This document shows, in pieces, positions 1 to 64,000 of a stretch of DNA of 64,000 nucleotides. Origin of the DNA: Gemmatimonadota bacterium (lineage in GTDB: Bacteria; Gemmatimonadota; Gemmatimonadetes; Palauibacterales; Palauibacteraceae). The notes beneath the pieces were generated by a model that ran no database searches, had not been told where the DNA came from, and was given only the letters and a program-made list of their open reading frames with translations. The position numbers were made by a program, and so were the translations under genes. Location: NCBI GenBank assembly GCA_965116475.1, contig OZ220691.1, forward strand, positions 2,400,001 to 2,464,000. The letters are read 5' to 3'. Within the stretch, counting starts at the first letter, position 1. Every line of letters starts with the position of its first letter.

Positions 1-1
1 G

Positions 2-970
2 CGCGTCCGCAGCCCGCTCGGCGTCCTGCTCATCATCTTCGAGAGCCGGCCCGACGCGGTGATCCAGATCGGGTCGCTCGCCATCCGCTCCGGGAACGGG
101 GTCATCATGAAGGGCGGCCGCGAGGCGGCCCGCTCCAACGAGGTGCTCGTCGGCTGCCTGCGGCGGGCGCTGGACGAGGCGGGCCTCGATCGCCGGGCCG
201 TCCTCGGCGTCCCGGACCGGCGCGATGTCGACGAACTGCTCGCCCTCGACGACCTCATCGACCTCGTGATTCCGCGGGGGTCCGGGGCGCTCGTGCGCTC
301 GATCCAGGAGCGGAGCCGGATTCCGGTGCTGGGGCACGCGGAGGGCGTGTGCCACCTCTACGTGGATGCCTCGGCCGACGGGGAGATGGCGCTGCGGCTC
401 GCCGTGGACGGGAAATGCGACTACCCGGCCGCCTGCAACGCGACGGAGACGCTGCTCGTGCACGAAGCCTTCCTGCCGCGGCTGGCGCCGATCGGCGAGG
501 CGCTCCGCGAGCGCGGGGTCGAACTCCGCTGCGACGAGCCCTCGCGCCGGATCCTGCCGTGGGCCGAGGCCGCATCCGAGGAGGATTGGGGACTCGAGTT
601 CGGCGACCTAACGCTGGCCGTGCGCACCGTCGCGGGCGTGGAGCAGGCCATCGATTTCATTCACACCCACGGGAGCAGCCACACGGACGCGATCGTGGCC
701 GAGGATCCGGACGTCGCCGAACGGTTCCTGAAGGCCGTCGATGCGGCGAGCGTATTCCACAACGCGAGTACCCGCTTCGCGGACGGCTTCCGCTACGGGC
801 TTGGGGCGGAGGTGGGAATCAGCACGGCCCGCATCCACGCGCGCGGCCCGGTCGGCGTCGAGGGCCTCCTCACGACACGCTGGCTGCTGCGCGGCGAAGG
901 GCAAGGCGCCGCGGACTACGGCCCCGGCAAGCGCAGCTTCACCCACCGCGCGCTGGATACGAACGGCTGA
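2..970 (+). CDS. proA: Gamma-glutamyl phosphate reductase (5' end outside window)
   Basis: Frame open from base 2 (PLGVLLIIFESRPD); motifs DLVIPRGS, ACNATETLLVH, NASTRFADGFRYGLGAEVGIST, HARGPVG. Confidence 0.97.
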   Translation, partial: RVRSPLGVLLIIFESRPDAVIQIGSLAIRSGNGVIMKGGREAARSNEVLVGCLRRALDEAGLDRRAVLGVPDRRDVDELLALDDLIDLVIPRGSGALVRSIQERSRIPVLGHAEGVCHLYVDASADGEMALRLAVDGKCDYPAACNATETLLVHEAFLPRLAPIGEALRERGVELRCDEPSRRILPWAEAASEEDWGLEFGDLTLAVRTVAGVEQAIDFIHTHGSSHTDAIVAEDPDVAERFLKAVDAASVFHNASTRFADGFRYGLGAEVGISTARIHARGPVGVEGLLTTRWLLRGEGQGAADYGPGKRSFTHRALDTNG

Positions 971-1011
971 CCGCGTAGGCGGCCGCCGGCCGCGTAGGCG
1001 GTGGTCGGCCG

Positions 1012-1803
1012 CTACTGAATGCGGCGGACGCGGATGTTGCGGTACCAGACGGGGTCGCCGTGGTCCTGGATGCCGAGGTGGCCCTCGTGGTGCCGGCCGT
1101 AGTCGGGCCACTCCACGAACTTGCTTCCCGCCACCAGCGCTTCCCACTCGTCCGAACCGATTTCGTACTCGACGATCCGGACGCCGTTCAGCCAGTGGGC
1201 GACCTGGTTGCCGTGGCGGACGATCCGGACTTCGTTCCACTCGCCGGCCGGGCGTGACACATCCTCCGGAGGCGCGTGCAGGCCGTAGTTCGATCCCGCC
1301 GACGTGAGCGGATTGCCGCCGTCGTAGTGCCCCGCGTTGTCCAGGACCTGCATCTCGGGGCCCGACTCGAACGCGCGCTCGGTGTTCTCGGAGATGCCGA
1401 AAAAGACCCCGCTGTTGCCGCCTTCGCCGACCTTCCACTCGAGGCGCAGGTCGAAATCCGCGTAGGTCTCCCGCGTGATGAGCGTCCCGCCCCCGACGCC
1501 CGGCGTGAAAGCGAGCGCCCCTTCCATCGCGCTCCAGCCCGCGGGGACATCATCCATCCGGAACCCCCGCCACGCCTCGAGCGATTCCCCGTCGAAGAGG
1601 AGTTCGAAGCCTTCCGCGGCCTCCTCGGCGGAGAGCCGGTTGGCCGCCATCTGCGCTTCGGCGTCCGCGTCGCCCTGCGCCGCGTCTTCCAACTGCGACC
1701 CCGCCTCCGCCTGCCCACACCCTAATGCGGCGACGGCGCCGAACAGGGGGAGGACCCACGTCGCCGGGGACCCCGGCTTGAACGAATCGATACGTCGCGT
1801 CAC
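1012..1803 (-). CDS. DUF1080 (3-keto-disaccharide hydrolase family) lipoprotein
   Basis: GTG start at 1803, lipobox-like AALGC; GFELLFDG, DFDLRLEWK, GNSGVF, GPEMQVLD, GEWNEVRI, GHLGIQDHG-WYRNIRVR. Confidence 0.9.
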   Translation of the reverse strand: MTRRIDSFKPGSPATWVLPLFGAVAALGCGQAEAGSQLEDAAQGDADAEAQMAANRLSAEEAAEGFELLFDGESLEAWRGFRMDDVPAGWSAMEGALAFTPGVGGGTLITRETYADFDLRLEWKVGEGGNSGVFFGISENTERAFESGPEMQVLDNAGHYDGGNPLTSAGSNYGLHAPPEDVSRPAGEWNEVRIVRHGNQVAHWLNGVRIVEYEIGSDEWEALVAGSKFVEWPDYGRHHEGHLGIQDHGDPVWYRNIRVRRIQ

Positions 1804-1909
1804 GGCTGAACTCCGGTTTCCGAACCGAATCGAGTGGCTCGCCTCACGGTAGACCCCGCGCCCGACCGCCACAACCACGCAACGGCCGTAGAGGTTGCCG
1901 CTCCAGTCA

Positions 1910-3154
1910 CTAGCGGCGGCCGCCGGCGATGCGGGTGGATTCGGGGCGGCGGCGCAACGCCAGCATGCTCCATGTGCCGAGGGCGGGGCCGATGGCGAGA
2001 GGGGCGAAGGCCCACTCCCAGCCCAGCGTCGCCTCCCACACCGGGACGAGGCGGATGGTGGCGATCGTGAGCAGGAAGCCGATCGCCGTCTGCAGCGTGA
2101 GCGCCGTGCCGACGTACTCCGGTTCGGCGAGTTCGCTCACGCAGGCGGAGAACTGCGCGGAGTCGGCGACGATCGTGAACCCCCACACGAAACAGACCGC
2201 CGCGACGGGCCAGACGGGGCCGCCGAACAGGGGCCCGATGGCCAGGCAGCAGGCGCCGCTCACCACCATGCTCCAGCTTGTCACGGCCGTGCGCCCGATG
2301 CGATCCGCGAGCACGCCGGCCGCGGCGGCGCCAAGCCCCCCGGCCGCGATCGTCCCGAACGCCAGGTACGAGGCGAGGGCGGGGGTCGAGCCCGCGCTCG
2401 AGTCCGCCGCGAAGCTCGCCGCCAGGAAGGCGGGGATCCACGTCCACATGGCGAACAGTTCCCACATGTGCCCGAAGTAGCCGCCGTTGGCGAGCATCGT
2501 CGCCCGATCGGCGAACATGCGCCGCACGGCGCGGGGGTCGAAGGGGGCGGCCGGCGCCTGGTGGGGTCCCGCGCGGAGCCCGGTCGCGGCGAGCACGGCC
2601 GCCACGACCGCGAAGCCCGAGGCGAGCAGGAGCACCGGCCGCCAGGCGCCGATCCCCCCGAGCGGCCGCAGCAGGTGCGGCAGCGCGCTCCCGATCGCGA
2701 GGGCGCCGATGAGGATCCCGATCGCCATCCCCCGCCCCGCGCGGAACCAGCCCGCGACCATCTTCATCCCCGGAGGGTAGACGCCCGCCAGCGCGACCCC
2801 CGTCACGAATCGGAGGACGACGGTGAGGGCGAGTCCGTCGGCGAAGAGGGCGATCGCGGCCGTGGCGGCCGCTCCGAGCAGGGCGGACCCGGCGATGAGC
2901 CGGCGCGGGTCCCACACGTCCGAGAGCGTGAGCAGCGCCGAGAGGACGGCCCCCGTGGCGAAGCCGAGTTGCACGGAGGTGGTGAGCCAGGCCGCCCCGG
3001 AGTCGTCCAGCCCCCAAGCCTCGCGCAGCTCCGGCACGACCGCGCTGGCCGAGAACCAGAGGCTCATCGCGAGCAGATCGACCAGCGCGAGCAGGGCGAG
3101 CTGTCCCGCTCCCCGCGCACCGGTGGCACCGGTGTCGGGAGGGCGCGGGGTCAT
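1910..3154 (-). CDS. MFS transporter
   Basis: About 12 hydrophobic segments, motif GVLADRIGR; ATG at 3154 just after the acs stop. Confidence 0.9.
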   Translation of the reverse strand: MTPRPPDTGATGARGAGQLALLALVDLLAMSLWFSASAVVPELREAWGLDDSGAAWLTTSVQLGFATGAVLSALLTLSDVWDPRRLIAGSALLGAAATAAIALFADGLALTVVLRFVTGVALAGVYPPGMKMVAGWFRAGRGMAIGILIGALAIGSALPHLLRPLGGIGAWRPVLLLASGFAVVAAVLAATGLRAGPHQAPAAPFDPRAVRRMFADRATMLANGGYFGHMWELFAMWTWIPAFLAASFAADSSAGSTPALASYLAFGTIAAGGLGAAAAGVLADRIGRTAVTSWSMVVSGACCLAIGPLFGGPVWPVAAVCFVWGFTIVADSAQFSACVSELAEPEYVGTALTLQTAIGFLLTIATIRLVPVWEATLGWEWAFAPLAIGPALGTWSMLALRRRPESTRIAGGRR

Positions 3155-3161
3155 GGGTCGG

Positions 3162-5147
3162 CTACCCCTCGCTGTCGGCGAACTGTTGCTGCAGGCTTCG
3201 CACCACGGCGGGATCGGCGAGCGTCGTCGTGTCGCCCAGCGCCCGTCCCTCCGCCACATCGCGCAGCAGCCGCCGCATGATCTTCCCGCTTCGCGTCTTC
3301 GGCAGTTCGGCGGCGAAGATGAGATCCGCCGGCCGCGCGATCGCGCCGATCTGCGCCGCCACGTGCCCCCGCAGTTCCTGGCGCAGCGCCTCGGACGTCT
3401 CGGTCCCCTCCACGACGCTCACGAACGCGGCCACCGCCTGTCCCTTGATCTCGTCCGACCGCCCCACGACCGCGGCCTCCGCCACCGCCTCGTGGTCGAC
3501 CAGCGCGGACTCCACCTCCATGGTCCCGATCCGGTGGCCGGCCACGTTCAGCACGTCGTCCACGCGGCCCATGATCCAGTAGTAGCCGTCCTCATCCACC
3601 CGCGCCCCGTCGCCGGGGAAGTAGATGCCGGGCCACTTCGACCAGTACGTCTCGCGGTAGCGCTCCTCGTCTCCCCACACCCCCCGCAGCATCCCCGGCC
3701 AGGGCGACGTGATCGCCAGGTAGCCGGACTCCGCCGGGCTCCCCTCCTCGTCGAGGATCGCCGCCTCGATGCCGGGGAACGGGACCGTCGCCGTGCCCGG
3801 CTTCGTGACGATCGCCCCCGGGAGCGGCGTGATCATGATCCCGCCCGTCTCCGTCTGCCACCACGTGTCGACGATCGGGCAGCGGCCGCCGCCGATGTGG
3901 CGGTCGTACCACACCCACGCCTCGGGGTTGATGGGCTCGCCCACCGTCCCCAGCAGCCGGAGCGTCGAGAGGTCGTAGCCCGCGGGCCAGTCATCCCCCC
4001 AGCGCATGAAGGCGCGGATCGCCGTCGGCGCCGTGTAGAACACCGTCACCGCGTAGCGCTCGCACAGCTCCCAGAAGCGGCCCCGGTCCGGCCAGTCGGG
4101 CGACCCCTCGTACATCACCACCGTCGCCCCGTTCGAGAGCGGGCCGTACACGATGTAGGAGTGGCCCGTCACCCAGCCCACGTCCGCCGTGCACCAGTAG
4201 ATGTCGTCCTCCCGGAGGTCGAACACCCACTTCGCGGTCGCGGTCACGTGCGTCATGTAGCCGCCGGTCGTGTGCATCACGCCCTTCGGCTTCCCCGTCG
4301 TCCCGGAGGTGTAGAGGATGTAGAGCAGGTCCTCCGAATCCATCGGCTCGGCGGGGCAGTCGGCGTCCGCCGCGGCGACCAGGTCGTGGTACCAGTGGTC
4401 CCGGCCCTCGGTCATCCCGCACGACGGCGTCTCCACCCGAGCTCCGTGCGGCGCCGCCCCGGGGTCGGTCACGGCGGAGCGCTGGACGACGACGACGCTC
4501 GTCACGTAGTCGAGACCCTCGATGGCCGCGTCCGTGCTCGCCTTGAGCGGGATGATCCCGCCGCGGCGATATCCCCCGTCCGCGGTGATCACGCACGTGG
4601 CGTGGGCGTCTTCGATCCGGTCGCGCAGGGACTGGGGCGAGAAGCCTCCGAAGACGACGGAGTGCGGGGCGCCGATGCGCGCGCAGGCGAGCATGGCGAT
4701 GGCCGCCTCCGGAACCATCGGGAGATAGATCGCGACCCGGTCCCCCTTCCCGACGCCGAGGCCCCGGAGCGCGTTCGCGAACCGGCACACCTCCTCGTGC
4801 AACTCGCGGTAGGTGTAGCGGCGCACGTCTCCCGGCTCGCCCTCCCAGACGAGGGCCGTCTTCGAGCCGCGCGCCTCCAGGTGGCGGTCGAGGCAGTTGT
4901 ACGCGGCGTTGAGCGTGCCGCCCACGAACCACTTCGAGAAGGGAGGATCCCACTCCAGCACCGTGTCCCACGGCGTGAACCAGTCGAGCCGGCGCGCCCA
5001 CGCCTCCCAGTACGCCTCGCGGTCCCGGCCGGCCTCGTCGTACGGGCCGCGGTCGCCCACGTGGGCGGCCGCGACGAAGTCCGCCGACGGTTCGAAGGTC
5101 CGCTGTTCGTCCAGCAGGACATCGATTTCCCGGTGCTGTTCTGTCAT
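3162..5147 (-). CDS. acs: Acetyl-CoA synthetase (acetate--CoA ligase)
   Basis: [48 protein letters not shown]; start MTEQHRE. Confidence 0.97.
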
Positions 5148-5308
5148 GAAGTTGCTCGAATCGGAGGGGAGACACGGACGGACGCGCTTGTCACGGAGCC
5201 GCCGGCGACGCCATCTAGTGTCGACACTGGCGGGCCGGCCGGGGCCGCATGGCGTGACAGTAGACGACGCCTGGCGGCGCAGGCAAGCACCCGCAGCCGC
5301 GGCGCGAC

Positions 5309-5344
5309 GAAGCACGCAGTGAAGCACAGAGTGAAGCACGGAGT
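5309..5344 (+). repeat. 3 x 12-bp tandem repeat GAAGCAC(G/A)(C/G)AGT
   Basis: gaagcacgcagt gaagcacagagt gaagcacggagt directly upstream of ATG 5348. Confidence 0.85.
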
Positions 5345-5347
5345 TCC

Positions 5348-5656
5348 ATGACCGAAGACACGCTGGCCCTGATCCTGATCATCGCCGGATCCCTGGGCGC
5401 GCTCCTCGCCCTCGCCTTCGGCATCTGGGTGGGACTCGGCTCTCCGGGGCTCTACGACAAGCACGCGCCGACGGGAAGGGCGCCGCGCGAGTCGCCCTGG
5501 CGCTGGTTGCTGGGGGGCCGGCAGCGCGCCCGTTCGAGCCGCTTCGACGCGGTGATGCGGGACGCGGAAGCCGAAGAGGAGGAAGACGCGGGGGAGGAGC
5601 CCGAGCGGTACGCGTCGAAACCGGACTTCAGCCGGGGGCGTCGCTTTCAGCGATGA
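5348..5656 (+). CDS. Small hypothetical membrane protein
   Basis: GGAG before ATG, N-terminal TM helix, acidic C-terminal stretch; precedes the CDF gene. Confidence 0.7.
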
Positions 5657-5666
5657 GTCCGGGGCG

Positions 5667-6560
5667 GTGAATCTGCCGGCGGACCGCCACGGACGGGTGC
5701 GCCGCATACTCCTGTGGGTGCTGCTCGCGAACGTGGCGGTGATCGCGGCGAAGTTGACCGTCGGTCTGCGCTCGGGGTCGATCGCCGTGCTGGGCGACGC
5801 GGCCCACTCGGGCGTCGATGCGATCAACAACGTCGTGGGCCTCGCCGCGATGCGCCTCGCGGCCGCCCCGCCGGACGCCGAACATCCCTACGGACACGGC
5901 AAGTTCGAGACGCTCGCGGCGCTCGCCGTGGCGGCCTTCCTCTCGGTCACGTGCTTCGAACTCGTCCAGGGCGCCCTGGAGCGCCTCATCCGCGGCGGCG
6001 CTGCCCCGGATCTCGAACCGGCGATGATGATCGTGCTCCTCGCGGCCCTGGTCGTGAACGGGGCGGTCGCGCTGGGCGAGGCGAGGGCGAGCCGTACGTT
6101 GTCGAGCGAGATCCTCGCGGCGGACGCCCGGCACACGGCCTCCGATGTCCTGGTGACGGCGGGCGTGCTGGCCGGTCTTGCCATCACCGCCCGGACCGGC
6201 TGGGCCGCGGCCGACGCATGGCTCGCGCTCGCCGTGGCGCTCGTCGTGGCCCGATCCGGCTACAAGATCCTCCGCGAGACCATCCCCGTCCTCGTCGACG
6301 AACGGGCTGTCGATCCGCGGGAGATCGAAGGCGTGGCGGGCGGGGTGCCCGGCGTCCATGCCGTGACCCGGGTTCGTTCGCGCGGCAAGTCGGTCGGGCG
6401 CTTCGCGGAACTCACGATTCGTGTGGCACCCGGAGAAACGGTGGTCAGCGGCCACGACATCGCCGATGAAGTCGAGCGGCGAGTCGCCGCCGAGATCGGA
6501 TTCACCGACGTGACCGTGCACGTCGAACCGCATGTGAGCGAACCGCACCGGGAGAGTTGA
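5667..6560 (+). CDS. Cation diffusion facilitator family transporter
   Basis: SIAVLGDAAHSGVD, HPYGHGKFE, ADARHTASD, C-terminal VTVHVEP. Confidence 0.95.
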   Translation: MNLPADRHGRVRRILLWVLLANVAVIAAKLTVGLRSGSIAVLGDAAHSGVDAINNVVGLAAMRLAAAPPDAEHPYGHGKFETLAALAVAAFLSVTCFELVQGALERLIRGGAAPDLEPAMMIVLLAALVVNGAVALGEARASRTLSSEILAADARHTASDVLVTAGVLAGLAITARTGWAAADAWLALAVALVVARSGYKILRETIPVLVDERAVDPREIEGVAGGVPGVHAVTRVRSRGKSVGRFAELTIRVAPGETVVSGHDIADEVERRVAAEIGFTDVTVHVEPHVSEPHRES

Positions 6561-6593
6561 TCCGGCGTCGCCGGCGCGGCCCGTCCCGGCGGG

Positions 6594-7271
6594 TCAGTCC
6601 GAGGTCGCCTCGACGACCCAGAGGCAGTGATCCTCTCCATGGGCTTCGCACCGTGGGTGCGAGACGTAGCCCTCCGCCGCCCGGTACGTCCGGAACGACT
6701 CGTCGATGATCCCCGACAGGATTTCGCAGCCGCGCCCACCTTTATCGGCCGTGGCCAGCACCGGGAGGCCGCGTTCGATCACGAGCCCGTTCATTCCCTT
6801 CGCGATCCGGATCTTCGAAGACGGGCTGAGGCGGCGAGCGATTTTCTTCACTCGCCCCCAGGCGAGGATCCGCCGCAGCCTGGAGGGGATCAGCCGCCAC
6901 CCGAAGCGCAGGGTTACGCGCGCGCCGGGGCCGAAGGCCTCATGCGTGACCCGGCGTCCCGTCGAGGCGAAGATCTCCGGAGCATCGGCCCGCTTCGCGA
7001 CGAGTTCAAACAGGCTCGCCAGTTCGGCGGCGCGCACGTCCCCGCCACCCTCCTCGTAGCGGCGAATCTGCTTGAGCACCACACTCGACAGCCCCAGCCG
7101 CCGGCGGATGTTCAGGGAGAGGTCCATTCCCTCGAGTTCCCGCGGATCTTCGGGCGTGTCGAGGTCTTTGAGGGTCAGCAGAAGCGCGAGCGGAATGCGA
7201 ACGGGTATGTCGCCCTCGAACTCGTCGTCCTGTGCGTCGTCTTGTGCGCGCGGAGAATCAACCGGCATCAT
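6594..7271 (-). CDS. Hypothetical protein with V4R-like C-terminus
   Basis: GCEILSGII ... HPRCEAHGEDHCLWVV matches the V4R Cys pattern. Confidence 0.65.
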   Translation of the reverse strand: MMPVDSPRAQDDAQDDEFEGDIPVRIPLALLLTLKDLDTPEDPRELEGMDLSLNIRRRLGLSSVVLKQIRRYEEGGGDVRAAELASLFELVAKRADAPEIFASTGRRVTHEAFGPGARVTLRFGWRLIPSRLRRILAWGRVKKIARRLSPSSKIRIAKGMNGLVIERGLPVLATADKGGRGCEILSGIIDESFRTYRAAEGYVSHPRCEAHGEDHCLWVVEATSD

Positions 7272-7349
7272 GGGTCGCAAGGCTACGGCGGCACTTCCGG
7301 GCCTGCAAGCGGCGCCGGACGCCGGAGCCCCCCCTTACTGGGAGGCGTC

Positions 7350-7757
7350 ATGAATGCACCCGTCTCGAAGGAAACCACCCACGCCGTGCTCCGGGTCACC
7401 GCCGGCCTCATGCTATGGCAGCACGGAGCCCAGAAGCTCCTCGGCATGTTCGGAAGGGACGCCGTCGGCAACTGGTTCTCGTGGCCCGTGGGGATCGCGG
7501 GCATCATCGAGTTCTTCCTGCCGATCCTCATCATCCTCGGGATCCGCACGCGCTGGGTCGCCTTCGTCCTCACGGGCCACTTCGCGGTCGTGTACTGGTG
7601 GCGCCACTTCTTCGCCCGCGAGATGGAGTTCTGGCCGATCGTGAACGGCGGCGAACTCGCCATCCTGTACTGCGCCATCTTCCTCTTCCTGTGGACGACG
7701 GGCAGCGGAAAGTTCAGCCTCGACCACATGGTCCCGGGTCCCGGCCGGGAAGAGTAG
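7350..7757 (+). CDS. DoxX family membrane protein
   Basis: GGAGG RBS; LRVTAGLMLWQHGAQKL, NGGELAILYC, GSGKFSLD. Confidence 0.92.
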   Translation: MNAPVSKETTHAVLRVTAGLMLWQHGAQKLLGMFGRDAVGNWFSWPVGIAGIIEFFLPILIILGIRTRWVAFVLTGHFAVVYWWRHFFAREMEFWPIVNGGELAILYCAIFLFLWTTGSGKFSLDHMVPGPGREE

Positions 7758-7798
7758 CCGCAAGTTGTTCGGCCGCCGTTCCGGCCCCATCTTGTGCG

Positions 7799-7839
7799 GC
7801 CGGACGGCGGCCTCCGCAGGGTGCCGCCGTCCGGCTTTT
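7799..7839 (+). terminator. Rho-independent terminator after the DoxX gene
   Basis: 13-bp stem gccggacggcggc / gccgccgtccggc followed by TTTT. Confidence 0.75.
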
Positions 7840-7901
7840 GCCACGGGCTGCCAGTGCATCTCCCCGGCATAATCCCCTACGACGGAGCGGACCCGCGACC
7901 C

Positions 7902-10393
7902 ATGTACGACCCGATCGCCATCGAATCCCGGTGGCAGGCCTGGTGGGAGGAGAACGGGACGAACGAGCCCGACCTCGACGCCGCCGAGCGTCCGTTCTTC
8001 AACCTGATGATGTACCCCTATCCATCGGCCGAGGGGCTGCACGTAGGAAACCTGTACGCCTTCACGGGGGCCGACATCTACGGGCGCTTCCGCCGCCTGC
8101 GGGGCGATGACGTCTTCGAGCCCATCGGATACGACGCGTTCGGCATCCACTCGGAGAACCACGCGCTCAAGGTCGACACGCACCCGATGGAGTTGATCCC
8201 CTCGAACATCGGCAACTTCGAGCGGATGCTGAGGGCGGCGGGGCTCATGACCGACTGGTCGCGCACGGTCGATACGACGGATCCCCGCTACTACAAGTGG
8301 ACGCAGTGGATCTTCGTCCAGCTCTTCAAGGCGGGCCTGGCGGAGAAGAAGGAAGCCGCGGTCAACTGGTGCCCGCAGTGCCAGACGGTGCTCGCGAACG
8401 AACAGGTGATCGCCGGCTGTGCGAACGGTGCGACGCCGCGGTCGAACAGCGGATGCTGAGCCAGTGGTTCTTCCGGATCACGGACTACGCGCAGCGGCTG
8501 CTCGACAACCTGGAGTGGATCGACTGGTCGGAGACGACGAAGACGGCCCAGCGCAACTGGATCGGCCGCTCCGAGGGCGCGCGGCTGCACTTCCCGCTCT
8601 CCGGCGCCGCGGCCGCCGCCGGCGCCGAGACCGGTGGCGAGACGGATCGGATCGAAGTGTTCACCACCCGGCCGGACACCCTTTTCGGCGCGACCTTCAT
8701 GGTACTGGCGCCGGAGCATCCCCTCGTCGAGCGGCTCACGACGGACGAGCGGCGCGCCGAGGTGGAGGCCTACGTGCGCGCGGCCGCGGCCGTCGACCTC
8801 GTGGAACGGCAGAAGACGGACGAGCGCGAGAAGACCGGCGTGTTCACGGGCGGGTACGCGCGGAACCCGGCCACCGGGGAGGACATCCCCGTGTGGGTCG
8901 CCGACTACGTCCTCATGGACTATGGCACCGGCGCCATCATGGCCGTGCCCGGACACGATCAGCGGGACTTCGACTTCGCGCGCCAGTTCGGGTTGGCCGT
9001 CGTTCAGGTCGTATGCTCCCGCGCGGCACTTCCGGAAGGTGCGGATCCCGCGGACATTGGGGGCGGCGAGGCGGAGGCCGCCTTTGTCGAGCACACCGCC
9101 GATGAGATTCTCGTGAACTCCGGGCGTTTCAGCGGGATGAAGGCCGACGCGGGCGGGCGCGCGATCACCGAGTGGCTGGCGGAGCGCGGGCTCGCGGCGG
9201 CGGAGGTCAACTACCGGCTGCACGACTGGTGCATCTCCCGGCAGCGGTACTGGGGGCCGCCGATCCCCATCATCTACTGCGACGACTGCGGTCCGCAGGC
9301 GGTGCCGGAGGAAGATCTCCCGGTCGTCCTCCCGTTCGTGGAGGACTTTCGGCCCACGGCGACCGGCGTGAGCCCGCTCGCGCGCGACCCGGACTTCCGC
9401 GCGGCCGCCTGTCCGGCGTGCGGCGACGAGGCCCGGCGCGAGACCGACGTCTCCGACACCTTCCTCGACTCGGGCTGGTACTTCCTGCGCTATCCCTCGA
9501 CCGAGTTCGACGACCGCCCGTTCGACCCCGCGCGGACGCGGAAGTGGCTACCGGTCAGCAGCTACATCGGCGGCGAGGAACACTCCGTCCTCCACCTCCT
9601 CTACTCCCGCTTTCTCACCATGGTGCTGCACGACCTCGGGCACCTCGAGTTCGAGGAACCGTACCACCGCTTCCGCAAGCACGGCCTCCTCATCCGGGAC
9701 GGCGCCAAGATCTCGAAGTCGCGTGGCAACGTGATCCTCCCGGACGAGTACATCGCGCGGTTCGGCGCGGACACGTTCCGCATGTACCTGATGTTCCTCG
9801 GCCCCTTCCAGCGGGGTGGGGACTTCCGCGACAGCGGCCTGGCCGGTCCCGATCGTTTCCTGAAGAAGGTGTGGGACAGCGTGACGGCCGCGGCCGAGGC
9901 GGGGCGCACGGGATTCGACGATCCGGGCGTGGAGCGGGCGCTGCACGCGACGATCAGGCAGATCTCGGAGGACCTCGAGGCGCTGAGCTACAACACGGCG
10001 ATCGCCGCCGCGATGGACTACCTGAACACGTTGCGCGCCGGCGGGCGCACGGCCTCGATCGACGAGGTGCGGCCGCTGGTGATCATGATTGCGCCCGTCG
10101 CGCCCCACATCGCCGAGGAGCTGTGGGCCCGCCTCGGCGGCGCCTCGAGCCTCTTCGATCACGCCGAGTGGCCGGCCTGGGACGAGCGCAAGCTCATGGT
10201 CGACGAGGTCGAACTCCCGGTGCAGGTGAACGGCCGGCTGCGGGCGACGATCCGCGTGGCCCGGGGCGCCCCGGAAGACGTCGTGCGCGAGGCGGCGCTG
10301 GCCGAGGCGAACGTGATCCGGCGCCTCGACGGGGTCGCGATCCGAAAGGTGATCCACATCCCGGACCGCATGCTGAACCTCGTGGTGTCCTAG
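7902..10393 (+). CDS. leuS: Leucine--tRNA ligase, split by a -1 frameshift at about 8417
   Basis: MYPYPSAEGLHVGN (HIGH-like), DWCISRQRYWG, KISKS; two overlapping ORFs join at VIAG|LCERC. Confidence 0.95.
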
Positions 10394-10441
10394 CGCGGCG
10401 TCAGCATCGAGCCCGACCCCAAGGCGTCCCCCACCGGCCGC

Positions 10442-10729
10442 CTACCATTCGACGGAACCTTCCGCGCCGGTGTCGATGGGGGCGGCGGTGCCCTCCTCGC
10501 CGAAGAGGTGAATGCGGAGGTTCCTGTAGAGGAATTCGCGCGCCGGCGCCTCGTGGAGCTTGAGCCCGTAGTGGTTGATGAGGAGCATCTGCCGGTTCTT
10601 CCACTCCTCCCAGCAGGCGGCGCAGATCTCGGCCACGATCCGCTCGCCGAGTTCGCTCGGGAACGGGACGCGCTCGATCCGGCCCTGGTCGTCGCGGCCG
10701 CAGCGCACGCAGGCGAACGGTTCCGTCAT
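10442..10729 (-). CDS. Fe(II)-trafficking / oxidative damage protection protein (YggX family)
   Basis: PFPSELGERI--EICAACWEEWKNRQMLLINHYGL. Confidence 0.88.
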   Translation of the reverse strand: MTEPFACVRCGRDDQGRIERVPFPSELGERIVAEICAACWEEWKNRQMLLINHYGLKLHEAPAREFLYRNLRIHLFGEEGTAAPIDTGAEGSVEW

Positions 10730-11817
10730 CTCGAATCTCCCGTGGTCTCGGCGTCGTTCGGGTCCGTGTCCGCCGGACCCGCTATGCGCGTCAGGGCCTC
10801 CCACGGGTCGCCGGTTGCGGCCTCCCGCATCAGCGCTTCGAGGGAGGGCACCAGGGCGCCGTGCGACTCGTACACGCGCTCGAAGTCATCCAGCCTCGTG
10901 TAGTAGAGGAGGCGCGAGATGATCCACGCGTTGTCGAGACCGTCCGGGTCGATCGCGCCGTACCGCGCGTGCAGCCGCGGTATGTACTCCGTCTCGAAGC
11001 GTTGGGCCGCCGCCTCGAACACCTCGCGCTTGGCCGCCCGCTTCGCGTCGTCCGGCATGGAGGAGTCGTACACCTCCTCCAGCGGCGCGAGGATGGAATG
11101 GAAGAAGTGGCCGAATACGCGGGTGTCCTCCCACCTCCACTGGGCCCGCACGCAGGCGCTCTCATCCGCCACCGCCTCGCAGAAGAACTCGATCGCGCCG
11201 CGGTGCCCGACGAAGTTCGCGAAGCTCTCGTTGAAATCCGCCTGGCCGGTAGGAAAGTACGTGCTGTGCGTGATCTCGTGGATCACCGTCTCGACGAGCC
11301 CGAGGCTGTCGAGGCGCAGCGTCGTCGACATGATGGGGTCGGGGAACCAGCCCAGCGTCGAGAAGGCGGAGACGGGCCGGACCGAGACGTCGTAGCCTTC
11401 CTCGGCCAGGCTGGCGGCCTCCGCGCGGGCGTCGTCGAAGTCGAAGTATCCCTTGTAGGGGAGATGGCCGACGATGGGGAACCACCATGTCTTCCAGCGC
11501 AGCGCGAACTCGGGTGCGGCGAGCACGTTCAGGACCAGCGTGTCGCGGTGCAGTTGAGTGAACGACTCGTAGCTCGCCCCCGCGCGCAGCCCCAGGTCGC
11601 GTTCCGCGAAGTCTCTCGCATCGAGCACGAGCCGCAACTTGTCGCGCGTCTCGCGGGCCACGGTCGTGTCGTGGATCACGGCCCGGATGGGGCGGCGCGC
11701 CGAGAGAATGCGGGCCTCCTCCCAGCCGGCGCGCAGGACGTACGCCGGCGAGCAGCCGCCCGCGCCCAGCAGGAGCAGCAGGAGCGCCATTCTCCAGCGC
11801 GCGGGGCTCACGCGCAC
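10726..11817 (-). CDS. Putative zinc aminopeptidase lipoprotein
   Basis: Lipobox GAGGC; WWFPIVG-LPYKGYF, AFSTLGWFPDP, HEITH, FNESFANFVG. Confidence 0.88.
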   Translation of the reverse strand: MRVSPARWRMALLLLLLGAGGCSPAYVLRAGWEEARILSARRPIRAVIHDTTVARETRDKLRLVLDARDFAERDLGLRAGASYESFTQLHRDTLVLNVLAAPEFALRWKTWWFPIVGHLPYKGYFDFDDARAEAASLAEEGYDVSVRPVSAFSTLGWFPDPIMSTTLRLDSLGLVETVIHEITHSTYFPTGQADFNESFANFVGHRGAIEFFCEAVADESACVRAQWRWEDTRVFGHFFHSILAPLEEVYDSSMPDDAKRAAKREVFEAAAQRFETEYIPRLHARYGAIDPDGLDNAWIISRLLYYTRLDDFERVYESHGALVPSLEALMREAATGDPWEALTRIAGPADTDPNDAETTGDSR

Positions 11818-12923
11818 CTCACGTAGTGGAGGTGTTCCCGCACGTCGTCGCGCAGGTAGTTCCGCCCGGGGCCGTCGGCGTCGCTCCGGTAGCGGCGGTA
11901 GGGCCGGTGGTGGAACGCGTAGGTGTCGGGCAGGCCGCGTTCGCGCAGCGCCTCCTCGATCGCGGTGCGGTCCAGGTGCCCCTCGTCATTGTAGCTGAAC
12001 AGGATGTGGCGTCCGTCCGCGGCTTCCAGCACCTCCCGCAGCGCGTCCGGAGCGCGGTGCTTCCGGCACCAGTCCGAGCGCTGCGCCTCGTCGGGGATGA
12101 GTCCCGTCTTCCCCCGGATCTCCGGCGGCGTGGCCCAGCCGAGCGCGAGGAGTTCGGGGATGTGATAATACGCGGGATATTGCCGGCCGTTGTAAGGGGG
12201 GTCGAGATAGACGAGATCGACGGGACCGATGGATTCCAGGAGGCGGGCGGCGGGTCCGCGAAACGCGCTGCAGGCGCCGGCTCCTTCCCGGCGCGGGGTC
12301 GGATCGATGGGGCGAAGTTCGAGCGGGCGCAGGGCGTTCGGCTGCATGGTTTTTACGAAGGAGGCGTACACGCCCGTTGTGTTCGCCACGCGGTCGGCGG
12401 CCTCGATGAGCGTCGCGATCAGGAGCTGCGCCGCGGCTTCGCTGTGGGAGGATCCGCGCGTCCAGCGGTCGATCCGCGTCCGGACCCGGTCGATCTTCCG
12501 GCCGTTCTCGGGGGAGAAGTACATGCGCCCGTGCGCCCGCCCCGCGGTTCCGTCGCTCGTGTAGTGCTCGGAGATGAAGCCGCGGCGGCCCGGGCCATCG
12601 AGGGCGGCCGGCTCATCGAGTTCGGCCAGCCCTTCGAGCAGGGTGTGGTAGCCGACCTCCCGCTTCCCGTTGCGGGCCGCCGCCGGGAGGAGCGAGGCCG
12701 GATAGCGCGGGGGCGCGTCGAGTTGGATCCGCGCGACCTGGAGGGCGTAGGAGGACGCCATCAGGTCGCCCGCATGGACCTGCCAGCCCTTCTCCTTGAG
12801 CGCCGCCGACACGCTGGCGGTGCCGGCGAACGGGTCGCATGCGACGCCGGGCGCCGCCTGGAACCGGTTTACGGTCTCCAGCAGGAAGGGGACGAGCTTC
12901 GTTTTGTTCCCGAGATAGCGCAC
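11808..12923 (-). CDS. DNA adenine methyltransferase (D12/Dam-like class)
   Basis: MRYLGNKTKL, DPFAGTASV (SAM binding), VYLDPPYN (catalytic), ILFSYN. Confidence 0.92.
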   Translation of the reverse strand: MRYLGNKTKLVPFLLETVNRFQAAPGVACDPFAGTASVSAALKEKGWQVHAGDLMASSYALQVARIQLDAPPRYPASLLPAAARNGKREVGYHTLLEGLAELDEPAALDGPGRRGFISEHYTSDGTAGRAHGRMYFSPENGRKIDRVRTRIDRWTRGSSHSEAAAQLLIATLIEAADRVANTTGVYASFVKTMQPNALRPLELRPIDPTPRREGAGACSAFRGPAARLLESIGPVDLVYLDPPYNGRQYPAYYHIPELLALGWATPPEIRGKTGLIPDEAQRSDWCRKHRAPDALREVLEAADGRHILFSYNDEGHLDRTAIEEALRERGLPDTYAFHHRPYRRYRSDADGPGRNYLRDDVREHLHYVRCA

Positions 12924-12973
12924 GCGGGAGAATATGGAGACGGGATGCGGGCGAAAAGCTCCGGGCCGCGGCC

Positions 12974-14305
12974 GTGAACGCCGGGGCGCGGCTCACGGAG
13001 GCGGCCGCCGGCGTCGCGCTCGCGGCGGCGCCCCTGCTCCGGCGCGCCCGGCCGGACATCGCGCGGGCGGTGGCAGCGCGGCGGCGCGCCACGGCGGAGT
13101 TGGCCGCGTGGGGACGGGGCCGGGAGCCCGGGCCGCTCGTGTGGCTCCACGGCGCTTCCGCCGGCGAACTGCTCGGCGCCGCGCCGGCCATCCGGGATCT
13201 GCGCGGCGCACGGTCCGGCTCGCCCGCCGGCGCGCGGGCGCAGCTCGTCGTCACGCACGGCTCGCCATCGGGTCGGGCGGCGCTCGCGTGGCTGGATCCG
13301 GACCATGCGGGCCCGCCGCCGCTCGACCGCGCGCGCGACTGCGATGCAGCGCTCGCCGCCCTGCGGCCCGGCCTGCTCGTGTTCGCGAAGCTGGACGTGT
13401 GGCCCGGACTCGTGGCCGCGGCCGCGCGGGCCGGGGTGCCGACCGCGCTCATCAACGGCACCGTCCGCGACGGGAGCCGACGCTCCGGCCCCCTCGCCCG
13501 TCGGCTCTTCCGCGCCTCGTACGCGCGGCTGGATGCGGCCGGCGCCGCGAGCCCGGAGGATGCGCGGCGGCTCGAAGTGCTTGGCGTCCGGCCGGAGGCG
13601 CTGGCCGTGACGGGGGACGCGGCGTTCGACCTGGCGCTCGAACGGGCGGACCGCGCGCGCGCCGACGGGTCGGCCGCGTCTTTCCGCGCGGCGCTCGGGA
13701 CAGCAGGCGGGACGGCAGCCGGAACGGCCGTGCGGCTCGTGGCCGGCTCTACGTGGCCCGCCGACGAGCACGCGTTGCTCGATGCCGTGGCGGCCGTGCG
13801 GCGGGGCGGCGGCCCGGGTTGGCAGATCGTGATCGCGCCGCACGAGCCGACCGCCGCGCACGTCGACGCCCTCGTCGCGTCGTGCGCGGCCCGCGGGGAA
13901 CGCGTCATCCGCTGGAGCGAGATCGGCGCTGCCGCCGCGGAGCCCGGCGCCTCCGTCATCGTCTTCGACGAGGTCGGCCGACTCGCGGAGTTGTACGCGG
14001 CGGGCGACGTGGCCTACGTGGGCGGCGGCCTCGGGGGCACCGGGCTCCACAACGTCCTCGAGCCCGCCGCGGCCGGGTTGCCCGTCGTCTTCGGCCCGCG
14101 TCACGACCGCGCCGACGCCCGCGGCCTCGCGTCGGCGGGCGGCGGGCTCGTCTCCCCGGCCGGCGCGCTCGCGGACACCCTGACCGGGCTGGCCCGCCCG
14201 CCTCGCCGCCGGCGCCACGCCCGGGCCGCCCGCGCGTTCGTCGAGGCGGGCGCCGGCGCCGCCGCCCGCACGGCGGATCTCCTGCGCCCCCTCTGGCCCT
14301 CCTGA
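12974..14305 (+). CDS. waaA: 3-deoxy-D-manno-octulosonic acid (Kdo) transferase
   Basis: WLHGASAGE, VAGSTWPADE, IAPHEP, AYVGGG, HNVLEPAAAGLPVVFGP. Confidence 0.88.
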   Translation: MNAGARLTEAAAGVALAAAPLLRRARPDIARAVAARRRATAELAAWGRGREPGPLVWLHGASAGELLGAAPAIRDLRGARSGSPAGARAQLVVTHGSPSGRAALAWLDPDHAGPPPLDRARDCDAALAALRPGLLVFAKLDVWPGLVAAAARAGVPTALINGTVRDGSRRSGPLARRLFRASYARLDAAGAASPEDARRLEVLGVRPEALAVTGDAAFDLALERADRARADGSAASFRAALGTAGGTAAGTAVRLVAGSTWPADEHALLDAVAAVRRGGGPGWQIVIAPHEPTAAHVDALVASCAARGERVIRWSEIGAAAAEPGASVIVFDEVGRLAELYAAGDVAYVGGGLGGTGLHNVLEPAAAGLPVVFGPRHDRADARGLASAGGGLVSPAGALADTLTGLARPPRRRRHARAARAFVEAGAGAAARTADLLRPLWPS

Positions 14306-14315
14306 CCCGCGGCTG

Positions 14316-14534
14316 CTAGCGCCTCTCCGCCCAGGGCTTGGGGCCGAACACGAACCAGAGCACGCTGCCGACGATGGGACAGAGGAAGATCACCGCGACC
14401 CACAGCACCTTCTCTCGCCTCGGCGCCGTGGAAAGCGCGGTGAGGCCGCTCGCCCAGAGGTTCAGGACCGCAAGGAGGGCCAGGAGCACGAGGCGCGGGT
14501 CCAGCCCCGCCGCCCAGTCCAGCGCCGCGTTCAT
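14316..14534 (-). CDS. Small membrane protein, PLDc N-terminal domain type
   Basis: EKVLWVAVIFLCPIVGSVLWFVFGP; overlaps the ABC gene stop by 4 nt. Confidence 0.85.
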   Translation of the reverse strand: MNAALDWAAGLDPRLVLLALLAVLNLWASGLTALSTAPRREKVLWVAVIFLCPIVGSVLWFVFGPKPWAERR

Positions 14535-16423
14535 GCGGCGGCCGTCGGCTTCTGGAACTGGAGGCGGTGGAGCTGCGCGTAGAGGCCGCCGCTCTCGAGC
14601 AGCGTGTCGTGCGTGCCGGACTCGCTGATGCGTCCGTGGTGGAGCACGAGGATGCGGTCGGCCCCCTGGATGGTGGAGAGCCGGTGGGCGATGACGAGGC
14701 TCGTCCGTCCCTCCATCAGGCGCTCCAGCGCTGCCTGGATCTCCGCCTCGATCTCCGAGTCCACCGAACTCGTCGCCTCGTCGAGCAGCAGGATGGGCGG
14801 GTCCCCCGCGAGCGCGCGGGCGAAGGACACCAGCTGGCGCTCACCGACCGACAGGTTCCCGCCCCGCTCGCTAAGCGGCTCGTCGTACTTCTTCGGCAGC
14901 CGCGCAAGGTGCCGGTCGACCCCGACCTGACGGGCCGCCTCGCGGATCTCGTCCCGTCCCACCGCCCCGCGGTCGAGCGCGATGTTGTCCGCGGCGGAGC
15001 CCGAGAAGAGGTAGACGTCCTGCAGCACGAGGCCCATCCGGTGGCGGAGGTCGGCGAGCCGGAGGTCCCGGATGTCGACCCCGTCGAGCGTGATGCGCCC
15101 GCGCTGCGGCTCGTAGAAGCGCATGAGGAGGCTGAACAGCGTCGTCTTGCCCGCGCCGGTCGCTCCGACGACCGCGAGCCGCTGACCCGGCTCCGCCGTG
15201 AAGCTGATGCCGCGCAGCACCCAGCCGTCGTCCGGCGCGTCCTCGTCGAGCCGCCCCTCCGCCCCTTCCCAGGCCGCGGCGTGGGCCAGGGCGGGCGTCG
15301 TGACCCCCGCCGCGTCCTCCTCCGGCGACAGGTACCGGAACCAGACATCCTCGAACTCGATGCGGCCCTTCACGCGCGCCGGAAGATCCGTCGGATCCTT
15401 GGGGTCCTCGATCCCCGGCGCTTCGTCCAGGAGCCGGAAGATCCGCTCCGAACTCGCCATCGCGCCCTGCAGGATGTTGTACTTCTCCGACAGGTCCTGG
15501 ATGGGGCGGAAGAACCGCCTCGCGTACTGCAGGAAGGCCGCGATGACCCCGATCGTGAGCGTCCCCTCGAGGGCCTGGTTGCCTCCGTACCAGATGATGA
15601 GCGCGAGCGCGACCGACGCGAGCACCTCGACGACGGGAAAGAAGAGCGCGTAGTACGTGATCGAGCGCAGGTGGGCCTCGAGGTGGTCATCGTTGATCTC
15701 GCCGAACCAGCGCGTCGCCGCCCGCTCCTGCCGGAACAACTGCACGACGCGCACCCCCGTGATCCGCTCCTGCAGGAAGGCGTTGATGCGCGCGAGCCGG
15801 ATCCTGATGTCGCGGTACGCCTCGCGCACCTTCTTCCGGAAGAGCCACGCGGCCAGGAACACGAGGGGGAGGACCGCGAACGTCACGAGGGCGAGCCGCC
15901 AGTCCATGACGAGCATGGCGATCATGATGAAGGCGACCGTGAACACGTCCCCGAAGATCGTCACCACGCCGGAGGTGAACATCTCGTTCAGGACCTCGAC
16001 ATCGCTCGTGAGCCGCGTCATCAGGCGTCCGACCGGGTTGCGGTCGAAGTACGCGAGCCGCAGGCGCTGCAGGTGCCGGAAGATCTCCTGCCTCAGGTCG
16101 ACCATCACGTTCTGCCCGATCCACGTGGTCAGGATCGTGCGCCCGTACTCCAGCAGTCCGGAGAGGAGGAGCGAGACGAAGAAGAGGATCGCGAGGGTGC
16201 GGATGGCGCCGAAGTCGCCATCCGGGATCGCGTGGTCGATGACCTCCATCGTCAGCCACGGGCCGATGAGCGCGAGGCCCGAGGCGGCCACGAGCATCAG
16301 CACGGCGAGCGCGACCCGGCCCCGGTACGGTCTCAGGTAGGCGAGCAGACGCTTCATGAGACGGGCGTCGTACGCCTTTCCGAGCGCTTCTTCTTCCTGG
16401 AGGGGACCGTCCGGCGCTTGCAT
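14531..16423 (-). CDS. ABC transporter permease/ATP-binding fusion (MsbA/MdlB-like exporter)
   Basis: N-terminal TMD, GATGAGKTT, LSVGERQL, LLLDEATS, IAHRLSTI. Confidence 0.95.
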   Translation of the reverse strand: MQAPDGPLQEEEALGKAYDARLMKRLLAYLRPYRGRVALAVLMLVAASGLALIGPWLTMEVIDHAIPDGDFGAIRTLAILFFVSLLLSGLLEYGRTILTTWIGQNVMVDLRQEIFRHLQRLRLAYFDRNPVGRLMTRLTSDVEVLNEMFTSGVVTIFGDVFTVAFIMIAMLVMDWRLALVTFAVLPLVFLAAWLFRKKVREAYRDIRIRLARINAFLQERITGVRVVQLFRQERAATRWFGEINDDHLEAHLRSITYYALFFPVVEVLASVALALIIWYGGNQALEGTLTIGVIAAFLQYARRFFRPIQDLSEKYNILQGAMASSERIFRLLDEAPGIEDPKDPTDLPARVKGRIEFEDVWFRYLSPEEDAAGVTTPALAHAAAWEGAEGRLDEDAPDDGWVLRGISFTAEPGQRLAVVGATGAGKTTLFSLLMRFYEPQRGRITLDGVDIRDLRLADLRHRMGLVLQDVYLFSGSAADNIALDRGAVGRDEIREAARQVGVDRHLARLPKKYDEPLSERGGNLSVGERQLVSFARALAGDPPILLLDEATSSVDSEIEAEIQAALERLMEGRTSLVIAHRLSTIQGADRILVLHHGRISESGTHDTLLESGGLYAQLHRLQFQKPTAAA

Positions 16424-16498
16424 GCCCCATAGTACGAACTCGCCGCGCCCGGTCCAATCAGGTTGGCGCGCCCCGTCGCCGCCGGCCATCATGCTTCC

Positions 16499-19453
16499 AT
16501 GAGCGACCGGATCCGGGTCCGAGGCGCCCGGCAGCACAACCTCAAGGGCATCGATGTCGACATCGAGCGCGGGGCCCTCACCGTCCTCACGGGGCCTTCC
16601 GGCTCGGGAAAGTCCAGCCTCGCCTTCGACACGATCTACGCCGAGGGACAGCGGCGGTACATCGAGTCGCTGTCCACCTACGCCAAGCAGTTCCTCGAGC
16701 GCATGCCGAAGCCCGCCGTCGATCTCGTCGAGGGCGTGAGCCCGTCCGTCGCGATCGACCAGAGCAACCGCGTGCAGTCGAGCCGCTCCACCGTCGGCAC
16801 GATCACGGAGGTCTACGACTACCTGAGGCTCCTGTGGGCGCGGGTGGGGACGACCGTGTGTCCGGAGTGCGGGCGTGCCGTCGTGCCGGACACCGTGACG
16901 TCGGCCACCGACGCGCTGCTCGGTGCCGGCGCCGATGCCGGCCCCGAGGCGCGGCTCGCCATCGCCTTCCCCGTCCCCCCCGAGGAGCGCATGGACGGCG
17001 CGAGGGTGGTGCAGAACCTCCGGGCGCGGGGGTACGTCCGCCTCCTCGCCGACGGCCGCGAACTCTACCTGCCGGACATCGATCCGGACATCGATCCGGA
17101 CATCGATCCGGAGGCGGAGGAGGAGAAGGGCGGAGGGGACGACCTGCGCGCGTTGGCGGACGCGGGCGAAGCGCTCGTGATCGTGGACAGGGTCGCCTGC
17201 CGCGCCGAGGATCGCGAACGGATCGCGGATTCGCTCGCCGGCGCCTTCGCCGAGGGAAGAGGCGCCGCCGTCGCGCTCATCTGGCGACGCGGCGCCTCCA
17301 CCCCCGAGCGCCGCGACTTCGAAGAGGCCCATCGCTGCGGGGTCTGCGGCTCCGCGTTTCCGCGGCCCACCCCCCAGTTGTTCAGCTTCAACAGCCCCGC
17401 CGGAGCCTGCGACACCTGCACGGGCTTCGGCGCCGTGCTGGAGTACTCCCCCCAACTCATCGTTCCCGACCCGGCCCGTTCGCTGGACGAGGGGGCCCTC
17501 GATCCGTGGTCGAAGCCCCGCTACCGGCGCGAGCGCACGCGCCTGAGAGCGTTCGCCGCCGCTGCCGGGCTCGACGCGACCCTCCCGTGGGAGGCCCTCC
17601 CCCAGGAAGGCCGCGACGTCCTGTTGCACGGAGGGAGGTACGCGGAGGAACGCTTCCGGGGCGTGATTCCATTCCTCCGCTCGAAGGAGAAAAAGCGGTA
17701 CAAGGCATACATCCGCGTCTTTCTGCGCCAGTATCAGCTTCCCGAGCGGTGTTCCGGCTGCGACGGCCACCGCCTGAAGCCGGAAGCACTGAATGTGCGC
17801 GTCGGGGGGCGGCACATCGCCGAAGTCGCCCGCTGGACGGTGAAGGAGATCTCCGCCTGGCTCGCGGGCGGACTCGATCTCTCCGCCTTTCAGCGTGAGG
17901 TCGCGTCGACCATCCTCCGCGAACTCGAGCATCGGACCTCGTTTCTCGCGGAAGTCGGACTCGGGTACCTGACGCTGGACCGCCAGGCGCGGTCCCTCTC
18001 CGGGGGCGAGATGCAGAGAATTCGCCTCGCCAGCTGTCTCGGGAGCCGACTGGTCAGCACGCTCTACGTCCTCGACGAACCCACGATCGGCCTTCACCCG
18101 CACGACATCGACGCCTTCACCGGCGTCCTCGAGCGGCTCGCGAGCCGCGGGAATACCGTGCTCGTCGTCGAGCACGAGCCCGCGGTGCTGGAACGGGCCG
18201 ACCGCATCGTGGAACTCGGTCCCCGGGCCGGGGAGCAGGGCGGTGAGGTCGTGTTCGAGGGCGGCTGGAGCGACCTCCTCGCGGCGGAGACCGGCACCGG
18301 CCAGGCCCTCGCGCGACGGGCGGCCGCCGCCGGGCAGGGCGGCGCACGGCAGGGCGGTGCGTGGCAGGGCGGCCAACAGTCGGGTGGCGGCTCCCGACTC
18401 GCCCTGCGCGGCGCCCGCCTGCACAACGTACGGGGCGTGGACGTGGCGGTTCCGCTGGGGTCGCTCACGCTGGTCACCGGCGTCTCCGGCTCCGGCAAGT
18501 CGACGCTCATCCGCGGCGTGCTGTACCACGCCCTCGAGCGGGAGATCACGGACCGGTCCTCCGCCAAGCCGCACCTGGGCGAGCCCGCCGGCTCCTGGGA
18601 CCGGCTCGAAGGCGCGGAGCTCCTCGAGGACGTCGTGCTCGTCGACCAGCGGCCGATCGGCCGCACCCCGCGCTCGAACCCCGCGACCTACATCGGGGCC
18701 TTCACCCCGCTGAGGAACGCCTACGCCGCCCTCCCGGAAGCCCGCTCCCGCGGATACGAGCCGGGATATTTCTCCTTCAACCGTCCGGGCGGACGCTGCG
18801 AGCACTGCAAGGGCGCGGGGGAGGAGACGGTGGAGATGGTCTTCCTGGCCGACGTCTCCGTGCCCTGCGAGGCGTGCGGGGGCTCGCGCTACCGTCCGGA
18901 GGTGCTGGAGATCGGGATCCGCGGCCGCTCGATCCGCGACGCCCTCGACATGACCGTGGACGAGGCGATCCGCTTCTTCATCCGGCACGACCGCCTCGGC
19001 GCCCGGCTGTGGCAACTGCAGCGGGTGGGTCTCGGATACCTGCGGCTCGGCCAGCCGGCCACCACGCTCTCCGGCGGCGAGGCGCAGCGCCTCAAGATCG
19101 CCCGGGAACTCGCGCGCCGGGGAGGCGCGGGCCGCAGGCTGTACATCCTCGATGAGCCCACGGTGGGTCTCGGCGTGGCGGAAGTCGGCACGCTCGTCGC
19201 GGTGCTGCGCGAACTCGTGAAGGAAGGGCACGCCGTCGTCGTCGTCGAACACAACCTCGACGTGGTCGCGGAAGCCGACTGGGTCATCGACATGGGGCCC
19301 GGGCCCGCGGAGGACGGCGGCCGCATCGTGGCGGCGGGCCCGCCCACCGTCATCGCCGAGTCCGAAGCCTCGCTCACGGGCGCCTTCCTCCGCGCCCGGG
19401 CGGAGCGGCTGGCCGTCGATGGGGCGGTCGCCGCCGGCGCGGAATCGGCGTGA
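16499..19453 (+). CDS. uvrA: Excinuclease ABC subunit UvrA
   Basis: [31 protein letters not shown], zinc-finger CxxC motifs, two LSGGE signatures. Confidence 0.95.
17072..17112 (+). repeat. In-frame 12-bp tandem repeat (PDID x3) in uvrA
   Basis: ccggacatcgat x3 plus ccgga. Confidence 0.9.
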
Positions 19454-20508
19454 CCCAGGCCGGCGCGCCACGCGTCTCCATCCTTCTGCCGTGCCGGGAC
19501 GCCGAGCCGTTCCTGGGCGCGTGCATCGAGAGCCTCGCCGCCCAGTCCGAGCCGCGTTTCGAGGTGCTCGCGCTCGACGACGGTTCGGTGGACGGCACCG
19601 GGCCGCTGCTGCGGACGTGGGCGGCACGCGACTCCCGCGTCCGCCTCGTCGACCGCGACGGCTCGGGCATCGTCGCGGCGCTGCGCCGGTTGTCGGGCGG
19701 GGCGCGGTCGCCCCTCCTCGCCCGCATGGATGCCGACGACATCGCGCACCCCGGCCGCTTGGCCGCGCAACTCCGCCTCCTCGCCCGATGCCCCGGCATC
19801 GCCGCGTGTGGCACGGGCGTCCGCTACTTCCCGCGGCCCCGGCCCGGCTCGGGGTACCTCCGCTACGAAGGCTGGATCAACGAGCTCACCGAGCCCGCCG
19901 CCGTCGAGCGGGACCTGTTCGTCGAGTGTCCGATCGCCCACCCCACGCTGATGGTGCGGCGCGACGCCTTCGAGGCGGTCGGCGGCTATCGCGACGCCGG
20001 GGGACCGGAGGACTACGACCTCATCCTGCGGCTGTCCGCGGCGGGCCATCTCATGACGAACGTGCCGCGGATCCTCCACGAGTGGCGCCTGGGCCCGCAC
20101 CGGCTGTCCGAGCGGTCGGACCGCTACAGCCCCGACGCGTTCCGGCGCCTCAAGATCGCGCACCTCGCGAACGGCGGCATTCCGGCGGACCGGCCGCTCG
20201 TGATCTGGGGCGCCGGCAAGGTCGGCAAGGCCTTCGCGCGCGGCTGGCTTGAACGCGGGCTCGAACAGGGGGGCTCCGCGACTCGCGCCCGCCCGCTGGA
20301 GGCGTTCGTGGATCTGGACCCCCGCAAGATCGGGCAGAACATCCACGGCGCCGTCGTCCTCCGCCCCGAGGATCTCCCGGCGTTCGCCGCGCCCGCCCGC
20401 CCCTACATGCTCCTCGCGGTGGGCACCCCCGGCGCCCGCCGGGAGATCCGGGAGGCGCTGCAGGCCCTCGGGTTCCGGGAGATCGAGGACTACCGCGCCG
20501 TGGCCTAG
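19450..20508 (+). CDS. Glycosyltransferase family 2
   Basis: VSILLPCRD, DDGSVDGT, RMDADD, PEDYDL; C-terminal Rossmann-like WGAGKVG. Confidence 0.92.
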   Translation: MTQAGAPRVSILLPCRDAEPFLGACIESLAAQSEPRFEVLALDDGSVDGTGPLLRTWAARDSRVRLVDRDGSGIVAALRRLSGGARSPLLARMDADDIAHPGRLAAQLRLLARCPGIAACGTGVRYFPRPRPGSGYLRYEGWINELTEPAAVERDLFVECPIAHPTLMVRRDAFEAVGGYRDAGGPEDYDLILRLSAAGHLMTNVPRILHEWRLGPHRLSERSDRYSPDAFRRLKIAHLANGGIPADRPLVIWGAGKVGKAFARGWLERGLEQGGSATRARPLEAFVDLDPRKIGQNIHGAVVLRPEDLPAFAAPARPYMLLAVGTPGARREIREALQALGFREIEDYRAVA

Positions 20509-21596
20509 CCCGTGGCGAAACCCCGCTCATCCTCGAGCACTTCCCACGTCACGTCATCGAACTCGCGCAACAGGTCCGCGCCGTAGGCGGTAGACGGGGT
20601 CTGGAAGCCCGGCTTGAAGTCGCCGGCCAGCGCGCGCGCCGCGATCGCGACGGCCACCGTAGCGGTGAAGCTGTAGGGATCCGGCGTCCGAACGCGCGCC
20701 GCCGCCCGCCTCCCCTCCTGGTCCTCGATCTCCGCGACCAGGATCGCGTGCGCCGTCCGGCGCGCCGACTCGCTCGGCCCCTCCGGTCCGCGATCGAGCA
20801 GGCGGTTCAGCAGCGCCTGTCCCGTCCGCGTGGCCAGGAGCGGACCGAAGCCACGCAGGATCCGCGTGAGGCGTGTGAAGCTCCGGGTCGCCTGCAGGTA
20901 CGTCTCGATGTTCGGTATTCCCGTGGAATGGAAGGCCGTCGTTACGTCTCCCAGCACCCCGATGAGCGCGGCGTCAGGCGGGGGCCCGAAGTCGAACGCG
21001 TGACGCAGTTGACCCGGTCGCACCGTCGCGACCGCACCGTCGCGCCGAACCCGAAACTGGCCGATTGCCTGGGCGACCGTGCGCATGGTGCCGCGGGAGG
21101 CGCCGCTGCGGGCCGCGAGCCCCAGCCGCAGGGTGCGGCCGCCCGGATGCCGCGCGGCGAGATCCGCGATCAGGCAGTCGCTGGGCACGACATCGAACCC
21201 GACGCCCGGCAGGACCATGATGCCCGCCCCGGCGGCCTCCCCCCCGCGCGCCGCCAGCGCCTCGAACACGTCGATCTCCCCGGTGATGTCGAGATAGTGC
21301 GCGCCCGTCCTCAGGCAGGCGTCGTACATGGGAAGAGCCGTGCGCGAGAACGGCCCCGCGCAATGAAGAACGACCGAGACGTCCTCCAGCGTACCGGCAA
21401 GCGCAGCCGGGTCGTCCAGCCCGACGGCCCGGGTCTCCAGGCCATGCGCCACGGCGGCTGCCGACGCCAGCGCGGCGAGCTTCTCCGGATCCCGCCCGGC
21501 GACGACGGGCCGCAGTCCGGACCGAAGCGCCTCGGCGATCACGAGGCGCCCGGTGTATCCCGTGGCGCCGTAGACGAGCAGTTTCGATTCACGCAT
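20505..21596 (-). CDS. Saccharopine dehydrogenase-like NAD(P)-binding oxidoreductase
   Basis: YGATGYTG, HCAGPF, HYLDITGE, GFDVVPSD, GFQTPS. Confidence 0.9.
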   Translation of the reverse strand: MRESKLLVYGATGYTGRLVIAEALRSGLRPVVAGRDPEKLAALASAAAVAHGLETRAVGLDDPAALAGTLEDVSVVLHCAGPFSRTALPMYDACLRTGAHYLDITGEIDVFEALAARGGEAAGAGIMVLPGVGFDVVPSDCLIADLAARHPGGRTLRLGLAARSGASRGTMRTVAQAIGQFRVRRDGAVATVRPGQLRHAFDFGPPPDAALIGVLGDVTTAFHSTGIPNIETYLQATRSFTRLTRILRGFGPLLATRTGQALLNRLLDRGPEGPSESARRTAHAILVAEIEDQEGRRAAARVRTPDPYSFTATVAVAIAARALAGDFKPGFQTPSTAYGADLLREFDDVTWEVLEDERGFATG

Positions 21597-21622
21597 GTCC
21601 CCAACCTACGGAGCGATTCGCC

Positions 21623-22234
21623 ATGCGTCTGCTGCTGTTCAGCGATCTCCACACGGATCTCGCCGCCGCCGCGTCGATCGTCGAGCGGGCCGCCGCCTTC
21701 GACGCCGTCGTCGGGGCGGGCGATTTCGCGGTGAAGCGGCGCGGTCTGGCCGGGATCGTCGAAGTCCTGGCCGCGATCGAGACCCCCACCGTCCTCGTGC
21801 CCGGAAACGGCGAGTCCGCCGACGAACTCTCCGCGGCCTGCCGCAACTGGCCGGCGGCGCACGTCCTGCACGGAGAGGGCGTCGACATCGGCGGCGTGCC
21901 CTTCTTCGGACTCGGCGGCGGCGTACCGGTGACCCCGTTCGGCTCCTGGAGCTACGACTTCACCGAAGAAGAAGCGCGGGACCTCCTCGCGACGTGCCCC
22001 GAGGGCGCCGTCATCGTGTCCCACTCCCCCCCGCTCGGCCACGCCGACGCCGACGCGACCGGCCGCCACATGGGCAGCAAGGCCGTCCTCGAAGCCATCG
22101 AACGGACCTGCCCCCGCCTCGTCGTATGCGGCCACATCCACGGCTCGTGGGGCGTCCGCTCCCAGTCCGGCGACACCCCCATCATCAACGCCGGCCCCCG
22201 AGGCGCGGAATGGCGCCTTGGAGAAGTGCTGTGA
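21623..22234 (+). CDS. Metallophosphoesterase
   Basis: SDLH, GAGDF, VPGNGE, SHSPP, CGHIH. Confidence 0.92.
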   Translation: MRLLLFSDLHTDLAAAASIVERAAAFDAVVGAGDFAVKRRGLAGIVEVLAAIETPTVLVPGNGESADELSAACRNWPAAHVLHGEGVDIGGVPFFGLGGGVPVTPFGSWSYDFTEEEARDLLATCPEGAVIVSHSPPLGHADADATGRHMGSKAVLEAIERTCPRLVVCGHIHGSWGVRSQSGDTPIINAGPRGAEWRLGEVL

Positions 22235-22327
22235 CCAGGAGATCGCTCGCTTGGTCTAGGGAGTTGGGGCAACAGGTCCCGAACCACACCGTACGCGGAG
22301 CTCCGCCCTGAGTTGGGAGAAGCTGGA

Positions 22328-23404
22328 ATGAGACGTTCGAGTAGCTGCTTCGACTTCCTTGGGTTCGTGAGAACAGTCGGTGCAGTGGCCGCGTTGGCCG
22401 CTGGAGGTGCGGATCTGGTAGGTCAGGAGCCCGACTGCGGCGGGCGAGGGGTGCTCCGGGTGGTGGTGTTCGACCAGTCCGGGTCGGTCCCGATTCCGGG
22501 GGCGACGGTCGTCCTGCGGTGGACCGATGCGGAAAGCGCGCGAAGGCCGGTGCGGGAGGACGCCGGGTCCCAGGGGCAACTTGTCCTCTGCGCCCCTCGC
22601 GACGCCCGGCAGGCCACGGTATGGGCCGAGTTCGGGGACGCGTCGAGCGACGAGGCCGTAGTTCCCATCGTGGCTGGGACCTCGCGAGAGGCGAGGCTCC
22701 TGCTTCATCTGGGCCAGGTACGGACGGGACGCCTGATCGGCGAGGTGCGGGACGCTCTCGCCGACAACCCCGTTGCGGCGGCCGCGGTGTCAGTGCTTGG
22801 GGGGACGGAGGTGGCCGAGACCAATCGTATGGGGCGGTTCATCCTGAGCGGCGTCCCGGTCGGCGTCCAGGAGCTTTCGGTGCGGCATCTGGGCTACGCG
22901 CCCCTTACCCATGAGGTCACGGTATCGCGCGGCATCACAACGGAGGTCGAGGTCGGGCTGGTTCCGGAGCCCGTGGAGATGGCGCCGATCGTGGCTACGG
23001 CGCCGAGATCCCGCCGCTTGGAGATCAAGGGGTTCTACGAGCGGAAATACTGGGGCGAACTCGTCAGCGGGGGCACCTTTCTCACCGCCGCCGACATCGA
23101 GCGCCGCAGACCCGTGCTCATCTCGCACATGATTGCCGACGAGGCGGGGATCCGGTTGGAGTGCGGCCTCAGGGTGTCCAGCTGCAGAGTACTGAACAGG
23201 CGGGGAGCCTCGCGGTTTGTGCCCGGCGGCTGTGAGATGAGCATCTGGGTCGATGGCGTCAACATCGGAAAGGGAGGACCTGATACCGTTGTAAGGCCGG
23301 TCGAGATCGCCGGAGTCGAAATCTACAAGGGACCCGCCTCCCTTCCGGCCGAATTCGCCGGATCCGATTCCGGGTGCGGGGTCGTCGTCATCTGGACGAA
23401 GTAA
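22328..23404 (+). CDS. Secreted carboxypeptidase-regulatory-like domain protein with C-terminal TonB-plug-like domain
   Basis: Signal-like N-terminus, TNRMGRFILSGVPVG-VRHLGY, GFYERK, IAGVEIYKGPASLPAEF-CGVVVIWTK; less GC-biased codons than neighbours. Confidence 0.8.
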   Translation: MRRSSSCFDFLGFVRTVGAVAALAAGGADLVGQEPDCGGRGVLRVVVFDQSGSVPIPGATVVLRWTDAESARRPVREDAGSQGQLVLCAPRDARQATVWAEFGDASSDEAVVPIVAGTSREARLLLHLGQVRTGRLIGEVRDALADNPVAAAAVSVLGGTEVAETNRMGRFILSGVPVGVQELSVRHLGYAPLTHEVTVSRGITTEVEVGLVPEPVEMAPIVATAPRSRRLEIKGFYERKYWGELVSGGTFLTAADIERRRPVLISHMIADEAGIRLECGLRVSSCRVLNRRGASRFVPGGCEMSIWVDGVNIGKGGPDTVVRPVEIAGVEIYKGPASLPAEFAGSDSGCGVVVIWTK

Positions 23405-23588
23405 CCCCCGTCCCGTCCCGCCCTTCCCACCCGCAGTCCACATAACCCCCCGGCGCGGATTCAGGTCGCGAGACACCCGCGAAACCCGTAAGTTGTAGGC
23501 TCCTTTCGAGCGTGGCCGGGCTCCTGCCAAAGCCCCCGGCTGCCGCGTCCTCGAGGATCTCGAAAACGCCAGTTTCCAGCGGGAATCC

Positions 23589-26126
23589 ATGACCACCGAG
23601 AGTATAGAACGCGTCGAGCAGAGACCGCTCGAAGAAGAGATGCGCGAATCGTTCATCGACTACTCGATGAGCGTCATCGTGCAGCGGGCCCTGCCCGACG
23701 TTCGCGACGGCCTGAAGCCGGTCCACCGGCGGATCCTGTACGCGATGCACGAGGCCGGCCTCGGCCCGACCCGGCCCTACCGAAAGAGCGCCACCGTCGT
23801 CGGCGATGTGATCGGCAAATACCACCCGCACGGCGATTCGGCCGTCTACGATTCGCTCGTCCGCATGGCGCAGGAGTTTTCGCTCCGCTACCCGCTCGTA
23901 GACGGACAGGGCAACTTCGGGTCCGTGGATGGCGACTCCGCCGCGGCCTACCGGTACACGGAGGCCCGGCTCGCCGGATTCGCGAGCGAGCTCCTCGGGG
24001 ACATCGACAAGAACACCGTCGACCACACCCCGAACTTCGACGATCGGCTGCAGGAGCCGACCGTGCTCCCCTCCGCGCTCCCCAACCTCCTCGTCAACGG
24101 CTCGTCCGGCATCGCGGTGGGCATGGCCACGAACATCCCCCCGCACAACCTCCGCGAGGTGGCCGCCGCCTGTCACCGCCTCATCGAGGCGCCCGCCACG
24201 ACGCTCGACGAGTTGATGGAGATCGTCCAGGGTCCCGACTTCCCGACCGGGGGCACGATCTTCGGCGGCGCCGGGATCCGCGAAGCCTACCGGCAGGGCC
24301 GCGGCCGCGTCGTGATGCGCGCGAAGGCGGATATCGAGGAGGGACGGGACGGCCGCGACCGCATCATCATCCGCGAGATCCCCTTCATGGTGAACAAGAC
24401 CCGCCTCATCGAGCAGATCGCGGGTCTCGTGCGCGACAAGAAAGTCACGGACATCTCCGACCTCCGCGACGAGTCCGACCGGGACGGGATCCGGGTGGTC
24501 ATCGAGCTGAAACGCGACGCGGTGCCGCAGATCGTCCTCAACCAGCTCTTCAAGGGCACGCAGCTCCAATCCACCTTCGGCGTCATCATGCTCGCGCTCG
24601 TAGGCGGCGAGCCGCAGGTGATGGACCTCAAGACGATGCTCGCGCACTTCCTCGAACACCGGCACGAGGTCGTGGAGCGGCGGACGCGCTTCGAGTACGG
24701 CGTGGCGAAGGACCGGGAACACGTCCTCGAGGGGCTCAAGGTCGCGGTCGACAACATCGACGAAGTCATCCGCATCATCCGCGCCTCCCCCGAGACGGAG
24801 GTCGCGAGCGCGGAACTCCGCTCCGCCTTCGATCTCAGCGAGCGCCAGGCCGACGCGATCCTGAACATGCGGCTCGCGCGCCTCACGGGCCTCGAGATCG
24901 AGAAACTCGAGGAGGAACTGGAGAAGGTCCGCGCGCGCCGGCAGGAACTCGAGGCCATCCTCGCCTCGCGCGACCTGCGGATGGAGATCGTCGGGAACGA
25001 GCTGTCGACCCTCGTCGACAAGTTCGGGGACGAACGCCGAACCGAGATCGTGCCCGACACCTCGGACCTCACCGATGAGGACCTCATCGCCGAAGAGCGG
25101 ATGGTCATCACCGTCTCGCACACCGGCTACATCAAGCGCATCGAGCCCCAGGTCTACCGGGCGCAGCGGCGCGGGGGGCGCGGGATCGCGGGCATGGGCA
25201 CGAAGGAAGAGGACTGGGTGGAGCACCTCTTCCTCGCCTCCACCCACGACTACCTCCTCATCTTCACGACCGCGGGCCGGATGTACTGGCTCAAGGTGTA
25301 CCAGATTCCCCCCGCCCGGCGGACCGCGCGCGGGAAGCCGATCGTGAACCTGCTCCAGATGGCGAAGGACGAAAAAATCGCTTCCATCGTCAGGGCGCGG
25401 GAGTTCACCGAGGACCGCTTCCTCATCTTCGCTACCCGCCGCGGACTGGTGAAGAAGACAAGCCTCGCCGCCTACCGGAACGTCCGCGCTCCGGGTCTTC
25501 GCGCCATCAACATCCTCGAGGACGACCGGCTCATCGACGTCAAGGTCAGCGACGGCTCGAACGATGTCGTCCTTGCGACACGACGGGGGAGGGCGATTCG
25601 GTTCCGCGAAGGAGACGTGCGGGAGGTTGGGCGCGTCGCCCAGGGTGTACGCGGCATCAGGCTCCAGGGGGGAGACACCGTCGTCGGAATGGTGGTCGCG
25701 CGGCGGGGCGGCTCCCTCATGACCGCGACGGATCTGGGGATCGGCAAGCGGAGCCACGTAGACGACTATCGCCTCACGAGACGCGCCGGACAGGGAGTGA
25801 TCAACCTGAAGGTCACGGAGCGGTCGGGTGAAGTGGCGGCGATCCGGGAGGTGACGGACGACGACGAGTTGATGTTCGTGACCCGCAACGGCGTCATAAA
25901 CCGGCAACGGGCAGCGGAGATCCGCGTGATCGGACGCAACACGCAGGGCGTGCGGCTCGTTTCCCTCGACGATGGGGATGAGCTCGTGGATGTCGCCGGT
26001 CTGATCGATCCGATCGGGACGGACGAGGGGGAGGATGAAGATCGGGAGCCGGACGCCTCGGTCCGCGCCGATGGCGAGTCCGAGCTGAGCGACCCCGCAG
26101 GCGCCGAAGCCGGGAACGCCGAGTGA
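23589..26126 (+). CDS. gyrA: DNA gyrase subunit A
   Basis: [30 protein letters not shown], GyrA-box QRRGGRG, pinwheel repeats, acidic tail. Confidence 0.98.
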
Positions 26127-27121
26127 CCGGGGCTGTCGCCACCCTCGTTTCACTCGCCGACGTCGAGGCCGCGCACGAGCGGATTCGCGGAGCGGTTCGG
26201 CGTACGCCGCTCATCCCCGCCCCGTTCCCGCGCGCGGGCGGGCGCGGGGCGACCGACGCGCCGGACGGCGTGTGGCTGAAGTGCGAGAACCTCCAGCGCG
26301 TCTCCGCCTTCAAGGCGCGCGGCGCGTACAACTACGTGAGCCGGCTCTCGCCGGAGGCGCGGGCCGCGGGCCTCCTCACCTATTCGTCGGGCAATCACGC
26401 GCAGGCCGTGGCGTGGGCCGCCCGCGCGTTCGGCGTGCCGGCGCGAATCGTGATGCCGGTCGATGCCCCGGGCGTGAAGCGTGAGGCGACGATCGCCCTC
26501 GGGGCGGAGGTCGAACTCGAAGGCACGACGTCGGCCGAGCGCAAGGCGCGCGCCGAGCAGATTCAGCGCGAGGTCGGCGGGACGATGGTGCCGCCGTTCG
26601 ACGACCCCGACATCATCGCGGGGCAGGGGACCGTGGCCCTCGAGATCATCGAGCAACTCGGCTCCCGGGAACCGGGGATGGTGCTGGCCCCGATCGGCGG
26701 CGGCGGGCAACTGTCGGGCGTCGCGGCCGCCGTGCGGCGCCGGTGCCCGGAGGCCGAGGTGATCGGCGTCGAGCCCGAGGGGGCGGCCTCGATGCTGCGC
26801 TCGCTCGAGCACGGCGGGCCCGTCACGCTCGACCGTGTGTCCACGGTCGCCGACGGCCTCAAGCCGGTCCGCCCCGGCGACCTCACCTTCGCCCACTGCC
26901 GCGACCTGGTGGATCGCGTGATCACGGTCGACGACGAGGCGATCCGGGACGCCGTGCGCTGGCTCTTCGGTCTGCGGCTCGTCGTGGAACCATCCGGAGC
27001 CGCCACGGTGGCGGCGCTCCTCGGCGGCGCGGTGACGCCCGCGGCGCGGGGAGAGACCGTGGCGATCCTGTCCGGCGGCAACATCGAGCCCGCGCTCCTC
27101 GCCGACTGGGTCGGCGGTTGA
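26123..27121 (+). CDS. PLP-dependent threonine/serine dehydratase
   Basis: [38 protein letters not shown]. Confidence 0.93.
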
Positions 27122-27840
27122 CCGTCTCCAACGGCGCTCCGTCATGGGCTGCGAAGCTCGTGCTGTTCGACATCGACGGGACGCTGGTGCACGCGGCGGG
27201 GGTCGGCCGCGCGGCCATCGAGGGCGCGATGGTCGAAGTGTACGGGACGCCCGGTCCCATCGACGATCTCCCCTTCGACGGCATGACGGACCCGCAGATC
27301 GTGCGCACGCTCCTCCGCGCCGAAGGCCTGTCCGAAGCCGAGATCGCGCCGGGGTTCGACCGACTGTGGCCCGCCTACGCAGCCCGGCTGGAAGACGAGA
27401 TCGACGAGCGGCGCGAACGAATGCGCCCGACGCCGGGCGTCCCCGAGATCCTCGATGCGCTCGAGGCCGAGGGGGCGACGCTCGGGCTCCTGACGGGCAA
27501 CATCGTCTCCGGCGCCGAGGGCAAGCTTTCGGCGGTCGGGCTCTGGGGCCGCTTTCCGTTCGGCGCCTTCGGATGCGACGACGCGGACCGGAACCGCCTG
27601 CCGCCCATCGCGCTCGAGCGGGCCTTCCGCCACACCGGCACGCGCTACGGCCCGGGCCGCACCTGGATCATCGGGGACACCCCGCACGACATCGAGTGCG
27701 CCCTCGGGTCCGGTCTCTCCGTGCTCGGCGTGGCCACCGGGCGCTTCTCCGTGGACGACCTTCGCCGGGCCGGCGCCGATGAAGCTCTTGCCTCGCTCCG
27801 GGACACCGGCCGCGTGATGTCGGCCCTGGCAAGCGCATGA
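27118..27840 (+). CDS. HAD family hydrolase
   Basis: LFDIDGTL, LLTGN, IGDTPHD; TTG start overlapping the upstream stop (start uncertain). Confidence 0.9.
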   Translation: MTVSNGAPSWAAKLVLFDIDGTLVHAAGVGRAAIEGAMVEVYGTPGPIDDLPFDGMTDPQIVRTLLRAEGLSEAEIAPGFDRLWPAYAARLEDEIDERRERMRPTPGVPEILDALEAEGATLGLLTGNIVSGAEGKLSAVGLWGRFPFGAFGCDDADRNRLPPIALERAFRHTGTRYGPGRTWIIGDTPHDIECALGSGLSVLGVATGRFSVDDLRRAGADEALASLRDTGRVMSALASA

Positions 27841-29306
27841 ACCAGAGTCCGGAACACGACCCGAAGGCGTATCGCTTCGACGTTCACCCGGCGGGCGAGC
27901 CGATGCGGGCGCAGGTCTCGGTCGTCTGCACGCCGGCCGGGATTCACTTCGAGGACCGTCAGATCCCGCTCGCGTCCGTGTTCTGGGTCTCGCGGCGGGC
28001 CGGCCTCATTCTCGTCTTCGCCCGGCGGCACACCGTCGCCTTCTTCGGGGGCAGCGGAGATCTGGAGGACTTCGCCCGCAGCGTGGAACGGGGCAGCGAT
28101 GTCGCGGGCCGCCGCGCTCTCCTGAGGCCGCTGGCCGCCGATGTCGTCGTGTGTACCGCCGGCACCGAGATCGCGGGCAGGTTCGGCGACGCGCCCCTCG
28201 AGGGACTCTACCTCGCGGTGTTCACGAGGCGGGGGCTGCACCTCTTCGCCGAAGAGCACGAGTACACCCTGCGCTGGCCGACCGAGCACGCGGCCGAGAC
28301 TGCGTCCGAGGCCGTCGCCGAGACCGCGGCCGAGACCGCCGCCGACGCTCATGGAGACGGCCGCCCCGTCCTCGAACTCGCCAAGGGGGATGCGTCCTTC
28401 GAGATTCGCTACCTCTTCCCGGAGGAAATCCGCGCCGTGCTCGAGGTTGCCGGCACCGTCCCGGCGCCTCCGGACGCCGACGACGCCCTGGAGATGTTCG
28501 ACAAGGGCGAAGTCGCGCGCCCCTTGCGGCCGCGACTGCCCGATTTCTCCGTGGGCGCGGACACGCTGCAACAGGTGTGCGAGGCGGCCGTCGACCGCGT
28601 GCGGATCGACCCTTCGATCGGCGAGAGCTTCGACCGGCGCTACTTCGAGCGGCACTTCCGGACGCTCGGCGAGATCGCGCTGGGCCCGCTCATGCTGCGG
28701 CGCTCCGCCGCGCTCGAAGCCGACTCCGTCGCCGGCACCGTTCAGGCCATGGATGCCGAGCAGATGCGGCAGGACGCGACCGCCGCGTTCCGTGGCGCCG
28801 CGGAAGAGCTGGCACGAGTGTACACGGCGGAAGTGCAGGCGGTCGTCAGGGCCAAGCGCCTCGACCGGGAGAAGGGCGAGAAGGCGCTGGCCGTGGCGGC
28901 GGAACCCGCCCTGTGGGAGGCGATGTCGGAGCACATCGACGCCCTGAACCCCGCGTTCGACGCCGCGCACGCCCGGCAACAGCTCCTCCTGCAACTGTTG
29001 CACGCGCGCGATCTCGCCCCGCCCGAGGCGGAGGAAGCGAGCGTCGAAGAGGCAATCCGGGCCTGGATGGACGAGGTGACGAAGCTCGACCGCGCGTACG
29101 TCTCCGCGGCCGCGGCGGCGCTGCTCGAAATCGGGGCGCTGTGGTCCGATCGCATGATCCCCGGCCTCCGGGCGCTGGCAGCCCTTCGCGCCCGACGCTT
29201 GTCGAAGCGGGGCCGATGGGCGATTCTCGCGATAGTGGCGTTCTTCGTCGTCGCCGCGCTGGCCTGGCTGGCCCGGGACCTGATCCCCGGCTGGCCCGGG
29301 ACCTGA
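27837..29306 (+). CDS. Hypothetical protein with C-terminal membrane anchor
   Basis: ATGA overlap with the HAD gene, GC3-biased codons, C-terminal hydrophobic helix. Confidence 0.8.
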   Translation: MNQSPEHDPKAYRFDVHPAGEPMRAQVSVVCTPAGIHFEDRQIPLASVFWVSRRAGLILVFARRHTVAFFGGSGDLEDFARSVERGSDVAGRRALLRPLAADVVVCTAGTEIAGRFGDAPLEGLYLAVFTRRGLHLFAEEHEYTLRWPTEHAAETASEAVAETAAETAADAHGDGRPVLELAKGDASFEIRYLFPEEIRAVLEVAGTVPAPPDADDALEMFDKGEVARPLRPRLPDFSVGADTLQQVCEAAVDRVRIDPSIGESFDRRYFERHFRTLGEIALGPLMLRRSAALEADSVAGTVQAMDAEQMRQDATAAFRGAAEELARVYTAEVQAVVRAKRLDREKGEKALAVAAEPALWEAMSEHIDALNPAFDAAHARQQLLLQLLHARDLAPPEAEEASVEEAIRAWMDEVTKLDRAYVSAAAAALLEIGALWSDRMIPGLRALAALRARRLSKRGRWAILAIVAFFVVAALAWLARDLIPGWPGT

Positions 29307-29328
29307 TTCACGACAGGGAGTACGACAG

Positions 29329-30084
29329 ATGGCAAGGAAGATGGCACAGCAGACGAGCGCTCCCGCGCGCAAGAACCGGTGGTTCCCGATCGCCCTGGTC
29401 GTGATCGTGGCCGCCGGCGGGTACTGGCTCTTCGTGGGGGGCGGACAGAGCGGCTCGGGTCCGCCGCCGACACCCGCCGAACTGGCCGAGGTGCTTGCCG
29501 CGGCAGAAGCGGACCCCGCCGTCGGTTACGAGCTGGCGGAGTCGGCCCCGGTCACGATCGAGGAGTTCTACGATCCGTCGTGTCCCGCCTGCGCGCAGTT
29601 CTCGGGCTTCCACGGGAAGCTCCTGCGGCAGAACTACGTCGAGCCGGCGAACGGCCCGGTGCGCTGGGTCTCGTACACCATCATCCTCGGCACCTTTCCC
29701 AACTCGGTCGCCGCGGCGCTGGCGGAGCGCTGCGCGAACGAGCAGGGCCTGTACTGGCCCGTTCACGACCTCCTGCTCGCTCGCCAGACGCGCTGGTACC
29801 TGGAACAGGATCCCGCCGGCGCGATCGCCGAAATCGCCCGGGACGGGGGCGTCGACTCCGACACCTTCAACGAGTGCATGCGCGAGCGCCGCTATCTCGA
29901 TGACGTCGCCAAGTCGCAGAGGGTCGCCGAGTCGCGGGGCGTGAACTCCACCCCCACGATTTTCGTGGACGGAGAGCGCGTGAACTGGCAGGGCGCCGAC
30001 CCCTATACGTTCCTGGAGGGGATGATCCGGACCCGGTTGGAGGAGATGTCGTCCGCCGACGCTTCTTCAGAGGGAGCGCCGTAA
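29329..30084 (+). CDS. DsbA family thioredoxin-fold protein
   Basis: N-terminal TM, EFYDPSCPAC, GVNSTPTIFVDG (cis-Pro loop). Confidence 0.92.
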   Translation: MARKMAQQTSAPARKNRWFPIALVVIVAAGGYWLFVGGGQSGSGPPPTPAELAEVLAAAEADPAVGYELAESAPVTIEEFYDPSCPACAQFSGFHGKLLRQNYVEPANGPVRWVSYTIILGTFPNSVAAALAERCANEQGLYWPVHDLLLARQTRWYLEQDPAGAIAEIARDGGVDSDTFNECMRERRYLDDVAKSQRVAESRGVNSTPTIFVDGERVNWQGADPYTFLEGMIRTRLEEMSSADASSEGAP

Positions 30085-30088
30085 CCCC

Positions 30089-30529
30089 GTGAGTGAACTG
30101 AACCGGCGCCGGGGGATCGCGCTCCTGGCGCTGGCCGGCGCCTTCCTCTCCACCTACCTCTTCCTCTACGCGCTCGGCTACTATGGCGAACTCGTGTGCG
30201 GCGCGGGCGGTGGCTGCGATCTCGTCCAGGGGTCGCGCTGGGCCCGCTTCCTCGGATTCCCCGTGGCGGGCTGGGGCGTGGGCTGGTACGTAGCCGTGTT
30301 CGGCGTTTCGATGCTGGGGACCCGGGACGGCATCGGCGCCGCCGGTTGGATCCCGCGTGTGCTGGCCATCCTCGCCCTGGGCGGACTCGCCTTCACGATC
30401 TACCTGACGGCGCTCGAACTCTGGGTCATCCACGCCATCTGCCGCTGGTGCGTGGGCAGCGCCGCCATCACCCTCGGAATCTTCCTCCTCACCCTCCCCG
30501 AGTTCCGCGCGCTCCGCCGCTCGGGCTGA
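30089..30529 (+). CDS. Vitamin K epoxide reductase (VKOR) family protein
   Basis: C-x5-C, S-WA-FLG-PVA, ICRWC; directly after dsbA. Confidence 0.93.
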   Translation: MSELNRRRGIALLALAGAFLSTYLFLYALGYYGELVCGAGGGCDLVQGSRWARFLGFPVAGWGVGWYVAVFGVSMLGTRDGIGAAGWIPRVLAILALGGLAFTIYLTALELWVIHAICRWCVGSAAITLGIFLLTLPEFRALRRSG

Positions 30530-30544
30530 CGCACCCGGGCCGGT

Positions 30545-31492
30545 TCAGGAACCGGGGGGGCGGAGTTCGTTCCAGCGCTCGATGAAGGCCACCGCGGCGT
30601 CGACGAAGATCTCGGTGGCGACCCGGCCGCGCTCGACCGTAGCTTCGGCGGGATGGCGCGTGCCCCACACGCCCGTGGACGACATCTCCGCGGACGAGGT
30701 GCCCTTGCCGGTCGACTCGTCCTTGAGCCCCTCCGCGAGGAACACGGCGAGCGCCGTCGGGTCGCCGGCCAGCACGTCCGGGAGCATCGCCTCCAGGTGG
30801 GCCGGCATCGCGACCTTCGCCGGGACCGCCGCGTCGATGTCCACCAGTGTCGGCATCAGATAGAGCGAACTCGAGGTCTCGGGCGTCCCGCCGTGCCGGT
30901 CCAGTTCGTCGGGCGGCGGCGCCGGGACGGCGGCCATCCGGTTCCGATCCCGGAACGGCCCCGACACGGCGCCCAGGTCCACCGCGATCCCCGCCGTCTC
31001 CTGGTTGATGCGGTCCACGATGAACGTCGTGATGGCCCGGTTCCCGCCGTGCGCGTTCATGATCAGGAAGCGCTTGAACCCGTGCGCGATGAGGCTCTTC
31101 ACCGCCTCGACGTACACCTCCTGCACGAGCGGAGAGGGCAGCGTGATCGTCCCCTCGAACCCCATGTGATACGGGGACTGCCCCGGCAGCAGGATCGGCG
31201 CCACCAGGACGTCGGCCCGCTGCGCCACGAGCTTCGCCTGCTCGACCCCGTTCAGGTAATCGGTGCCGATCGGCAGGTGGTTGCCGTGCTGTTCCAGCGC
31301 CGCGACCGGGATCAGGACCATGTCGCTGCGCGCGAGAAAGTCCCGCACCTCCGGCACGGTCATGTGCGGCAGGTAGTTCTTCACCTTCTCCTGCGTCCAC
31401 AGCGGGTTCGTCTGCCCGGCCGCCGCCGGAGCGAGAGCGAGGGTAGAGAGGAGCACCAGCGAGAGCGGCGAGATGGGCGAAGATCGTCGCAT
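30545..31492 (-). CDS. Creatininase family protein with predicted signal peptide
   Basis: EQHGNHLPIGTD, NAHGGN, DRHGGTPETS; N-terminal signal ending in AAA. Confidence 0.9.
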   Translation of the reverse strand: MRRSSPISPLSLVLLSTLALAPAAAGQTNPLWTQEKVKNYLPHMTVPEVRDFLARSDMVLIPVAALEQHGNHLPIGTDYLNGVEQAKLVAQRADVLVAPILLPGQSPYHMGFEGTITLPSPLVQEVYVEAVKSLIAHGFKRFLIMNAHGGNRAITTFIVDRINQETAGIAVDLGAVSGPFRDRNRMAAVPAPPPDELDRHGGTPETSSSLYLMPTLVDIDAAVPAKVAMPAHLEAMLPDVLAGDPTALAVFLAEGLKDESTGKGTSSAEMSSTGVWGTRHPAEATVERGRVATEIFVDAAVAFIERWNELRPPGS

Positions 31493-31530
31493 GGGACCGA
31501 CTCCTGTCGTTCTGGAGGCCCCCGGGGGTT

Positions 31531-32421
31531 TCAGGCGGTGGCGCGCCAGAACCCTTCCAGCGCCTCTCCGTCCGGCGAGGCGCGCAGCTTGTCGAAGGCC
31601 CGGTTCCGAATCTGCCGGATGCGCTCGCGGGTCACGCCGAGGAGCGAACCGATCTCCTCCAGCGTCATCTCCTCGCCGTCGTCGAGGCCGTAGTAGAGGA
31701 CGAGGATCTTCCGCTCGCGCTCGGTGAGGTAGCGCTCGAACATCTTCTCGAGGAACTCCCGGCGCGCCTGGTCCTCGACATCCTCCTCGATGTCCGCGTC
31801 GTCCATGCCCGAGAAGCGCTCCCCGAAGGACGCGCTGTCGCGGTCGGACTTGTCGAGCGGCGCGTCGAGGCTGAGTTCGGCGGAGGCCACGCGCCGCAGC
31901 GCGCGCACCGTCTCCACCGGCTCCTCCATCTCCTCGGCGATCTCCCGGTCCGTCGGCGAGCGCCCCAGCTTCTGCGTGAGCGCGGTCTCCGTCCGGGAGA
32001 GCTTGACGAGATTGGAGTTCTGGTTCAGCGGGATGCGCACGGAGCGGGTCTGCTCGGCCAGCGCCTGCAGCACCGTCTGCCGGATCCACCACACCGCGTA
32101 GGAGATGAACTTCACGCCCTTGTCGGGATCGAACTTCTTGACGGCCTTGAGCAGGCCCTCGTTCCCGATGCAGACGAGTTCGGCCAGGTTGAGCCCCCGG
32201 CCCTGGTACTTCTTCACATACGAGATCACGAAGCGCAGGTTCGCCGTGACGAGGCGCTCCGCCGCGTGGCGGTCGCCGGCACGCGCCTTCCGCGCGATCT
32301 CCCGCTCGATCTGCGGGTTCTCGATGAGCGGATAGCGCTCGACGTCCTGCAGATACTGGTCGAAGGAGTCCAGCGCGTGCGTGTCGAAGAACATGCGTCG
32401 GCCTGTAGCCGTCTTCGCCAT
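31531..32421 (-). CDS. RNA polymerase sigma-70 factor (RpoD/RpoS group, no region 1.1)
   Basis: ANLRFVISYVKKY, KFISYAVWWIRQ, TLEEIG--LGVTRERIRQI. Confidence 0.95.
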   Translation of the reverse strand: MAKTATGRRMFFDTHALDSFDQYLQDVERYPLIENPQIEREIARKARAGDRHAAERLVTANLRFVISYVKKYQGRGLNLAELVCIGNEGLLKAVKKFDPDKGVKFISYAVWWIRQTVLQALAEQTRSVRIPLNQNSNLVKLSRTETALTQKLGRSPTDREIAEEMEEPVETVRALRRVASAELSLDAPLDKSDRDSASFGERFSGMDDADIEEDVEDQARREFLEKMFERYLTERERKILVLYYGLDDGEEMTLEEIGSLLGVTRERIRQIRNRAFDKLRASPDGEALEGFWRATA

Positions 32422-32580
32422 ATGAAATCCGAATCCTGACCCGGGTCGGTTGTTGAAAACCATCGCCGCGGGGTGGGCCAACCGGAACTCCGCCCCGCCA
32501 CGGTTCGATCCGATCGCTTTTGATACAAACTTGAGATAATAGAGAAAATCGGAGTGAACCGCACGTTTTCCCGACTGCTT

Positions 32581-32727
32581 CTACCGCGGACCCCCCGCTC
32601 CGGCTCCCTCGCCGCCCCGGCCCGAAGCCGCGGCGCGTTCCCGGCGTCGCAGGCGGAGGAGATACCAGCCCAGCGCGACCCAGGTGATGCCGTACCCGGC
32701 GCCGATAAACAGCCAGTGATCGTTCAT
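32581..32727 (-). CDS. ccmD: Heme exporter protein D
   Basis: 48 aa, single TM with GYG then basic tail, directly after ccmC. Confidence 0.75.
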   Translation of the reverse strand: MNDHWLFIGAGYGITWVALGWYLLRLRRRERAAASGRGGEGAGAGGPR

Positions 32728-32734
32728 ACCCGGT

Positions 32735-33394
32735 TCACCCTTCCTCCGGTCCCGACAGTTCGAGTTCGAGTTCCGTTGCGGCCAGCCGGTAGCGCCGCAG
32801 CCACAGGTACGCGAACGCGAGCGCATAGGCGACGAATCCGAGCAGCATCACGAGCCCGTACGCGCTCCACATCGACTGCGGCGACGACGGGGGCTGGTGC
32901 AGGCTCCGCCACCAGAACACCGACAGGTACACGATCGGGACCTGGACGAACGCGATGAGGCCGATCACGGCCGCCCAGCGCGCCCGCCGGTCCGGATCCT
33001 CCGCCATCGACCGCACGACGAGGTATCCCGTGTAGATCGGTACGAGGAGCGCCGTGGTCGTGATTCGCGGGTCCCACGCCCACCAGATGCCCCACGTGGG
33101 CCGGCCCCACAGCGTGCCGAGGATGAGGGTGAGGACGGCGGCAAGCACCCCGAGTTCCGCCGCGGAGACCGCGAGCAGATCCCATTTCAGCCGGCGCTGC
33201 ACGAGGTAGAGGATGCTCATGAGGAAGACGACGAAGAAGGCGAGCATCATCACCCACGCGACCGGCACGTGGACGTAGAGGAGGCGCTGGACCTCGCCCT
33301 GCAGCGCGTCGGCGGGCAACACGGCGAGTCCGAGCACGCTGCCCACGGCGATGAGGGCGATCGCGAGCCACCCGAGCATGGTCAGTCTGTTCAT
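32735..33394 (-). CDS. ccmC: Heme exporter protein C
   Basis: YVHVPVAW, WGRPTWGIWWAWDPR (WWD motif), WWRSLHQ. Confidence 0.95.
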   Translation of the reverse strand: MNRLTMLGWLAIALIAVGSVLGLAVLPADALQGEVQRLLYVHVPVAWVMMLAFFVVFLMSILYLVQRRLKWDLLAVSAAELGVLAAVLTLILGTLWGRPTWGIWWAWDPRITTTALLVPIYTGYLVVRSMAEDPDRRARWAAVIGLIAFVQVPIVYLSVFWWRSLHQPPSSPQSMWSAYGLVMLLGFVAYALAFAYLWLRRYRLAATELELELSGPEEG

Positions 33395-33404
33395 GAGACC
33401 CGCA

Positions 33405-34085
33405 TCACTCCTCGAGGACGACGGGGAAGATCCAGAGGCAGACCACGAACAATATCACGTCGTAGGACGCCAGTAACCTCAGCCACCCTGACGCCCGTCC
33501 GAGCGGGTCGCCGGCCAGGAACGCCTCGGTCGCGCCCACGCTCCCGAGGACGACGGGGACGAGGGCGGGGAAGAGGAGGAGCGGCAGCAGGAGTTCGCGC
33601 GCCCGGAGGTGGACGGTGAGGGCGGAGAAGAAGGTCCCGATGACGGAGAAGCCGAAGGTGCCGAGGGCGGCCACGAGGAGGAGCGGGCCGGCCTGCGCGG
33701 TGAAGTCGACTTGGTAGAGGATCGCGGCGGCGGGGAAGAGGACGACCTCGAGCGCGGCGAGCACCACGAGGTTGCCGGCCAGCTTGCCCAGGTAGATCGC
33801 GCGCACGTCGCCGGGATAGAGCCGCAGCAGGTGGGTCCCGCCCGCAAGCTCCTCGTTCTGGAACGTCCGGCCCAGGGAGAGGGTGCCGGTGAAGACGATC
33901 GCCACCCAGAGGAGGCCGCCGGCCAGCCGTCCGAGCAGGTCGTTGTCCACGCCGATGGCGAAGCTGAACATGAAGAGGACGAGGGCGGCGAAAGAGAGCA
34001 TCGCCGTGAACCCCTGCCGCGTGCGGGTCTCCGAAAGGATGTCCTTCCACAGGATGGCGGCGGCGCGCCGCGCGAGCGCGCTCAT
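33405..34085 (-). CDS. ccmB: Heme exporter protein B
   Basis: ILWKDILSE-R, GLLWVAI-F, ELLLPLLLFP. Confidence 0.93.
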   Translation of the reverse strand: MSALARRAAAILWKDILSETRTRQGFTAMLSFAALVLFMFSFAIGVDNDLLGRLAGGLLWVAIVFTGTLSLGRTFQNEELAGGTHLLRLYPGDVRAIYLGKLAGNLVVLAALEVVLFPAAAILYQVDFTAQAGPLLLVAALGTFGFSVIGTFFSALTVHLRARELLLPLLLFPALVPVVLGSVGATEAFLAGDPLGRASGWLRLLASYDVILFVVCLWIFPVVLEE

Positions 34086-34732
34086 GCGGTTCCCGCGGCC
34101 ACCCGGCCGCCCACCAGCCGCACGACCTCGTCGGCGTGTCGGGTCGCGTCCTCGACCCGGTGCGAGGCGATGACCACGGCGGCGCCGGCCTCGCGCCACC
34201 CGCGGACCGCCTCGTGCACGAGGCCCACGCCGTCCTCGTCCAGGCTCACGAAGGGCTCGTCGAGCAGCACCAGTTCCAGGGGGCGGAGCCGGAGCCGCGC
34301 CAGCTCGAGGCGCTGGCGCATCCCGGTCGACCACGCGCGCACCGGGACGTCCGCCGCCGCGCCGAGATCGACCGCGGCCAGTGCGCCCCGCAGGTCGTCG
34401 TCCGCGGCCGCCGTCCCGGACATGCGGGCCGCGAAGCGCAGGTTCTCGACCCCGGTCAACTCCTCGTAGGCGTGCCCGCCGGCCGTCATGAACGCGGCGC
34501 CCGTGCGGATCTCGTCCCCGCCGGCGGGAAGCGTGTGACCCAAGACCTGCAGCCGGCCCGCCGTCGGCCTGAGCAGCGTCGAGATGAGGCGGAGCAGCGT
34601 CGTCTTGCCCGTCCCGTTGGCGCCGAGCAGGGCGACGACCGCCCCGCGCGGCACGGCGAAGTCGACCCCCCGCAGCGCCCAGCGCCGTCCGAAGCGCCGG
34701 GTGACGCCCTCCGCGGCGACCGCGAGACTCAC
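34082..34732 (-). CDS. ccmA: Heme exporter ATP-binding protein A
   Basis: GANGTGKTT, WSTGMRQR, LLDEPF; first gene of ccmABCD. Confidence 0.92.
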   Translation of the reverse strand: MSLAVAAEGVTRRFGRRWALRGVDFAVPRGAVVALLGANGTGKTTLLRLISTLLRPTAGRLQVLGHTLPAGGDEIRTGAAFMTAGGHAYEELTGVENLRFAARMSGTAAADDDLRGALAAVDLGAAADVPVRAWSTGMRQRLELARLRLRPLELVLLDEPFVSLDEDGVGLVHEAVRGWREAGAAVVIASHRVEDATRHADEVVRLVGGRVAAGTA

Positions 34733-34785
34733 CGGCGCGCCCGCGCGATTGGCCAGCCGCCGAGGGCGCTCATACGTTCCGCCGC

Positions 34786-35991
34786 ATGGAACTCGACCGG
34801 ATCGCCCGTCTCGCCGGAGGCGGCGGGGGCAAGGTGCTGCTCTACGTGCTCGACGGGCTGGGCGGGCTGCCCCGCGAGCCCGGGGGGCCGACAGAACTCG
34901 AGGCCGCCCGCACCCCGCACCTCGACGAACTCGCCCGCGCCGGGACGTGCGGTCTCCACGACCCCGTTGCCCCGGGCATCACCCCGGGCAGCGGCCCCGG
35001 CCACCTGGCCCTGTTCGGCTACGACCCCCTCGTGTACGAGACCGGCCGCGGCGTGCTCGAAGCCCTCGGCATCGACTTCCCCCTCCGACCGGGCGACATC
35101 GCCGTGCGGGCCAACTTCTGCACCCTCGACGCCCACGGCCGGGTGGCCGACCGCCGCGCGGGCCGCATCCCGTGCGAGGAAGCCGCCCCCCTGGCCGCCC
35201 GGCTCAACGGCATCGAACTCGACGGCGCCCGCTGCACCGTGCGCCACGTGAAGGAACACCGCTTCGTCCTCGTCCTGCACCCCGACGCCCCCGCGGGCGA
35301 CGCCGTGAACGACACCGACCCCGGCCGGCCCGGCCTGCCGACCAGGGCCCCGGTGGCGCGGAACGCGGCAGCCGAGCCGACCGCGCGGCTCCTCGCGGCG
35401 TGGCTCGAAGCCGCCGCCGAACGGCTCGCCGACCGGACCCAGGCGAACATGGCGCTCCTGCGCGGCGTCTCCAGCCAGCCCGACTGGCCCCGCTTCGGCG
35501 ATGTATTCGGCATGCGGGCCACGGCGGCGGCCGCCTACCCCATGTACCGGGGCGTCGCGCGCCTCGTCGGCATGGACGCGCGCACGGTGCCCGCGGGCGC
35601 CCCCCCGCTCGTCGACGCCCTGAAGGCCCGGTTCGCCGAGCACGATTTCTTCTTCCTCCACTTCAAGCCTCCCGACAAGGCCGGAGAAGACGGCGACTTC
35701 GACCGCAAGGTAGCCGCCATCGAGGAAGCGGACGTCATCGTCCCGGATCTCGTCGATGCGGGCCCCGACGTCATCCTCGTGACCGGCGACCACTCGACCC
35801 CCTCCGTCATGAGCAGCCACAGCTGGCACCCCGTGCCCTTCCTCCTCCACGGCCCCCCGGCCCGCAACGACGCCGCCACCACGTTCGGCGAGACCGCCTG
35901 CCGCGCCGGCGCCCACGGCCGCGTTCGAGGCTGCGACCTCATGCGCCTCGCCACGGCCAGCGCCGGTCGCCTCACGAAGTTCGGAGCCTAG
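34786..35991 (+). CDS. apgM: 2,3-bisphosphoglycerate-independent phosphoglycerate mutase (ApgM type)
   Basis: LDGLGG, TPGSGPGHLALFGYDP, GRGVLEALG, TGDHSTP, HSWHPVP. Confidence 0.93.
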   Translation: MELDRIARLAGGGGGKVLLYVLDGLGGLPREPGGPTELEAARTPHLDELARAGTCGLHDPVAPGITPGSGPGHLALFGYDPLVYETGRGVLEALGIDFPLRPGDIAVRANFCTLDAHGRVADRRAGRIPCEEAAPLAARLNGIELDGARCTVRHVKEHRFVLVLHPDAPAGDAVNDTDPGRPGLPTRAPVARNAAAEPTARLLAAWLEAAAERLADRTQANMALLRGVSSQPDWPRFGDVFGMRATAAAAYPMYRGVARLVGMDARTVPAGAPPLVDALKARFAEHDFFFLHFKPPDKAGEDGDFDRKVAAIEEADVIVPDLVDAGPDVILVTGDHSTPSVMSSHSWHPVPFLLHGPPARNDAATTFGETACRAGAHGRVRGCDLMRLATASAGRLTKFGA

Positions 35992-36146
35992 CCGCCGCGC
36001 CCGAATCCGTACAGCCCACGCGGGTTTTCGGCGATTCCCACGCCCCCATCCGGCCCCACCGCCCATCGAGCCCGATGCAAGTTTGATGCTCGGGCGGGCA
36101 ATTAAGAGTAGGGGGGTGCATCGGAAACGCTCGGAGGGAGTACCGG

Positions 36147-37357
36147 ATGATCAACGTTCTTGCGGGCTCGGAAAACGACGCCGCGCTCATCGCGCAAGCC
36201 GTCGGCAACGCCGCACAGGTCGTGGCGGATGCGGCTCAGTTCACGAACGGCGATGGCCCCGTGGAGTGCCTGATTCTCGGTTGCCGCCATCCCATCCCGG
36301 CGGAGACGATCGAACTCCTGCGGGACATCGAACGGAAGAGGCTGTGGATGCCCCTCATCCTCGTCACGGATCGCGTGCCCGAGGCCGCGCGCCGGCTGAG
36401 CGACGATAAAGCGCCCCTTGCGCTTCAGTTCGGTTCGATTGCCGGAGCCGCAAGGGGCCCGTCGGGGACCGTCTTCGTGCTTGATGCCCAAGCGTCGGAA
36501 CTTCGGGCGTTCACGAGCGGGACGGGCGTGGCAAGTTTCGCGGTCGACACCTTCCAGGTGCTGGGTGGAGCGGGCCTGGGGCCTGGCGAATTCCAGTCGC
36601 CGAGGGCGTTGGCGCTCGGTGCGAACGGTACCGTGGCCGTGTTCGAGTCCATGGGCAGTGTGCACCAGTTCACGAACCGGGCAGGCGTGCTCGAGCACGA
36701 TGGCACCATTCAGCTCCGGATCGATGTCGACGATGCGTGTATTCTGGGTTCGGAACTCGTCGTCGCCGGCAGGGACCTCCAGCGGCCCGGGTCGATACAC
36801 GTATTCACCCTGGAGGGAGAGTGGCTGCGGTCTTTCGGCCACTTCTACGATACGGACAATCACCGCGTGTCGGCCGTGCTCCACCGTTCCAAGGTGGCTT
36901 GCCTGGAAGCATCGCGGCAGATTGTCGTGGCGCCGTGTTTCTGCCGGAACTCAGGAAGTACGATGCACACGGCCGATTGCTCTGGTGGTCCGCCTTGGAC
37001 GGCCTGTCGCCGGTGTACCTGGAGGAGATGCCCAATGGGGCCATTGCGACCGGCACGCCGGAGGACGGATACCACGGGACGGTGGCGGTGCAGGCCGACG
37101 AGAACCTCAACGCGGTGATACTCCAGGTGGCTTTCGTAACGCGGGAACGCCGGCGGAAGGGTGAGGCTCCCGATATTTTGACCTATGTGTTCAAACTGGA
37201 CGAGGGTCACGGTACGCTATTCGAGGGCGATGTCGATACCGTCCGGGATTTGTTTCCCGACGGTGCTCTGTTGTCGGCCCGACTTCCGTTCCCGACCCTG
37301 CGGATGGTTTCGTGGGCCGAGGGCGTGAGTCGGAGAGTCGCCGGGGGTGCGCCGTGA
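36147..37357 (+). pseudogene. Chimeric ORF: receiver-like N-terminus fused to a 6-bladed beta-propeller, frameshift at about 36935
   Basis: CLILG...PLILVT (receiver-like), then GTVFVLDAQ, GGAGLGPGEFQSPR (NHL-like); frames join at VVAP|VFLPELRKYD. Confidence 0.65.
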
Positions 37358-38817
37358 CGCCTGCTGCCTTCATGTCAACGAACCTTATGCGCTCGCGCGC
37401 TCACGGGGTAACGTGGCGCAGGATGTTCATTGCGTTCGCGCTGAGCGTCGCGTGGCCGTCGGGGGCGGCGGGTCAAGAACCGGGACGGGTGATGGGCGTG
37501 GTCCGCGCCGAGGACACCGGCGCGCCCGTGGAGGGGGCTGCGGTACGGCTGGCGGGAGCCGACGTCGTGGTGGCGGAAACCGTCACGGGCTTGGGCGGCG
37601 CCTTTGCCTTCGACGGGATCGCGCCGGGCGAGTATGTGCTCGGCGTGCGGCGCATCGGGTTCGCCGCGTACAGCGTGCCACTGGAGGTGGGGCCTGACGG
37701 GACGGCCCCGCTAGATGTGCGGCTGTCGCTGGACCCGGTTGAGATGGCGCCGCTGGAGGTGGACGTCGAGGGCCGACCGCTCCGCCTGGTCGAGACCGGT
37801 TTCTACGACCGGCTGGAGGAGGGCTGGGGCACGTACTTCGAGCCGGAGTGGATCAGGACCCGAAGCGTGGGAGTCGCACGACTGGCGCACTTCGTGTCGA
37901 ACCTGCAGATGCGGGCCCCCCTGTCCCGGTGTCCCACGGTGCAGGTCTGGTACGACCGGAGACTCATCGGGACAGTCGCTGGCTGGGGAACCAGCCAGCC
38001 GGCGTCGATCAATCCCGGCGGGACGCACCGGTCCGCCGGGGAGTCGCCCGCGCAACTGCTGGACGAACTGTCCGTGACGGATCTGGGCGCCGCTGAACTG
38101 TACCCGACTTCGTCTCCCATCCCGCTCTTTGCGCTCAACACTCACACGGTTCGCTGCGGGGCCATCATCCTGTGGTCCGACTGGATGGCGCAGATAGGGG
38201 GAGAGGTTCCGCAGATCGAAGTGAAGCTCTGCGAGCCGACTGGCGGTTCCGGCGCAGTGACGCTGGACGGGACCATCGAAGACCGGCTCACCGAGGTGCG
38301 GCTGCCGGCGGCCCGCATCCGGGCGTCGTTCGCGCCGGAGGGCGAGGTTGATCCGCCCGAACTCCGCGAGATCGAGGTGCGGTCCGACTCGACCGGCCGC
38401 TTCCGGCTCTGCGACCTCCCGTCGGGAACCGACGTCACGCTCGCGCCCTCGTACGGTCCCCATCCGGGCGAGGTCGCTGTGCTCCGTGCCGAATCCGGTG
38501 AAGCGGCCCGTCTGGTCGTCCCCGTCACGATGCCGGGATCGGTTGCCGGACGGGTCGTGAACGGGAACACGGGGCGGGGGTTCCCGGCCGTCCCCGTCAT
38601 GCTGGTCGGCACAGATGTGCGGGCCGTGACCGATGGTGCAGGCCGCTTCACGATGGAGGACCTGCCCCCGGGCTCGTACCAGGTGCGGGCCGACTGCGGG
38701 GGCTTCGAGTCGCCAACGCCGCGGGTTGCCGTCTCGGAGGCAGGACAGGCCCGGGTCCTCCTCGTCCTCGAGCCCGAAGACCGCTCCGGCCGCGATCTAC
38801 GCCGCTGCGACAACTGA
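37354..38817 (+). CDS. Secreted carboxypeptidase-regulatory-like domain protein (copy 1)
   Basis: Signal peptide ending AAG-Q, G-Y-L-VRRIGF, GFYDRLEEGWG, CGAIILWS, TDGAGRFTMEDLPPGSY; start uncertain. Confidence 0.85.
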   Translation: MTPAAFMSTNLMRSRAHGVTWRRMFIAFALSVAWPSGAAGQEPGRVMGVVRAEDTGAPVEGAAVRLAGADVVVAETVTGLGGAFAFDGIAPGEYVLGVRRIGFAAYSVPLEVGPDGTAPLDVRLSLDPVEMAPLEVDVEGRPLRLVETGFYDRLEEGWGTYFEPEWIRTRSVGVARLAHFVSNLQMRAPLSRCPTVQVWYDRRLIGTVAGWGTSQPASINPGGTHRSAGESPAQLLDELSVTDLGAAELYPTSSPIPLFALNTHTVRCGAIILWSDWMAQIGGEVPQIEVKLCEPTGGSGAVTLDGTIEDRLTEVRLPAARIRASFAPEGEVDPPELREIEVRSDSTGRFRLCDLPSGTDVTLAPSYGPHPGEVAVLRAESGEAARLVVPVTMPGSVAGRVVNGNTGRGFPAVPVMLVGTDVRAVTDGAGRFTMEDLPPGSYQVRADCGGFESPTPRVAVSEAGQARVLLVLEPEDRSGRDLRRCDN

Positions 38818-38823
38818 CACGCC

Positions 38824-38858
38824 GGTCGGGTGGTGCTGAGCGCCTCATCGGAGTGTTC
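38824..38858 (-). repeat. Fragment A of the SPW gene 3' end
   Basis: 30/35 identical to 42057-42091 by manual alignment. Confidence 0.85.
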
Positions 38859-39176
38859 ACAGTTCAGAGCTTGAAGACTCTCCAGATGCCGTTACAGCCC
38901 GAGAGTGACCCTGACCTGCGGCGCGTTGCTGCTCCTGGCGGGCCTCCTCGCTCGTGGGGTGAGGGTGACCGCCCGGATTTGGGAGTTGCGGACGACCGGG
39001 AGGTGGTTGACGTCTCCGCGTCTCTGGAGGCGCTCATCGGGCCCAGCTTGCGAATCGGGAACGGAGTCCGGAACCCACTTCATTCCGGCTCGCGGCGGAT
39101 CTCCCGCCTTCTACACGAGCAGCGAGGTGTGGACTATGACGCCTTCGTACGGGCGCTCGGCGTGGAGCCACGGTAG
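38853..39176 (+). pseudogene. Possible remnant of an unknown gene (107-aa ORF)
   Basis: Start codon lies inside fragment A; stop immediately precedes fragment B; no recognisable family. Confidence 0.4.
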
Positions 39177-39179
39177 GAG

Positions 39180-39213
39180 ACGTTCCCGCGGGAACGTGCG
39201 GGGTCAGGCGGTG
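39180..39213 (-). repeat. Fragment B: 18-bp palindrome plus SPW stop codon region
   Basis: ACGTTCCCGCGGGAACGT..GGGGTCAGGCGGTG matches 42033-42068 (17/18, short indel, 14/14). Confidence 0.9.
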
Positions 39214-39317
39214 GTACTCGCACCGCCCGCCCGCAGGCGTCAGATTTCGATCTGGAACAGGAGAGGAAAGGGAAGTTCCGGGCTACCCGAGAGGGAGGTT
39301 GGACGATCGGAGTTCCG

Positions 39318-40811
39318 GTGGATTCGTCACGCGAGGCCGTCCTGATCGAGCGGACGGTCGGTGCCGTGGCGACGAGTCTCGCAAGGTCGTGCGCTCGCGG
39401 CGTGACGCGGCGCCTGGTGCTCGTGGCGCTCGCGCTGGGCGTCGCGTGGCCGATGGTGGCGGCGGGGCAGGAGCCGGGACGGGTGATGGGCGTGGTCCGC
39501 GCCGAGGACACCGGCGCGCCCGTCGAGGGGGCTGCGGTACGGCTGGCCGGAGGGGACGTCGTGGTGGCGGAAACCGTCACGGGCCTGAGCGGCGCCTTCT
39601 CCTTCGACGGAATCGCGCCGGGCGAGTATGTGCTCGGCGTGCGGCGCATCGGGTTCGCCGCCTACAGCGTGCCGCTGGAGGTGGGGCCCGACCGGCCGGG
39701 CCCGCTCGATGTGCGGCTGTTGCTGGACCCGGTCGAAGTGGCGCCGCTGGAGGTGGACGTCGAGGGTCGGCCGCTCCGCCTCGTCGAGACAGGCTTCTAC
39801 GACCGGCTGGAGGAAGGCTGGGGCACGTACTTCGAGCCCGAGTGGGTCCGAACCCGAAGCGTCGGCTTCACCCGGTTGTCGCACTTCGTGTCGAGCCTGC
39901 AGATGCGGGCCCCCCAGTCCCGCTGTCCCTCTGTACCGGTCTACTACGACCGGGAACTCATCGGCGAAGCCGATGGCTGGGGAACCAGTCGGCCGCGGTC
40001 GCTCAATCCGGCCGGCACGCAACGATCCGCCGTGGAGCCGCCCGCGCAATTCATGGACGAACTGTCCGTGGCGGATCTGGGTGCCGCCGAGGTCTATCCG
40101 ACTTCGTCTCCCATCCCGCTCTTCGCATTCAACGATACCACGATCAGCTGCGGGGCCATCATTCTGTGGTCCGACTGGATGGCGCAGATAGGGGGAGAGG
40201 TTCCGCAGATCGACGTGAAGCTCTGCGAGCCGACTGGCGGTTCCGGCGCAGTGACGCTGGACGGGACGGTCGAAGACCGGCTCACGGAGGTGCGGCTGCC
40301 GGCGGCCCGCATCCGGGCGTCGTTCGCGCCGGCCGACCAGGAGGGGCCGCGCGAACTCCCCGAGATCGAAGTGCGGTCCGACTCGACGGGCCGCTTCCGG
40401 CTCTGCGACCTTCCGTCGGGAACTGGCGTCACACTGGCGCCCTCCTACGGCCCCCATCCGGGCGAGGTCGCCACGCTCCGCGCCGAACCCGGCGCCGCGG
40501 CGCGTCTGATCGTCCCCGTCACCATGCCGGGCTCGGTCGTCGGGCGGGTCGTCAACGGGAACACGGGGCGGGGGTTCCCGGTCGTACCGATCGTTCTGAT
40601 CGGCACTGATGTCCGGGCCGTGACCGATGGTGCCGGCCGCTTCACGATGGAGGATCTGCCCCCGGGCTCGTACCAGGTGCGGGCCGACTGCGGGGGCTTC
40701 GAGTCGCCAACGCCGCGGGTCGTCGTCTCGGAGGCAGGGCAGGCCCGCGTCCTCCTCGTCCTCGAGCCCGAAGACCGCTCCGGCCGCGACCTGCGCCGCT
40801 GCGACAACTGA
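39318..40811 (+). CDS. Secreted carboxypeptidase-regulatory-like domain protein (copy 2)
   Basis: Close paralog of 37354-38817 with the same C-terminus RDLRRCDN; start uncertain. Confidence 0.85.
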   Translation: MDSSREAVLIERTVGAVATSLARSCARGVTRRLVLVALALGVAWPMVAAGQEPGRVMGVVRAEDTGAPVEGAAVRLAGGDVVVAETVTGLSGAFSFDGIAPGEYVLGVRRIGFAAYSVPLEVGPDRPGPLDVRLLLDPVEVAPLEVDVEGRPLRLVETGFYDRLEEGWGTYFEPEWVRTRSVGFTRLSHFVSSLQMRAPQSRCPSVPVYYDRELIGEADGWGTSRPRSLNPAGTQRSAVEPPAQFMDELSVADLGAAEVYPTSSPIPLFAFNDTTISCGAIILWSDWMAQIGGEVPQIDVKLCEPTGGSGAVTLDGTVEDRLTEVRLPAARIRASFAPADQEGPRELPEIEVRSDSTGRFRLCDLPSGTGVTLAPSYGPHPGEVATLRAEPGAAARLIVPVTMPGSVVGRVVNGNTGRGFPVVPIVLIGTDVRAVTDGAGRFTMEDLPPGSYQVRADCGGFESPTPRVVVSEAGQARVLLVLEPEDRSGRDLRRCDN

Positions 40812-40813
40812 CC

Positions 40814-40879
40814 CTCCGCCCATCCCGGTGCCCGTACCCACGGTGGTGACGCCGAAGACGAGGTCGTTGAACAGGGCCT
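40814..40879 (-). repeat. Fragment C of the SPW gene 3' region
   Basis: 57/66 identical to 42100-42165; reads ALFNDLVFGVTTVGTGTGMGG versus AFFNDLMFGVITVGTGAAMGG. Confidence 0.92.
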
Positions 40880-42021
40880 ATCGCCGTCACCGGCTGGCGT
40901 CGCCCAGGCTTCGAACCGCGCTCGCGGCAGTCACGCTGTTCGCCGCCTGCGGCGAGCAGACCGAGTCCGGGTCGCAGCCGCTCCAGCTCGATCCGTATGC
41001 TTCCGTGATCGCGCCGCCGAGCCTGATCGACGAGATCGTGCTGCTGGAGGGTGAAAGGGCCTGCGTCATCGATACCTACTGGTACCGTGTCGTCTGCACC
41101 GATCCGGGCGGTGATTCCTTCAGGTTCGGCAGGGAAGGCGAAGGGCCGGGCGAGTTCACGGACCCGACCGAGGTCCTCCGCGGGCCAGCGGGAATGATCG
41201 GTGTAGTGGACCCGCGATCGAACCGCCTGTCGATGTTCTTGCGGTCCGGTGAGTTTGTGGCTTCCACTCCGGGGCTGCAGGGGATCCCGGGCATCCTGAC
41301 CAGCAGCGGCCCGTCCGCCACGGGCGGGACGATGGCCACAAGCTTTCGGAAGTTCGGTCCGGACAGGCGTTCAGGCTCTTCCACCGCGCAAGCGGAAATC
41401 GATACCGCCACGGGCCGGGTCGTATGGGAGCGGACGTTCCCGGACGAGGCCGATGTGGTGAACTGCTCGACCCCCAGACCCGGATCACCCCGCCGTCAGA
41501 TGGGAACGGGATACGATGACGGGGACGGCGGCTTGGTCTTCGTGACGTGCTACGGGGAGTTCCTGGTTTGGTATGCCGACCGTGACGCGGACGAACCGGG
41601 CGCCATCGTGCGGACCACGTACGTCGAGCGATACCCGACCGACGAAGACGTCGCTTCCGAGCTTCGGTTCCTGAACTCGATTCCATCGGGCGGCTTCCGC
41701 CCGGACGTCGATGAGGAAGACATCCGGGCGCGACCCAAGGCCTGGTACGGCGCGCGCGTGGTGGACGACGAGTGTCGATTCTGGGCGGTGTCGCATTGGA
41801 ATTCGAGCGACGTAACCCCGTCGCTCAGCTACATCGACATGTTCCGGCTCACCGACACAGGCCCCGGGTACGCGCTGACGCTGCAAGTGGCGGACAAGGT
41901 GGTGGGGATGGATGTGCTCGGAAACGCGCTCGCCGTGCTCGTGGAGCGCGAAACCGGTGGCGTAGTCCGCGAGCGCCGCGTGGACTGGTACGACGTGACC
42001 GACGTGGCCCCTCAACGCTGA
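40867..42021 (+). CDS. 6-bladed beta-propeller lipoprotein
   Basis: Lipobox LFAAC, FGREGEGPGEF NHL-like motif; the only candidate starts (GTG/TTG) after the upstream gene fall within fragment C. Confidence 0.8.
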   Translation: MNRAYRRHRLASPRLRTALAAVTLFAACGEQTESGSQPLQLDPYASVIAPPSLIDEIVLLEGERACVIDTYWYRVVCTDPGGDSFRFGREGEGPGEFTDPTEVLRGPAGMIGVVDPRSNRLSMFLRSGEFVASTPGLQGIPGILTSSGPSATGGTMATSFRKFGPDRRSGSSTAQAEIDTATGRVVWERTFPDEADVVNCSTPRPGSPRRQMGTGYDDGDGGLVFVTCYGEFLVWYADRDADEPGAIVRTTYVERYPTDEDVASELRFLNSIPSGGFRPDVDEEDIRARPKAWYGARVVDDECRFWAVSHWNSSDVTPSLSYIDMFRLTDTGPGYALTLQVADKVVGMDVLGNALAVLVERETGGVVRERRVDWYDVTDVAPQR

Positions 42022-42058
42022 CAAGGCGGGCCACGTTCCCGCGGAAACGTCCAGGGGG

Positions 42059-42400
42059 TCAGGCGGTGCTGGGGGCCTCGTCGGAGTGTTCGATTCCGGC
42101 TCCGCCCATCGCGGCGCCGGTGCCCACGGTGATGACGCCGAACATGAGGTCGTTGAAGAAGGCCTGCGCGTTGGCGAGATACCCGTGGATGAAGGGCGAC
42201 AGCATGCTGTAGGCGCCGAGGGCGATGAGTCCCCAGCCGCTGATCCGGTTGATGCCGAGGTTGAAGGTGATGGTGACGACGAGGATGGAACCGCCGAGCA
42301 CCACGCTGTGCCACCACAGGAAACCGAACGGGTATCCCCAGATGAACGGGGCGCCCAGGAACCAGAGTCCCAGCGCGAGACCGACCCAGCGTGACGCCAT
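42059..42400 (-). CDS. SPW-repeat membrane protein
   Basis: Two repeats LGLWFLGAPFIWGY / LGAYSMLSPFIHGY; GAGAGG RBS. Confidence 0.88.
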   Translation of the reverse strand: MASRWVGLALGLWFLGAPFIWGYPFGFLWWHSVVLGGSILVVTITFNLGINRISGWGLIALGAYSMLSPFIHGYLANAQAFFNDLMFGVITVGTGAAMGGAGIEHSDEAPSTA

Positions 42401-42479
42401 CGAACCTCTCTCGGAAGAAACCGGATGAACCGTCGAACCGGCGCCTATGATGCGCCCCGGCAGGGGCAAAGGCAACGTC

Positions 42480-44780
42480 CTACAGGCGGGCGCGGCGGAG
42501 GCGGTTCGCGTTCGTGACGACGGAGATCGAACTCAGCGCCATGGCGGCCTCCGCGAGGACGGGGTGGAGAAGGCCGAGGAAGGCGACGGGGATCGCGACG
42601 ACGTTGTAGACGTAGGCCCAGAAGAGGTTTTCGCGGATCTTGCGGAAGGTGGCGCGGGAGAGCTTCGTCGCGCGGACCACGGAGCGCAGATCTCCCTGCA
42701 CGAGGGTGATGTCGGCGGCTTCGATCGCGATGTCGGTGCCGGTCCCCACGGCGATGCCGACGTCGGCCGCCTTGAGGGCGGGGGCGTCGTTGATCCCGTC
42801 GCCGACGAAGGCCACGGTGTGGCCGTCGGCGCGGAGTTGCCGCACGGCCTCGACCTTGTCGGCGGGGAGCAGCCCGGCCCGGAAGTCGTCGATGCCGAGG
42901 TGCTCGGCGACGGCGGCCGCCACGGCTTCATGATCGCCGGTGAGCATCACGGTCCGGAAGCCGCGGCGGCTCAGCTCCAGGAGGGTCTCCCGGGCGTCTT
43001 CCTTCACCGGGTCGGCGATCGCGATCGCGCCGAGCAGCCGCCCGCCGGCGGACACCCAGGCGACCGTGCGCGCGTGGTCGCCGAACCGCCGCTCGACCCG
43101 GGCGATGTCCTCCTCCGGGATGCCCTCCTCGCGCAGCAGCCGCGCGCTGCCCACGGAGACCCGCTGGCCATCGACCTCGCCGACGATGCCCATCCCGACG
43201 CGGGCTTCCACGCCGCCCGCCCGGGAGAAGGGGATGCCGCGCCCGCGCGCCTCCTCGACGACGGCGCGGGCGAGCGGATGCTCCGAGGCGTCCTCCACCG
43301 CGGCTGCGAGTGCGAGCACGCGCCCCTCGGCGGCTTCCTCCGTCGCGAAGATCTCGACCACGCGGGGGGCGCCGCGGGTCAGGGTGCCGGTCTTGTCGAA
43401 GACGAGCGTGTCCGCCCGGTCCAGCGTCTGCACGGCGGCCCCGTCCCGGATGAGGACGCCGCGGGTCGCCCCGAGGCCGGTCCCGACCATGAGCGCGGTG
43501 GGCGTGGCGAGCCCGAGCGCGCAGGGGCAGGCGATGACGAGCACCGCGACCGCGGCGTAGAGCGCGAGGGACAGGCGGCCCAGTTCCGGGTTCACCCACG
43601 GGATGAACCCCGACGCCCAGCGCGCGGCCTCCGTGAAGACGCCGGGCACGACGAACCAGCCCGCGAAGGCCGCCAGCGCGACGACGAGGATGACGGGCAC
43701 GAAGATGGCGGTCACCCGGTCCGCGAACTCCTGGATCGGGACCTTGCTCGCCTGCGCCTCCTCCACGAGGCGAATGACGTTGGACAGGAAGGTGTCCTCG
43801 CCCACACCCGTCGCCCGCACCCGAAGCGCGCCGGAGTGATTGACGGTCGAACCGAGGACGGAGGACCCCGGTTCCTTCTCGACCGGAATCGACTCGCCCG
43901 TCGCGAGCGACTCATCGACCGCGCTCCGCCCCTCAAGGACGACGCCGTCCGTGGGGATCTTCTCGCCCGGGCGGATGATCATCACATCGCCCACCGCGAC
44001 GTCGCGGGTCGGGATCTCGAGTTCGGTGCCCTCCCGCTCCACGCGCGCCGTGGGCGCTTCGAGCGAAAGCAGCGCCTGGATCGCCGACGAGGAGCGGCCG
44101 CGCGCCTTCGCCTCCACGTAGCGGCCCGTGAGGTGGATGGCGGCGATCATCGCGCCTACCGGCGCGAAGTTCATGATCATCGGGGCGAACCCGAGGACGT
44201 GCAGGACGGCCCACGCCCCCGTGAGCACGGAGACGCCGGCCCCGAGCGCGATGAGAACGTCCATGTTCGGCGTGCGGCCCCGCGCCGAACGCCACGCGCT
44301 GCGCAGCGTCGCCCCCCCCGGCCCGATGAGGACGGCGGCGCCGAGCACGGTGACGCCGAGGTCGAAGACGAGCGGCGACGGCCAGCGCACCCCGGCGAAC
44401 ATCTCCGGCAGCATCCACACCATGGCCGGGACGGTGAGCGCCCACGCGGTCCACATCGTTTTCCACGCCTCGCGCGAGCGGGCTTCCGCCTCCGCAAGGC
44501 GCGAGCGCTCCGCCTCTCCCCGGTCCACGTCGGCGATGGGCTCGATCTCGTAGCCGGCCCCCTCGACGGCCGCGGCGAGTTCCTCGAAACCCACGTCCCG
44601 GGTGAGCGTCAGCGTCGCGGACTCGGCGGGGAGGCTCACCGCAGCCTCCACGCCGTCGACCGCGTTGAGGCTCCGCTCCACGGCGCCGACGCAGGCCGAA
44701 CAGTGCATGCCGGCGATCCGATAGGTCTTCCTTGCCGCGGTCGGCGTGGGGGCCGAGGCGTCCATGGTCATCCTTGTCAT
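42480..44780 (-). CDS. copA: Copper-translocating P1B-type ATPase
   Basis: GMHCSAC HMA domain, TGES, CPC, DKTGT, SEHP, GDGIND, YN, MALSS. Confidence 0.95.
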   Translation of the reverse strand: MTRMTMDASAPTPTAARKTYRIAGMHCSACVGAVERSLNAVDGVEAAVSLPAESATLTLTRDVGFEELAAAVEGAGYEIEPIADVDRGEAERSRLAEAEARSREAWKTMWTAWALTVPAMVWMLPEMFAGVRWPSPLVFDLGVTVLGAAVLIGPGGATLRSAWRSARGRTPNMDVLIALGAGVSVLTGAWAVLHVLGFAPMIMNFAPVGAMIAAIHLTGRYVEAKARGRSSSAIQALLSLEAPTARVEREGTELEIPTRDVAVGDVMIIRPGEKIPTDGVVLEGRSAVDESLATGESIPVEKEPGSSVLGSTVNHSGALRVRATGVGEDTFLSNVIRLVEEAQASKVPIQEFADRVTAIFVPVILVVALAAFAGWFVVPGVFTEAARWASGFIPWVNPELGRLSLALYAAVAVLVIACPCALGLATPTALMVGTGLGATRGVLIRDGAAVQTLDRADTLVFDKTGTLTRGAPRVVEIFATEEAAEGRVLALAAAVEDASEHPLARAVVEEARGRGIPFSRAGGVEARVGMGIVGEVDGQRVSVGSARLLREEGIPEEDIARVERRFGDHARTVAWVSAGGRLLGAIAIADPVKEDARETLLELSRRGFRTVMLTGDHEAVAAAVAEHLGIDDFRAGLLPADKVEAVRQLRADGHTVAFVGDGINDAPALKAADVGIAVGTGTDIAIEAADITLVQGDLRSVVRATKLSRATFRKIRENLFWAYVYNVVAIPVAFLGLLHPVLAEAAMALSSISVVTNANRLRRARL

Positions 44781-44790
44781 CCTTCCCGTA

Positions 44791-45126
44791 TTACCTGTCG
44801 GCGAAGCGCGTGAAGAGATCCGCGATCTCCGCGCGCACCCGCGCGGCGTCGTCACCGCCTTCCTCGATGGCATGGGTGGCGCAGCGCTCGAGGTGGTTCA
44901 GCAGGAGTTCCTTCTCGGCCGCGCGCAGCGCGGAGTGAACGGCGGCGAACTGCTGCAGGATGTCCGGGCAGTACCGTTCATCCTCCACCATGCGGGCGAT
45001 GCCCCCGACCTGTCCCCGGATACGGGCCAGCCGACGGCCGAGGTCCTGTTTCGTCCCATCCGCGATCCCCATCGCATGCGGCCCCGCGTCGCTCACCGCC
45101 ATTCCCTCCGCGCTTACGTCCATCAT
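44791..45126 (-). CDS. csoR: CsoR family metal-sensing repressor
   Basis: RLARIRGQVGGIARMVEDERYCPDILQQ...HLERC (Cys-His-Cys); start uncertain. Confidence 0.93.
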   Translation of the reverse strand: MMDVSAEGMAVSDAGPHAMGIADGTKQDLGRRLARIRGQVGGIARMVEDERYCPDILQQFAAVHSALRAAEKELLLNHLERCATHAIEEGGDDAARVRAEIADLFTRFADR

Positions 45127-45172
45127 CGTCCGACCGTGGGTCGGGTAACCGTGGGTCGTTCCTGCGTAAAAT

Positions 45173-45193
45173 ATACTATACAGGGGTATGGTA
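45173..45193. promoter_or_regulatory. CsoR operator
   Basis: ATACTATACAGGGGTATGGTA: AT-rich island with ATAC/GTAT arms and a G-tract, upstream of csoR-copA. Confidence 0.85.
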
Positions 45194-45288
45194 TTCTCCG
45201 CAAGCCGTGAACCCCGATCCGAACCGCGGCGCGAAATCGGGACGTGAGCGGTGGCGGCGTTTTGCCGGGGGCTGCTAAACTCAGGGCC

Positions 45289-45957
45289 ATGTTCAGAAGA
45301 CTGAGGCAGATGGTCGACGAGGCGCTCGACCGGATGGAGGCGAAGCAGCCCGGCGCGTCCGAGGACGACATCGACCGCGTCATCCGCGCCATGCGCCAGG
45401 AACTCGTCGATACGCGGGCGCGGATCTCCGAACTCGAGGACCTGCTCGAGTCGCAGGTGCGCCAGGCCGACAAGGAAAGGGAGGCGGCCGGGGTCGCCGA
45501 ACGGCGCGCGGCGAAGGCGGCCGAGATCGGCGACGCCGAGACGGTCGAGGTCGCGAACCGGTTCGCGGCGCGGCACCGCCAGCGGCTCGAGGTGCTCGTC
45601 CTCAAGGCCGAGGGGACGCAGGCCGAACTTCAGCAGCAGAAGGCCGAGGCCGCGCAGGGCGCCGAACAACTGAAGAGCGCCATGGCCCGGCGGGATTCGC
45701 TCAGCGTGCAGCAGCGGCGCGCACAGGCGATCCAGCACTCGTCCGACCGGATCGACTCCGTCGATGCGTTCGACCGCATGGCCGAGAAGATGGAGGGTAG
45801 GAGCGACCTCGACGACGCCCGACGCCAGGTGGAGGAGGCGCTCGACCCGATGGCCGGCGCGCCGGAGCGGGACTTCGTGGCCGAGCGGGAACTGCGGGAG
45901 GCGCGGGCGGACGCGATGCTCGAGGAGTTGAAGCGTCGCATGTCGAAAGGGGAGTAG
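45289..45957 (+). CDS. PspA/IM30 family protein
   Basis: MFRRL amphipathic start, long coiled coil, DAFDRMAEKME, LEELKRRM. Confidence 0.85.
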   Translation: MFRRLRQMVDEALDRMEAKQPGASEDDIDRVIRAMRQELVDTRARISELEDLLESQVRQADKEREAAGVAERRAAKAAEIGDAETVEVANRFAARHRQRLEVLVLKAEGTQAELQQQKAEAAQGAEQLKSAMARRDSLSVQQRRAQAIQHSSDRIDSVDAFDRMAEKMEGRSDLDDARRQVEEALDPMAGAPERDFVAERELREARADAMLEELKRRMSKGE

Positions 45958-45960
45958 CGG

Positions 45961-47460
45961 ATGGACCTGCTGACCATCGCCGTCTTCGGCTACCCGCTCG
46001 TCCTCATCGGGATCGGCGTGTGGCGCTCCAGGCAGATCAAGAGCCACGCGGACTTCATGGTGGCCGGCCGGAACGTGCCGGTGGCCCTCCTCGTGGGGAC
46101 GCTCATCTGCACCTGGATCGGGTCGGGGTCGCTCTTCGGCGGGGCCGGGCTGGCCTACCGCACGGGGGTCGCGGAGCTGTGGTTCTCCTTCGGCGCCTGG
46201 GTCGGCCTCCTCGTGGCCTTCTACCTTGCCCCCCGCGTGCGCTCGATCGCCAAGTACACCGTCCCGGACCTCCTCGAACAGCGCTACAACGCGGCCGCGC
46301 GCGTCCTCGGCACGGTCGCGATCATCCTCGCCTACGTCACGATCGCCGCCTACCAGTTCCGGGGCGGCGGCTGGATCCTGAGCATCGTCACCGACGGCGC
46401 CATCTCGCCCACCACCGGGATGATCATCACCTGCGTCACGATCGTGGCGTTCACGGCGCTCGCCGGGATGGTGTCCATCGTCTCCGTGGATCTCCTGAAC
46501 GGGATCATCATCACCCTCGGCATCGTCATCGGCCTCCCCTATCTCGTCCTCTCCAACGGCGGCGTGGGCGAGATCGCGGCCGCGCTGCCCGAGGGTCACC
46601 TCACCGTACTCGGCGGGCACAACGTGCTCTGGGTCATCGGCGTCGCGATGCCCACCTTCCTGCTCATCCTGGGCGAGAGCGGGATGTACCAGAAGTTCTT
46701 CTCCGCCAAGGACGCGGGGTCGGCGAAGAAGGCCGTGGTCGGCATGTTCCTCGGGGTCGTCTTCATCGAGACGACGCTGGCGCTGATCGCAATCGTGGGC
46801 CGGGCCGTCTTCCCGGAACTCGCGGACCCGGAGCAGGTGTCGCTGGTCGGCCGCGCCGCGTCGGAGACGATCATCCTTCACATCGCCGCCAACGGCCTGC
46901 CGATCGTCGGGGGCGCGATTCTCCTCGCCGCGGCGGTCGCCATCGTGCTCTCCACCGGCAACACGTTTCTGCTCGTGCCCTCGACGAACGTGAGCCGGGA
47001 CCTCTACGAGCGCTTCGTGGATCCGGACGCGAGCGAGGGGCGGAAGCTGGCGCTGCAGCGCCTCTGCGTCGTTCTGTTCGGCGGGCTGGGGCTCGTGTTG
47101 CTGACGCAGTTCGACACGGTGCTCGAGATGGCGCTCTACGCGTACTCGCTCGTCGGGGCGAGCCTCACGCCGGCGCTCCTCGCGGCCTTCCTCTGGCGCC
47201 GCGTGACGCCGCAGGGAGGGATGGCGTGCATCGCGGGCGGACTCGGGAGCATCGTGGGGATCGCGCTCCTGTCGAAGTTCGGCGTGAACTTCACCGCCAC
47301 GATCGGGGGGACCGCGTTCGACTTCGCCTCGAGCGACTACATCGTGATCCCCGGCGTCCTCATCTCGCTCGGACTCCTGATCGTCGTGAGCCTCCTCACG
47401 CCGCCCTCACCGGAAGAGAAGTGGCGGCCCTTCTTCCAGGAGAGCCCCGAGAAGCTCTGA
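45961..47460 (+). CDS. Sodium:solute symporter family protein
   Basis: DFMVAGR, TWIGSGSLFG, YTVPDLLEQRY, YQKFFSAK. Confidence 0.93.
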   Translation: MDLLTIAVFGYPLVLIGIGVWRSRQIKSHADFMVAGRNVPVALLVGTLICTWIGSGSLFGGAGLAYRTGVAELWFSFGAWVGLLVAFYLAPRVRSIAKYTVPDLLEQRYNAAARVLGTVAIILAYVTIAAYQFRGGGWILSIVTDGAISPTTGMIITCVTIVAFTALAGMVSIVSVDLLNGIIITLGIVIGLPYLVLSNGGVGEIAAALPEGHLTVLGGHNVLWVIGVAMPTFLLILGESGMYQKFFSAKDAGSAKKAVVGMFLGVVFIETTLALIAIVGRAVFPELADPEQVSLVGRAASETIILHIAANGLPIVGGAILLAAAVAIVLSTGNTFLLVPSTNVSRDLYERFVDPDASEGRKLALQRLCVVLFGGLGLVLLTQFDTVLEMALYAYSLVGASLTPALLAAFLWRRVTPQGGMACIAGGLGSIVGIALLSKFGVNFTATIGGTAFDFASSDYIVIPGVLISLGLLIVVSLLTPPSPEEKWRPFFQESPEKL

Positions 47461-47494
47461 GCCTCACGCTCCCGGGCGGCGCCGCGCCGCAAGG

Positions 47495-48559
47495 TCAGCT
47501 CAGGAAAGCGCGCAGTTCGTCGAAGCTGGAAGTAGGTCCGAGCACCACGAGATCATCGCCGGCCCGCAGCTTCTCCTGCGGCCCCGGGTTGTAGACGAAA
47601 CTCTCGGCGTCGCCGCCCCCTCCGCTTCCGCGCTGGATCGCGACGACGAGCAGGCCGGTCCGGGCCTGGATCTTCGCCTCGGCCAGGGTGAGTCCGGCGA
47701 CCTCGGACGACTCCCGCACGGATACCTGCTCCAGGAGAAGCCCCGTGCCGCCGGCGTCGCCGGGGGTGTCGAAGTCGACGAAGAGCGTGAGGTCCGGCCG
47801 CAGGACGAGCGAGGCCATCTGGATGCCGCCCGTCGAGTTGGGGGTCACGACGCGGTCGGCGCCGGCTTTCTTGAGCTTGCTGACCGCGTCCTCGGAACGC
47901 CCCCGCCCGACGATCGTGAGATCCGGGTTCAGCTCGCGTGCCGCCAGGCACACGAACGCGTTGTCGGTGTCCGCGCTCAGCGAGGCGATGAGCCCGCGTG
48001 CCCGCTGGATCCCCGCTGCCACGAGTGTGTCGTCATCGGTCGCATCCCCCTCGACGACCAGCGCGTCGGGGTCGATCCGGCGTACCTCCTCGATCTGCGC
48101 GGGGTCGCGTTCGACGGCGACGTACGGGGTCCCGCGCGTGACGAGCCTGTTCAGCGCGGCGAGGCCGGTGCGGCCCGCCCCGCACAGGATCACGTGGTCG
48201 CTGCGGCGGTCGATCCTCTTCATCGTTCTTCGTCTCTTGAAGGACTGGGTCAGGTTCATCTCGAGGAGGGTGGCGGTGATGAGGGCGAACCAGATCGCGA
48301 GCGTGATGATGCCGCCCGCGATCATGAAACTCGCGAAGATGCGGCCGCCATCCGTGAGCGTCCGGATTTCGCCGTACCCGACCGCCGAGACCGTGATCAC
48401 GGTCATGAAAAAGGCGTCGGACACGTCGTATTGGGGCATGAGGGCGAAGCCGGTCGTCCCGATGACCGTGAGGCTCACCGTGAAAAGGACGGCCCCGAAG
48501 AGGCGGCCTTCGAACCGGGTGAAGTCGAACAGGCGCCGCGCGAGGCCCCTCCGTCTCAT
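47495..48559 (-). CDS. Potassium channel protein with TrkA-N/TrkA-C domains
   Basis: Pore TVSAVGYGE, ILCGAGRTG, GDATDD, C-terminal RCK-C. Confidence 0.93.
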   Translation of the reverse strand: MRRRGLARRLFDFTRFEGRLFGAVLFTVSLTVIGTTGFALMPQYDVSDAFFMTVITVSAVGYGEIRTLTDGGRIFASFMIAGGIITLAIWFALITATLLEMNLTQSFKRRRTMKRIDRRSDHVILCGAGRTGLAALNRLVTRGTPYVAVERDPAQIEEVRRIDPDALVVEGDATDDDTLVAAGIQRARGLIASLSADTDNAFVCLAARELNPDLTIVGRGRSEDAVSKLKKAGADRVVTPNSTGGIQMASLVLRPDLTLFVDFDTPGDAGGTGLLLEQVSVRESSEVAGLTLAEAKIQARTGLLVVAIQRGSGGGGDAESFVYNPGPQEKLRAGDDLVVLGPTSSFDELRAFLS

Positions 48560-50187
48560 CGCGCCCCGCGGTCCAGGCGCGCGACGACCTGGCGCCCCTT
48601 GATCCGGCTGCCGTCGAGGCCGCGGACCACCGCGTCGGCCGCCAGCGAATCGACGTCGACGAGGGTGAAGTTCTGCCGGATGTCGATGCGGCCGATCTGT
48701 CCGCCCGCAACGGAGGTTTCGCCGGTGATCGCGCCGACGAGGTCGCCGGGGCCCGCGCCGTCGCGCTTGCCGACGCCGACGAAAACCTTGGTCCAGGTGG
48801 GGCGGGTGGCGCGCCGGGCGCTCCGGTCGGGCGGTGCGGCCGCGGTGTCGCCGGGCGGTGCATCGCCGGGTGCTGCGTCGCCGGGTGCCGTCTCTCGCGC
48901 TCCGGTGGCCGGGGCGGGCCGGTCCGCCGTGCGGAGGAGTCCGGCGAGGGCGGCGGCCACGCGCGCGGCGCCGTGCTCCTGGATGAGAGGGGCGAGGAGG
49001 AGCGCGCCGGCCGCGAGATCCTGCTGCTCGAGCGCGGCGGCGACGCGGGTCCGGAAGGCGGCCACGTCGTCCATGAGCGCGGGGTCGGCGGGTTCGGCCA
49101 GGGGGGCGGCCCCCATCCCGGCCCGCAAGGCCGTCAGCTCGAACTGCCGCTCGTGCAGGGAGTCCACGACGGCGTAGCAGCGCTCGGCGCCGGCCGCCGC
49201 CCGGGCGAGGGGCTCCGGTGCCGCCGGCAGCTCGAACGCGACCGCATGGGCGGCGGGCTCGACCTCGCCCCACGCCCCGACCCGCACCGCTACGCCGCCG
49301 CCGGTTTCGCGCGCGGCGCTGTCGGTCTCAGCCGCGGCGTCGTCTGTCTCGGCCACGCCGCCGTCGGTTTCGCCCGCGCCGGCTTCCTCGGCCCCGGCGA
49401 CATCGAGCCCGGCCAGCGAGAGCGCGGTGCGCACATCGGAGACGGCGTCGGGGGCCGTCTCGACGCTGACGGCGGCTGCCGCGCCGGCCCGCGTGAGGTC
49501 GCGGAGCAACTCGGCGAGGCGCGCCAGCCGGCCCTCGCGCGTCGCCCGGCTCGCGACGGCGACCGGAGTGCCCGCCGCGCCGCCCGCCTCCGGCCCTCCG
49601 GCCCGCGGCTCGGCGAACAGGTCGTTCGGCCACCGGCGCGCGCGCGGCAGCCAGCGCTCGATCAGCTCGTCGAACGCCGCATCCCGGGCGTGGGTCGTCG
49701 CGATCCGACGTGCCCCGTCGCCCGAGGCCTGCACCACGGCCTCGACGGCGGCCCGCGCCGGCTCGAGCGCACGCACGTCATCGAGGACCAGGGTGCACAG
49801 CGCCGCGGCCGGGATGTCGCCCCTTCGCACGCCCTCCAGCAGGTCGGCCGGCGGCCCGACCAGGATCGGCGCCCGCGCCACCGCCCCGCCCGCGGCGCCC
49901 GGCACGACGACGACCTCATGCCCCGCGGCGCGGGCGGCGGCATGCATGCGCGCCGCGCAGCGCCGCGCGCGGTCCGCCGTCGCGGTAAGCACGAAGGCGC
50001 GGCCGCCTGCCTCGCCGGCGGCAAGGTCGCGCACGGCGGCGGCCGCGTAGAGCGCGGCCAGGCCCCCTCCCTCCGCGGCAATGAGCGCGATGTGGCGGCG
50101 GCGCTCGACCGCGCCCGAGAGCGTGTCGAGGGCTTCGGGCAACGGCGGCGGCGTTCCCGCCGCGGGCTCCGACTGGTCCTGGTTCAA
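48556..50187 (-). CDS. Degenerate DEAD-box-like protein with DbpA RNA-binding domain
   Basis: C-terminal [34 protein letters not shown]; helicase motifs eroded; start uncertain. Confidence 0.8.
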
Positions 50188-50345
50188 GTGCGGGATCCCG
50201 GAAAACGAATTGGACAATTGGACAAAGTCGTGCGCGGGCCTTCGCCCAGCGGTGGGGAAGGTACGCACGCCGTCCGTCCGTCCAAAGTGGACCCGCCCTC
50301 CGGGAGTGGACCCGGCCGCCCGGCCCCCACGCAGCTCATGTCACG

Positions 50346-50375
50346 TTGACGGCGCCTCGGAGGCGCGCCTAACGT
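50346..50375 (+). promoter_or_regulatory. Putative sigma-70 promoter for the AGCS symporter
   Basis: TTGACG-N18-TAACGT. Confidence 0.4.
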
Positions 50376-50446
50376 CACGATTCGCTCGCCGTGGTCGCCC
50401 AGCGCGACCGTCCGGCGCGCTTGCCCCCGATGACCTCCAGTACAAG

Positions 50447-51799
50447 GTGACAGCAATTTCCACCATCGGAACGCTGGAGGCGATTCAGGCCGGGGTGTGG
50501 GGCGTCCCCCTCATCATCCTCCTCCTCACCACCGGCCTCGTCTACACGCTGCTGCTGCGCGGCCTCCAGTTCCGCCGCCTGCCGCAAGCCCTCTGGCTGG
50601 CGCTCGTCAAGCGCCGCGAACCGGAGGGCGAGGGCGACATCTCGCACTTCCAGGCGCTCATGACCGCGCTGGCCGCCACGGTCGGCACGGGGAACATCGT
50701 GGGCGTCGCGACGGCCATCGGCGCGGGCGGCCCGGGGGCGCTCTTCTGGATGTGGGTGACGGGACTCCTCGGGATGGCGACGAAGTACGCGGAAGCGGTA
50801 CTCGGCGTCCGCTACCGGGAGACGGACTCGCGGGGCGAGAAGGCGGGCGGTCCCATGTACTATCTCGAGCACGGCCTCGGCCGGGGCGGGCTCGGCCGAG
50901 GCCTGGCGATCGCCTTCGCGCTCTTCGCGACGCTCGCCGCTTTCGGCATCGGCAACGGCGTCCAGTCTCAGGCGGTGGCGGACGCGATGAACGAGTCGTT
51001 TCACCTGCCGCACTGGATCACGGGACTCGTCACGGCGGCCGCCGTCGGGCTCGTCATCATCGGCGGGATCCGGTCCATCGGGCGCGTGGCGAGTGTCATC
51101 GTGCCGGCGATGATCATCCTCTACATGGGCGTCGCCGGCGTCGTCCTCATCTCCAATGCGGCGGCGATCCCCGCGGCCTTCCGGCTCGTGTTCGAGCATG
51201 CGTTTGGGGGGCGGGCAGCGGCCGGCGGGGTCCTCGGCTACACCGTCCTCCAGGCGATGCGTTTCGGCGTCGCGCGCGGGATCTTCTCGAACGAATCGGG
51301 ACTGGGCACCGGGGCGATCGCCGCCGCCGCGGCGCAGACGCGCGAGCCGGTGCGGCAGGCGCTCGTCTCCATGACGCAGACGTTCATCGACACCATCGTC
51401 GTCTGCACCTTCACGGGGCTCGCGATTCTGACCACGGGGGCGTGGAAATCGGGGGCCGAGGGCGCGAACATGACGCAACTGGCCTTCGACACGAGCCTCC
51501 TCGCGGGCGCGGGGGACATCGTCGTCGCGCTCGGCCTCGCGACCTTCGCCTTCAGCACGATGCTCGGGTGGTCCTACTACGGAGAACGGAGCTTCGCCTA
51601 CCTCTTCGGCGAACGCGTGATCCGTCCCTATCGGCTGGTGTTCGTGCTCGTGGTCGGGCTCGCCGCGGTCGTGGAACTCGATGTCGTGTGGCTCATCTCC
51701 GACATCCTCAACGGCCTCATGGCCGCGCCGAACCTGGTGGGACTCCTCCTCCTCTCCGGCCTCGTGCGGCGAGAGACACGGAGCTACTTCAGCCGCTAG
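50447..51799 (+). CDS. Alanine/glycine:cation symporter (AGCS family)
   Basis: [48 protein letters not shown]; start uncertain. Confidence 0.95.
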
Positions 51800-51814
51800 C
51801 GTCGTGTACGGACG

Positions 51815-52090
51815 CTAGCCGCGGAAGGGCGGGTAGTGGCCGAGGTCGTAGGCGCGGATCGAGAGGACGCCGTGCGACCCGATCCCCACGTCGGCGAGGG
51901 TGCGCGTCTCGTCGCGGATGCGGCGCTCGGCGAACTCGGTGTAGAAGTCGCCGGGGTTGTCCGAGGAGCGCTGGAGCATCGCGCGGATGCCGAAGGCCTT
52001 GGCGTCGGCGACGGTCGTGTCGTCGGGCAGTTCGGCGACGTGCTCGAGCCAGCGGTCGGGCATGATGAGGCGAACCGTGATGGCGTTCAT
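51815..52090 (-). CDS. Ubiquitin-like (beta-grasp) small protein
   Basis: TTVADAK...FAERRIRDETRTLADVGI resembles ubiquitin DTIENVK...[17 protein letters not shown]; ends FRG. Confidence 0.7.
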   Translation of the reverse strand: MNAITVRLIMPDRWLEHVAELPDDTTVADAKAFGIRAMLQRSSDNPGDFYTEFAERRIRDETRTLADVGIGSHGVLSIRAYDLGHYPPFRG

Positions 52091-52353
52091 GCGTGGACGT
52101 TGCGGAGGGTGTAGAGGAAACGCTTCGCGAGGTCGGTCACGTCGAGGCCCACGACGCGGTCGGTCTCGACGCGGACGTTCGTGTGGCCGCCCGCCCGGTC
52201 GACCGCAAAGCGGGCCAGGCCGATCTCGCCGGCGAAGGTGACCGATGCGTCGGTCTCCTCGTGAACCCGAAGCCTGGAGTGCTCGCCGAAGAAGCTCTTC
52301 GCGCGGTCGAGCACATCTTCCGGGGACAGGTCGGTGATCGTGACGTATCGCAT
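52087..52353 (-). CDS. Hypothetical 88-aa protein
   Basis: MRYVTITDLSPEDVLDRAKSFF...; GC3-biased codons; ATGA overlap with the ubiquitin-like gene. Confidence 0.8.
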   Translation of the reverse strand: MRYVTITDLSPEDVLDRAKSFFGEHSRLRVHEETDASVTFAGEIGLARFAVDRAGGHTNVRVETDRVVGLDVTDLAKRFLYTLRNVHA

Positions 52354-52519
52354 GTCGATTCCGGTTCGGCGATCGCAGCCCGGGGCCCGCGGCGCCGAAG
52401 CCGGGGCCCTCGTTGGGGCCGCAAAATCTTGCCGCCCCGGCGGCGCGTCAACCGGACCGCGGGAGGACCGCGAGCAAACAATTCGCCACAGGCGGCTGGG
52501 GGCGATACCATCTCCCGCC

Positions 52520-53620
52520 ATGAACCCTCCAATCTCGTTCGGCCGCTTCTTTCTGCCCGGCCCGACCGAAGTCCCTCCGGATCTGTTCGATGCCATGCGG
52601 CGACCCGTCGTCGGACACCGGAGCGCCGAGGTCTCGGGCTTGGTCGAGGCGATGCAGCCGCTTGCGTCGCGACTCTTCCGGACGTCGCGGCCCGTGTATC
52701 TCTCGACCTCGTCCGCCACCGGCATGATGGAAGCGGCGATCACGAACCTCACGCGCCGCCGCGTCCTCTGTCTCACGAACGGGTCGTTCAGCAAGCGGTT
52801 CCACGCGATCGCCGAAGCGACGGGGCGTCCCGCGGATGCGCTCGAGGCGGAGTGGGGTGAGCCGAACCTGCCGGAGCGGCTGCGCGACGCGCTTTCCGCG
52901 GCGCCCGGCCGCTACGACCTCGTCACCGTCGTCCACTCCGAGAGTTCGACCGGCGTCCTCAATCCGCTGGAGGAACTCGCCGCCGTCGTGCACGAGTTCG
53001 ACGACGTGCTGATCGCCGTCGATACGGTCTCGTCGCTGGCCGGGGCGCCGGTGGAGACGGACGAGTGGGGACTGGACTTCGTCCTCACGGGGTCGCAGAA
53101 GGCGGTGGCGCTGCCGCCGGGCCTCGCGCTGGCCGTGGCGTCCGAGCGGGCGCTCGCCCGCGCGGAGGAGGTCGAGCACCGGGGCTTCTACTTCGACATC
53201 CTCAAGTTCGAGAAGAACCTCGAGCGCTGGCAGACGCCGAACACGCCGGCCGTCTCGCTCTTCTTCGCGCTCGAGCGGCAGTTGGACCGGATGATGGAGG
53301 AAGGGCTCGAGGCGCGCTGGGAGCGTCACGATGCGATGGCCCGCCGCACGCACGAATGGGTGGACGAGACGGCCGCGCGCACGGGCCGGCCGTGGCGCGT
53401 GCTGGCGCCGGAAGGCTACCGCTCGCCCTGCGTGACCGTCATCATGCTTCCGGACGGTCTGACGGGTCCCGAGGTCGTCTCCCGCGCGCTGGCGCACGGA
53501 TACACGGTGGCGGCGGGCTACGGGCCCCTGAAGCAGCCGTCCTTCCGGATCGGACACATGGGCGAGCACACGCTCGACGAGCTGGAGGCGCTCCTGGCCG
53601 TCCTCGACGAAGTTCTGTGA
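52520..53620 (+). CDS. Class V PLP aminotransferase (alanine--glyoxylate/serine--pyruvate family)
   Basis: FLPGPTEV, VHSESSTG, VDTVSS, TGSQKAVALPPG, FRIGHMG. Confidence 0.93.
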   Translation: MNPPISFGRFFLPGPTEVPPDLFDAMRRPVVGHRSAEVSGLVEAMQPLASRLFRTSRPVYLSTSSATGMMEAAITNLTRRRVLCLTNGSFSKRFHAIAEATGRPADALEAEWGEPNLPERLRDALSAAPGRYDLVTVVHSESSTGVLNPLEELAAVVHEFDDVLIAVDTVSSLAGAPVETDEWGLDFVLTGSQKAVALPPGLALAVASERALARAEEVEHRGFYFDILKFEKNLERWQTPNTPAVSLFFALERQLDRMMEEGLEARWERHDAMARRTHEWVDETAARTGRPWRVLAPEGYRSPCVTVIMLPDGLTGPEVVSRALAHGYTVAAGYGPLKQPSFRIGHMGEHTLDELEALLAVLDEVL

Positions 53621-53655
53621 TCTGAACGCGAGCCACCCACCGTGAGCGAGACGCC

Positions 53656-55266
53656 GTGAGCGAGACTGCCGGAGACGCCCAGCGCCTTCTCATCGCGGAC
53701 CCCCTTCTCCCGGAGGGGATCGAAACGCTGCGCGCCGCTCCGGGAATCGCCGTCGAAGACCGCAGCGAAGGGGACCGCGAGGGGCTCCTGCGCGCGCTGC
53801 CGGGCGCGTCGGCGCTGATCGTGCGCAGCCGCACGAAGGTGGATGCGGAGCTCATCGAAGCCGGCGATTCGCTCCGGGTCATCGGCCGCGCGGGCGTCGG
53901 CGTGGACAACATCGACATCCCCGCCGCGACCCGCCGCGGGATCGCGGTGCTGAACGCTCCGGCCGCGAATACCCAGTCGACCGCCGAGTTGGCGTTCGCG
54001 CTCCTCCTGGCGGCGGCCCGCCGGATTCCGGAGGCGGATGCGAGCATCCGCGCGGGAGAGTGGAGGCGAAAGGAACTGCGGGGCATCCAGCTCAGCGGAA
54101 AGACGCTGGGCGTGATCGGGCTCGGCCGCATCGGGGCGGAGGTGGTCTGGCGCGCGCGGGCGTTCGGGATGCGCGTGATCGCCCACGATCCGTTCGTGAG
54201 CGCCGACCGGGCGAGCGACCTGGGGGTCGAGCTCGCCGACCTCGACGCACTGCTGCCCGCGTGCCACGCGATCACCGTCCACGTCCCGCTCTCCGCGGAG
54301 AACCGCGGTTTCATCGGCAGCACGGAGCTTGCGGCCATGCGGCCGGGCGCGATCCTGATCAACGCGGCGCGCGGCGGGCTCATCGACGAGGCCGCGCTGG
54401 CCGACGCGCTGCGGAGCGGCCATCTGGGCGCCGCCGGACTCGATGTGTTCGCGACGGAGCCGCTCCCCGCCGACAGCCCGCTGCGGGATGCACCGCAACT
54501 CGTATTCAGCCCCCACCTCGGGGCCTCGACCTTCGAAGCCCAGCGGCAGGTATCCCGGCAGATCGCCATCGCCGTGCGCAACGCGCTCATCGAGGGCGAT
54601 TTCAGCGCCGCGCTCAACGCCCCGTTCGAGGCCGAAGATCGTGACGGGGCCGGGCCCATCATGTACCTCGGCCGCTGTCTTGGCCGCCTGCTGGCCGGAC
54701 TCGACGACGCGGCGCCGAGCCGGATCGAAGTCCGCTACGGCGGGCCGCGCGATGGCGTCCTCGGACCCCTCGCGGCGAGCGTGGCGGTGGGCTTTCTCGA
54801 ACGCCGGGTCGACCCGCCCCTCAACGTCGTGAACGCGCTGTCGATCGCGGGCGAGCGCGGTCTGGAGATCGTCCGCGTCCGCACGCAGGCCGAGGGGGAC
54901 TACACGAACTACGTCGAACTCGGGGTGCGGTACGGCCGGAGTGAGTCGGAGGTCGTGGGCGGCGCGCTGATGGGCACACGGATGGAGCCGCGGATCGTGC
55001 GCGTGGGCACGTTTCGCGTCGACACGCAGCCGCGCGGCACCTGCCTCTTCATCCGCAATCGCGACCGGCCGGGCGTGATCGGCGCGGTGGGCACCGTCCT
55101 CGGCGAGGCGAACGCGAACATCGCCGAATACCACCTGGCGCGTCGCCGCGGCGGGGGCCGTTCCCTCGGCGTGGTGCGGATCGACGGCGAAGTCCCGCCG
55201 GAGGTGCTCCGCGGCCTGAGCCAACTCGACGGCATCGACGAAGTCCGCCAGATCCACTTCGACTGA
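53656..55266 (+). CDS. serA: D-3-phosphoglycerate dehydrogenase
   Basis: RAGVGVDNID, GLGRIG, INAARGG, PHLGAST, ASB and ACT domains. Confidence 0.95.
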   Translation: MSETAGDAQRLLIADPLLPEGIETLRAAPGIAVEDRSEGDREGLLRALPGASALIVRSRTKVDAELIEAGDSLRVIGRAGVGVDNIDIPAATRRGIAVLNAPAANTQSTAELAFALLLAAARRIPEADASIRAGEWRRKELRGIQLSGKTLGVIGLGRIGAEVVWRARAFGMRVIAHDPFVSADRASDLGVELADLDALLPACHAITVHVPLSAENRGFIGSTELAAMRPGAILINAARGGLIDEAALADALRSGHLGAAGLDVFATEPLPADSPLRDAPQLVFSPHLGASTFEAQRQVSRQIAIAVRNALIEGDFSAALNAPFEAEDRDGAGPIMYLGRCLGRLLAGLDDAAPSRIEVRYGGPRDGVLGPLAASVAVGFLERRVDPPLNVVNALSIAGERGLEIVRVRTQAEGDYTNYVELGVRYGRSESEVVGGALMGTRMEPRIVRVGTFRVDTQPRGTCLFIRNRDRPGVIGAVGTVLGEANANIAEYHLARRRGGGRSLGVVRIDGEVPPEVLRGLSQLDGIDEVRQIHFD

Positions 55267-55336
55267 GCTGTTTCGGGGGGGCGGCCGGCGTTTCCGGGGC
55301 ATTCGCGCCTCCGAGCTGCCTCGCACATCATGTATC

Positions 55337-55630
55337 ATGACTTCCAGCCATGATTCTGCCGGCAAACCTCGTCTTTCGGACCCGGATCGCCACCCCGCGC
55401 TCTCGATCGTCGGACTCTTCCGCGGTACGCCGCGGCTGGAGGCGGAGCCTCCCTGCAATGTGGCGCGCGCCCACGACGAGTTTCTCGCCGATGCGGAAAT
55501 CGCCTCGTGGTCGTCCGATCAGAGCGATGCAGCCGTCAGGCGGGAGGACTCCACACGGCGGCGACCGCCGGGTTCGGGGTGGAGAGACGGTCGGGATGGA
55601 GGAGTCCACCGAGGATTTCGACGCCGGTGA
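55337..55630 (+). CDS. Possible antitoxin-like small protein or remnant
   Basis: HPALSIVGLFRG...NVARAHDEFLADA; 3' end overlaps the convergent gene. Confidence 0.4.
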   Translation: MTSSHDSAGKPRLSDPDRHPALSIVGLFRGTPRLEAEPPCNVARAHDEFLADAEIASWSSDQSDAAVRREDSTRRRPPGSGWRDGRDGGVHRGFRRR

Positions 55631-56453
55631 CGAAGCGGGGGCCCGAGCGGTTGAAGTAGGAGGAGGCGTCGACGACCCAGGCGCGGCCCTCGGCGACGGC
55701 GCGCGGAGCGACACGTTCAAGTTGCTGCGCATGGGCGTCGGCGTCCGTCCGCGCCGCCTCCAGACCGTAGCCGCACGGCATGAGGAGGAGCGCGTCCGGA
55801 TCGAGGTCTCCGATCTCCTCCCAAGACACCTCGCGGGAAGGCTGCCCCGCCTCGCCCGCCAGGTTCCGGCCGCCGGCGAGTTCGACCATCTCGGGCACCC
55901 AGTGGCCGGGCGCGAACGGCGGATCGAACCACTCGATCCCGAGCACCCCCGGCGGGTCCGCGTCCCCCACGGCCGCCCGCACCGCGTCGAGTCGCCTTCG
56001 GAGCGATCCTCCCGCGTCCCGGGCGACGTGCGGATGGCCGGCGGCCCGCGCCACCTGTGTGAGCGAGGCGAGGATGTCCTCGATCGTATGCGCGTCGAGC
56101 GACACGACCTCCGCATCGATCTCGCGCGCCCCGAGCACCTCCCGCACCCCGCCGGTCGGCACGGCGCACACCTCGCACACGGCCTGCGTGAGAATGATGT
56201 CCGGATCGAGCCCTTCGAGGACGGCGCCGTCGATCTCATACACGCTGCCGTGTTCGATCATGGCCTGCCGCACGGCGGCGTCGATCTCCCCGCTCGAGAG
56301 GCCTTCCGGATCGAAGCGGGGGCGGCTGACGCGGGGACGGTCGAGCAGGTGCGGCGGGTGATCGCACTCGTGCGAGATGCCGACGAGGCTTTCGCCGAGA
56401 CCGAGCGCGTCGACGATCTCCGTCCCGGACGCGAGAAGCGAAACGATCCGCAT
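55536..56453 (-). CDS. Cobalamin/iron-binding protein family (BtuF-like), no signal peptide
   Basis: MRIVSLLASGTEIV, GISHECD, EWFDPPF-PGHWVPEM, YFNRSGPR. Confidence 0.9.
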   Translation of the reverse strand: MRIVSLLASGTEIVDALGLGESLVGISHECDHPPHLLDRPRVSRPRFDPEGLSSGEIDAAVRQAMIEHGSVYEIDGAVLEGLDPDIILTQAVCEVCAVPTGGVREVLGAREIDAEVVSLDAHTIEDILASLTQVARAAGHPHVARDAGGSLRRRLDAVRAAVGDADPPGVLGIEWFDPPFAPGHWVPEMVELAGGRNLAGEAGQPSREVSWEEIGDLDPDALLLMPCGYGLEAARTDADAHAQQLERVAPRAVAEGRAWVVDASSYFNRSGPRFVTGVEILGGLLHPDRLSTPNPAVAAVWSPPA

Positions 56454-57619
56454 CAGTATTGCGGCATCGCGGGGTCGATCTCCTCGGCCCACGCGAGGAT
56501 CCCCCCCGCGAGGTTCACGGCGTTGTCGAATCCGACCGCGCGCAGGTACTCGACGGCGCGATCGCCGCGGGGACCCGAGCGGCAATGGATGATGAGGGGT
56601 TCCGACGCGTCCAGGCTCTCGACGGCCTGCGGGAGCGTGGCGAGCGGCACGAGACGCGCCCCGGCAGCCTCTTCGAGGTTGCAGATCGCCCACTCGTAGT
56701 CCTCTCGCACGTCGATGAGCTGGAAGCGCTCGCCGGCATCGACCCGGCGCTTCAGTTCGTGTACGTCGATGTCGAAGTCATCCATCACACTCTCCGCTTC
56801 CGCCGCGCCGTCCGCAGTCCCACCGCAGAAGCGCTCGTAGTCGATGAGTTCCGTCACCGTCGGCTCGGGGCCGCACACCACGCACTCGGGGTCGGGCGCG
56901 ATGTCCAGCGAACGAAACTCCATGCGGAGCGCGTCGATGAGGAGCAGCCGGCCGGCGAGCGTCTCGCCGATCCCCGCCAGCCACTTGATCGCCTCGTTCG
57001 CCTGGATCGACCCCACGATCCCGGGCAGGACGCCGAGCACCCCGGCTTCCGCGCAATTCGGCACGAGATCCGGAGGCGGAGGATCGCGAAACAGGCAGCG
57101 ATAGCAGGGACCATCCGGCGCCGCGAACACCGCCGCCTGGCCCTCGAAGCGGAGGATGGCCCCGTACGCGAAGGGCGTCCCGAGCATCACGCAGGCGTCG
57201 TTCACGAGATAGCGGGTCGGGAAGTTGTCGCTCCCGTCGATGACGAAATCCCACCCCTCGAGAATCTCGAGCGCATTCCCGGAATCCAGCCGCGTCTCGA
57301 AGGTCTCGACGGCGATGTCCGGGTTCAGCCCCGCGAGCCGCGTCCGGGCCGAGGCGAGCTTCGGCGTCCCGACCGAATCCGTGTCATACAGCACCTGGCG
57401 CTGCAGGTTCGAGAGGTCCACGCGGTCGTGGTCCACGAGCCCGATCCGTCCCACCCCCGCCGCGGCGAGGTAAAGCGCGGCCGGCGAACCCAGCCCGCCC
57501 GCGCCCACGATGAGCACGCTCGAAGCCAGCAGGCGCCGCTGGCCCTCCACCCCCACCTCCGGGATGCTGACGTGACGCCCGTAGCGGACGAGTTCGTCGC
57601 GGGACAGGCCGCCGGTCAT
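56453..57619 (-). CDS. moeB: MoeB/ThiF adenylyltransferase with C-terminal rhodanese domain
   Basis: GAGGLGS, SNLQRQ, DNFPTRY, PCYRC, CAEAGVLG, rhodanese HCRSGPR. Confidence 0.95.
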   Translation of the reverse strand: MTGGLSRDELVRYGRHVSIPEVGVEGQRRLLASSVLIVGAGGLGSPAALYLAAAGVGRIGLVDHDRVDLSNLQRQVLYDTDSVGTPKLASARTRLAGLNPDIAVETFETRLDSGNALEILEGWDFVIDGSDNFPTRYLVNDACVMLGTPFAYGAILRFEGQAAVFAAPDGPCYRCLFRDPPPPDLVPNCAEAGVLGVLPGIVGSIQANEAIKWLAGIGETLAGRLLLIDALRMEFRSLDIAPDPECVVCGPEPTVTELIDYERFCGGTADGAAEAESVMDDFDIDVHELKRRVDAGERFQLIDVREDYEWAICNLEEAAGARLVPLATLPQAVESLDASEPLIIHCRSGPRGDRAVEYLRAVGFDNAVNLAGGILAWAEEIDPAMPQY

Positions 57620-57626
57620 CCCGTCC

Positions 57627-58331
57627 TCAGCCGTAGGGCGCGAGCGCGTCGCGCAGCGCCGCCATGTTCGCGGCGATGCCGGGCGCCCACCGGAAGACCG
57701 AGGAGCCGGCCACGAACACCGACGCCCCCGCCGCGGCGCACACGGGAGCGGATGTCGGATCGATCCCTCCGTCCACCTGGATGGCCGGCGCGGCCAGCCC
57801 GCGATCCGCCGCCATCCGAAGCACGGTGGCGATCTTCGGCACGGCCTCGGCGATGAATTTCTGTCCCCCGAACCCCGGGTTCACCGTCATCACGAGGACG
57901 AGGTCCACGTAGCCCAGGACTTCCGACAGCGTTTCCGCGGGCGTGGCCGGGTTGAGCGCGACGCCGGCGTAGCAGCCCAGCTCCCGGATCCGGTGCAGGT
58001 CGCCGTGCAGGTGGGCCGACACCTCCTGGTGGACCGTGACCATGTCGGCCCCCGCCGCCGCGAACGGTTCGAGGAACTCGCCGGGGTTGTCGATCATCAG
58101 GTGCACGTCGAGGAAGGAGTCGGAGACCGCGCGCAGCGACTCCAGCACCGGCAGCCCGATCGTGAGGTTCGGCACGAAGTGCCCGTCCATGACGTCGAGC
58201 TGGAACCACTCCGCGCCCGCGGCCTCCGCCTCGGCGACCTCCGCCCCCAGCCGCGCGTAGTCGGCGGCGAGGATGGACGGGGCGATGACCATCCCCCCGG
58301 GCATGTCCCGATTCAGTCCCCGCTCAGTCAC
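57627..58331 (-). CDS. rpe: Ribulose-phosphate 3-epimerase
   Basis: IAPSILAAD, DVMDGHFVPN, DVHLM, MTVNPGFGGQ, VDGGI. Confidence 0.97.
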   Translation of the reverse strand: MTERGLNRDMPGGMVIAPSILAADYARLGAEVAEAEAAGAEWFQLDVMDGHFVPNLTIGLPVLESLRAVSDSFLDVHLMIDNPGEFLEPFAAAGADMVTVHQEVSAHLHGDLHRIRELGCYAGVALNPATPAETLSEVLGYVDLVLVMTVNPGFGGQKFIAEAVPKIATVLRMAADRGLAAPAIQVDGGIDPTSAPVCAAAGASVFVAGSSVFRWAPGIAANMAALRDALAPYG

Positions 58332-58340
58332 GATCCCACT

Positions 58341-58392
58341 CTCCCCCTCGGTTCTCCCTCTCGGTTCTCCGTCGCGGTTCTCCCGCGCGATC
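58341..58392. repeat. 4 x 13-bp degenerate tandem repeat
   Basis: ctccccctcggtt ctccctctcggtt ctccgtcgcggtt ctcccgcgcgatc. Confidence 0.75.
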
Positions 58393-58427
58393 CCGTTTTC
58401 CTGGCCGGCTTGTCGGCGCCAACCGTG

Positions 58428-59627
58428 TCAGATCAGGCGAAGCCGTTCGCCGACCTTCTTCAGGGCGGCGAGGGCGGCGTCGATGTGTTCGCGCTCGTGC
58501 GCGGCCGACAACTGGCAGCGGATCCGGGCCTCGCCGCGCGGAACCACGGGATACCCGAACCCGATGACGAACACGCCCTCGCGCAGCAGTTCGCGGCTGA
58601 GCCGGATCGCATCCGCCGTCTTTCCGATGATCACGGGGACGATCGGCGTGCCGCCGGGAATCGGCCTGTACCCGAGTTCGATCAGCCCTTCGCGATAATA
58701 CTCCGTGTTGTCGCGAAGCCGGGCCACGAGTTCCGGATGCATCTCCAGGTGCTCGATCGCGGCCATGGCCCCGGCCGCCGAATGGCAGGGCAGGGCGTTG
58801 GTGAACAACTGCGTGCGCGACGCCTGAACGAGATAGTCGATCACGGCTTCGGAACTTGCCGTGAAGCCGCCGGCCATGCCTCCGAGCGCCTTGCCGAGCG
58901 TCGACGTGACGATGTCGACCTCGCCGTGCATCCCGAAGTGCTCGGGCGTCCCCCGCCCCGTGTCGCCCAGCACCCCGGTCGCGTGCGAGTCGTCCACGGC
59001 CATGATCGCGTCGTAGCGGTCGCACAGTTCCCGGATCTCCGGCAGCGGCGCGATCTCCCCCTCCATCGAGAAGATGCCGTCGGTGATGACGAGCCGGTGG
59101 CGCGCGTCGCGGCTCGCCTCGAGGGCGTCGCGCAGCGAGTCCATGTCCATGTGGTCGTAGATGAAGCGGCGCGCCTTGCAGAGGCGGATCCCGTCGATGA
59201 TGCAGGCGTGGTTGAGGCGGTCCGAGATCAGGGCGTCGTCCGCGCCCAGGAGCGGCGCGAAGAGGCCCTCGTTCGCGTTCCAGGCGGAGGTGTAGGTGAG
59301 GGAGGCCGGCGTCTCCAGGAAGTCCGCGATCTTCGCCTCGAGTTCGCGGTGGATGTCGAACGTGCCGCAGATGAAGCGCACCGAGGATGTCCCCGCGCCG
59401 TACTTGTCCACCCCGTCCTTCACCGCCTGCATCACCGAGGGTTCGTCGCACAGGCCCAGGTAGTTGTTCGAGCACATGTTGATGGTTTCGCCCAGACCAT
59501 CGATGTCCACGACGGGAGCCTGCTGCCCCATGATGTGCAGCAGTTCCTTGTGAACCCCGTTCTCCTTCATCTCCCCGAGTTCAGAGACGAGGCGGTGCTC
59601 GAGGCCCCGGTTCACGTTCGACGTCAT
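58428..59627 (-). CDS. kbl: Glycine C-acetyltransferase (2-amino-3-ketobutyrate CoA ligase)
   Basis: SNNYLGL, SVRFICGT, DDSHATG, TLGKALGG, ARIRCQLSAAH. Confidence 0.95.
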   Translation of the reverse strand: MTSNVNRGLEHRLVSELGEMKENGVHKELLHIMGQQAPVVDIDGLGETINMCSNNYLGLCDEPSVMQAVKDGVDKYGAGTSSVRFICGTFDIHRELEAKIADFLETPASLTYTSAWNANEGLFAPLLGADDALISDRLNHACIIDGIRLCKARRFIYDHMDMDSLRDALEASRDARHRLVITDGIFSMEGEIAPLPEIRELCDRYDAIMAVDDSHATGVLGDTGRGTPEHFGMHGEVDIVTSTLGKALGGMAGGFTASSEAVIDYLVQASRTQLFTNALPCHSAAGAMAAIEHLEMHPELVARLRDNTEYYREGLIELGYRPIPGGTPIVPVIIGKTADAIRLSRELLREGVFVIGFGYPVVPRGEARIRCQLSAAHEREHIDAALAALKKVGERLRLI

Positions 59628-59681
59628 CACATCCCGCTCCTCATACAGTGTCATGATCGCGCCGTCCCGGACTCGTGTCGC

Positions 59682-60353
59682 TCAGGGGTAGAAGTCGCCG
59701 ACCCGCTTGTCGGTGGCCCACGCGGTGTCCACGCGGATTCTGGGGCGCGACCCCCAGTTCCCGCACGAGATGAAGCCTCGCAGCCGCCCGCGCACGTGGA
59801 GAACGCGGTCGGTCCCCGCCTCGCGAAGCTCGGGGCTGAGGCCGTCGAGCGCGAATACCCGCTGGCCTCCGATCCACCCCGGCCCGAACAGCCAGCACCC
59901 GGCCGCCTCGCGGATCGTCCCCTCGCCCCAGGTGCGGATGCCGGAGAATCCTCCGCTGTCCGTCGCCACGAGCGTGCCGAGATCGATGTCGGTCCCGGTG
60001 CGGATCCGGTAGCGCCCGGGCGTATCGAGCGTGATGGGCCGCGCCTCGTAGTAGCTGACGTGCTGGGGCGCGCACACCGCCCGGAACGTCGTGCGGCGCG
60101 CCGCGAGATCGATCGAGGAGTCCGTCACGGCAAGCGTGGCCGTGTCCAGCCGTCCGCACGCGTCCTCGGACACGGGCCCGCCGAACTCGAAGGAGAACGG
60201 CGCCCCCACCTCGACGGTCTCCGGATACGCGACCCAGGTGACGAGCGCTTCGCTGGAGGTGCCGTCCCCGAGCCGCCAGCAGCCGGCCGTCAGCAGCGCG
60301 GCGGCGGCGAAGGCCGGGACGATGGGGGTAGCGAGGGGGACGGCGCGCGCCAC
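59682..60353 (-). CDS. Hypothetical lipoprotein
   Basis: Lipobox LTAGC; lies between tdh and kbl on the same strand. Confidence 0.75.
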   Translation of the reverse strand: MARAVPLATPIVPAFAAAALLTAGCWRLGDGTSSEALVTWVAYPETVEVGAPFSFEFGGPVSEDACGRLDTATLAVTDSSIDLAARRTTFRAVCAPQHVSYYEARPITLDTPGRYRIRTGTDIDLGTLVATDSGGFSGIRTWGEGTIREAAGCWLFGPGWIGGQRVFALDGLSPELREAGTDRVLHVRGRLRGFISCGNWGSRPRIRVDTAWATDKRVGDFYP

Positions 60354-60366
60354 GGCGTCGAAACGG

Positions 60367-61398
60367 CTAGTCCAGCATGAGGACGACCTTCGCCGCCTCG
60401 CCGGAATACATGGAGTCGAACCCTTCCTCGAAGCGGTCGAACGGGAGCCGGTGGGTGATCACCGGCCCGATATCGAGACGTCCCGACGCCAGGAAGTCCC
60501 GCATCTCGATCCACGTCCGGTACATGAGGCGCCCCACCACGCCATACACGTGGAGACCCTTGAAGATGACGTCGCGCGCGAGGTCGACCTCCACCGGATC
60601 CTTCGGCAGCCCCAGCAGCCGGACGTGGCCGCCGTTGCGGCACATGCGGAACGCGGAGCGCACGCCCGCGGGGTGCCCACTCATCTCGCACACCACGTGC
60701 GCCCCGTAGCCATGCGTGAGGTCGGCGATCCGCGCCTCCACCTCCCCGTCCGCCGGATCGAGGCAGTCGTGCGCGCCCATCCGCGCCGCGAGTTCCCGCC
60801 GCCCCTCGTGCGGCTCGACCGCGATGACCCTGGAGGCGCCCGCCGCGCGCGCGATCCCGATCGCGAACAGGCCGATCGGTCCGCACCCGACCACGGCGAC
60901 GACCCGCCCCGCCACGTCCGTGTGCAGAACCGTGTGGAAAGCGTTCCCGAGCGGGTCGAACACCGCCGCCAGATCGTCGTCGATGGAATCGGGAACGTGG
61001 ATGATGTTCGCCGCCGGGATGGAGACGTACTCGGCGAACGCGCCGTCCCGGTCGATGCCGATGATCCGCGTGTCCCGGCACACGTGCGCCTGCTCGGTGC
61101 CGCAGTACTCGCAGTGTCCGCAGACCAGGTGCCCCTCCGCCGAGACGCGGTCGCCGACCTCGATGTTCCGCACCAGGCGCCCCGTCTCGACGACCTCTCC
61201 CATGAATTCGTGGCCGAGGGTGACGGGGGGATTCACGCGATGCCGCGACCAGCGATCCCACTGGTGAATGTGCAGGTCCGTGCCGCAGATCCCCGCGCGC
61301 CGCACCTTGACCAGCACGTCGCGGGAGCGAATCTCGGGCACCGGCGCGTCGCACAGCACGAGGCCGGGGGCCGGCCCGGGTTTGCGGATCGCTTTCAT
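60367..61398 (-). CDS. tdh: L-threonine 3-dehydrogenase
   Basis: GICGTDLHI, GHEFMG, VSAEGH--CGHCEYC, DPLGNA, GCGPIG; near kbl. Confidence 0.95.
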   Translation of the reverse strand: MKAIRKPGPAPGLVLCDAPVPEIRSRDVLVKVRRAGICGTDLHIHQWDRWSRHRVNPPVTLGHEFMGEVVETGRLVRNIEVGDRVSAEGHLVCGHCEYCGTEQAHVCRDTRIIGIDRDGAFAEYVSIPAANIIHVPDSIDDDLAAVFDPLGNAFHTVLHTDVAGRVVAVVGCGPIGLFAIGIARAAGASRVIAVEPHEGRRELAARMGAHDCLDPADGEVEARIADLTHGYGAHVVCEMSGHPAGVRSAFRMCRNGGHVRLLGLPKDPVEVDLARDVIFKGLHVYGVVGRLMYRTWIEMRDFLASGRLDIGPVITHRLPFDRFEEGFDSMYSGEAAKVVLMLD

Positions 61399-61426
61399 GG
61401 AGACGGAGGATGACTCCTGGTGACGT

Positions 61427-61468
61427 GTCGGGTGGCGCATGCCGGGTGGCGCATGTCGGGTGGCGGAT
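61427..61468. repeat. 3 x 14-bp tandem repeat upstream of tdh
   Basis: gtcgggtggcgcat gccgggtggcgcat gtcgggtggcggat. Confidence 0.85.
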
Positions 61469-61632
61469 AATGTGCCGGAGGATCTCACCGGGCGGCAAGC
61501 GCCGGGAACCCGGGGGGGCGGCCCTCCGTACGATGTCTCAGCGGGGAGTCGCTGACCGCCGCTGACCGCCCCTGGCCGCCGCGTGACGCCGTCCCGACGG
61601 CCTCGGGACCATTCTGGAGTCGGATCGGACCT

Positions 61633-62313
61633 GTGCGCACGACGACAAGGAAACGACCGGACTGGCGATACCGGGTTGCGTCATCGCGCTCCCGCCGCCG
61701 CGAGCGGGCCGTGTGGTGGGGCGGGATGCTCGCTTCCGCCCTCCTGCACGCGTTCCTCCTCCTCGCCTGGGTGCGCCCGGCGCCCGAGTTCGAGCCGGCG
61801 GCCCGGCCCGGCGTGGATCCCGATCTCCTCGCCGGTGGCGGTGGTCTGCAGGCGGTGCGGGTTTCCATGCCCCGCAGGATCGAGATCCCTCCGCCTCCGC
61901 GGCCCGTCCTCGCCGTCGACATGCCCGAGATCGAGGTTCGGGAGGCGGCGATCCAGGTCGCCTCCGAACTGCTCCCCGTCGGCGCGCCGGCGCCGTCGCC
62001 CGGGCGCGGGGCCGGGACCGGCGCCGGAGAGGAGGGGGCGGGCGGGGGCGAGGGCGATGGATACGTGTCGCCCGTGCCGAGGTCCGTCGTGCCGCACTGG
62101 GACCCCCCGAGCGCCGTCCGCGGCATGGAGGTGACGGTGCGCGTCTTCGTCGACGCCACCGGGCGTCCCGGCCTCGTCGAACTGGATCCCCCGACCCCGG
62201 ACGAGGACTTCAACCGCGACATCATGCGCCAGGTGCGCGCGTGGGAATACCGCCCCGCGCTCCGCCACGGAACCCCCGTCGACGGCTGGGCCGAGATCAC
62301 CTTCATCTTCTGA
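61633..62313 (+). CDS. TonB-like energy transducer protein
   Basis: TM with SALLH, Pro/Gly linker, C-terminal VRVFVDATG...WEYRPA--GTPV. Confidence 0.85.
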   Translation: MRTTTRKRPDWRYRVASSRSRRRERAVWWGGMLASALLHAFLLLAWVRPAPEFEPAARPGVDPDLLAGGGGLQAVRVSMPRRIEIPPPPRPVLAVDMPEIEVREAAIQVASELLPVGAPAPSPGRGAGTGAGEEGAGGGEGDGYVSPVPRSVVPHWDPPSAVRGMEVTVRVFVDATGRPGLVELDPPTPDEDFNRDIMRQVRAWEYRPALRHGTPVDGWAEITFIF

Positions 62314-62383
62314 TTTGATGGCCGGTTGATCCGCTCACCGATCCTCGGGCAGGCATCGGACCTGTTACGGGGGGGGGTGAGGG

Positions 62384-63082
62384 GTGTGGGATCTGAATCG
62401 CGCGGAACGCAAGGCCATGGGCGCCGCGCTCGTGCTCGTGGGCGTGAGTCTCGTGACGCGCACCCTCCTCGCGCCCGACCCGGGCCGGCTTGAAGGCCTC
62501 GACACGATCGACCCCGCGACGGATCTGGAGGGCATCGAGGGCGAGGTCGTCGCCGCGCTGACCCGGGAGCAGCGAGCGCAGACCCCGCTCGCCGCCGGGG
62601 AAAAGATCGATGTGAACCGTGCCCCGGCCGACGAGTTGCGTCGGCTGCCCGGCGTCGGTCCGAGCCTGGCGCAGGCGCTCATCGAGGAGCGGCAACGCGC
62701 TCCGTTCCGCGCAACCGCCGACCTGGAGCGGGTCCCCGGAGTGGGGGAGGTCACCGCGCGCCGCCTCGCGCCGCATATCCGTTTCGAGCCCGGGGCGCCC
62801 CGCTCGGCCCCCGATCCCGGCGCGCGCCGCCCGGCTCCCGCCCCCGCCGCGCCGATGGCGATGGGCTGTCCGCCCGGCGGCGCACGGATCGATCTCAATC
62901 GGGCCGATCGCGCACAACTCGAGACCCTGTCCGGCATCGGACCCGCCCTCGCGGCCCGCATCATCGAGGACCGAAGCGAGAACGGACGGTTCGAAACGCC
63001 GGAGGCCGTGACCCGCGTCCGGGGCATCGGCCCACGCTCGCTCGCCCGCTTCCGGGAACAGGTATGCGCGGGGACGCGGTGA
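62384..63082 (+). CDS. comEA: ComEA family DNA-binding protein with two HhH modules
   Basis: N-terminal TM; IDVNRA--ELRRLPGVGP and IDLNRA--QLETLSGIGP. Confidence 0.9.
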   Translation: MWDLNRAERKAMGAALVLVGVSLVTRTLLAPDPGRLEGLDTIDPATDLEGIEGEVVAALTREQRAQTPLAAGEKIDVNRAPADELRRLPGVGPSLAQALIEERQRAPFRATADLERVPGVGEVTARRLAPHIRFEPGAPRSAPDPGARRPAPAPAAPMAMGCPPGGARIDLNRADRAQLETLSGIGPALAARIIEDRSENGRFETPEAVTRVRGIGPRSLARFREQVCAGTR

Positions 63083-64000
63083 CTCCCTCCCGGGCCGCGG
63101 ATAGCCCGGCCCCGAAGCGGAAGCGGCCGGCGTCGGATCCGAAGGTTCTTCGTCTCATCCCGGCGGAGTTTGCGAGTCGGCATCTCGTGCTCCCGCTGCG
63201 GCGCACCGGCCGGACGCTTTCCGTCGCGATGGCGGACCCGTCCGACGCGGCGCTCATCGACGACCTGCAGTTCCTCACCCAGTTCGAGATCGACGCCGTT
63301 GGAGTGGGAGAACACACGCTCCGCCAACGGATCGACCGGAGTTATGAAGCCGCCACGACACGCGGGAGCGGGCGGGCGGAGGAAGTGACCGGGGCACCGC
63401 CGGCCGAAGCCGATTCGGCCGAAGCGAGTGAGGAACCGGCCGTGAGGCTTATCGACGACATCCTCGGCGATGCGGTACGTCGCGGCGCATCGGACATCCA
63501 CTTCGAGCCGTACGAGACCGAACTGCGGATCCGCTATCGCCTGGATGGGAGATTGCGCGAGATCCTGCGGCCGCCCTTCCGGCTGGCGGCAGCCCTGACG
63601 TCTCGCCTCAAGATTCTGGCGGACCTGGACATCGCGGAGCGCCGGATTCCCCAGGACGGCCGGATCCGGATGCCGGTCGCCGACCGGGTCATCGATTTCC
63701 GGGTCTCGACGCTTCCCACGCTGTTCGGCGAGAAGGTCGTCCTCCGAATCCTCGACAGGGAGCGGCAGGCCTTCGACCTCGAAGCCTTCGGGATGGAGAC
63801 GCGCGCGGAGCGCGAGCTGCTCGCGGCGATCGCGCAGACGTCGGGCATGGTTCTGGTCACGGGCCCCACGGGATCCGGGAAGACCACGACGCTCTACAGC
63901 GCCCTCGCGAGACTCAATACGCCCCAGGCGAACATCATGACCGCCGAGGATCCGGTCGAGTACAGCATCGAAGGCATCAACCAGGTCCAGATTCGTCCGA
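63079..64000 (+). CDS. pilB: Type IV pilus/T2SS assembly ATPase PilB/GspE (runs off window)
   Basis: GTGA overlap with comEA; ASDIHFEP, DIAERRIPQDG, GEKVVLR, GPTGSGKTTT, TAEDPVE. Confidence 0.92.
   Translation, partial: MTPSRAADSPAPKRKRPASDPKVLRLIPAEFASRHLVLPLRRTGRTLSVAMADPSDAALIDDLQFLTQFEIDAVGVGEHTLRQRIDRSYEAATTRGSGRAEEVTGAPPAEADSAEASEEPAVRLIDDILGDAVRRGASDIHFEPYETELRIRYRLDGRLREILRPPFRLAAALTSRLKILADLDIAERRIPQDGRIRMPVADRVIDFRVSTLPTLFGEKVVLRILDRERQAFDLEAFGMETRAERELLAAIAQTSGMVLVTGPTGSGKTTTLYSALARLNTPQANIMTAEDPVEYSIEGINQVQIRP

Follow-up and report, generated by a model that had tools for sequence, protein, structure and literature searches.

Integron cassette arrays grow from one end, mostly in one orientation and with short flanks, and older cassettes are pushed back. 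Genomic islands can accrete in tandem at a tRNA or protein gene: the incoming DNA restores the 3' end of the target, and at the borders of the successive insertions lie partial copies of this end. Such islands encode an integrase, and their repeats are constant in extent. CDI orphan modules are a system akin to the displacement arrays of Rhs genes.

In Rhs arrays, displaced pieces line up behind an intact conserved gene; each opens with a conserved stretch of varying length, and no recombinase lies nearby. For this 'C-terminal displacement' a circular intermediate and one crossover were proposed: a circle with a short piece of the conserved sequence recombines once, leaving core fragments of variable length, and the old end is shunted downstream (Jackson et al. 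2009, PMC2935791). In the orphan immunity-gene arrays of the V. cholerae T6SS, successive horizontal additions by a conserved anchor push older genes back; homology-facilitated illegitimate recombination (HFIR) was proposed as the model, integrons were compared, and plain replacement by homologous recombination is described as well (Kirchberger et al. 2017, PMC5361080). In an E. coli experiment with a circle of shortened homology, 56 of 60 integrants are reported to have had a homology duplication of 109-950 bp, and four of 60 to have arisen by HFIR (PMC3240628). The minimal mobile elements of Neisseria are described as differing whole-gene cassettes between two conserved genes, without mobility genes, and are thought to move via transformation and homologous recombination (PMC3082526).

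The window analysed here, a stretch of 64 kb, comes from a marine Gemmatimonadota bacterium. We found that the gap between the SPW and apgM genes of Ca. Palauibacter is probably a hotspot of one-directional gene accumulation, with no recombinase gene found nearby. By analogy, the SPW array resembles the Rhs and T6SS displacement arrays, but it consists of ordinary, convergent genes. It shares with the Rhs arrays the layout, the absence of a local recombinase and the proposed route; however, the pieces displaced there are alternative 3' ends of one toxin ORF together with immunity genes (PMC2935791), whereas here the 3' end of the anchor is constant and the cargo is independent and convergent (secreted CarboxypepD_reg proteins and beta-propeller lipoproteins, regulators). 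The pushing back of older genes and the occurrence of plain homologous replacement are common to the T6SS locus, where the upstream T6SS gene, oriented the same way, is the anchor and selection acts on effector/immunity specificity (PMC5361080); in contrast, the SPW anchor is convergent, its own 3' end is the source of the scars, and the cargo has no relation to the anchor. The Neisseria elements are described as being replaced between their flanks (PMC3082526), while the SPW array grows by one-sided addition and leaves stubs behind, which record the order of events.

With integrons the array shares growth from one end, the prevailing orientation, the short flanks and the pushing back of older cassettes. 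The term integron-like, used in the preliminary description, suits its behaviour and not its machinery: IntI, attC sites and a fixed crossover point are all absent, the junction is the 3' end of a host gene, and an 18-nt perfect palindrome is all that recurs. As in island accretion, the target is restored and partial 3'-end copies lie at successive borders; yet no integrase was found, the repeats range from 6 to at least 66 nt, and the window has no tRNA gene.

Results

Anatomy of the SPW array

The features of the array are listed in Table 1. The true SPW gene of the window encodes 113 aa, as do its homologues, and is 98% identical at the nucleotide level to those of L001 and L002. Five plus-strand ORFs had been described between the borders. 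Their stop codons (among them 38817, 39176, 40811 and 42021) were right, but o107 proved to be what is left of a lipoprotein gene of roughly 368 aa, and the ORF at 36147-37118 a chimera. Homologues of the latter in L003, L006 and L020 match only over their first 85-145 aa (tblastn), and its segment 36573-36986 is a lipoA-like match (E 9e-4). Pfam detected no HTH domain in the chimera, whereas HTH_18 is present in these three homologues. The lipoA family measures 362-369 aa in L002, L009, L013 and L017; o107 aligns to the L013 homologue only over residues 1-92 and 303-368 (blastp, tblastn), and its full-length counterpart there spans 1.2 kb (18875-20067). For o464, possible starts lie inside stub C (GTG 40843/40846, TTG 40864); its Atlas features reach 0.95 to DUF5128 clusters, and its identity to the homologues of L006, L009, L010 and L014 is 64-71%. 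No toxin or immunity domain was found by Pfam in the cargo of the window and array ORFs.

Table 1. Features of the SPW-apgM interval and its borders (window coordinates).
Feature	Position	Strand	Basis
apgM, cofactor-independent phosphoglycerate mutase; conserved left border	34786..35991	+	Pfam PhosphMutase 2e-45, Metalloenzyme
Chimeric ORF: AraC-type regulator N-terminal ~120 aa + beta-propeller-lipoprotein-like piece	36147..37118	+	
o501a, secreted, CarboxypepD_reg at both ends (older copy)	37312..38817	+	Pfam CarboxypepD_reg 1e-33
Stub B, SPW nt 310-342, still joined to o501a 3' end	38824..38858	-	30/35 to 42057-42091
o107, frameshifted lipoA-family remnant with internal deletion	38853..39176	+	blastp, tblastn
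18-nt perfect palindrome, internal copy, ACGTTCCCGCGGGAACGT	39180..39197	.	0 mismatches
Stub A+, final ~12 nt of SPW incl. stop, fused to o497b upstream region	39198..39213	-	
o497b, second CarboxypepD_reg protein	39318..40811	+	Pfam
Stub C, SPW nt 236-301	40814..40879	-	57/66 to 42100-42165; blastn E 3e-11
o464, lipoprotein, 6-bladed beta-propeller (DUF5128/NHL-like); newest, SPW-proximal cassette	40864..42021	+	ORF, lipobox
Palindrome copy just past SPW stop	42033..42050	.	1 mismatch
SPW-repeat membrane protein gene; conserved right border	42059..42400	-	Pfam SPW 2e-11
Copper-type P1B ATPase, kept upstream of SPW	42480..44873	-	Pfam E1-E2_ATPase, HMA, Hydrolase

Three diverged pieces of the SPW 3' end had been reported beside the stop codons 38817, 39176 and 40811, and we could reproduce their coordinates and identities. 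Each begins 2-6 nt past the stop codon, and across the entire 64-kb window they are the top three non-self matches to 42000-42500 (blastn). Two of them are kept as conserved blocks in other species (77 nt/90% to L002, 47 nt/87% to L020) and are therefore not chance matches. In the 850,817 nt of the window and 51 related loci, no further copy of the SPW end was found outside the SPW-apgM interval.

Stub B (E 0.025 for a 27-nt core, blastn) has lost its stop codon by mutation from TGA to CGA. Together with the o501 tail it is colinear with L005 and L008 and forms the 77-nt block that corresponds to the intact SPW/o501 junction of L002. It is also present in L003 and L013, with three derived changes in common. 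The piece at 39180-39213 (89% over 36 nt to 42033-42068, one gap, E 0.002, blastn) is mostly palindrome, the SPW coding part amounting to only ~12 nt (39198-39209). The junction of this stub A+ recurs in L002 (11504-11558) and L013 (17719-17775), and the o107 tail, palindrome and 12-nt stub are colinear with L009, L014, L017, L018 and L020, where the gene tail abuts an intact SPW gene.

Stub C begins 2 nt past the o497b stop, reads open as the SPW-like peptide ALFNDLVFGVTTVGTGTGMGG and was found in the window only; the 17 other loci of the Palauibacter clade have no equivalent. It matches L004, L007 and L012 at 61/66 positions versus 57/66 for the resident allele, and it is closer to nine of the 17 other SPW alleles than to the resident one, by a margin of 4 nt. 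It thus appears to stem from another SPW allele class, although the margin is small. The expectation that the scars would be closer to other alleles holds to this extent for stub C, while stub B was uninformative. Stub C lacks SPW nt 302-342 (the final 41 nt) and the spacer, and an extra deletion of 50-70 nt or a complex joint is therefore needed.

Comparison with related loci

The sample of 52 loci was taken entirely from metagenome-assembled genomes and included 18 Palauibacter-clade loci, counting the window, and 28 outgroup loci. apgM is convergent to SPW in 42 of the 51 related loci, and the P1B ATPase gene lies directly upstream of SPW in most of them. In the outgroup Gemmatimonadota the two genes are convergent and 19-164 nt apart (26/28 loci), and a convergent, adjoining pair is the probable ancestral state. 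Within the Palauibacter clade the gap measures 69 nt in L001 and 476-9047 nt in 13 other loci; the window has 6067 nt and L013 more than 9997 nt. Gene sets differ as well, also between close species. The prediction that cargo varies between relatives was thereby confirmed.

The same is true of the suggestion that each cassette was once the direct neighbour of SPW. The sole cargo against an intact SPW gene is o501 in L005 and L008 and lipoA in L017. One-cassette and two-cassette states both exist among relatives, and the stubs continue into the former neighbour exactly as intact SPW does in other species. L002 can be read as the L017-type state with o501 put in at SPW nt 331, so that lipoA would have kept the palindrome and a 12-nt stub. 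The inner pair of the window would represent the reverse order, lipoA having been put in at nt 310 in front of the o501a already there. A block at 39129-40813 is common to the window, L013 (85%) and L002 (81%), and its o497b-palindrome-lipoA content may have come in as one piece.

SPW stubs are present in the window and in three of 16 other arrays (L002, L003, L013), and apgM-derived stubs in none. The 24-75 nt next to apgM are shared among loci, and an AraC-type gene lies there in five of them (the window, L003, L006, L016, L020); the SPW-proximal cassette differs in almost every locus. Between species, SPW is 95-98% and apgM 84-94% identical. Growth on the SPW side only is accounted for by argument, from this higher identity of SPW.

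The left ends of the repeats differ among the clade loci (SPW nt 236, 310, 312, 331, 337 and the palindrome edge), which would fit recombination at a homology border and not at one att site. Breakpoints concentrate at SPW nt 301-312. Stub B, which has a single origin, is joined at the same nucleotide to two unrelated left sequences (lipoA for the window, lipoB for L003 and L013), and an independent stub of L013 begins at nt 312. Both the clustering and the repeated joint position of stub B argue against random illegitimate joining, which predicts neither.

Consistent with the preliminary description, no integrase or transposase was found by Pfam in 48 of the 52 ORF calls of the window (four real calls lay outside the scan, and two further calls were spurious overlaps of o464), nor in 52 array ORFs from 15 loci.

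Discussion

Overall, serial recombination anchored in SPW, whether by HFIR or by one crossover with a circle, seems to us the best and a reasonably probable reading of these data. Incoming DNA, probably from another Palauibacter lineage, would bring a cargo gene or small block and, along with it, a whole SPW 3' end and palindrome. SPW would serve as the anchor, lengthened by the P1B ATPase gene: on one side, homologous recombination would take place in either of these two genes, and on the other, the DNA would be joined within, or just past, the final ~110 nt of the resident SPW gene. The resident end would be shoved inward as a stub with its old neighbour still attached, and the new cargo would face a fresh, whole SPW gene. 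Repeated rounds would build an array with the newest genes by SPW and the oldest by apgM, and older cargo would then be eroded by internal deletions. We propose that new junction types are made by illegitimate joining and that breakpoints vary for this reason, while an existing cassette with its stub could spread by ordinary homologous recombination, either by a single crossover of a circle or by a double crossover using the stub as short homology. A circle with a short SPW piece gives, by single crossover, the same product as HFIR. The comparison shows directly how the array is built, how it differs between species, that relatives keep intact forms of its junctions, that it has a polarity and that no recombinase was found nearby; from this we infer the route of recombination and the arrival of foreign DNA. 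Among the loci compared, a donor was identified for no step.

The array could also have arisen in situ, without foreign DNA, if unequal exchange between sister chromosomes had copied a segment from within the SPW 3' end to a point upstream of a cargo gene and the copies had then diverged and decayed. The window does contain two o501 paralogues that align over 1432 nt at 88.5% identity, ungapped (o501a against 39387-40818, the homology stopping at the stop codon), and most families of lipoprotein cargo are distantly paralogous to each other. Moreover, duplication of a segment made up of SPW nt 310-342, spacer, o501, palindrome and lipoA would yield precisely the junction of the window, in the order lipoA 5' part, stub B and o501a. 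We nevertheless consider this unlikely: o501a and o497b are not closest relatives in the tree, where o497b groups with P0020, a protein of another genome (support 96/84), and the genes on either side of each stub (o464/o497b, o497b/lipoA, lipoA/o501a) are not paralogues. The second lipoA expected upstream of o501a is missing, with just a 27%-identical propeller piece in its place, and neither the allele class of stub C nor the different cargo sets of close species agree with local copying. That strain haplotypes with different cargo were fused at a common SPW end during assembly is highly improbable. The window is part of a metagenome-derived genome, and stub C and its junction occur only there; however, junctions B and A+ recur in independent assemblies of other species and studies (L002, L003, L013), the stubs are diverged (86-89% identity) and not identical repeats able to mislead an assembler, and the o501a and o497b proteins are each on record from two contigs.

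An unlinked recombinase or nuclease that inserts cassettes at the palindrome or the SPW end, in a truly integron-like manner or by island accretion, is quite doubtful, though the palindrome itself speaks for it. The 850,817 nt contain 20 copies (up to 3 mismatches), every one of them between SPW and apgM or directly after SPW, where 13 of the 18 clade loci have one regardless of the next cargo, and six mark internal cassette borders. Its 16-nt core, conserved and locus-specific, has a symmetric variant in L009 and L010 and could indicate a dedicated protein. The palindrome is absent from the L001 empty site and from all outgroups, several junctions fall precisely on it or within it (L003 12354, L013 18875, L006), and the breakpoint cluster at SPW nt 301-312 points the same way. 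On the other hand, the repeat boundaries vary (nt 236, 310, 331, 337, +7), no recombinase gene was found among the scanned ORFs of the window and arrays, and the SPW-adjoining cassettes of L002, L004 and L007 have no palindrome. No Rfam family matched, neither a curated attC-type nor another structured element, and the palindrome can equally be a shared 3' element of SPW that moves along with it.

Under SPW-anchored recombination, the array shows how genes for secreted proteins can pile up stepwise without a mobile-element enzyme nearby. ComEA-like and PilB-like competence genes are present in the window and speak for this reading.

Results

Structure of the array

Between apgM and the convergent SPW gene, which encodes an SPW-repeat membrane protein, we found the five plus-strand ORFs that a preliminary description had placed there, and its coordinates were confirmed. 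It had also reported pieces of the SPW 3' end near stop codons. Three such stubs are present, each beginning 2-6 nt past a stop, and they are the top three non-self matches to 42000-42500 in the whole 64 kb. By rough arithmetic, with five stops distributed over 6 kb, the chance of three matches each starting at most 7 nt from a stop is about 2e-7. The middle piece consists of an 18-nt perfect palindrome and then only about 12 nt of SPW. Stub C is readable as an SPW-like peptide.

Features of the apgM-SPW interval in the window and breakpoints of SPW pieces (nt, position in the SPW gene)
Feature	Position	Strand	Remarks
apgM	34786-35991	+	left border
First ORF	36147-37118	+	chimera
o501a	37312-38817	+	
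Stub B	38824-38858		matches 42057-42091 at 30/35
o107	38853-39176	+	remnant of lipoA
Stub A+ with palindrome	39180-39213		matches 42033-42068, 89% over 36 nt
o497b	39318-40811	+	
Stub C	40814-40879		matches 42100-42165 at 57/66
o464	40864-42021	+	
SPW gene	42059-42400	-	113 aa, extent set by homologues
Breakpoint	nt 236		stub C
Breakpoint	nt 310		stub B in window, L003, L013
Breakpoint	nt 312		independent stub, L013
Breakpoint	nt 331		window, L002, L013
Breakpoint	nt 337		L013
Breakpoint	palindrome edge		L003, L013
SPW-proximal joint	inside palindrome		L006

A domain search covering 48 of the 52 ORF calls of the window and 52 array ORFs from 15 loci detected no recombinase, integrase or transposase domains, in line with what had been said of the window. 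Since it holds no tRNA or tmRNA genes either, these are ruled out as the insertion target. Known RNA or attC-like elements at the junctions are likewise ruled out, with 0 Rfam matches at E≤1 across 35500-43000. The stubs and palindromes are confined to the SPW-apgM interval in 850,817 nt (the window and related loci), which rules out within that sample the dispersed repeats considered beforehand.

Two of the five cargo ORFs turned out not to be intact genes. ORF o107 is a frameshifted and internally deleted remnant of lipoA, a lipoprotein gene of 362-369 aa, and the first ORF joins the N-terminus (~120 aa) of an AraC-type regulator, whose HTH half is lost, to a beta-propeller-lipoprotein-like segment. 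Overlapping it in another frame, the ORF at 36737-37357 may be the rest of this decayed gene. The products of o501a and o497b are CarboxypepD_reg proteins; the two genes align gap-free over 1432 nt at 88.5% identity, and their similarity stops exactly at the stop codon. Another, shorter gene for a CarboxypepD_reg protein is located at 22313-23404, away from the array. The last gene, o464, encodes a lipoprotein of the 6-bladed beta-propeller type. Third-position G+C is lower in the array ORFs (0.71-0.87, 36000-42021) than in the flanks (0.86-0.93; apgM 0.93, ATPase 0.93, SPW 0.86).

The first possible starts of o464 (40843-40879) and o107 (38853-38858) fall within SPW stubs, as does that of lipoB in L003 (11575-11580) and L013. 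The following cassette thus obtains its 5' end from the antisense strand of the SPW end. All cassettes of the window are co-oriented; in L004, L006, L007 and L013 the cargo adjoining SPW has the opposite orientation. Overall, the arrays carry CarboxypepD_reg, beta-propeller lipoprotein, AraC, PadR, two-component, ankyrin and decarboxylase genes. In L006, the gene directly after SPW, and co-oriented with it, encodes an ankyrin-repeat protein (10359-11294) and is itself followed by a PadR regulator; the palindrome is halved at the junction.

The site in related genomes

According to its homologues, the organism belongs to Gemmatimonadota, Candidatus Palauibacter. Scanning with an SPW alignment, one genome per species, gave 51 loci, and in 42 of them SPW and the apgM 3' end are both present; the gene order is ATPase, SPW and then convergent apgM. 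The Palauibacter clade was defined by SPW at least 92% identical, and 18 clade loci were compared for cargo. The flanks are 84-98% identical between species. Cargo had been expected to vary among relatives, and it does: the gap ranges from 69 nt (L001) through 476-9047 nt in 13 other clade loci (6067 nt in the window) to more than 9997 nt in L013, with gene sets that differ by species among the 18 loci; L004 and L012 reach contig ends before apgM. In 26 of 28 outgroup loci the stop-to-stop distance is only 19-164 nt. The short outgroup gaps together with the variable clade cargo therefore indicate a hotspot that opened in the Palauibacter clade. The 69-nt spacer of the empty site in L001 matches nothing elsewhere, so that this site may be either ancestral or secondary.

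The remaining two outgroup loci, L043 and L045, have gaps of 8.3 kb and 1.8 kb, and their insertions contain neither palindrome nor stubs. The former (10343-18618) carries a molybdopterin oxidoreductase/4Fe-4S/NrfD/cytochrome c cluster and the latter (10304-12147) LemA and an M48 peptidase. Two further loci, L034 and L036, are separate SPW-apgM loci from one MAG (contigs of CAYMQZ01), which suggests that the bin mixes strains or that the locus is duplicated.

Cassettes next to intact SPW and stepwise states

The claim that the cassettes were once direct neighbours of SPW was borne out for o501 and lipoA, both of which are found against intact SPW in relatives. In L005 and L008, o501 is the sole cargo and its stop lies 26 nt from that of intact SPW; window positions 37389-38858 (o501a, spacer, stub B) are colinear with this arrangement, and a 77-nt stretch from the o501 tail through stub B shares 90% identity with the junction that L002 has intact. 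Similarly, lipoA abuts intact SPW and palindrome in L009, L014 and L017, and its tail alone does so in L018 and L020; window 39129-39213 is colinear with the junctions of these five loci. The cargo of L017 is lipoA alone. Locus L002 corresponds to the L017 type of state with o501 inserted at SPW nt 331, so that lipoA keeps the palindrome and a stub of 12 nt, and this block (lipoA, palindrome, 12-nt stub, o501-family gene) recurs in the window (39129-40813) and in L013. Hence one-, two- and multi-cassette states exist among L005/L008, L017, L002, the window and L013, and both orders of addition are seen. Later deletions are common in the arrays: L018 retains only a 389-nt internal o501 fragment, the o501 of L002 is without its middle, and L003 retains o501 tails.

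Polarity, breakpoints and palindrome

Besides the window, 3 of the 16 other arrays examined contain stubs with SPW-coding sequence (L002, L003 and L013, the last with four); no stubs with apgM-coding sequence occur in any of these. Short matches to an apgM 3' query were rejected as apgM stubs, because the query included 45 nt from the array and the matches were to these (in L018, to a fragment of o501). On the apgM side, the 24-75 nt following the gene are common to most clade loci, and the window, L003, L006, L016 and L020 have an AraC-type gene next to apgM. Towards SPW, all 17 clade loci lose their homology to the window either with the SPW stop or with the far palindrome edge, and the SPW-proximal cassette is different almost everywhere. 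The stubs found only for SPW, the shared apgM side and the differing SPW-side cassettes therefore place growth at the SPW end.

The stubs are 6-66 nt long, and each runs on into its former neighbour (window, L002, L003, L013). Three derived changes are common to the stub B copies of the window, L003 and L013, which therefore go back to a single origin; these copies are joined at the identical nucleotide to lipoA in the window and to the unrelated lipoB in L003 and L013. Stub C abuts the o497b stop directly and is without SPW nt 302-342, and this junction is found in no other locus examined. A candidate counterpart in L006 was rejected, as the o464-family/o501 junction there contains no SPW piece.

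The palindrome, ACGTTCCCGCGGGAACGT, lies in the window at 39180-39197 and 42033-42050 and just after SPW in loci among L002-L020, with 13 of 18 clade loci having it at that position. Its 20 copies in 850,817 nt are all at the SPW-apgM locus; it is absent from the outgroups and from the empty L001 site. The palindrome core is better conserved than the adjoining SPW codons, and L009 and L010 carry a symmetric variant in which both outer bases are changed. A role as a strong RNA terminator was rejected, since both copies, on both strands, fold no better than shuffles (z -0.8 to +1.3).

Origin of the pieces

By allele class, stub C goes with L003-L007 (61/66 to L004, L007 and L012) and not with the resident SPW (57/66). 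It fits 9 of 17 other alleles better than the resident one, a comparison that had been proposed for the scars in general; stub B is uninformative in this respect. In a tree of 39 o501-family proteins, o501a and o497b fall in one clade (96/96) without being sisters, and the sister of o497b is a protein from another genome (96/84). Recent tandem duplication is not what the tree and array map show: neighbouring copies are not closest relatives, and the units flanking the junctions are not paralogous.

Discussion

These data are most simply explained by recombination that has SPW and the ATPase gene as its anchor. The DNA coming in would carry cargo together with a whole SPW end, its far end would be joined within, or just after, the last ~110 nt of the resident SPW, and the old SPW end would persist as a stub on the old neighbour. 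Since the convergent stops are only 4-26 nt apart, an event that adds DNA and leaves the old cargo untouched has to cut the spacer or SPW, and we infer that this alone explains stub formation. Two known routes could lead to the stubbed product, homology-facilitated illegitimate recombination (HFIR) of linear DNA and single crossover of a circle with a short SPW piece. The latter, with a short conserved piece, has been proposed for Rhs arrays (PMC2935791), and among the E. coli clones reported in PMC3240628 the circle route was much commoner than HFIR (56 vs 4 of 60). HFIR has been proposed for the analogous case of the T6SS immunity arrays of V. cholerae (PMC5361080); its joints, as summarised in PMC3240628, show 3-10 bp microhomology and a coupled deletion in the recipient. 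At our locus, homology through SPW ends at variable points and the other side joins unrelated sequence, as in HFIR-type products; the events seen are additive, not deleting. The ComEA-like and PilB-like genes mentioned in the preliminary description are present at 62384-63079 and 63064-64000. Put together, stubs C (nt 236-301) and B (nt 310-342) nearly make up a single SPW end, of which each would be one half, so that the o497b-palindrome-lipoA block might have entered an older, longer stub and not the live gene.

A rather improbable alternative is that the SPW end and the locus-specific palindrome form a dedicated acceptor site, where an unlinked, hypothetical recombinase or a break-causing factor binding the palindrome drives capture. 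Independent breakpoints cluster at SPW nt 301-312 and along the edges of the palindrome, which is itself conserved, restricted to this locus and present in a symmetric variant; such a site would accommodate these features, and also stub B, whose copies of one origin are joined at the same nucleotide to two unrelated partners. Given these clustered joints, the odd stub C, the complementary stubs and the specificity of the palindrome, such a factor keeps a low probability. However, a site-specific recombinase would give one boundary, whereas the left ends of the SPW repeats vary between nt 236, 310, 312, 331, 337 and the palindrome edge, and the ORFs searched include no recombinase. If such an acceptor site were real, Gemmatimonadota would have a new system for acquiring cassettes, with the 3' end of a host gene in the role of both attI and attC. 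We favour the account by anchored recombination.

Integrons have an IntI-type tyrosine recombinase beside the array, an attC at each cassette end and one fixed crossover point. The locus studied here has no such recombinase among the ORFs searched, its only recurrent element is the 18-nt palindrome, and its junctions vary (SPW nt 236, 310, 331, 337 and +7). In the integron-like growing array originally proposed, growth is placed at the SPW end, and the cassettes are co-oriented in the window though not next to SPW in L004, L006, L007 and L013; IntI, attC and a fixed crossover are missing. Islands borne by an integrase in a gene 3' end come with the integrase and constant direct repeats; here no integrase, tRNA or tmRNA was found in the window, and the repeats vary. 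With conserved flanks and cargo that differs among the clade loci, the site agrees with the descriptive definition of minimal mobile elements given in PMC3082526. Such elements are taken up by homologous recombination in their flanks, and the same may hold here. The likeness to the displacement arrays of Rhs, CDI and T6SS loci lies in an intact conserved gene with a series of units behind it, every one of which opens with a conserved fragment of variable length. Those arrays, however, consist of alternative toxic C-termini with immunity genes, whereas here the SPW 3' end does not vary and the cargo genes are independent and convergent and do not encode toxins. Among the publications surveyed on Palauibacter and on the SPW repeat, judged by titles and abstract openings, none concerned this locus, which is not proof of its being unpublished.

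Many bacterial gene-gain hotspots lack mobile-element genes, and their growth is mostly inferred. At this site, leftovers of the anchor gene provide a readable record of event order, growth side and breakpoints, and living intermediates with one, two and several cassettes survive in sister species. The displacement logic of toxin loci would thereby also build arrays of ordinary secreted-protein genes, in a host genus that is uncultured and partly sponge-associated. The concrete junctions allow HFIR and single-crossover models to be tested in metagenomic long reads.

Elsewhere in the window, an ORF of 1698 aa (14531-19627) has its ABC transmembrane and ATPase domains confined to the C-terminal third, and its N-terminal ~1100 aa have no Pfam match at E≤1e-5. 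A gene for a D12-class adenine DNA methyltransferase is located at 11808-12923.

Follow-up and report, generated by a model that had tools for sequence, protein, structure and literature searches.

What is the function of a ubiquitin-like protein (Ubl) that ends in a single glycine, when the bacterial operon encoding it carries none of the enzymes of a conjugation pathway? The question is raised by a small gene lying in the window, that is, the whole 64,000-nucleotide stretch of Gemmatimonadota DNA analysed here. To our knowledge, the ubiquitin-type proteins of bacteria that expose a terminal Gly have so far been either sulfur carriers, the GG-ended relatives of ThiS/MoaD, or parts of mobile anti-phage operons, which, as far as we know, bring their own E1 and E2. 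The present family belongs to neither group, being of the ubiquitin type and not of the ThiS/MoaD type, single-Gly-ended, vertically inherited and conserved like the core metabolic genes that surround it. Its hosts are bacteria that abound in the sea, in sediments and in sponges, and of which we know no cultured representative. No paper combining 'Gemmatimonadota' with 'ubiquitin-like protein' was found in the literature, and the main text of the Palauibacterales description (PMC10469786) contains none of the terms ubiquitin, thiF, moeB, molybd- or sulfur carrier. The features of the locus are collected in Table 1.

Table 1. Positions of the features of the Ubl locus, counted from the first letter of the window
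Feature	Position	Strand	Remark
Hairpin	51787..51827		spans the 15 bp that separate the convergently transcribed Ubl and Na:Ala symporter genes
Ubl gene	51815..52090	minus	ATG-started ORF, 91 aa, predicted ubiquitin-type beta-grasp protein
Tail codons G-H-Y-P-P-F-R-G (residues 84-91)	51818..51841	minus	last codon is the invariant Gly
ATGA overlap of partner stop and Ubl start	52087..52090	minus	probable translational coupling
Partner gene, 88 aa	52087..52353	minus	predicted beta-alpha-beta4-alpha, KA1/helix-grip-like fold; no known family
Divergent intergenic region, 166 bp	52354..52519		separates the pair from the class-V aminotransferase/SerA genes; probable shared promoter region
MoeB/MoeZ-type E1 adenylyltransferase + rhodanese gene	56453..57619	minus	candidate activating enzyme only

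A ubiquitin-type protein and its C-terminal tail

The Ubl ORF stands far beyond chance, since 322 homologues were recovered at E<=0.01 among 323 candidates and the 120 that are listed share 61-96% identity with the window protein. Twenty cluster representatives among 1.84 billion matched it, and its GC3 (0.98) is the highest of the 45 called ORFs of the window, whose overall GC content is 70.6%. Every peptide quoted in the original prediction was found in the 91-residue product, down to the closing YPPFRG and the stop; the strand, which that prediction did not give, is minus. An overlapping plus-strand ORF (51836..52114) was discarded as a shadow frame. The protein is acidic, and its N-terminal extensions range from 0 to about 35 residues across homologues. 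All named members of the family come from Gemmatimonadota and all named genera from Palauibacterales; the family combines a narrow range with strong conservation. Two apparent similarities were dismissed. A weak match to ACAS_N, seen in 12 of 50 members with a best E of 0.036, is confined to a short acidic/aromatic stretch and was put down to motif coincidence. P0248 (5185 aa, E 3e-14) is a giant repeat protein that has nothing but a nine-residue motif (x16) in common with the family and is not a relative.

The predicted structure and the profile comparisons together place the protein in the ubiquitin-type beta-grasp fold class, which agrees with its earlier description as an uncharacterised bacterial ubiquitin-like protein. 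The AF2 model (pLDDT 78.5, pTM 0.71) contains strands at residues 3-10 and 15-22, a helix at 27-39 and a late strand at 74-77, residues 41-60 being of low confidence and devoid of assigned strands. When this model was compared with the PDB using Foldseek, the best matches were ubiquitin and Ubl domains, as the fold proposed beforehand would have it, and the 50 listed matches consisted almost entirely of ubiquitin/Ubl, TmoB-type and Ras-binding beta-grasp domains (TMq 0.47-0.61, probability about 1, best E 4.3e-3, none at E<=0.001).

At the sequence level, the tie to known ubiquitin-like proteins is transitive only and passes through a sister family. No Pfam or NCBIfam model matches the Ubl (window protein, and 50 members for Pfam), a Pfam ubiquitin match in one of these 50 having an E of 0.039, and direct sequence and profile searches of PDB sequences returned nothing significant, the best profile match being the UBL of DDI1 homolog 2 (E 1.4). 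The sister family, which ends in a basic RRRxPVR tail without Gly, aligned with the core Ubl family in hhalign at 98.5% (E 3e-15). Its profile in turn matched the 'ubiquitin-like protein' 5zmb_A (E 1.8e-5), ubiquitin (E 7e-4 to 1e-3), ISG15 and, weakly, the BilA Ubl, ThiS/MoaD being absent among its best 60 PDB matches; a merged profile gave 5zmb_A at E 0.002 and ubiquitin at E 0.054. No paper mentioning '5ZMB' was found. The eukaryote-style signature first ascribed to the protein has therefore to be qualified: the Pfam ubiquitin model misses the window protein, and significant ubiquitin-type matches appear only via the sister family. The Pfam YukD profile (PF08817) likewise matches 7 of 12 divergent relatives, including the sister-family member P0252, which alone passes the gathering score (30.9 bits for a score of 27), and it matches neither the window protein nor any of 50 core members. 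No paralogue of the sister family beyond the Ubl was detected, the 81 HMM matches being the Ubl genes themselves (80 loci and the window).

The expected conservation of the terminal Gly was observed in 118 of the 120 listed database homologues and in all 78 scorable genomic copies, where a stop follows it directly (TGA in 40, TAG in 36 and TAA in 2; 51815-51817 in the window). The eight-residue consensus is G-H-Y-x-x-F-x-G: positions -8 (G), -7 (H) and -1 (G) are invariant in the genomic copies, and two aromatics are conserved, Y at -6 and F at -3, the latter being F in 75 and Y in 3 of the 78. The penultimate residue varies; it is E, R, A, M, K or N across the genomic copies and mostly E (43) or R (41), then K (9) and G (3), in the 120 listed proteins. 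Among the divergent members, P0244-P0246 are Gly-ended as well. The C-terminal Gly-Gly that is the hallmark of ThiS/MoaD is therefore found in 3 of 120, whereas an exposed and conserved single Gly is what conjugated proteins of the Bil, Bub and CBASS type carry. In the model, confidence is low over the final ten-residue block (pLDDT 51-65), and the Ubl tail is flexible and always ends in a free glycine.

How could such a tail be used? It is quite possible that the Ubl is a non-covalent adaptor or assembly factor, forming a heteromeric complex with the protein encoded beside it and using its tail as a docking peptide, with no chemistry at the Gly. The conserved Y and F are residues that a docking peptide might have, the sister family does without the Gly, and the ESM Atlas neighbours of the Ubl include TmoB and YukD clusters. 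However, docking alone hardly explains why an end residue that lacks a side chain is invariant in 196 of 198 sequences, and the conserved C-terminal docking motifs known to us end in hydrophobic or aromatic residues. The literature can be quoted on both sides. YukD, the closest sequence family, is reported in the available text of PMC1779556 not to be conjugated, and TmoB and RnfH are described as adaptors in the portions at hand of PMC1779556 and PMC1949818; according to parts of PMC1779556 and PMC10097602, on the other hand, a conserved terminal Gly in beta-grasp families accompanies activation and its absence accompanies adaptor roles.

An obligate partner at a fixed chromosomal position

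The original prediction proposed to look at the neighbourhood in relatives and itself missed the gene that overlaps the Ubl start. This partner gene lies directly upstream of the Ubl gene in 80 of 80 loci, and the pairing is obligate. A total of 141 partner homologues were found; the start retained is an internal ATG that agrees with their N-termini, the length across the family is 86-88 aa, and Cys is wholly absent from 118 of 120 proteins. In other loci, the partner stop is separated from the conserved MPDRW motif by 26-136 nt. Among proteins of 161-2000 aa, a search for fusions returned a single match, P0261 from one MAG, in which partner, linker and Ubl form a natural fusion of 207 aa that ends in FRG and leaves the Gly at the free end; this hints that other partner-Ubl fusions are absent.

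No Pfam, NCBIfam, PADLOC or PDB-sequence match was obtained for the partner (best PDB-sequence E 0.97). Its AF2 model (pLDDT 89.8) is closest to 2zfd_B in Foldseek (TMq 0.79, rmsd 2.0), followed among the 50 listed matches by KA1, BamC-N and START/SRPBCC proteins. The partner also carries an H-T-N motif, which we take to resemble the HPN motif of E2 enzymes and which suggested a degenerate E2 or UEV. This idea was rejected because the protein is Cys-free and because no E2, UEV or RWD domain appears among the 50 listed Foldseek matches.

The pair forms a two-gene module on one transcript, partner first and Ubl second, which has so far been found only in Gemmatimonadota. The operon contains these two genes and nothing else in 80 of 80 loci, hence no gene for an E1, an E2, a JAB or any further protein of conjugation or sulfur transfer, and apart from MoeB none was detected by Pfam among the 49 window ORFs. 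FtsK/EssC, WXG100 and EccD-type matches were equally missing from these 49 ORFs, in line with the type VII secretion context having been judged absent. On the upstream side, the aminotransferase start is probably at 52520, judging from the N-termini of two homologues (loci L023 and L034). A sigma-70 consensus scan around the pair gave 0 sites, and Rfam gave 0 matches over the whole window, intergenic region included. Downstream, the hairpin (predicted folding energy -25.1 kcal/mol, z -4.08, equalled in stability by 0 of 200 shuffles) holds the stop codons of both the Ubl and the symporter genes within its stem and has no U-tract. It is a possible bidirectional terminator; a terminator consensus scan around the pair found 0 sites and did not call it.

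Within 8 kb of the pair, SerA was found in 72, a DbpA-like gene in 73, the Na:Ala symporter in 70 and MoeB in 62 of the 80 loci, and both the Ubl and its partner have diverged at about the same slow pace as the housekeeping enzymes on either side. This bears on whether the pair could be a mobile anti-phage ubiquitination-like system of the Bil, Bub or CBASS-Cap2 type, or else a toxin-antitoxin pair, which we regard as highly improbable. A small two-gene cassette would suit such systems, and so would the single terminal Gly, which is shared by the Bub and Bil Ubls and by Cap2 substrates according to the available parts of PMC11601596 and PMC10097602. However, the pair has no PADLOC or PHROGs match, and its operon is devoid of the E1, E2 and peptidase genes that systems of the Bil, Bub and CBASS type encode (PMC11601596, in the part available). 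Moreover, a syntenic chromosomal position fixed over 80 loci, with a divergence that tracks housekeeping neighbours, is the opposite of a mobile island.

The neighbouring E1-like enzyme and a possible activation of the tail

As described beforehand, a MoeB/rhodanese gene lies on the same strand, 4.36 kb from the Ubl gene, without an adjacent ThiS/MoaD gene in the window. Its product matches ThiF (280 bits) and Rhodanese (52.6 bits) in Pfam and MoeB PRK08762 in NCBIfam (452.9 bits, cut-off 449). One could imagine that the Ubl is a ThiS/MoaD-like carrier serviced by this enzyme and that their proximity reflects a link between them. The enzyme has the domains for it, it stands near the pair in most loci, and MoeZR-type enzymes reportedly serve more than one carrier, to go by the title of a study (reference 24 of PMC4326299). 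We nevertheless consider this distinctly unlikely. SerA, the DbpA-like gene and the symporter occur within 8 kb in 70-73 of the loci, so the proximity of MoeB is that of a syntenic block; in two rearranged loci (L002 and L004), MoeB is found on the opposite side of the pair, with the partner-Ubl-aminotransferase-SerA block still intact. In addition, the E1 has a canonical MoaD/SAMP1-like ...AGG carrier of its own directly upstream in 32 of the 80 loci, fused to it in frame in 13 of these. The Ubl itself lacks GG and has no ThiS or MoaD profile match in Pfam or NCBIfam at E<=1, and homology with the Gemmatimonadota MoaD-like carrier was rejected by hhalign (0.2%). The link between MoeB and the Ubl that had been suggested is consequently weakened, both by the synteny and by the carrier that the enzyme already owns.

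The explanation that we favour over a non-covalent adaptor, tentatively and at somewhat less than even chance, is that the Ubl tail is activated by an E1-like enzyme that is not linked to the pair. On this reading, the Ubl may serve bacteria as a novel protein tag or sulfur carrier. Several lines of evidence would support this statement. The terminal Gly is invariant while the penultimate residue and the N-terminus vary; CBASS Cap2 and Atg8/LC3 offer single-residue precedents by analogy; and both the obligate pairing and the free Gly of the P0261 fusion point the same way. We propose that the tail would be the working end, its terminal carboxylate entering a narrow active-site channel to be adenylated by an E1-like enzyme whose gene would lie outside the operon. 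This would yield either a thiocarboxylate, in the case of a sulfur carrier, or a conjugate, and the partner would serve as the receiving or handling subunit for the tail, by the logic of MoaD-MoaE or ThiS-ThiG. The MoeZ-type enzyme 4.4 kb away would be one candidate E1, with no specific tie to the Ubl.

Against activation, the operon contains no E1, E2 or JAB gene in 80 loci, the penultimate residue is not Gly and the candidate E1 has its own carrier. The Gly-less sister family and the nearest Pfam family, YukD, also speak against it. We think it rather unlikely that the pair constitutes a housekeeping, chromosomally fixed modification system, in which the Ubl would be activated at its single Gly by an E1 encoded elsewhere, with the Cys-free, KA1-like partner as a transfer or targeting factor of a new, non-thiol kind. 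If true, such a system would be a bacterial counterpart of SAMP/Urm1-type tagging, independent of phage defence.

The outcome matters whichever way it falls. If the tail is activated, bacteria would possess a lineage-wide housekeeping Ubl pathway. If it is not, the family would contradict the rule of thumb by which a beta-grasp protein with a conserved terminal Gly is taken to be activated. In either case, two unannotated families of 'hypothetical proteins' can be assigned a fold and a partner, together with a hypothesis that can be tested.

Comparison with known systems

YukD/EsaB is the closest curated sequence family and, like the Ubl, consists of small stand-alone bacterial beta-grasp proteins. 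It belongs to type VII secretion loci and has no conserved terminal Gly, whereas nothing in the Ubl is more conserved than its Gly-ended tail. By structure, the best matches are ubiquitin chains, which share the flexible Gly-ended tail; unlike in ubiquitin-type Ubls, the Gly is single here and preceded by a variable, often charged residue. The partner has the beta-alpha-beta4-alpha topology of KA1/CIPK regulatory domains and superposes on the KA1 of Chk1, MARK1, MARK3 and SAD with a TMq of 0.57-0.72. However, these domains are eukaryotic and appended to kinases, their identity to the partner is only 8-14% and there is no sequence-family match.

ThiS, MoaD and CysO are beta-grasp proteins in which the carboxylate of the terminal Gly is the working end, and the Ubl tail may be likened to theirs. 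In the MoaD-MoaE and ThiS-ThiG systems, the carrier is co-encoded with a small acceptor partner and not with the E1. There are also differences: these carriers are GG-ended and show no profile similarity to the Ubl, a MoaD-like GG carrier coexists with the Ubl in the same loci, and the Ubl partner is KA1/helix-grip-like, neither MoaE nor ThiG being among its listed Foldseek matches. MoaD is reported to require both glycines of its GG motif in order to function (PMC4326299, available part).

The layout of the locus is shared by the START (RatA/YfjG) and RnfH (YfjF) pair of beta/gamma-proteobacteria, in which a helix-grip protein precedes a beta-grasp protein, as it does here (PMC1779556, available part). 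There, going by that source and by the E. coli locus, the pair diverges from its neighbour across a shared intergenic region and has no conjugation genes, again as in our case, a resemblance that favours the adaptor. On the other hand, homology was rejected by hhalign for both proteins (0.6% for Ubl and YfjF, 0.3% for partner and RatA), a START domain is about twice as large as the partner and no SmpB gene lies near the Ubl pair.

Among defence systems, the Bil and Bub operons encode E1, E2 and DUB (PMC11601596, available part), and the Ubl operon, syntenic and not mobile, does without them. CBASS differs in that its substrate is an enzyme without a beta-grasp fold and in that its operon also carries the genes for Cap2 and Cap3; the Ubl locus has no PADLOC match. 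CBASS nonetheless offers a parallel for the tail. According to the available part of PMC10097602, the E1 domain of Cap2 activates a C-terminal residue that is conserved as Gly or Ala, the residues before it being variable, and Atg8/LC3 too uses a single Gly. The C-termini of the CBASS CD-NTases and the Ubl tail thus bear a similar conservation signature, an invariant end after a variable penultimate residue.

The partner-Ubl gene pair

The 91-aa open reading frame of the original prediction is real, and every peptide quoted from it is present, up to the YPPFRG end and the stop. The window has a GC content of 70.6%, and the GC3 of this ORF (0.98) is the highest among 45 crude gene calls, which makes the overlapping plus-strand ORF a shadow frame. 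Strong codon bias or high expression may also lie behind such a GC3. The same-strand ORF directly upstream of the gene for this ubiquitin-like protein (Ubl) had been overlooked. By tblastn this partner gene is found directly upstream of Ubl in 80/80 loci, which were kept from 101 relatives found in 185,579 species-representative genomes and form the base for all locus counts. NCBI locus tags of the two proteins are adjacent in three MAGs, and in one database protein of 207 aa (P0261) the two are fused in the order partner-linker-Ubl, with FRG kept at the end.

Features of the window considered in this part
Feature	Position	Strand	Description
Ubl gene	51815..52090	-	ATG-started ORF, 91 aa, ends YPPFRG then stop
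Partner gene	52087..52353	-	88 aa from internal ATG; ATGA overlap with Ubl start
MoeB-type E1	56453..57619	-	Pfam ThiF and Rhodanese; NCBIfam MoeB PRK08762, 452.9 bits (cut-off 449)
DbpA-like gene	48556-50268	-	570 aa; matches limited to a DbpA RNA-binding domain at the C-terminus and, weakly, DeaD dimerisation
Leucyl-tRNA synthetase, first ORF	7794-8459	+	N-terminal class-I synthetase part
Leucyl-tRNA synthetase, second ORF	8297-10393	+	editing, catalytic and anticodon-binding parts
ABC-transporter ORF	14531-19627	-	1698 aa; membrane and ATPase domains in last 600 residues only
Paralogous gene 1	37312-38817	+	~500 aa, two CarboxypepD_reg domains
Paralogous gene 2	39318-40811	+	~500 aa, two CarboxypepD_reg domains
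Hairpin	51787-51827		-25.1 kcal/mol, z -4.08; without U-tract

Ubl and its partner are acidic proteins, with a median pI of 4.9 and 5.9, and are essentially Cys-free, with zero Cys in 119/120 and 118/120 sequences, respectively. The partner has 141 homologues, from Gemmatimonadota wherever named; its Atlas neighbours are only Gemmatimonadota hypothetical clusters, and no sequence-family match was found in Pfam, NCBIfam, PDB sequences, PADLOC or PHROGs. AF2 predicts a beta-alpha-beta4-alpha topology for it with confidence (pLDDT 89.8). Foldseek matched this model to 2zfd_B, a CIPK regulatory domain (E 7.9e-4, TMq 0.79, rmsd 2.0), and also retrieved KA1 domains, BamC-N, Flpp3 and START/SRPBCC helix-grip proteins.

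Fold and range of the Ubl family

No Pfam or NCBIfam model matched Ubl at E<=1. The AF2 model built with a 50-row alignment (pLDDT 78.5, pTM 0.71) contains strands at residues 3-10 and 15-22, a helix at 27-39, a late strand at 74-77 and a short helix at 80-83, with low confidence in a weak middle (residues 41-60) and in the final ten residues. Foldseek against the PDB gave 0 matches at E<=0.001; the 50 matches listed (best E 4.3e-3, TMq 0.47-0.61, probability ~1) are nearly all ubiquitin, Ubl domains, TmoB-type monooxygenase subunits or Ras-binding beta-grasp domains. Weaker profile matches (P0252, P0254-P0260) form an 86-aa sister family, which hhalign joins to the core family of Ubl and its close homologues over 76 columns (98.5%, E 3e-15). 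By profile this sister family is closer to ubiquitin than the core family is: it matched 5zmb_A at E 1.8e-5 and ubiquitin at E 7e-4 to 1e-3, followed by ISG15, ubiquilin and, weakly, BilA Ubl, and ThiS/MoaD chains were absent from its best 60 PDB matches. With the merged profile 5zmb_A (E 0.002) and ubiquitin (E 0.054) stay at the top. Pfam YukD matched 7/12 divergent relatives, one above the gathering score, and the ESM Atlas places Ubl next to hypothetical clusters of Gemmatimonadota, TmoB and YukD. We conclude that Ubl is a ubiquitin-type beta-grasp protein and not a ThiS/MoaD-type one; the structural support is moderate, and the support from sequence, which is significant, is transitive. 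The earlier reading as a bacterial Ubl is supported, with modifier and adaptor as its two possible roles.

In a large protein database, 322 of 323 candidates were homologues at E<=0.01; the 120 listed share 61-96% identity with Ubl, are all named 'hypothetical protein' and come from Gemmatimonadota, Gemmatimonadales or Candidatus Palauibacter. A profile search of all 1.84 billion cluster representatives returned only 20 at E<=0.001, and the family is therefore narrow. By record title, the 80 loci comprise 74 Gemmatimonadota-lineage MAGs, 5 'uncultured bacterium' and 1 'Akkermansiaceae'; the three candidate genera that are named (Palauibacter, Carthagonibacter, Benthicola) fall within one order, Candidatus Palauibacterales. 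The Akkermansiaceae locus (L073, contig CAXMRU010000139.1) is fully syntenic with Gemmatimonadota loci over 16 kb, its proteins being 51-74% identical to those of the window, and its label is probably a binning error. Conservation is strong, with 23 invariant columns across 50 Ubl sequences, among them those of M-P-D-R-W-L-E, at the turn between beta1 and beta2, and of I-R-x-x-D-x-G-H, ahead of the tail; N-terminal extensions range from none to ~35 residues.

Ubl and partner are both unannotated in every library searched. We found no paper naming both 'Gemmatimonadota' and 'ubiquitin-like protein'; no such family is described in the available text of the two surveys that treat prokaryotic beta-grasp proteins by comparative genomics (PMC1779556, PMC1949818), and ubiquitin, thiF and moeB are absent from the main text of the Palauibacterales description (PMC10469786). 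We regard this ubiquitin-type family as new, as is its obligate partner, and its single-Gly tail as unusual.

Gene neighbourhood and the MoeB-type E1

The pair is a stand-alone bicistron, divergent from a class-V aminotransferase gene and SerA over 166 bp and convergent with a Na:alanine symporter gene. A distance of 15 bp separates the stop codons of these convergent genes, and the stem of one hairpin contains both. Within 8 kb of Ubl, and with many of the 80 loci truncated at contig ends, we found the aminotransferase in 75, DbpA-like in 73, SerA in 72, the symporter in 70, MoeB in 62, TrkA-like in 57, Rpe in 50, a periplasmic binding protein in 40 and Kbl in 38. The MoeB-type gene does lie where it was first placed, on the same strand as Ubl, and stays near it in relatives; since the entire block is syntenic, this nearness is not specifically informative. 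In two rearranged loci (L002, L004) MoeB lies across on the pair's other side, with the partner-Ubl-aminotransferase-SerA block intact. In two others (L023, L034), ~2.3 kb separates aminotransferase and pair, and the translations of the inserted opposite-strand genes look O-methyltransferase-like in one case and like a membrane protein in the other; by the same reading, the genes that follow Ubl there appear GNAT-like.

The proposed link between MoeB and Ubl had also leaned on the lack of an adjacent ThiS/MoaD, an argument that no longer holds. Scanning the loci for small GG-ended ORFs revealed a canonical carrier (ending IVPSIAGG) on the same strand directly upstream of MoeB, which HMM and tblastn detected in 32/80 loci and not in the window (best tblastn E 0.28); NCBIfam labels it SAMP1/MoaD-like with 46-51 bits, short of the 60-bit cut-off. 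In 19 of these loci the carrier has an ORF of its own. In the other 13 (L023, L025, L034, L044, L046, L047, L050, L053, L055, L061, L070, L075, L076) it shares one open frame with MoeB, running from AGG through a 0-25-residue linker into the MoeB N-terminus, and such a fused carrier would need cleavage behind GG to be usable. Hence a conventional cognate substrate exists for the E1 in the lineage, and, because the partner-Ubl pair also occurs in all GG-carrier loci, Ubl does not replace the canonical carrier. The carrier-MoeB adjacency is missing from close relatives of the window (L001-L020), and a second substrate for this E1 is compatible with all the GG-carrier data. Pfam detected no E2, JAB, ThiS, MoaD, MoaE or ThiG among the other 40 window ORFs scanned, and Rfam had zero matches in the window.

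Other genes of the window also drew attention. The DbpA-like gene, kept beside the module in 73/80 loci, has no DEAD or Helicase_C match at E<=1, and its product may be a degenerate DEAD-box relative. Leucyl-tRNA synthetase seems to be divided between two ORFs that overlap in different frames, through a frameshift that is either real or an assembly error. The first 1100 residues of the ABC-transporter ORF have no Pfam match and may be an over-extension in high-GC DNA. The two paralogous genes adjoin each other.

The C-terminal glycine and known ubiquitin-like systems

Gly is the last residue in 118 of the 120 listed homologues (the exceptions end in FED and RPK). At the DNA level, Gly is directly followed by a stop in 78/78 scorable copies (77 loci and the window), three loci having been missed by the motif pattern. 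The stop is TGA in 40, TAG in 36 and TAA in 2; it is therefore the protein end, not a DNA element, that is under selection. The genomic consensus is A-[Y/F]-D-L-G-H-Y-x-x-F-x-G, with positions -8 (G), -7 (H) and -1 (G) invariant, F (75) or Y (3) at -3, and a variable -2, which in the 120 listed proteins is E in 43, R in 41, K in 9 and G in only 3.

A terminal residue devoid of a side chain would point to a narrow channel more than to docking. According to the available text of PMC1779556, a conserved terminal Gly and C-terminal activation go together in ThiS, MoaD, ubiquitin and the phage TAPI Ubl; YukD, TmoB and RnfH, which have no conserved terminal Gly, are treated as adaptors there and in the accessible part of PMC1949818. 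We consider it quite possible, if short of probable, that the Ubl tail is activated by an E1-like enzyme encoded away from the pair; the narrower proposal, that the MoeB neighbour is the specific activator, is improbable.

A purely non-covalent role, with Ubl as an adaptor, is a serious, if somewhat doubtful, alternative. The nearest relatives of Ubl, the sister family, lack the Gly: their C-terminus is a basic RRRxPVR with no Gly near the end, and four residues ahead of the tail are missing relative to the core family. Furthermore, the nearest curated family (YukD) is non-conjugating, no enzyme gene accompanies the pair, and the Ubl tail has conserved aromatic residues. MoaD function is reported, in the text available from PMC4326299, to need both glycines of GG. 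The proteobacterial START-to-RnfH pair, described in its accessible source text without a transfer system, is an architectural precedent; it has the same architecture as the partner-Ubl pair, but hhalign indicates that the two are not homologous.

Activation by an enzyme encoded elsewhere can likewise be set beside known systems. Ubl resembles MoaD with MoaE in being co-encoded with a small partner, not with an E1; moaD is not linked to moeB in E. coli. In the available part of PMC10097602, Atg8/LC3 is named as a single-Gly Ubl, and the CBASS cGAS-like enzymes activated by Cap2 have an invariant terminal Gly and a variable penultimate residue. The Ubl family is like these Cap2 substrates in both features.
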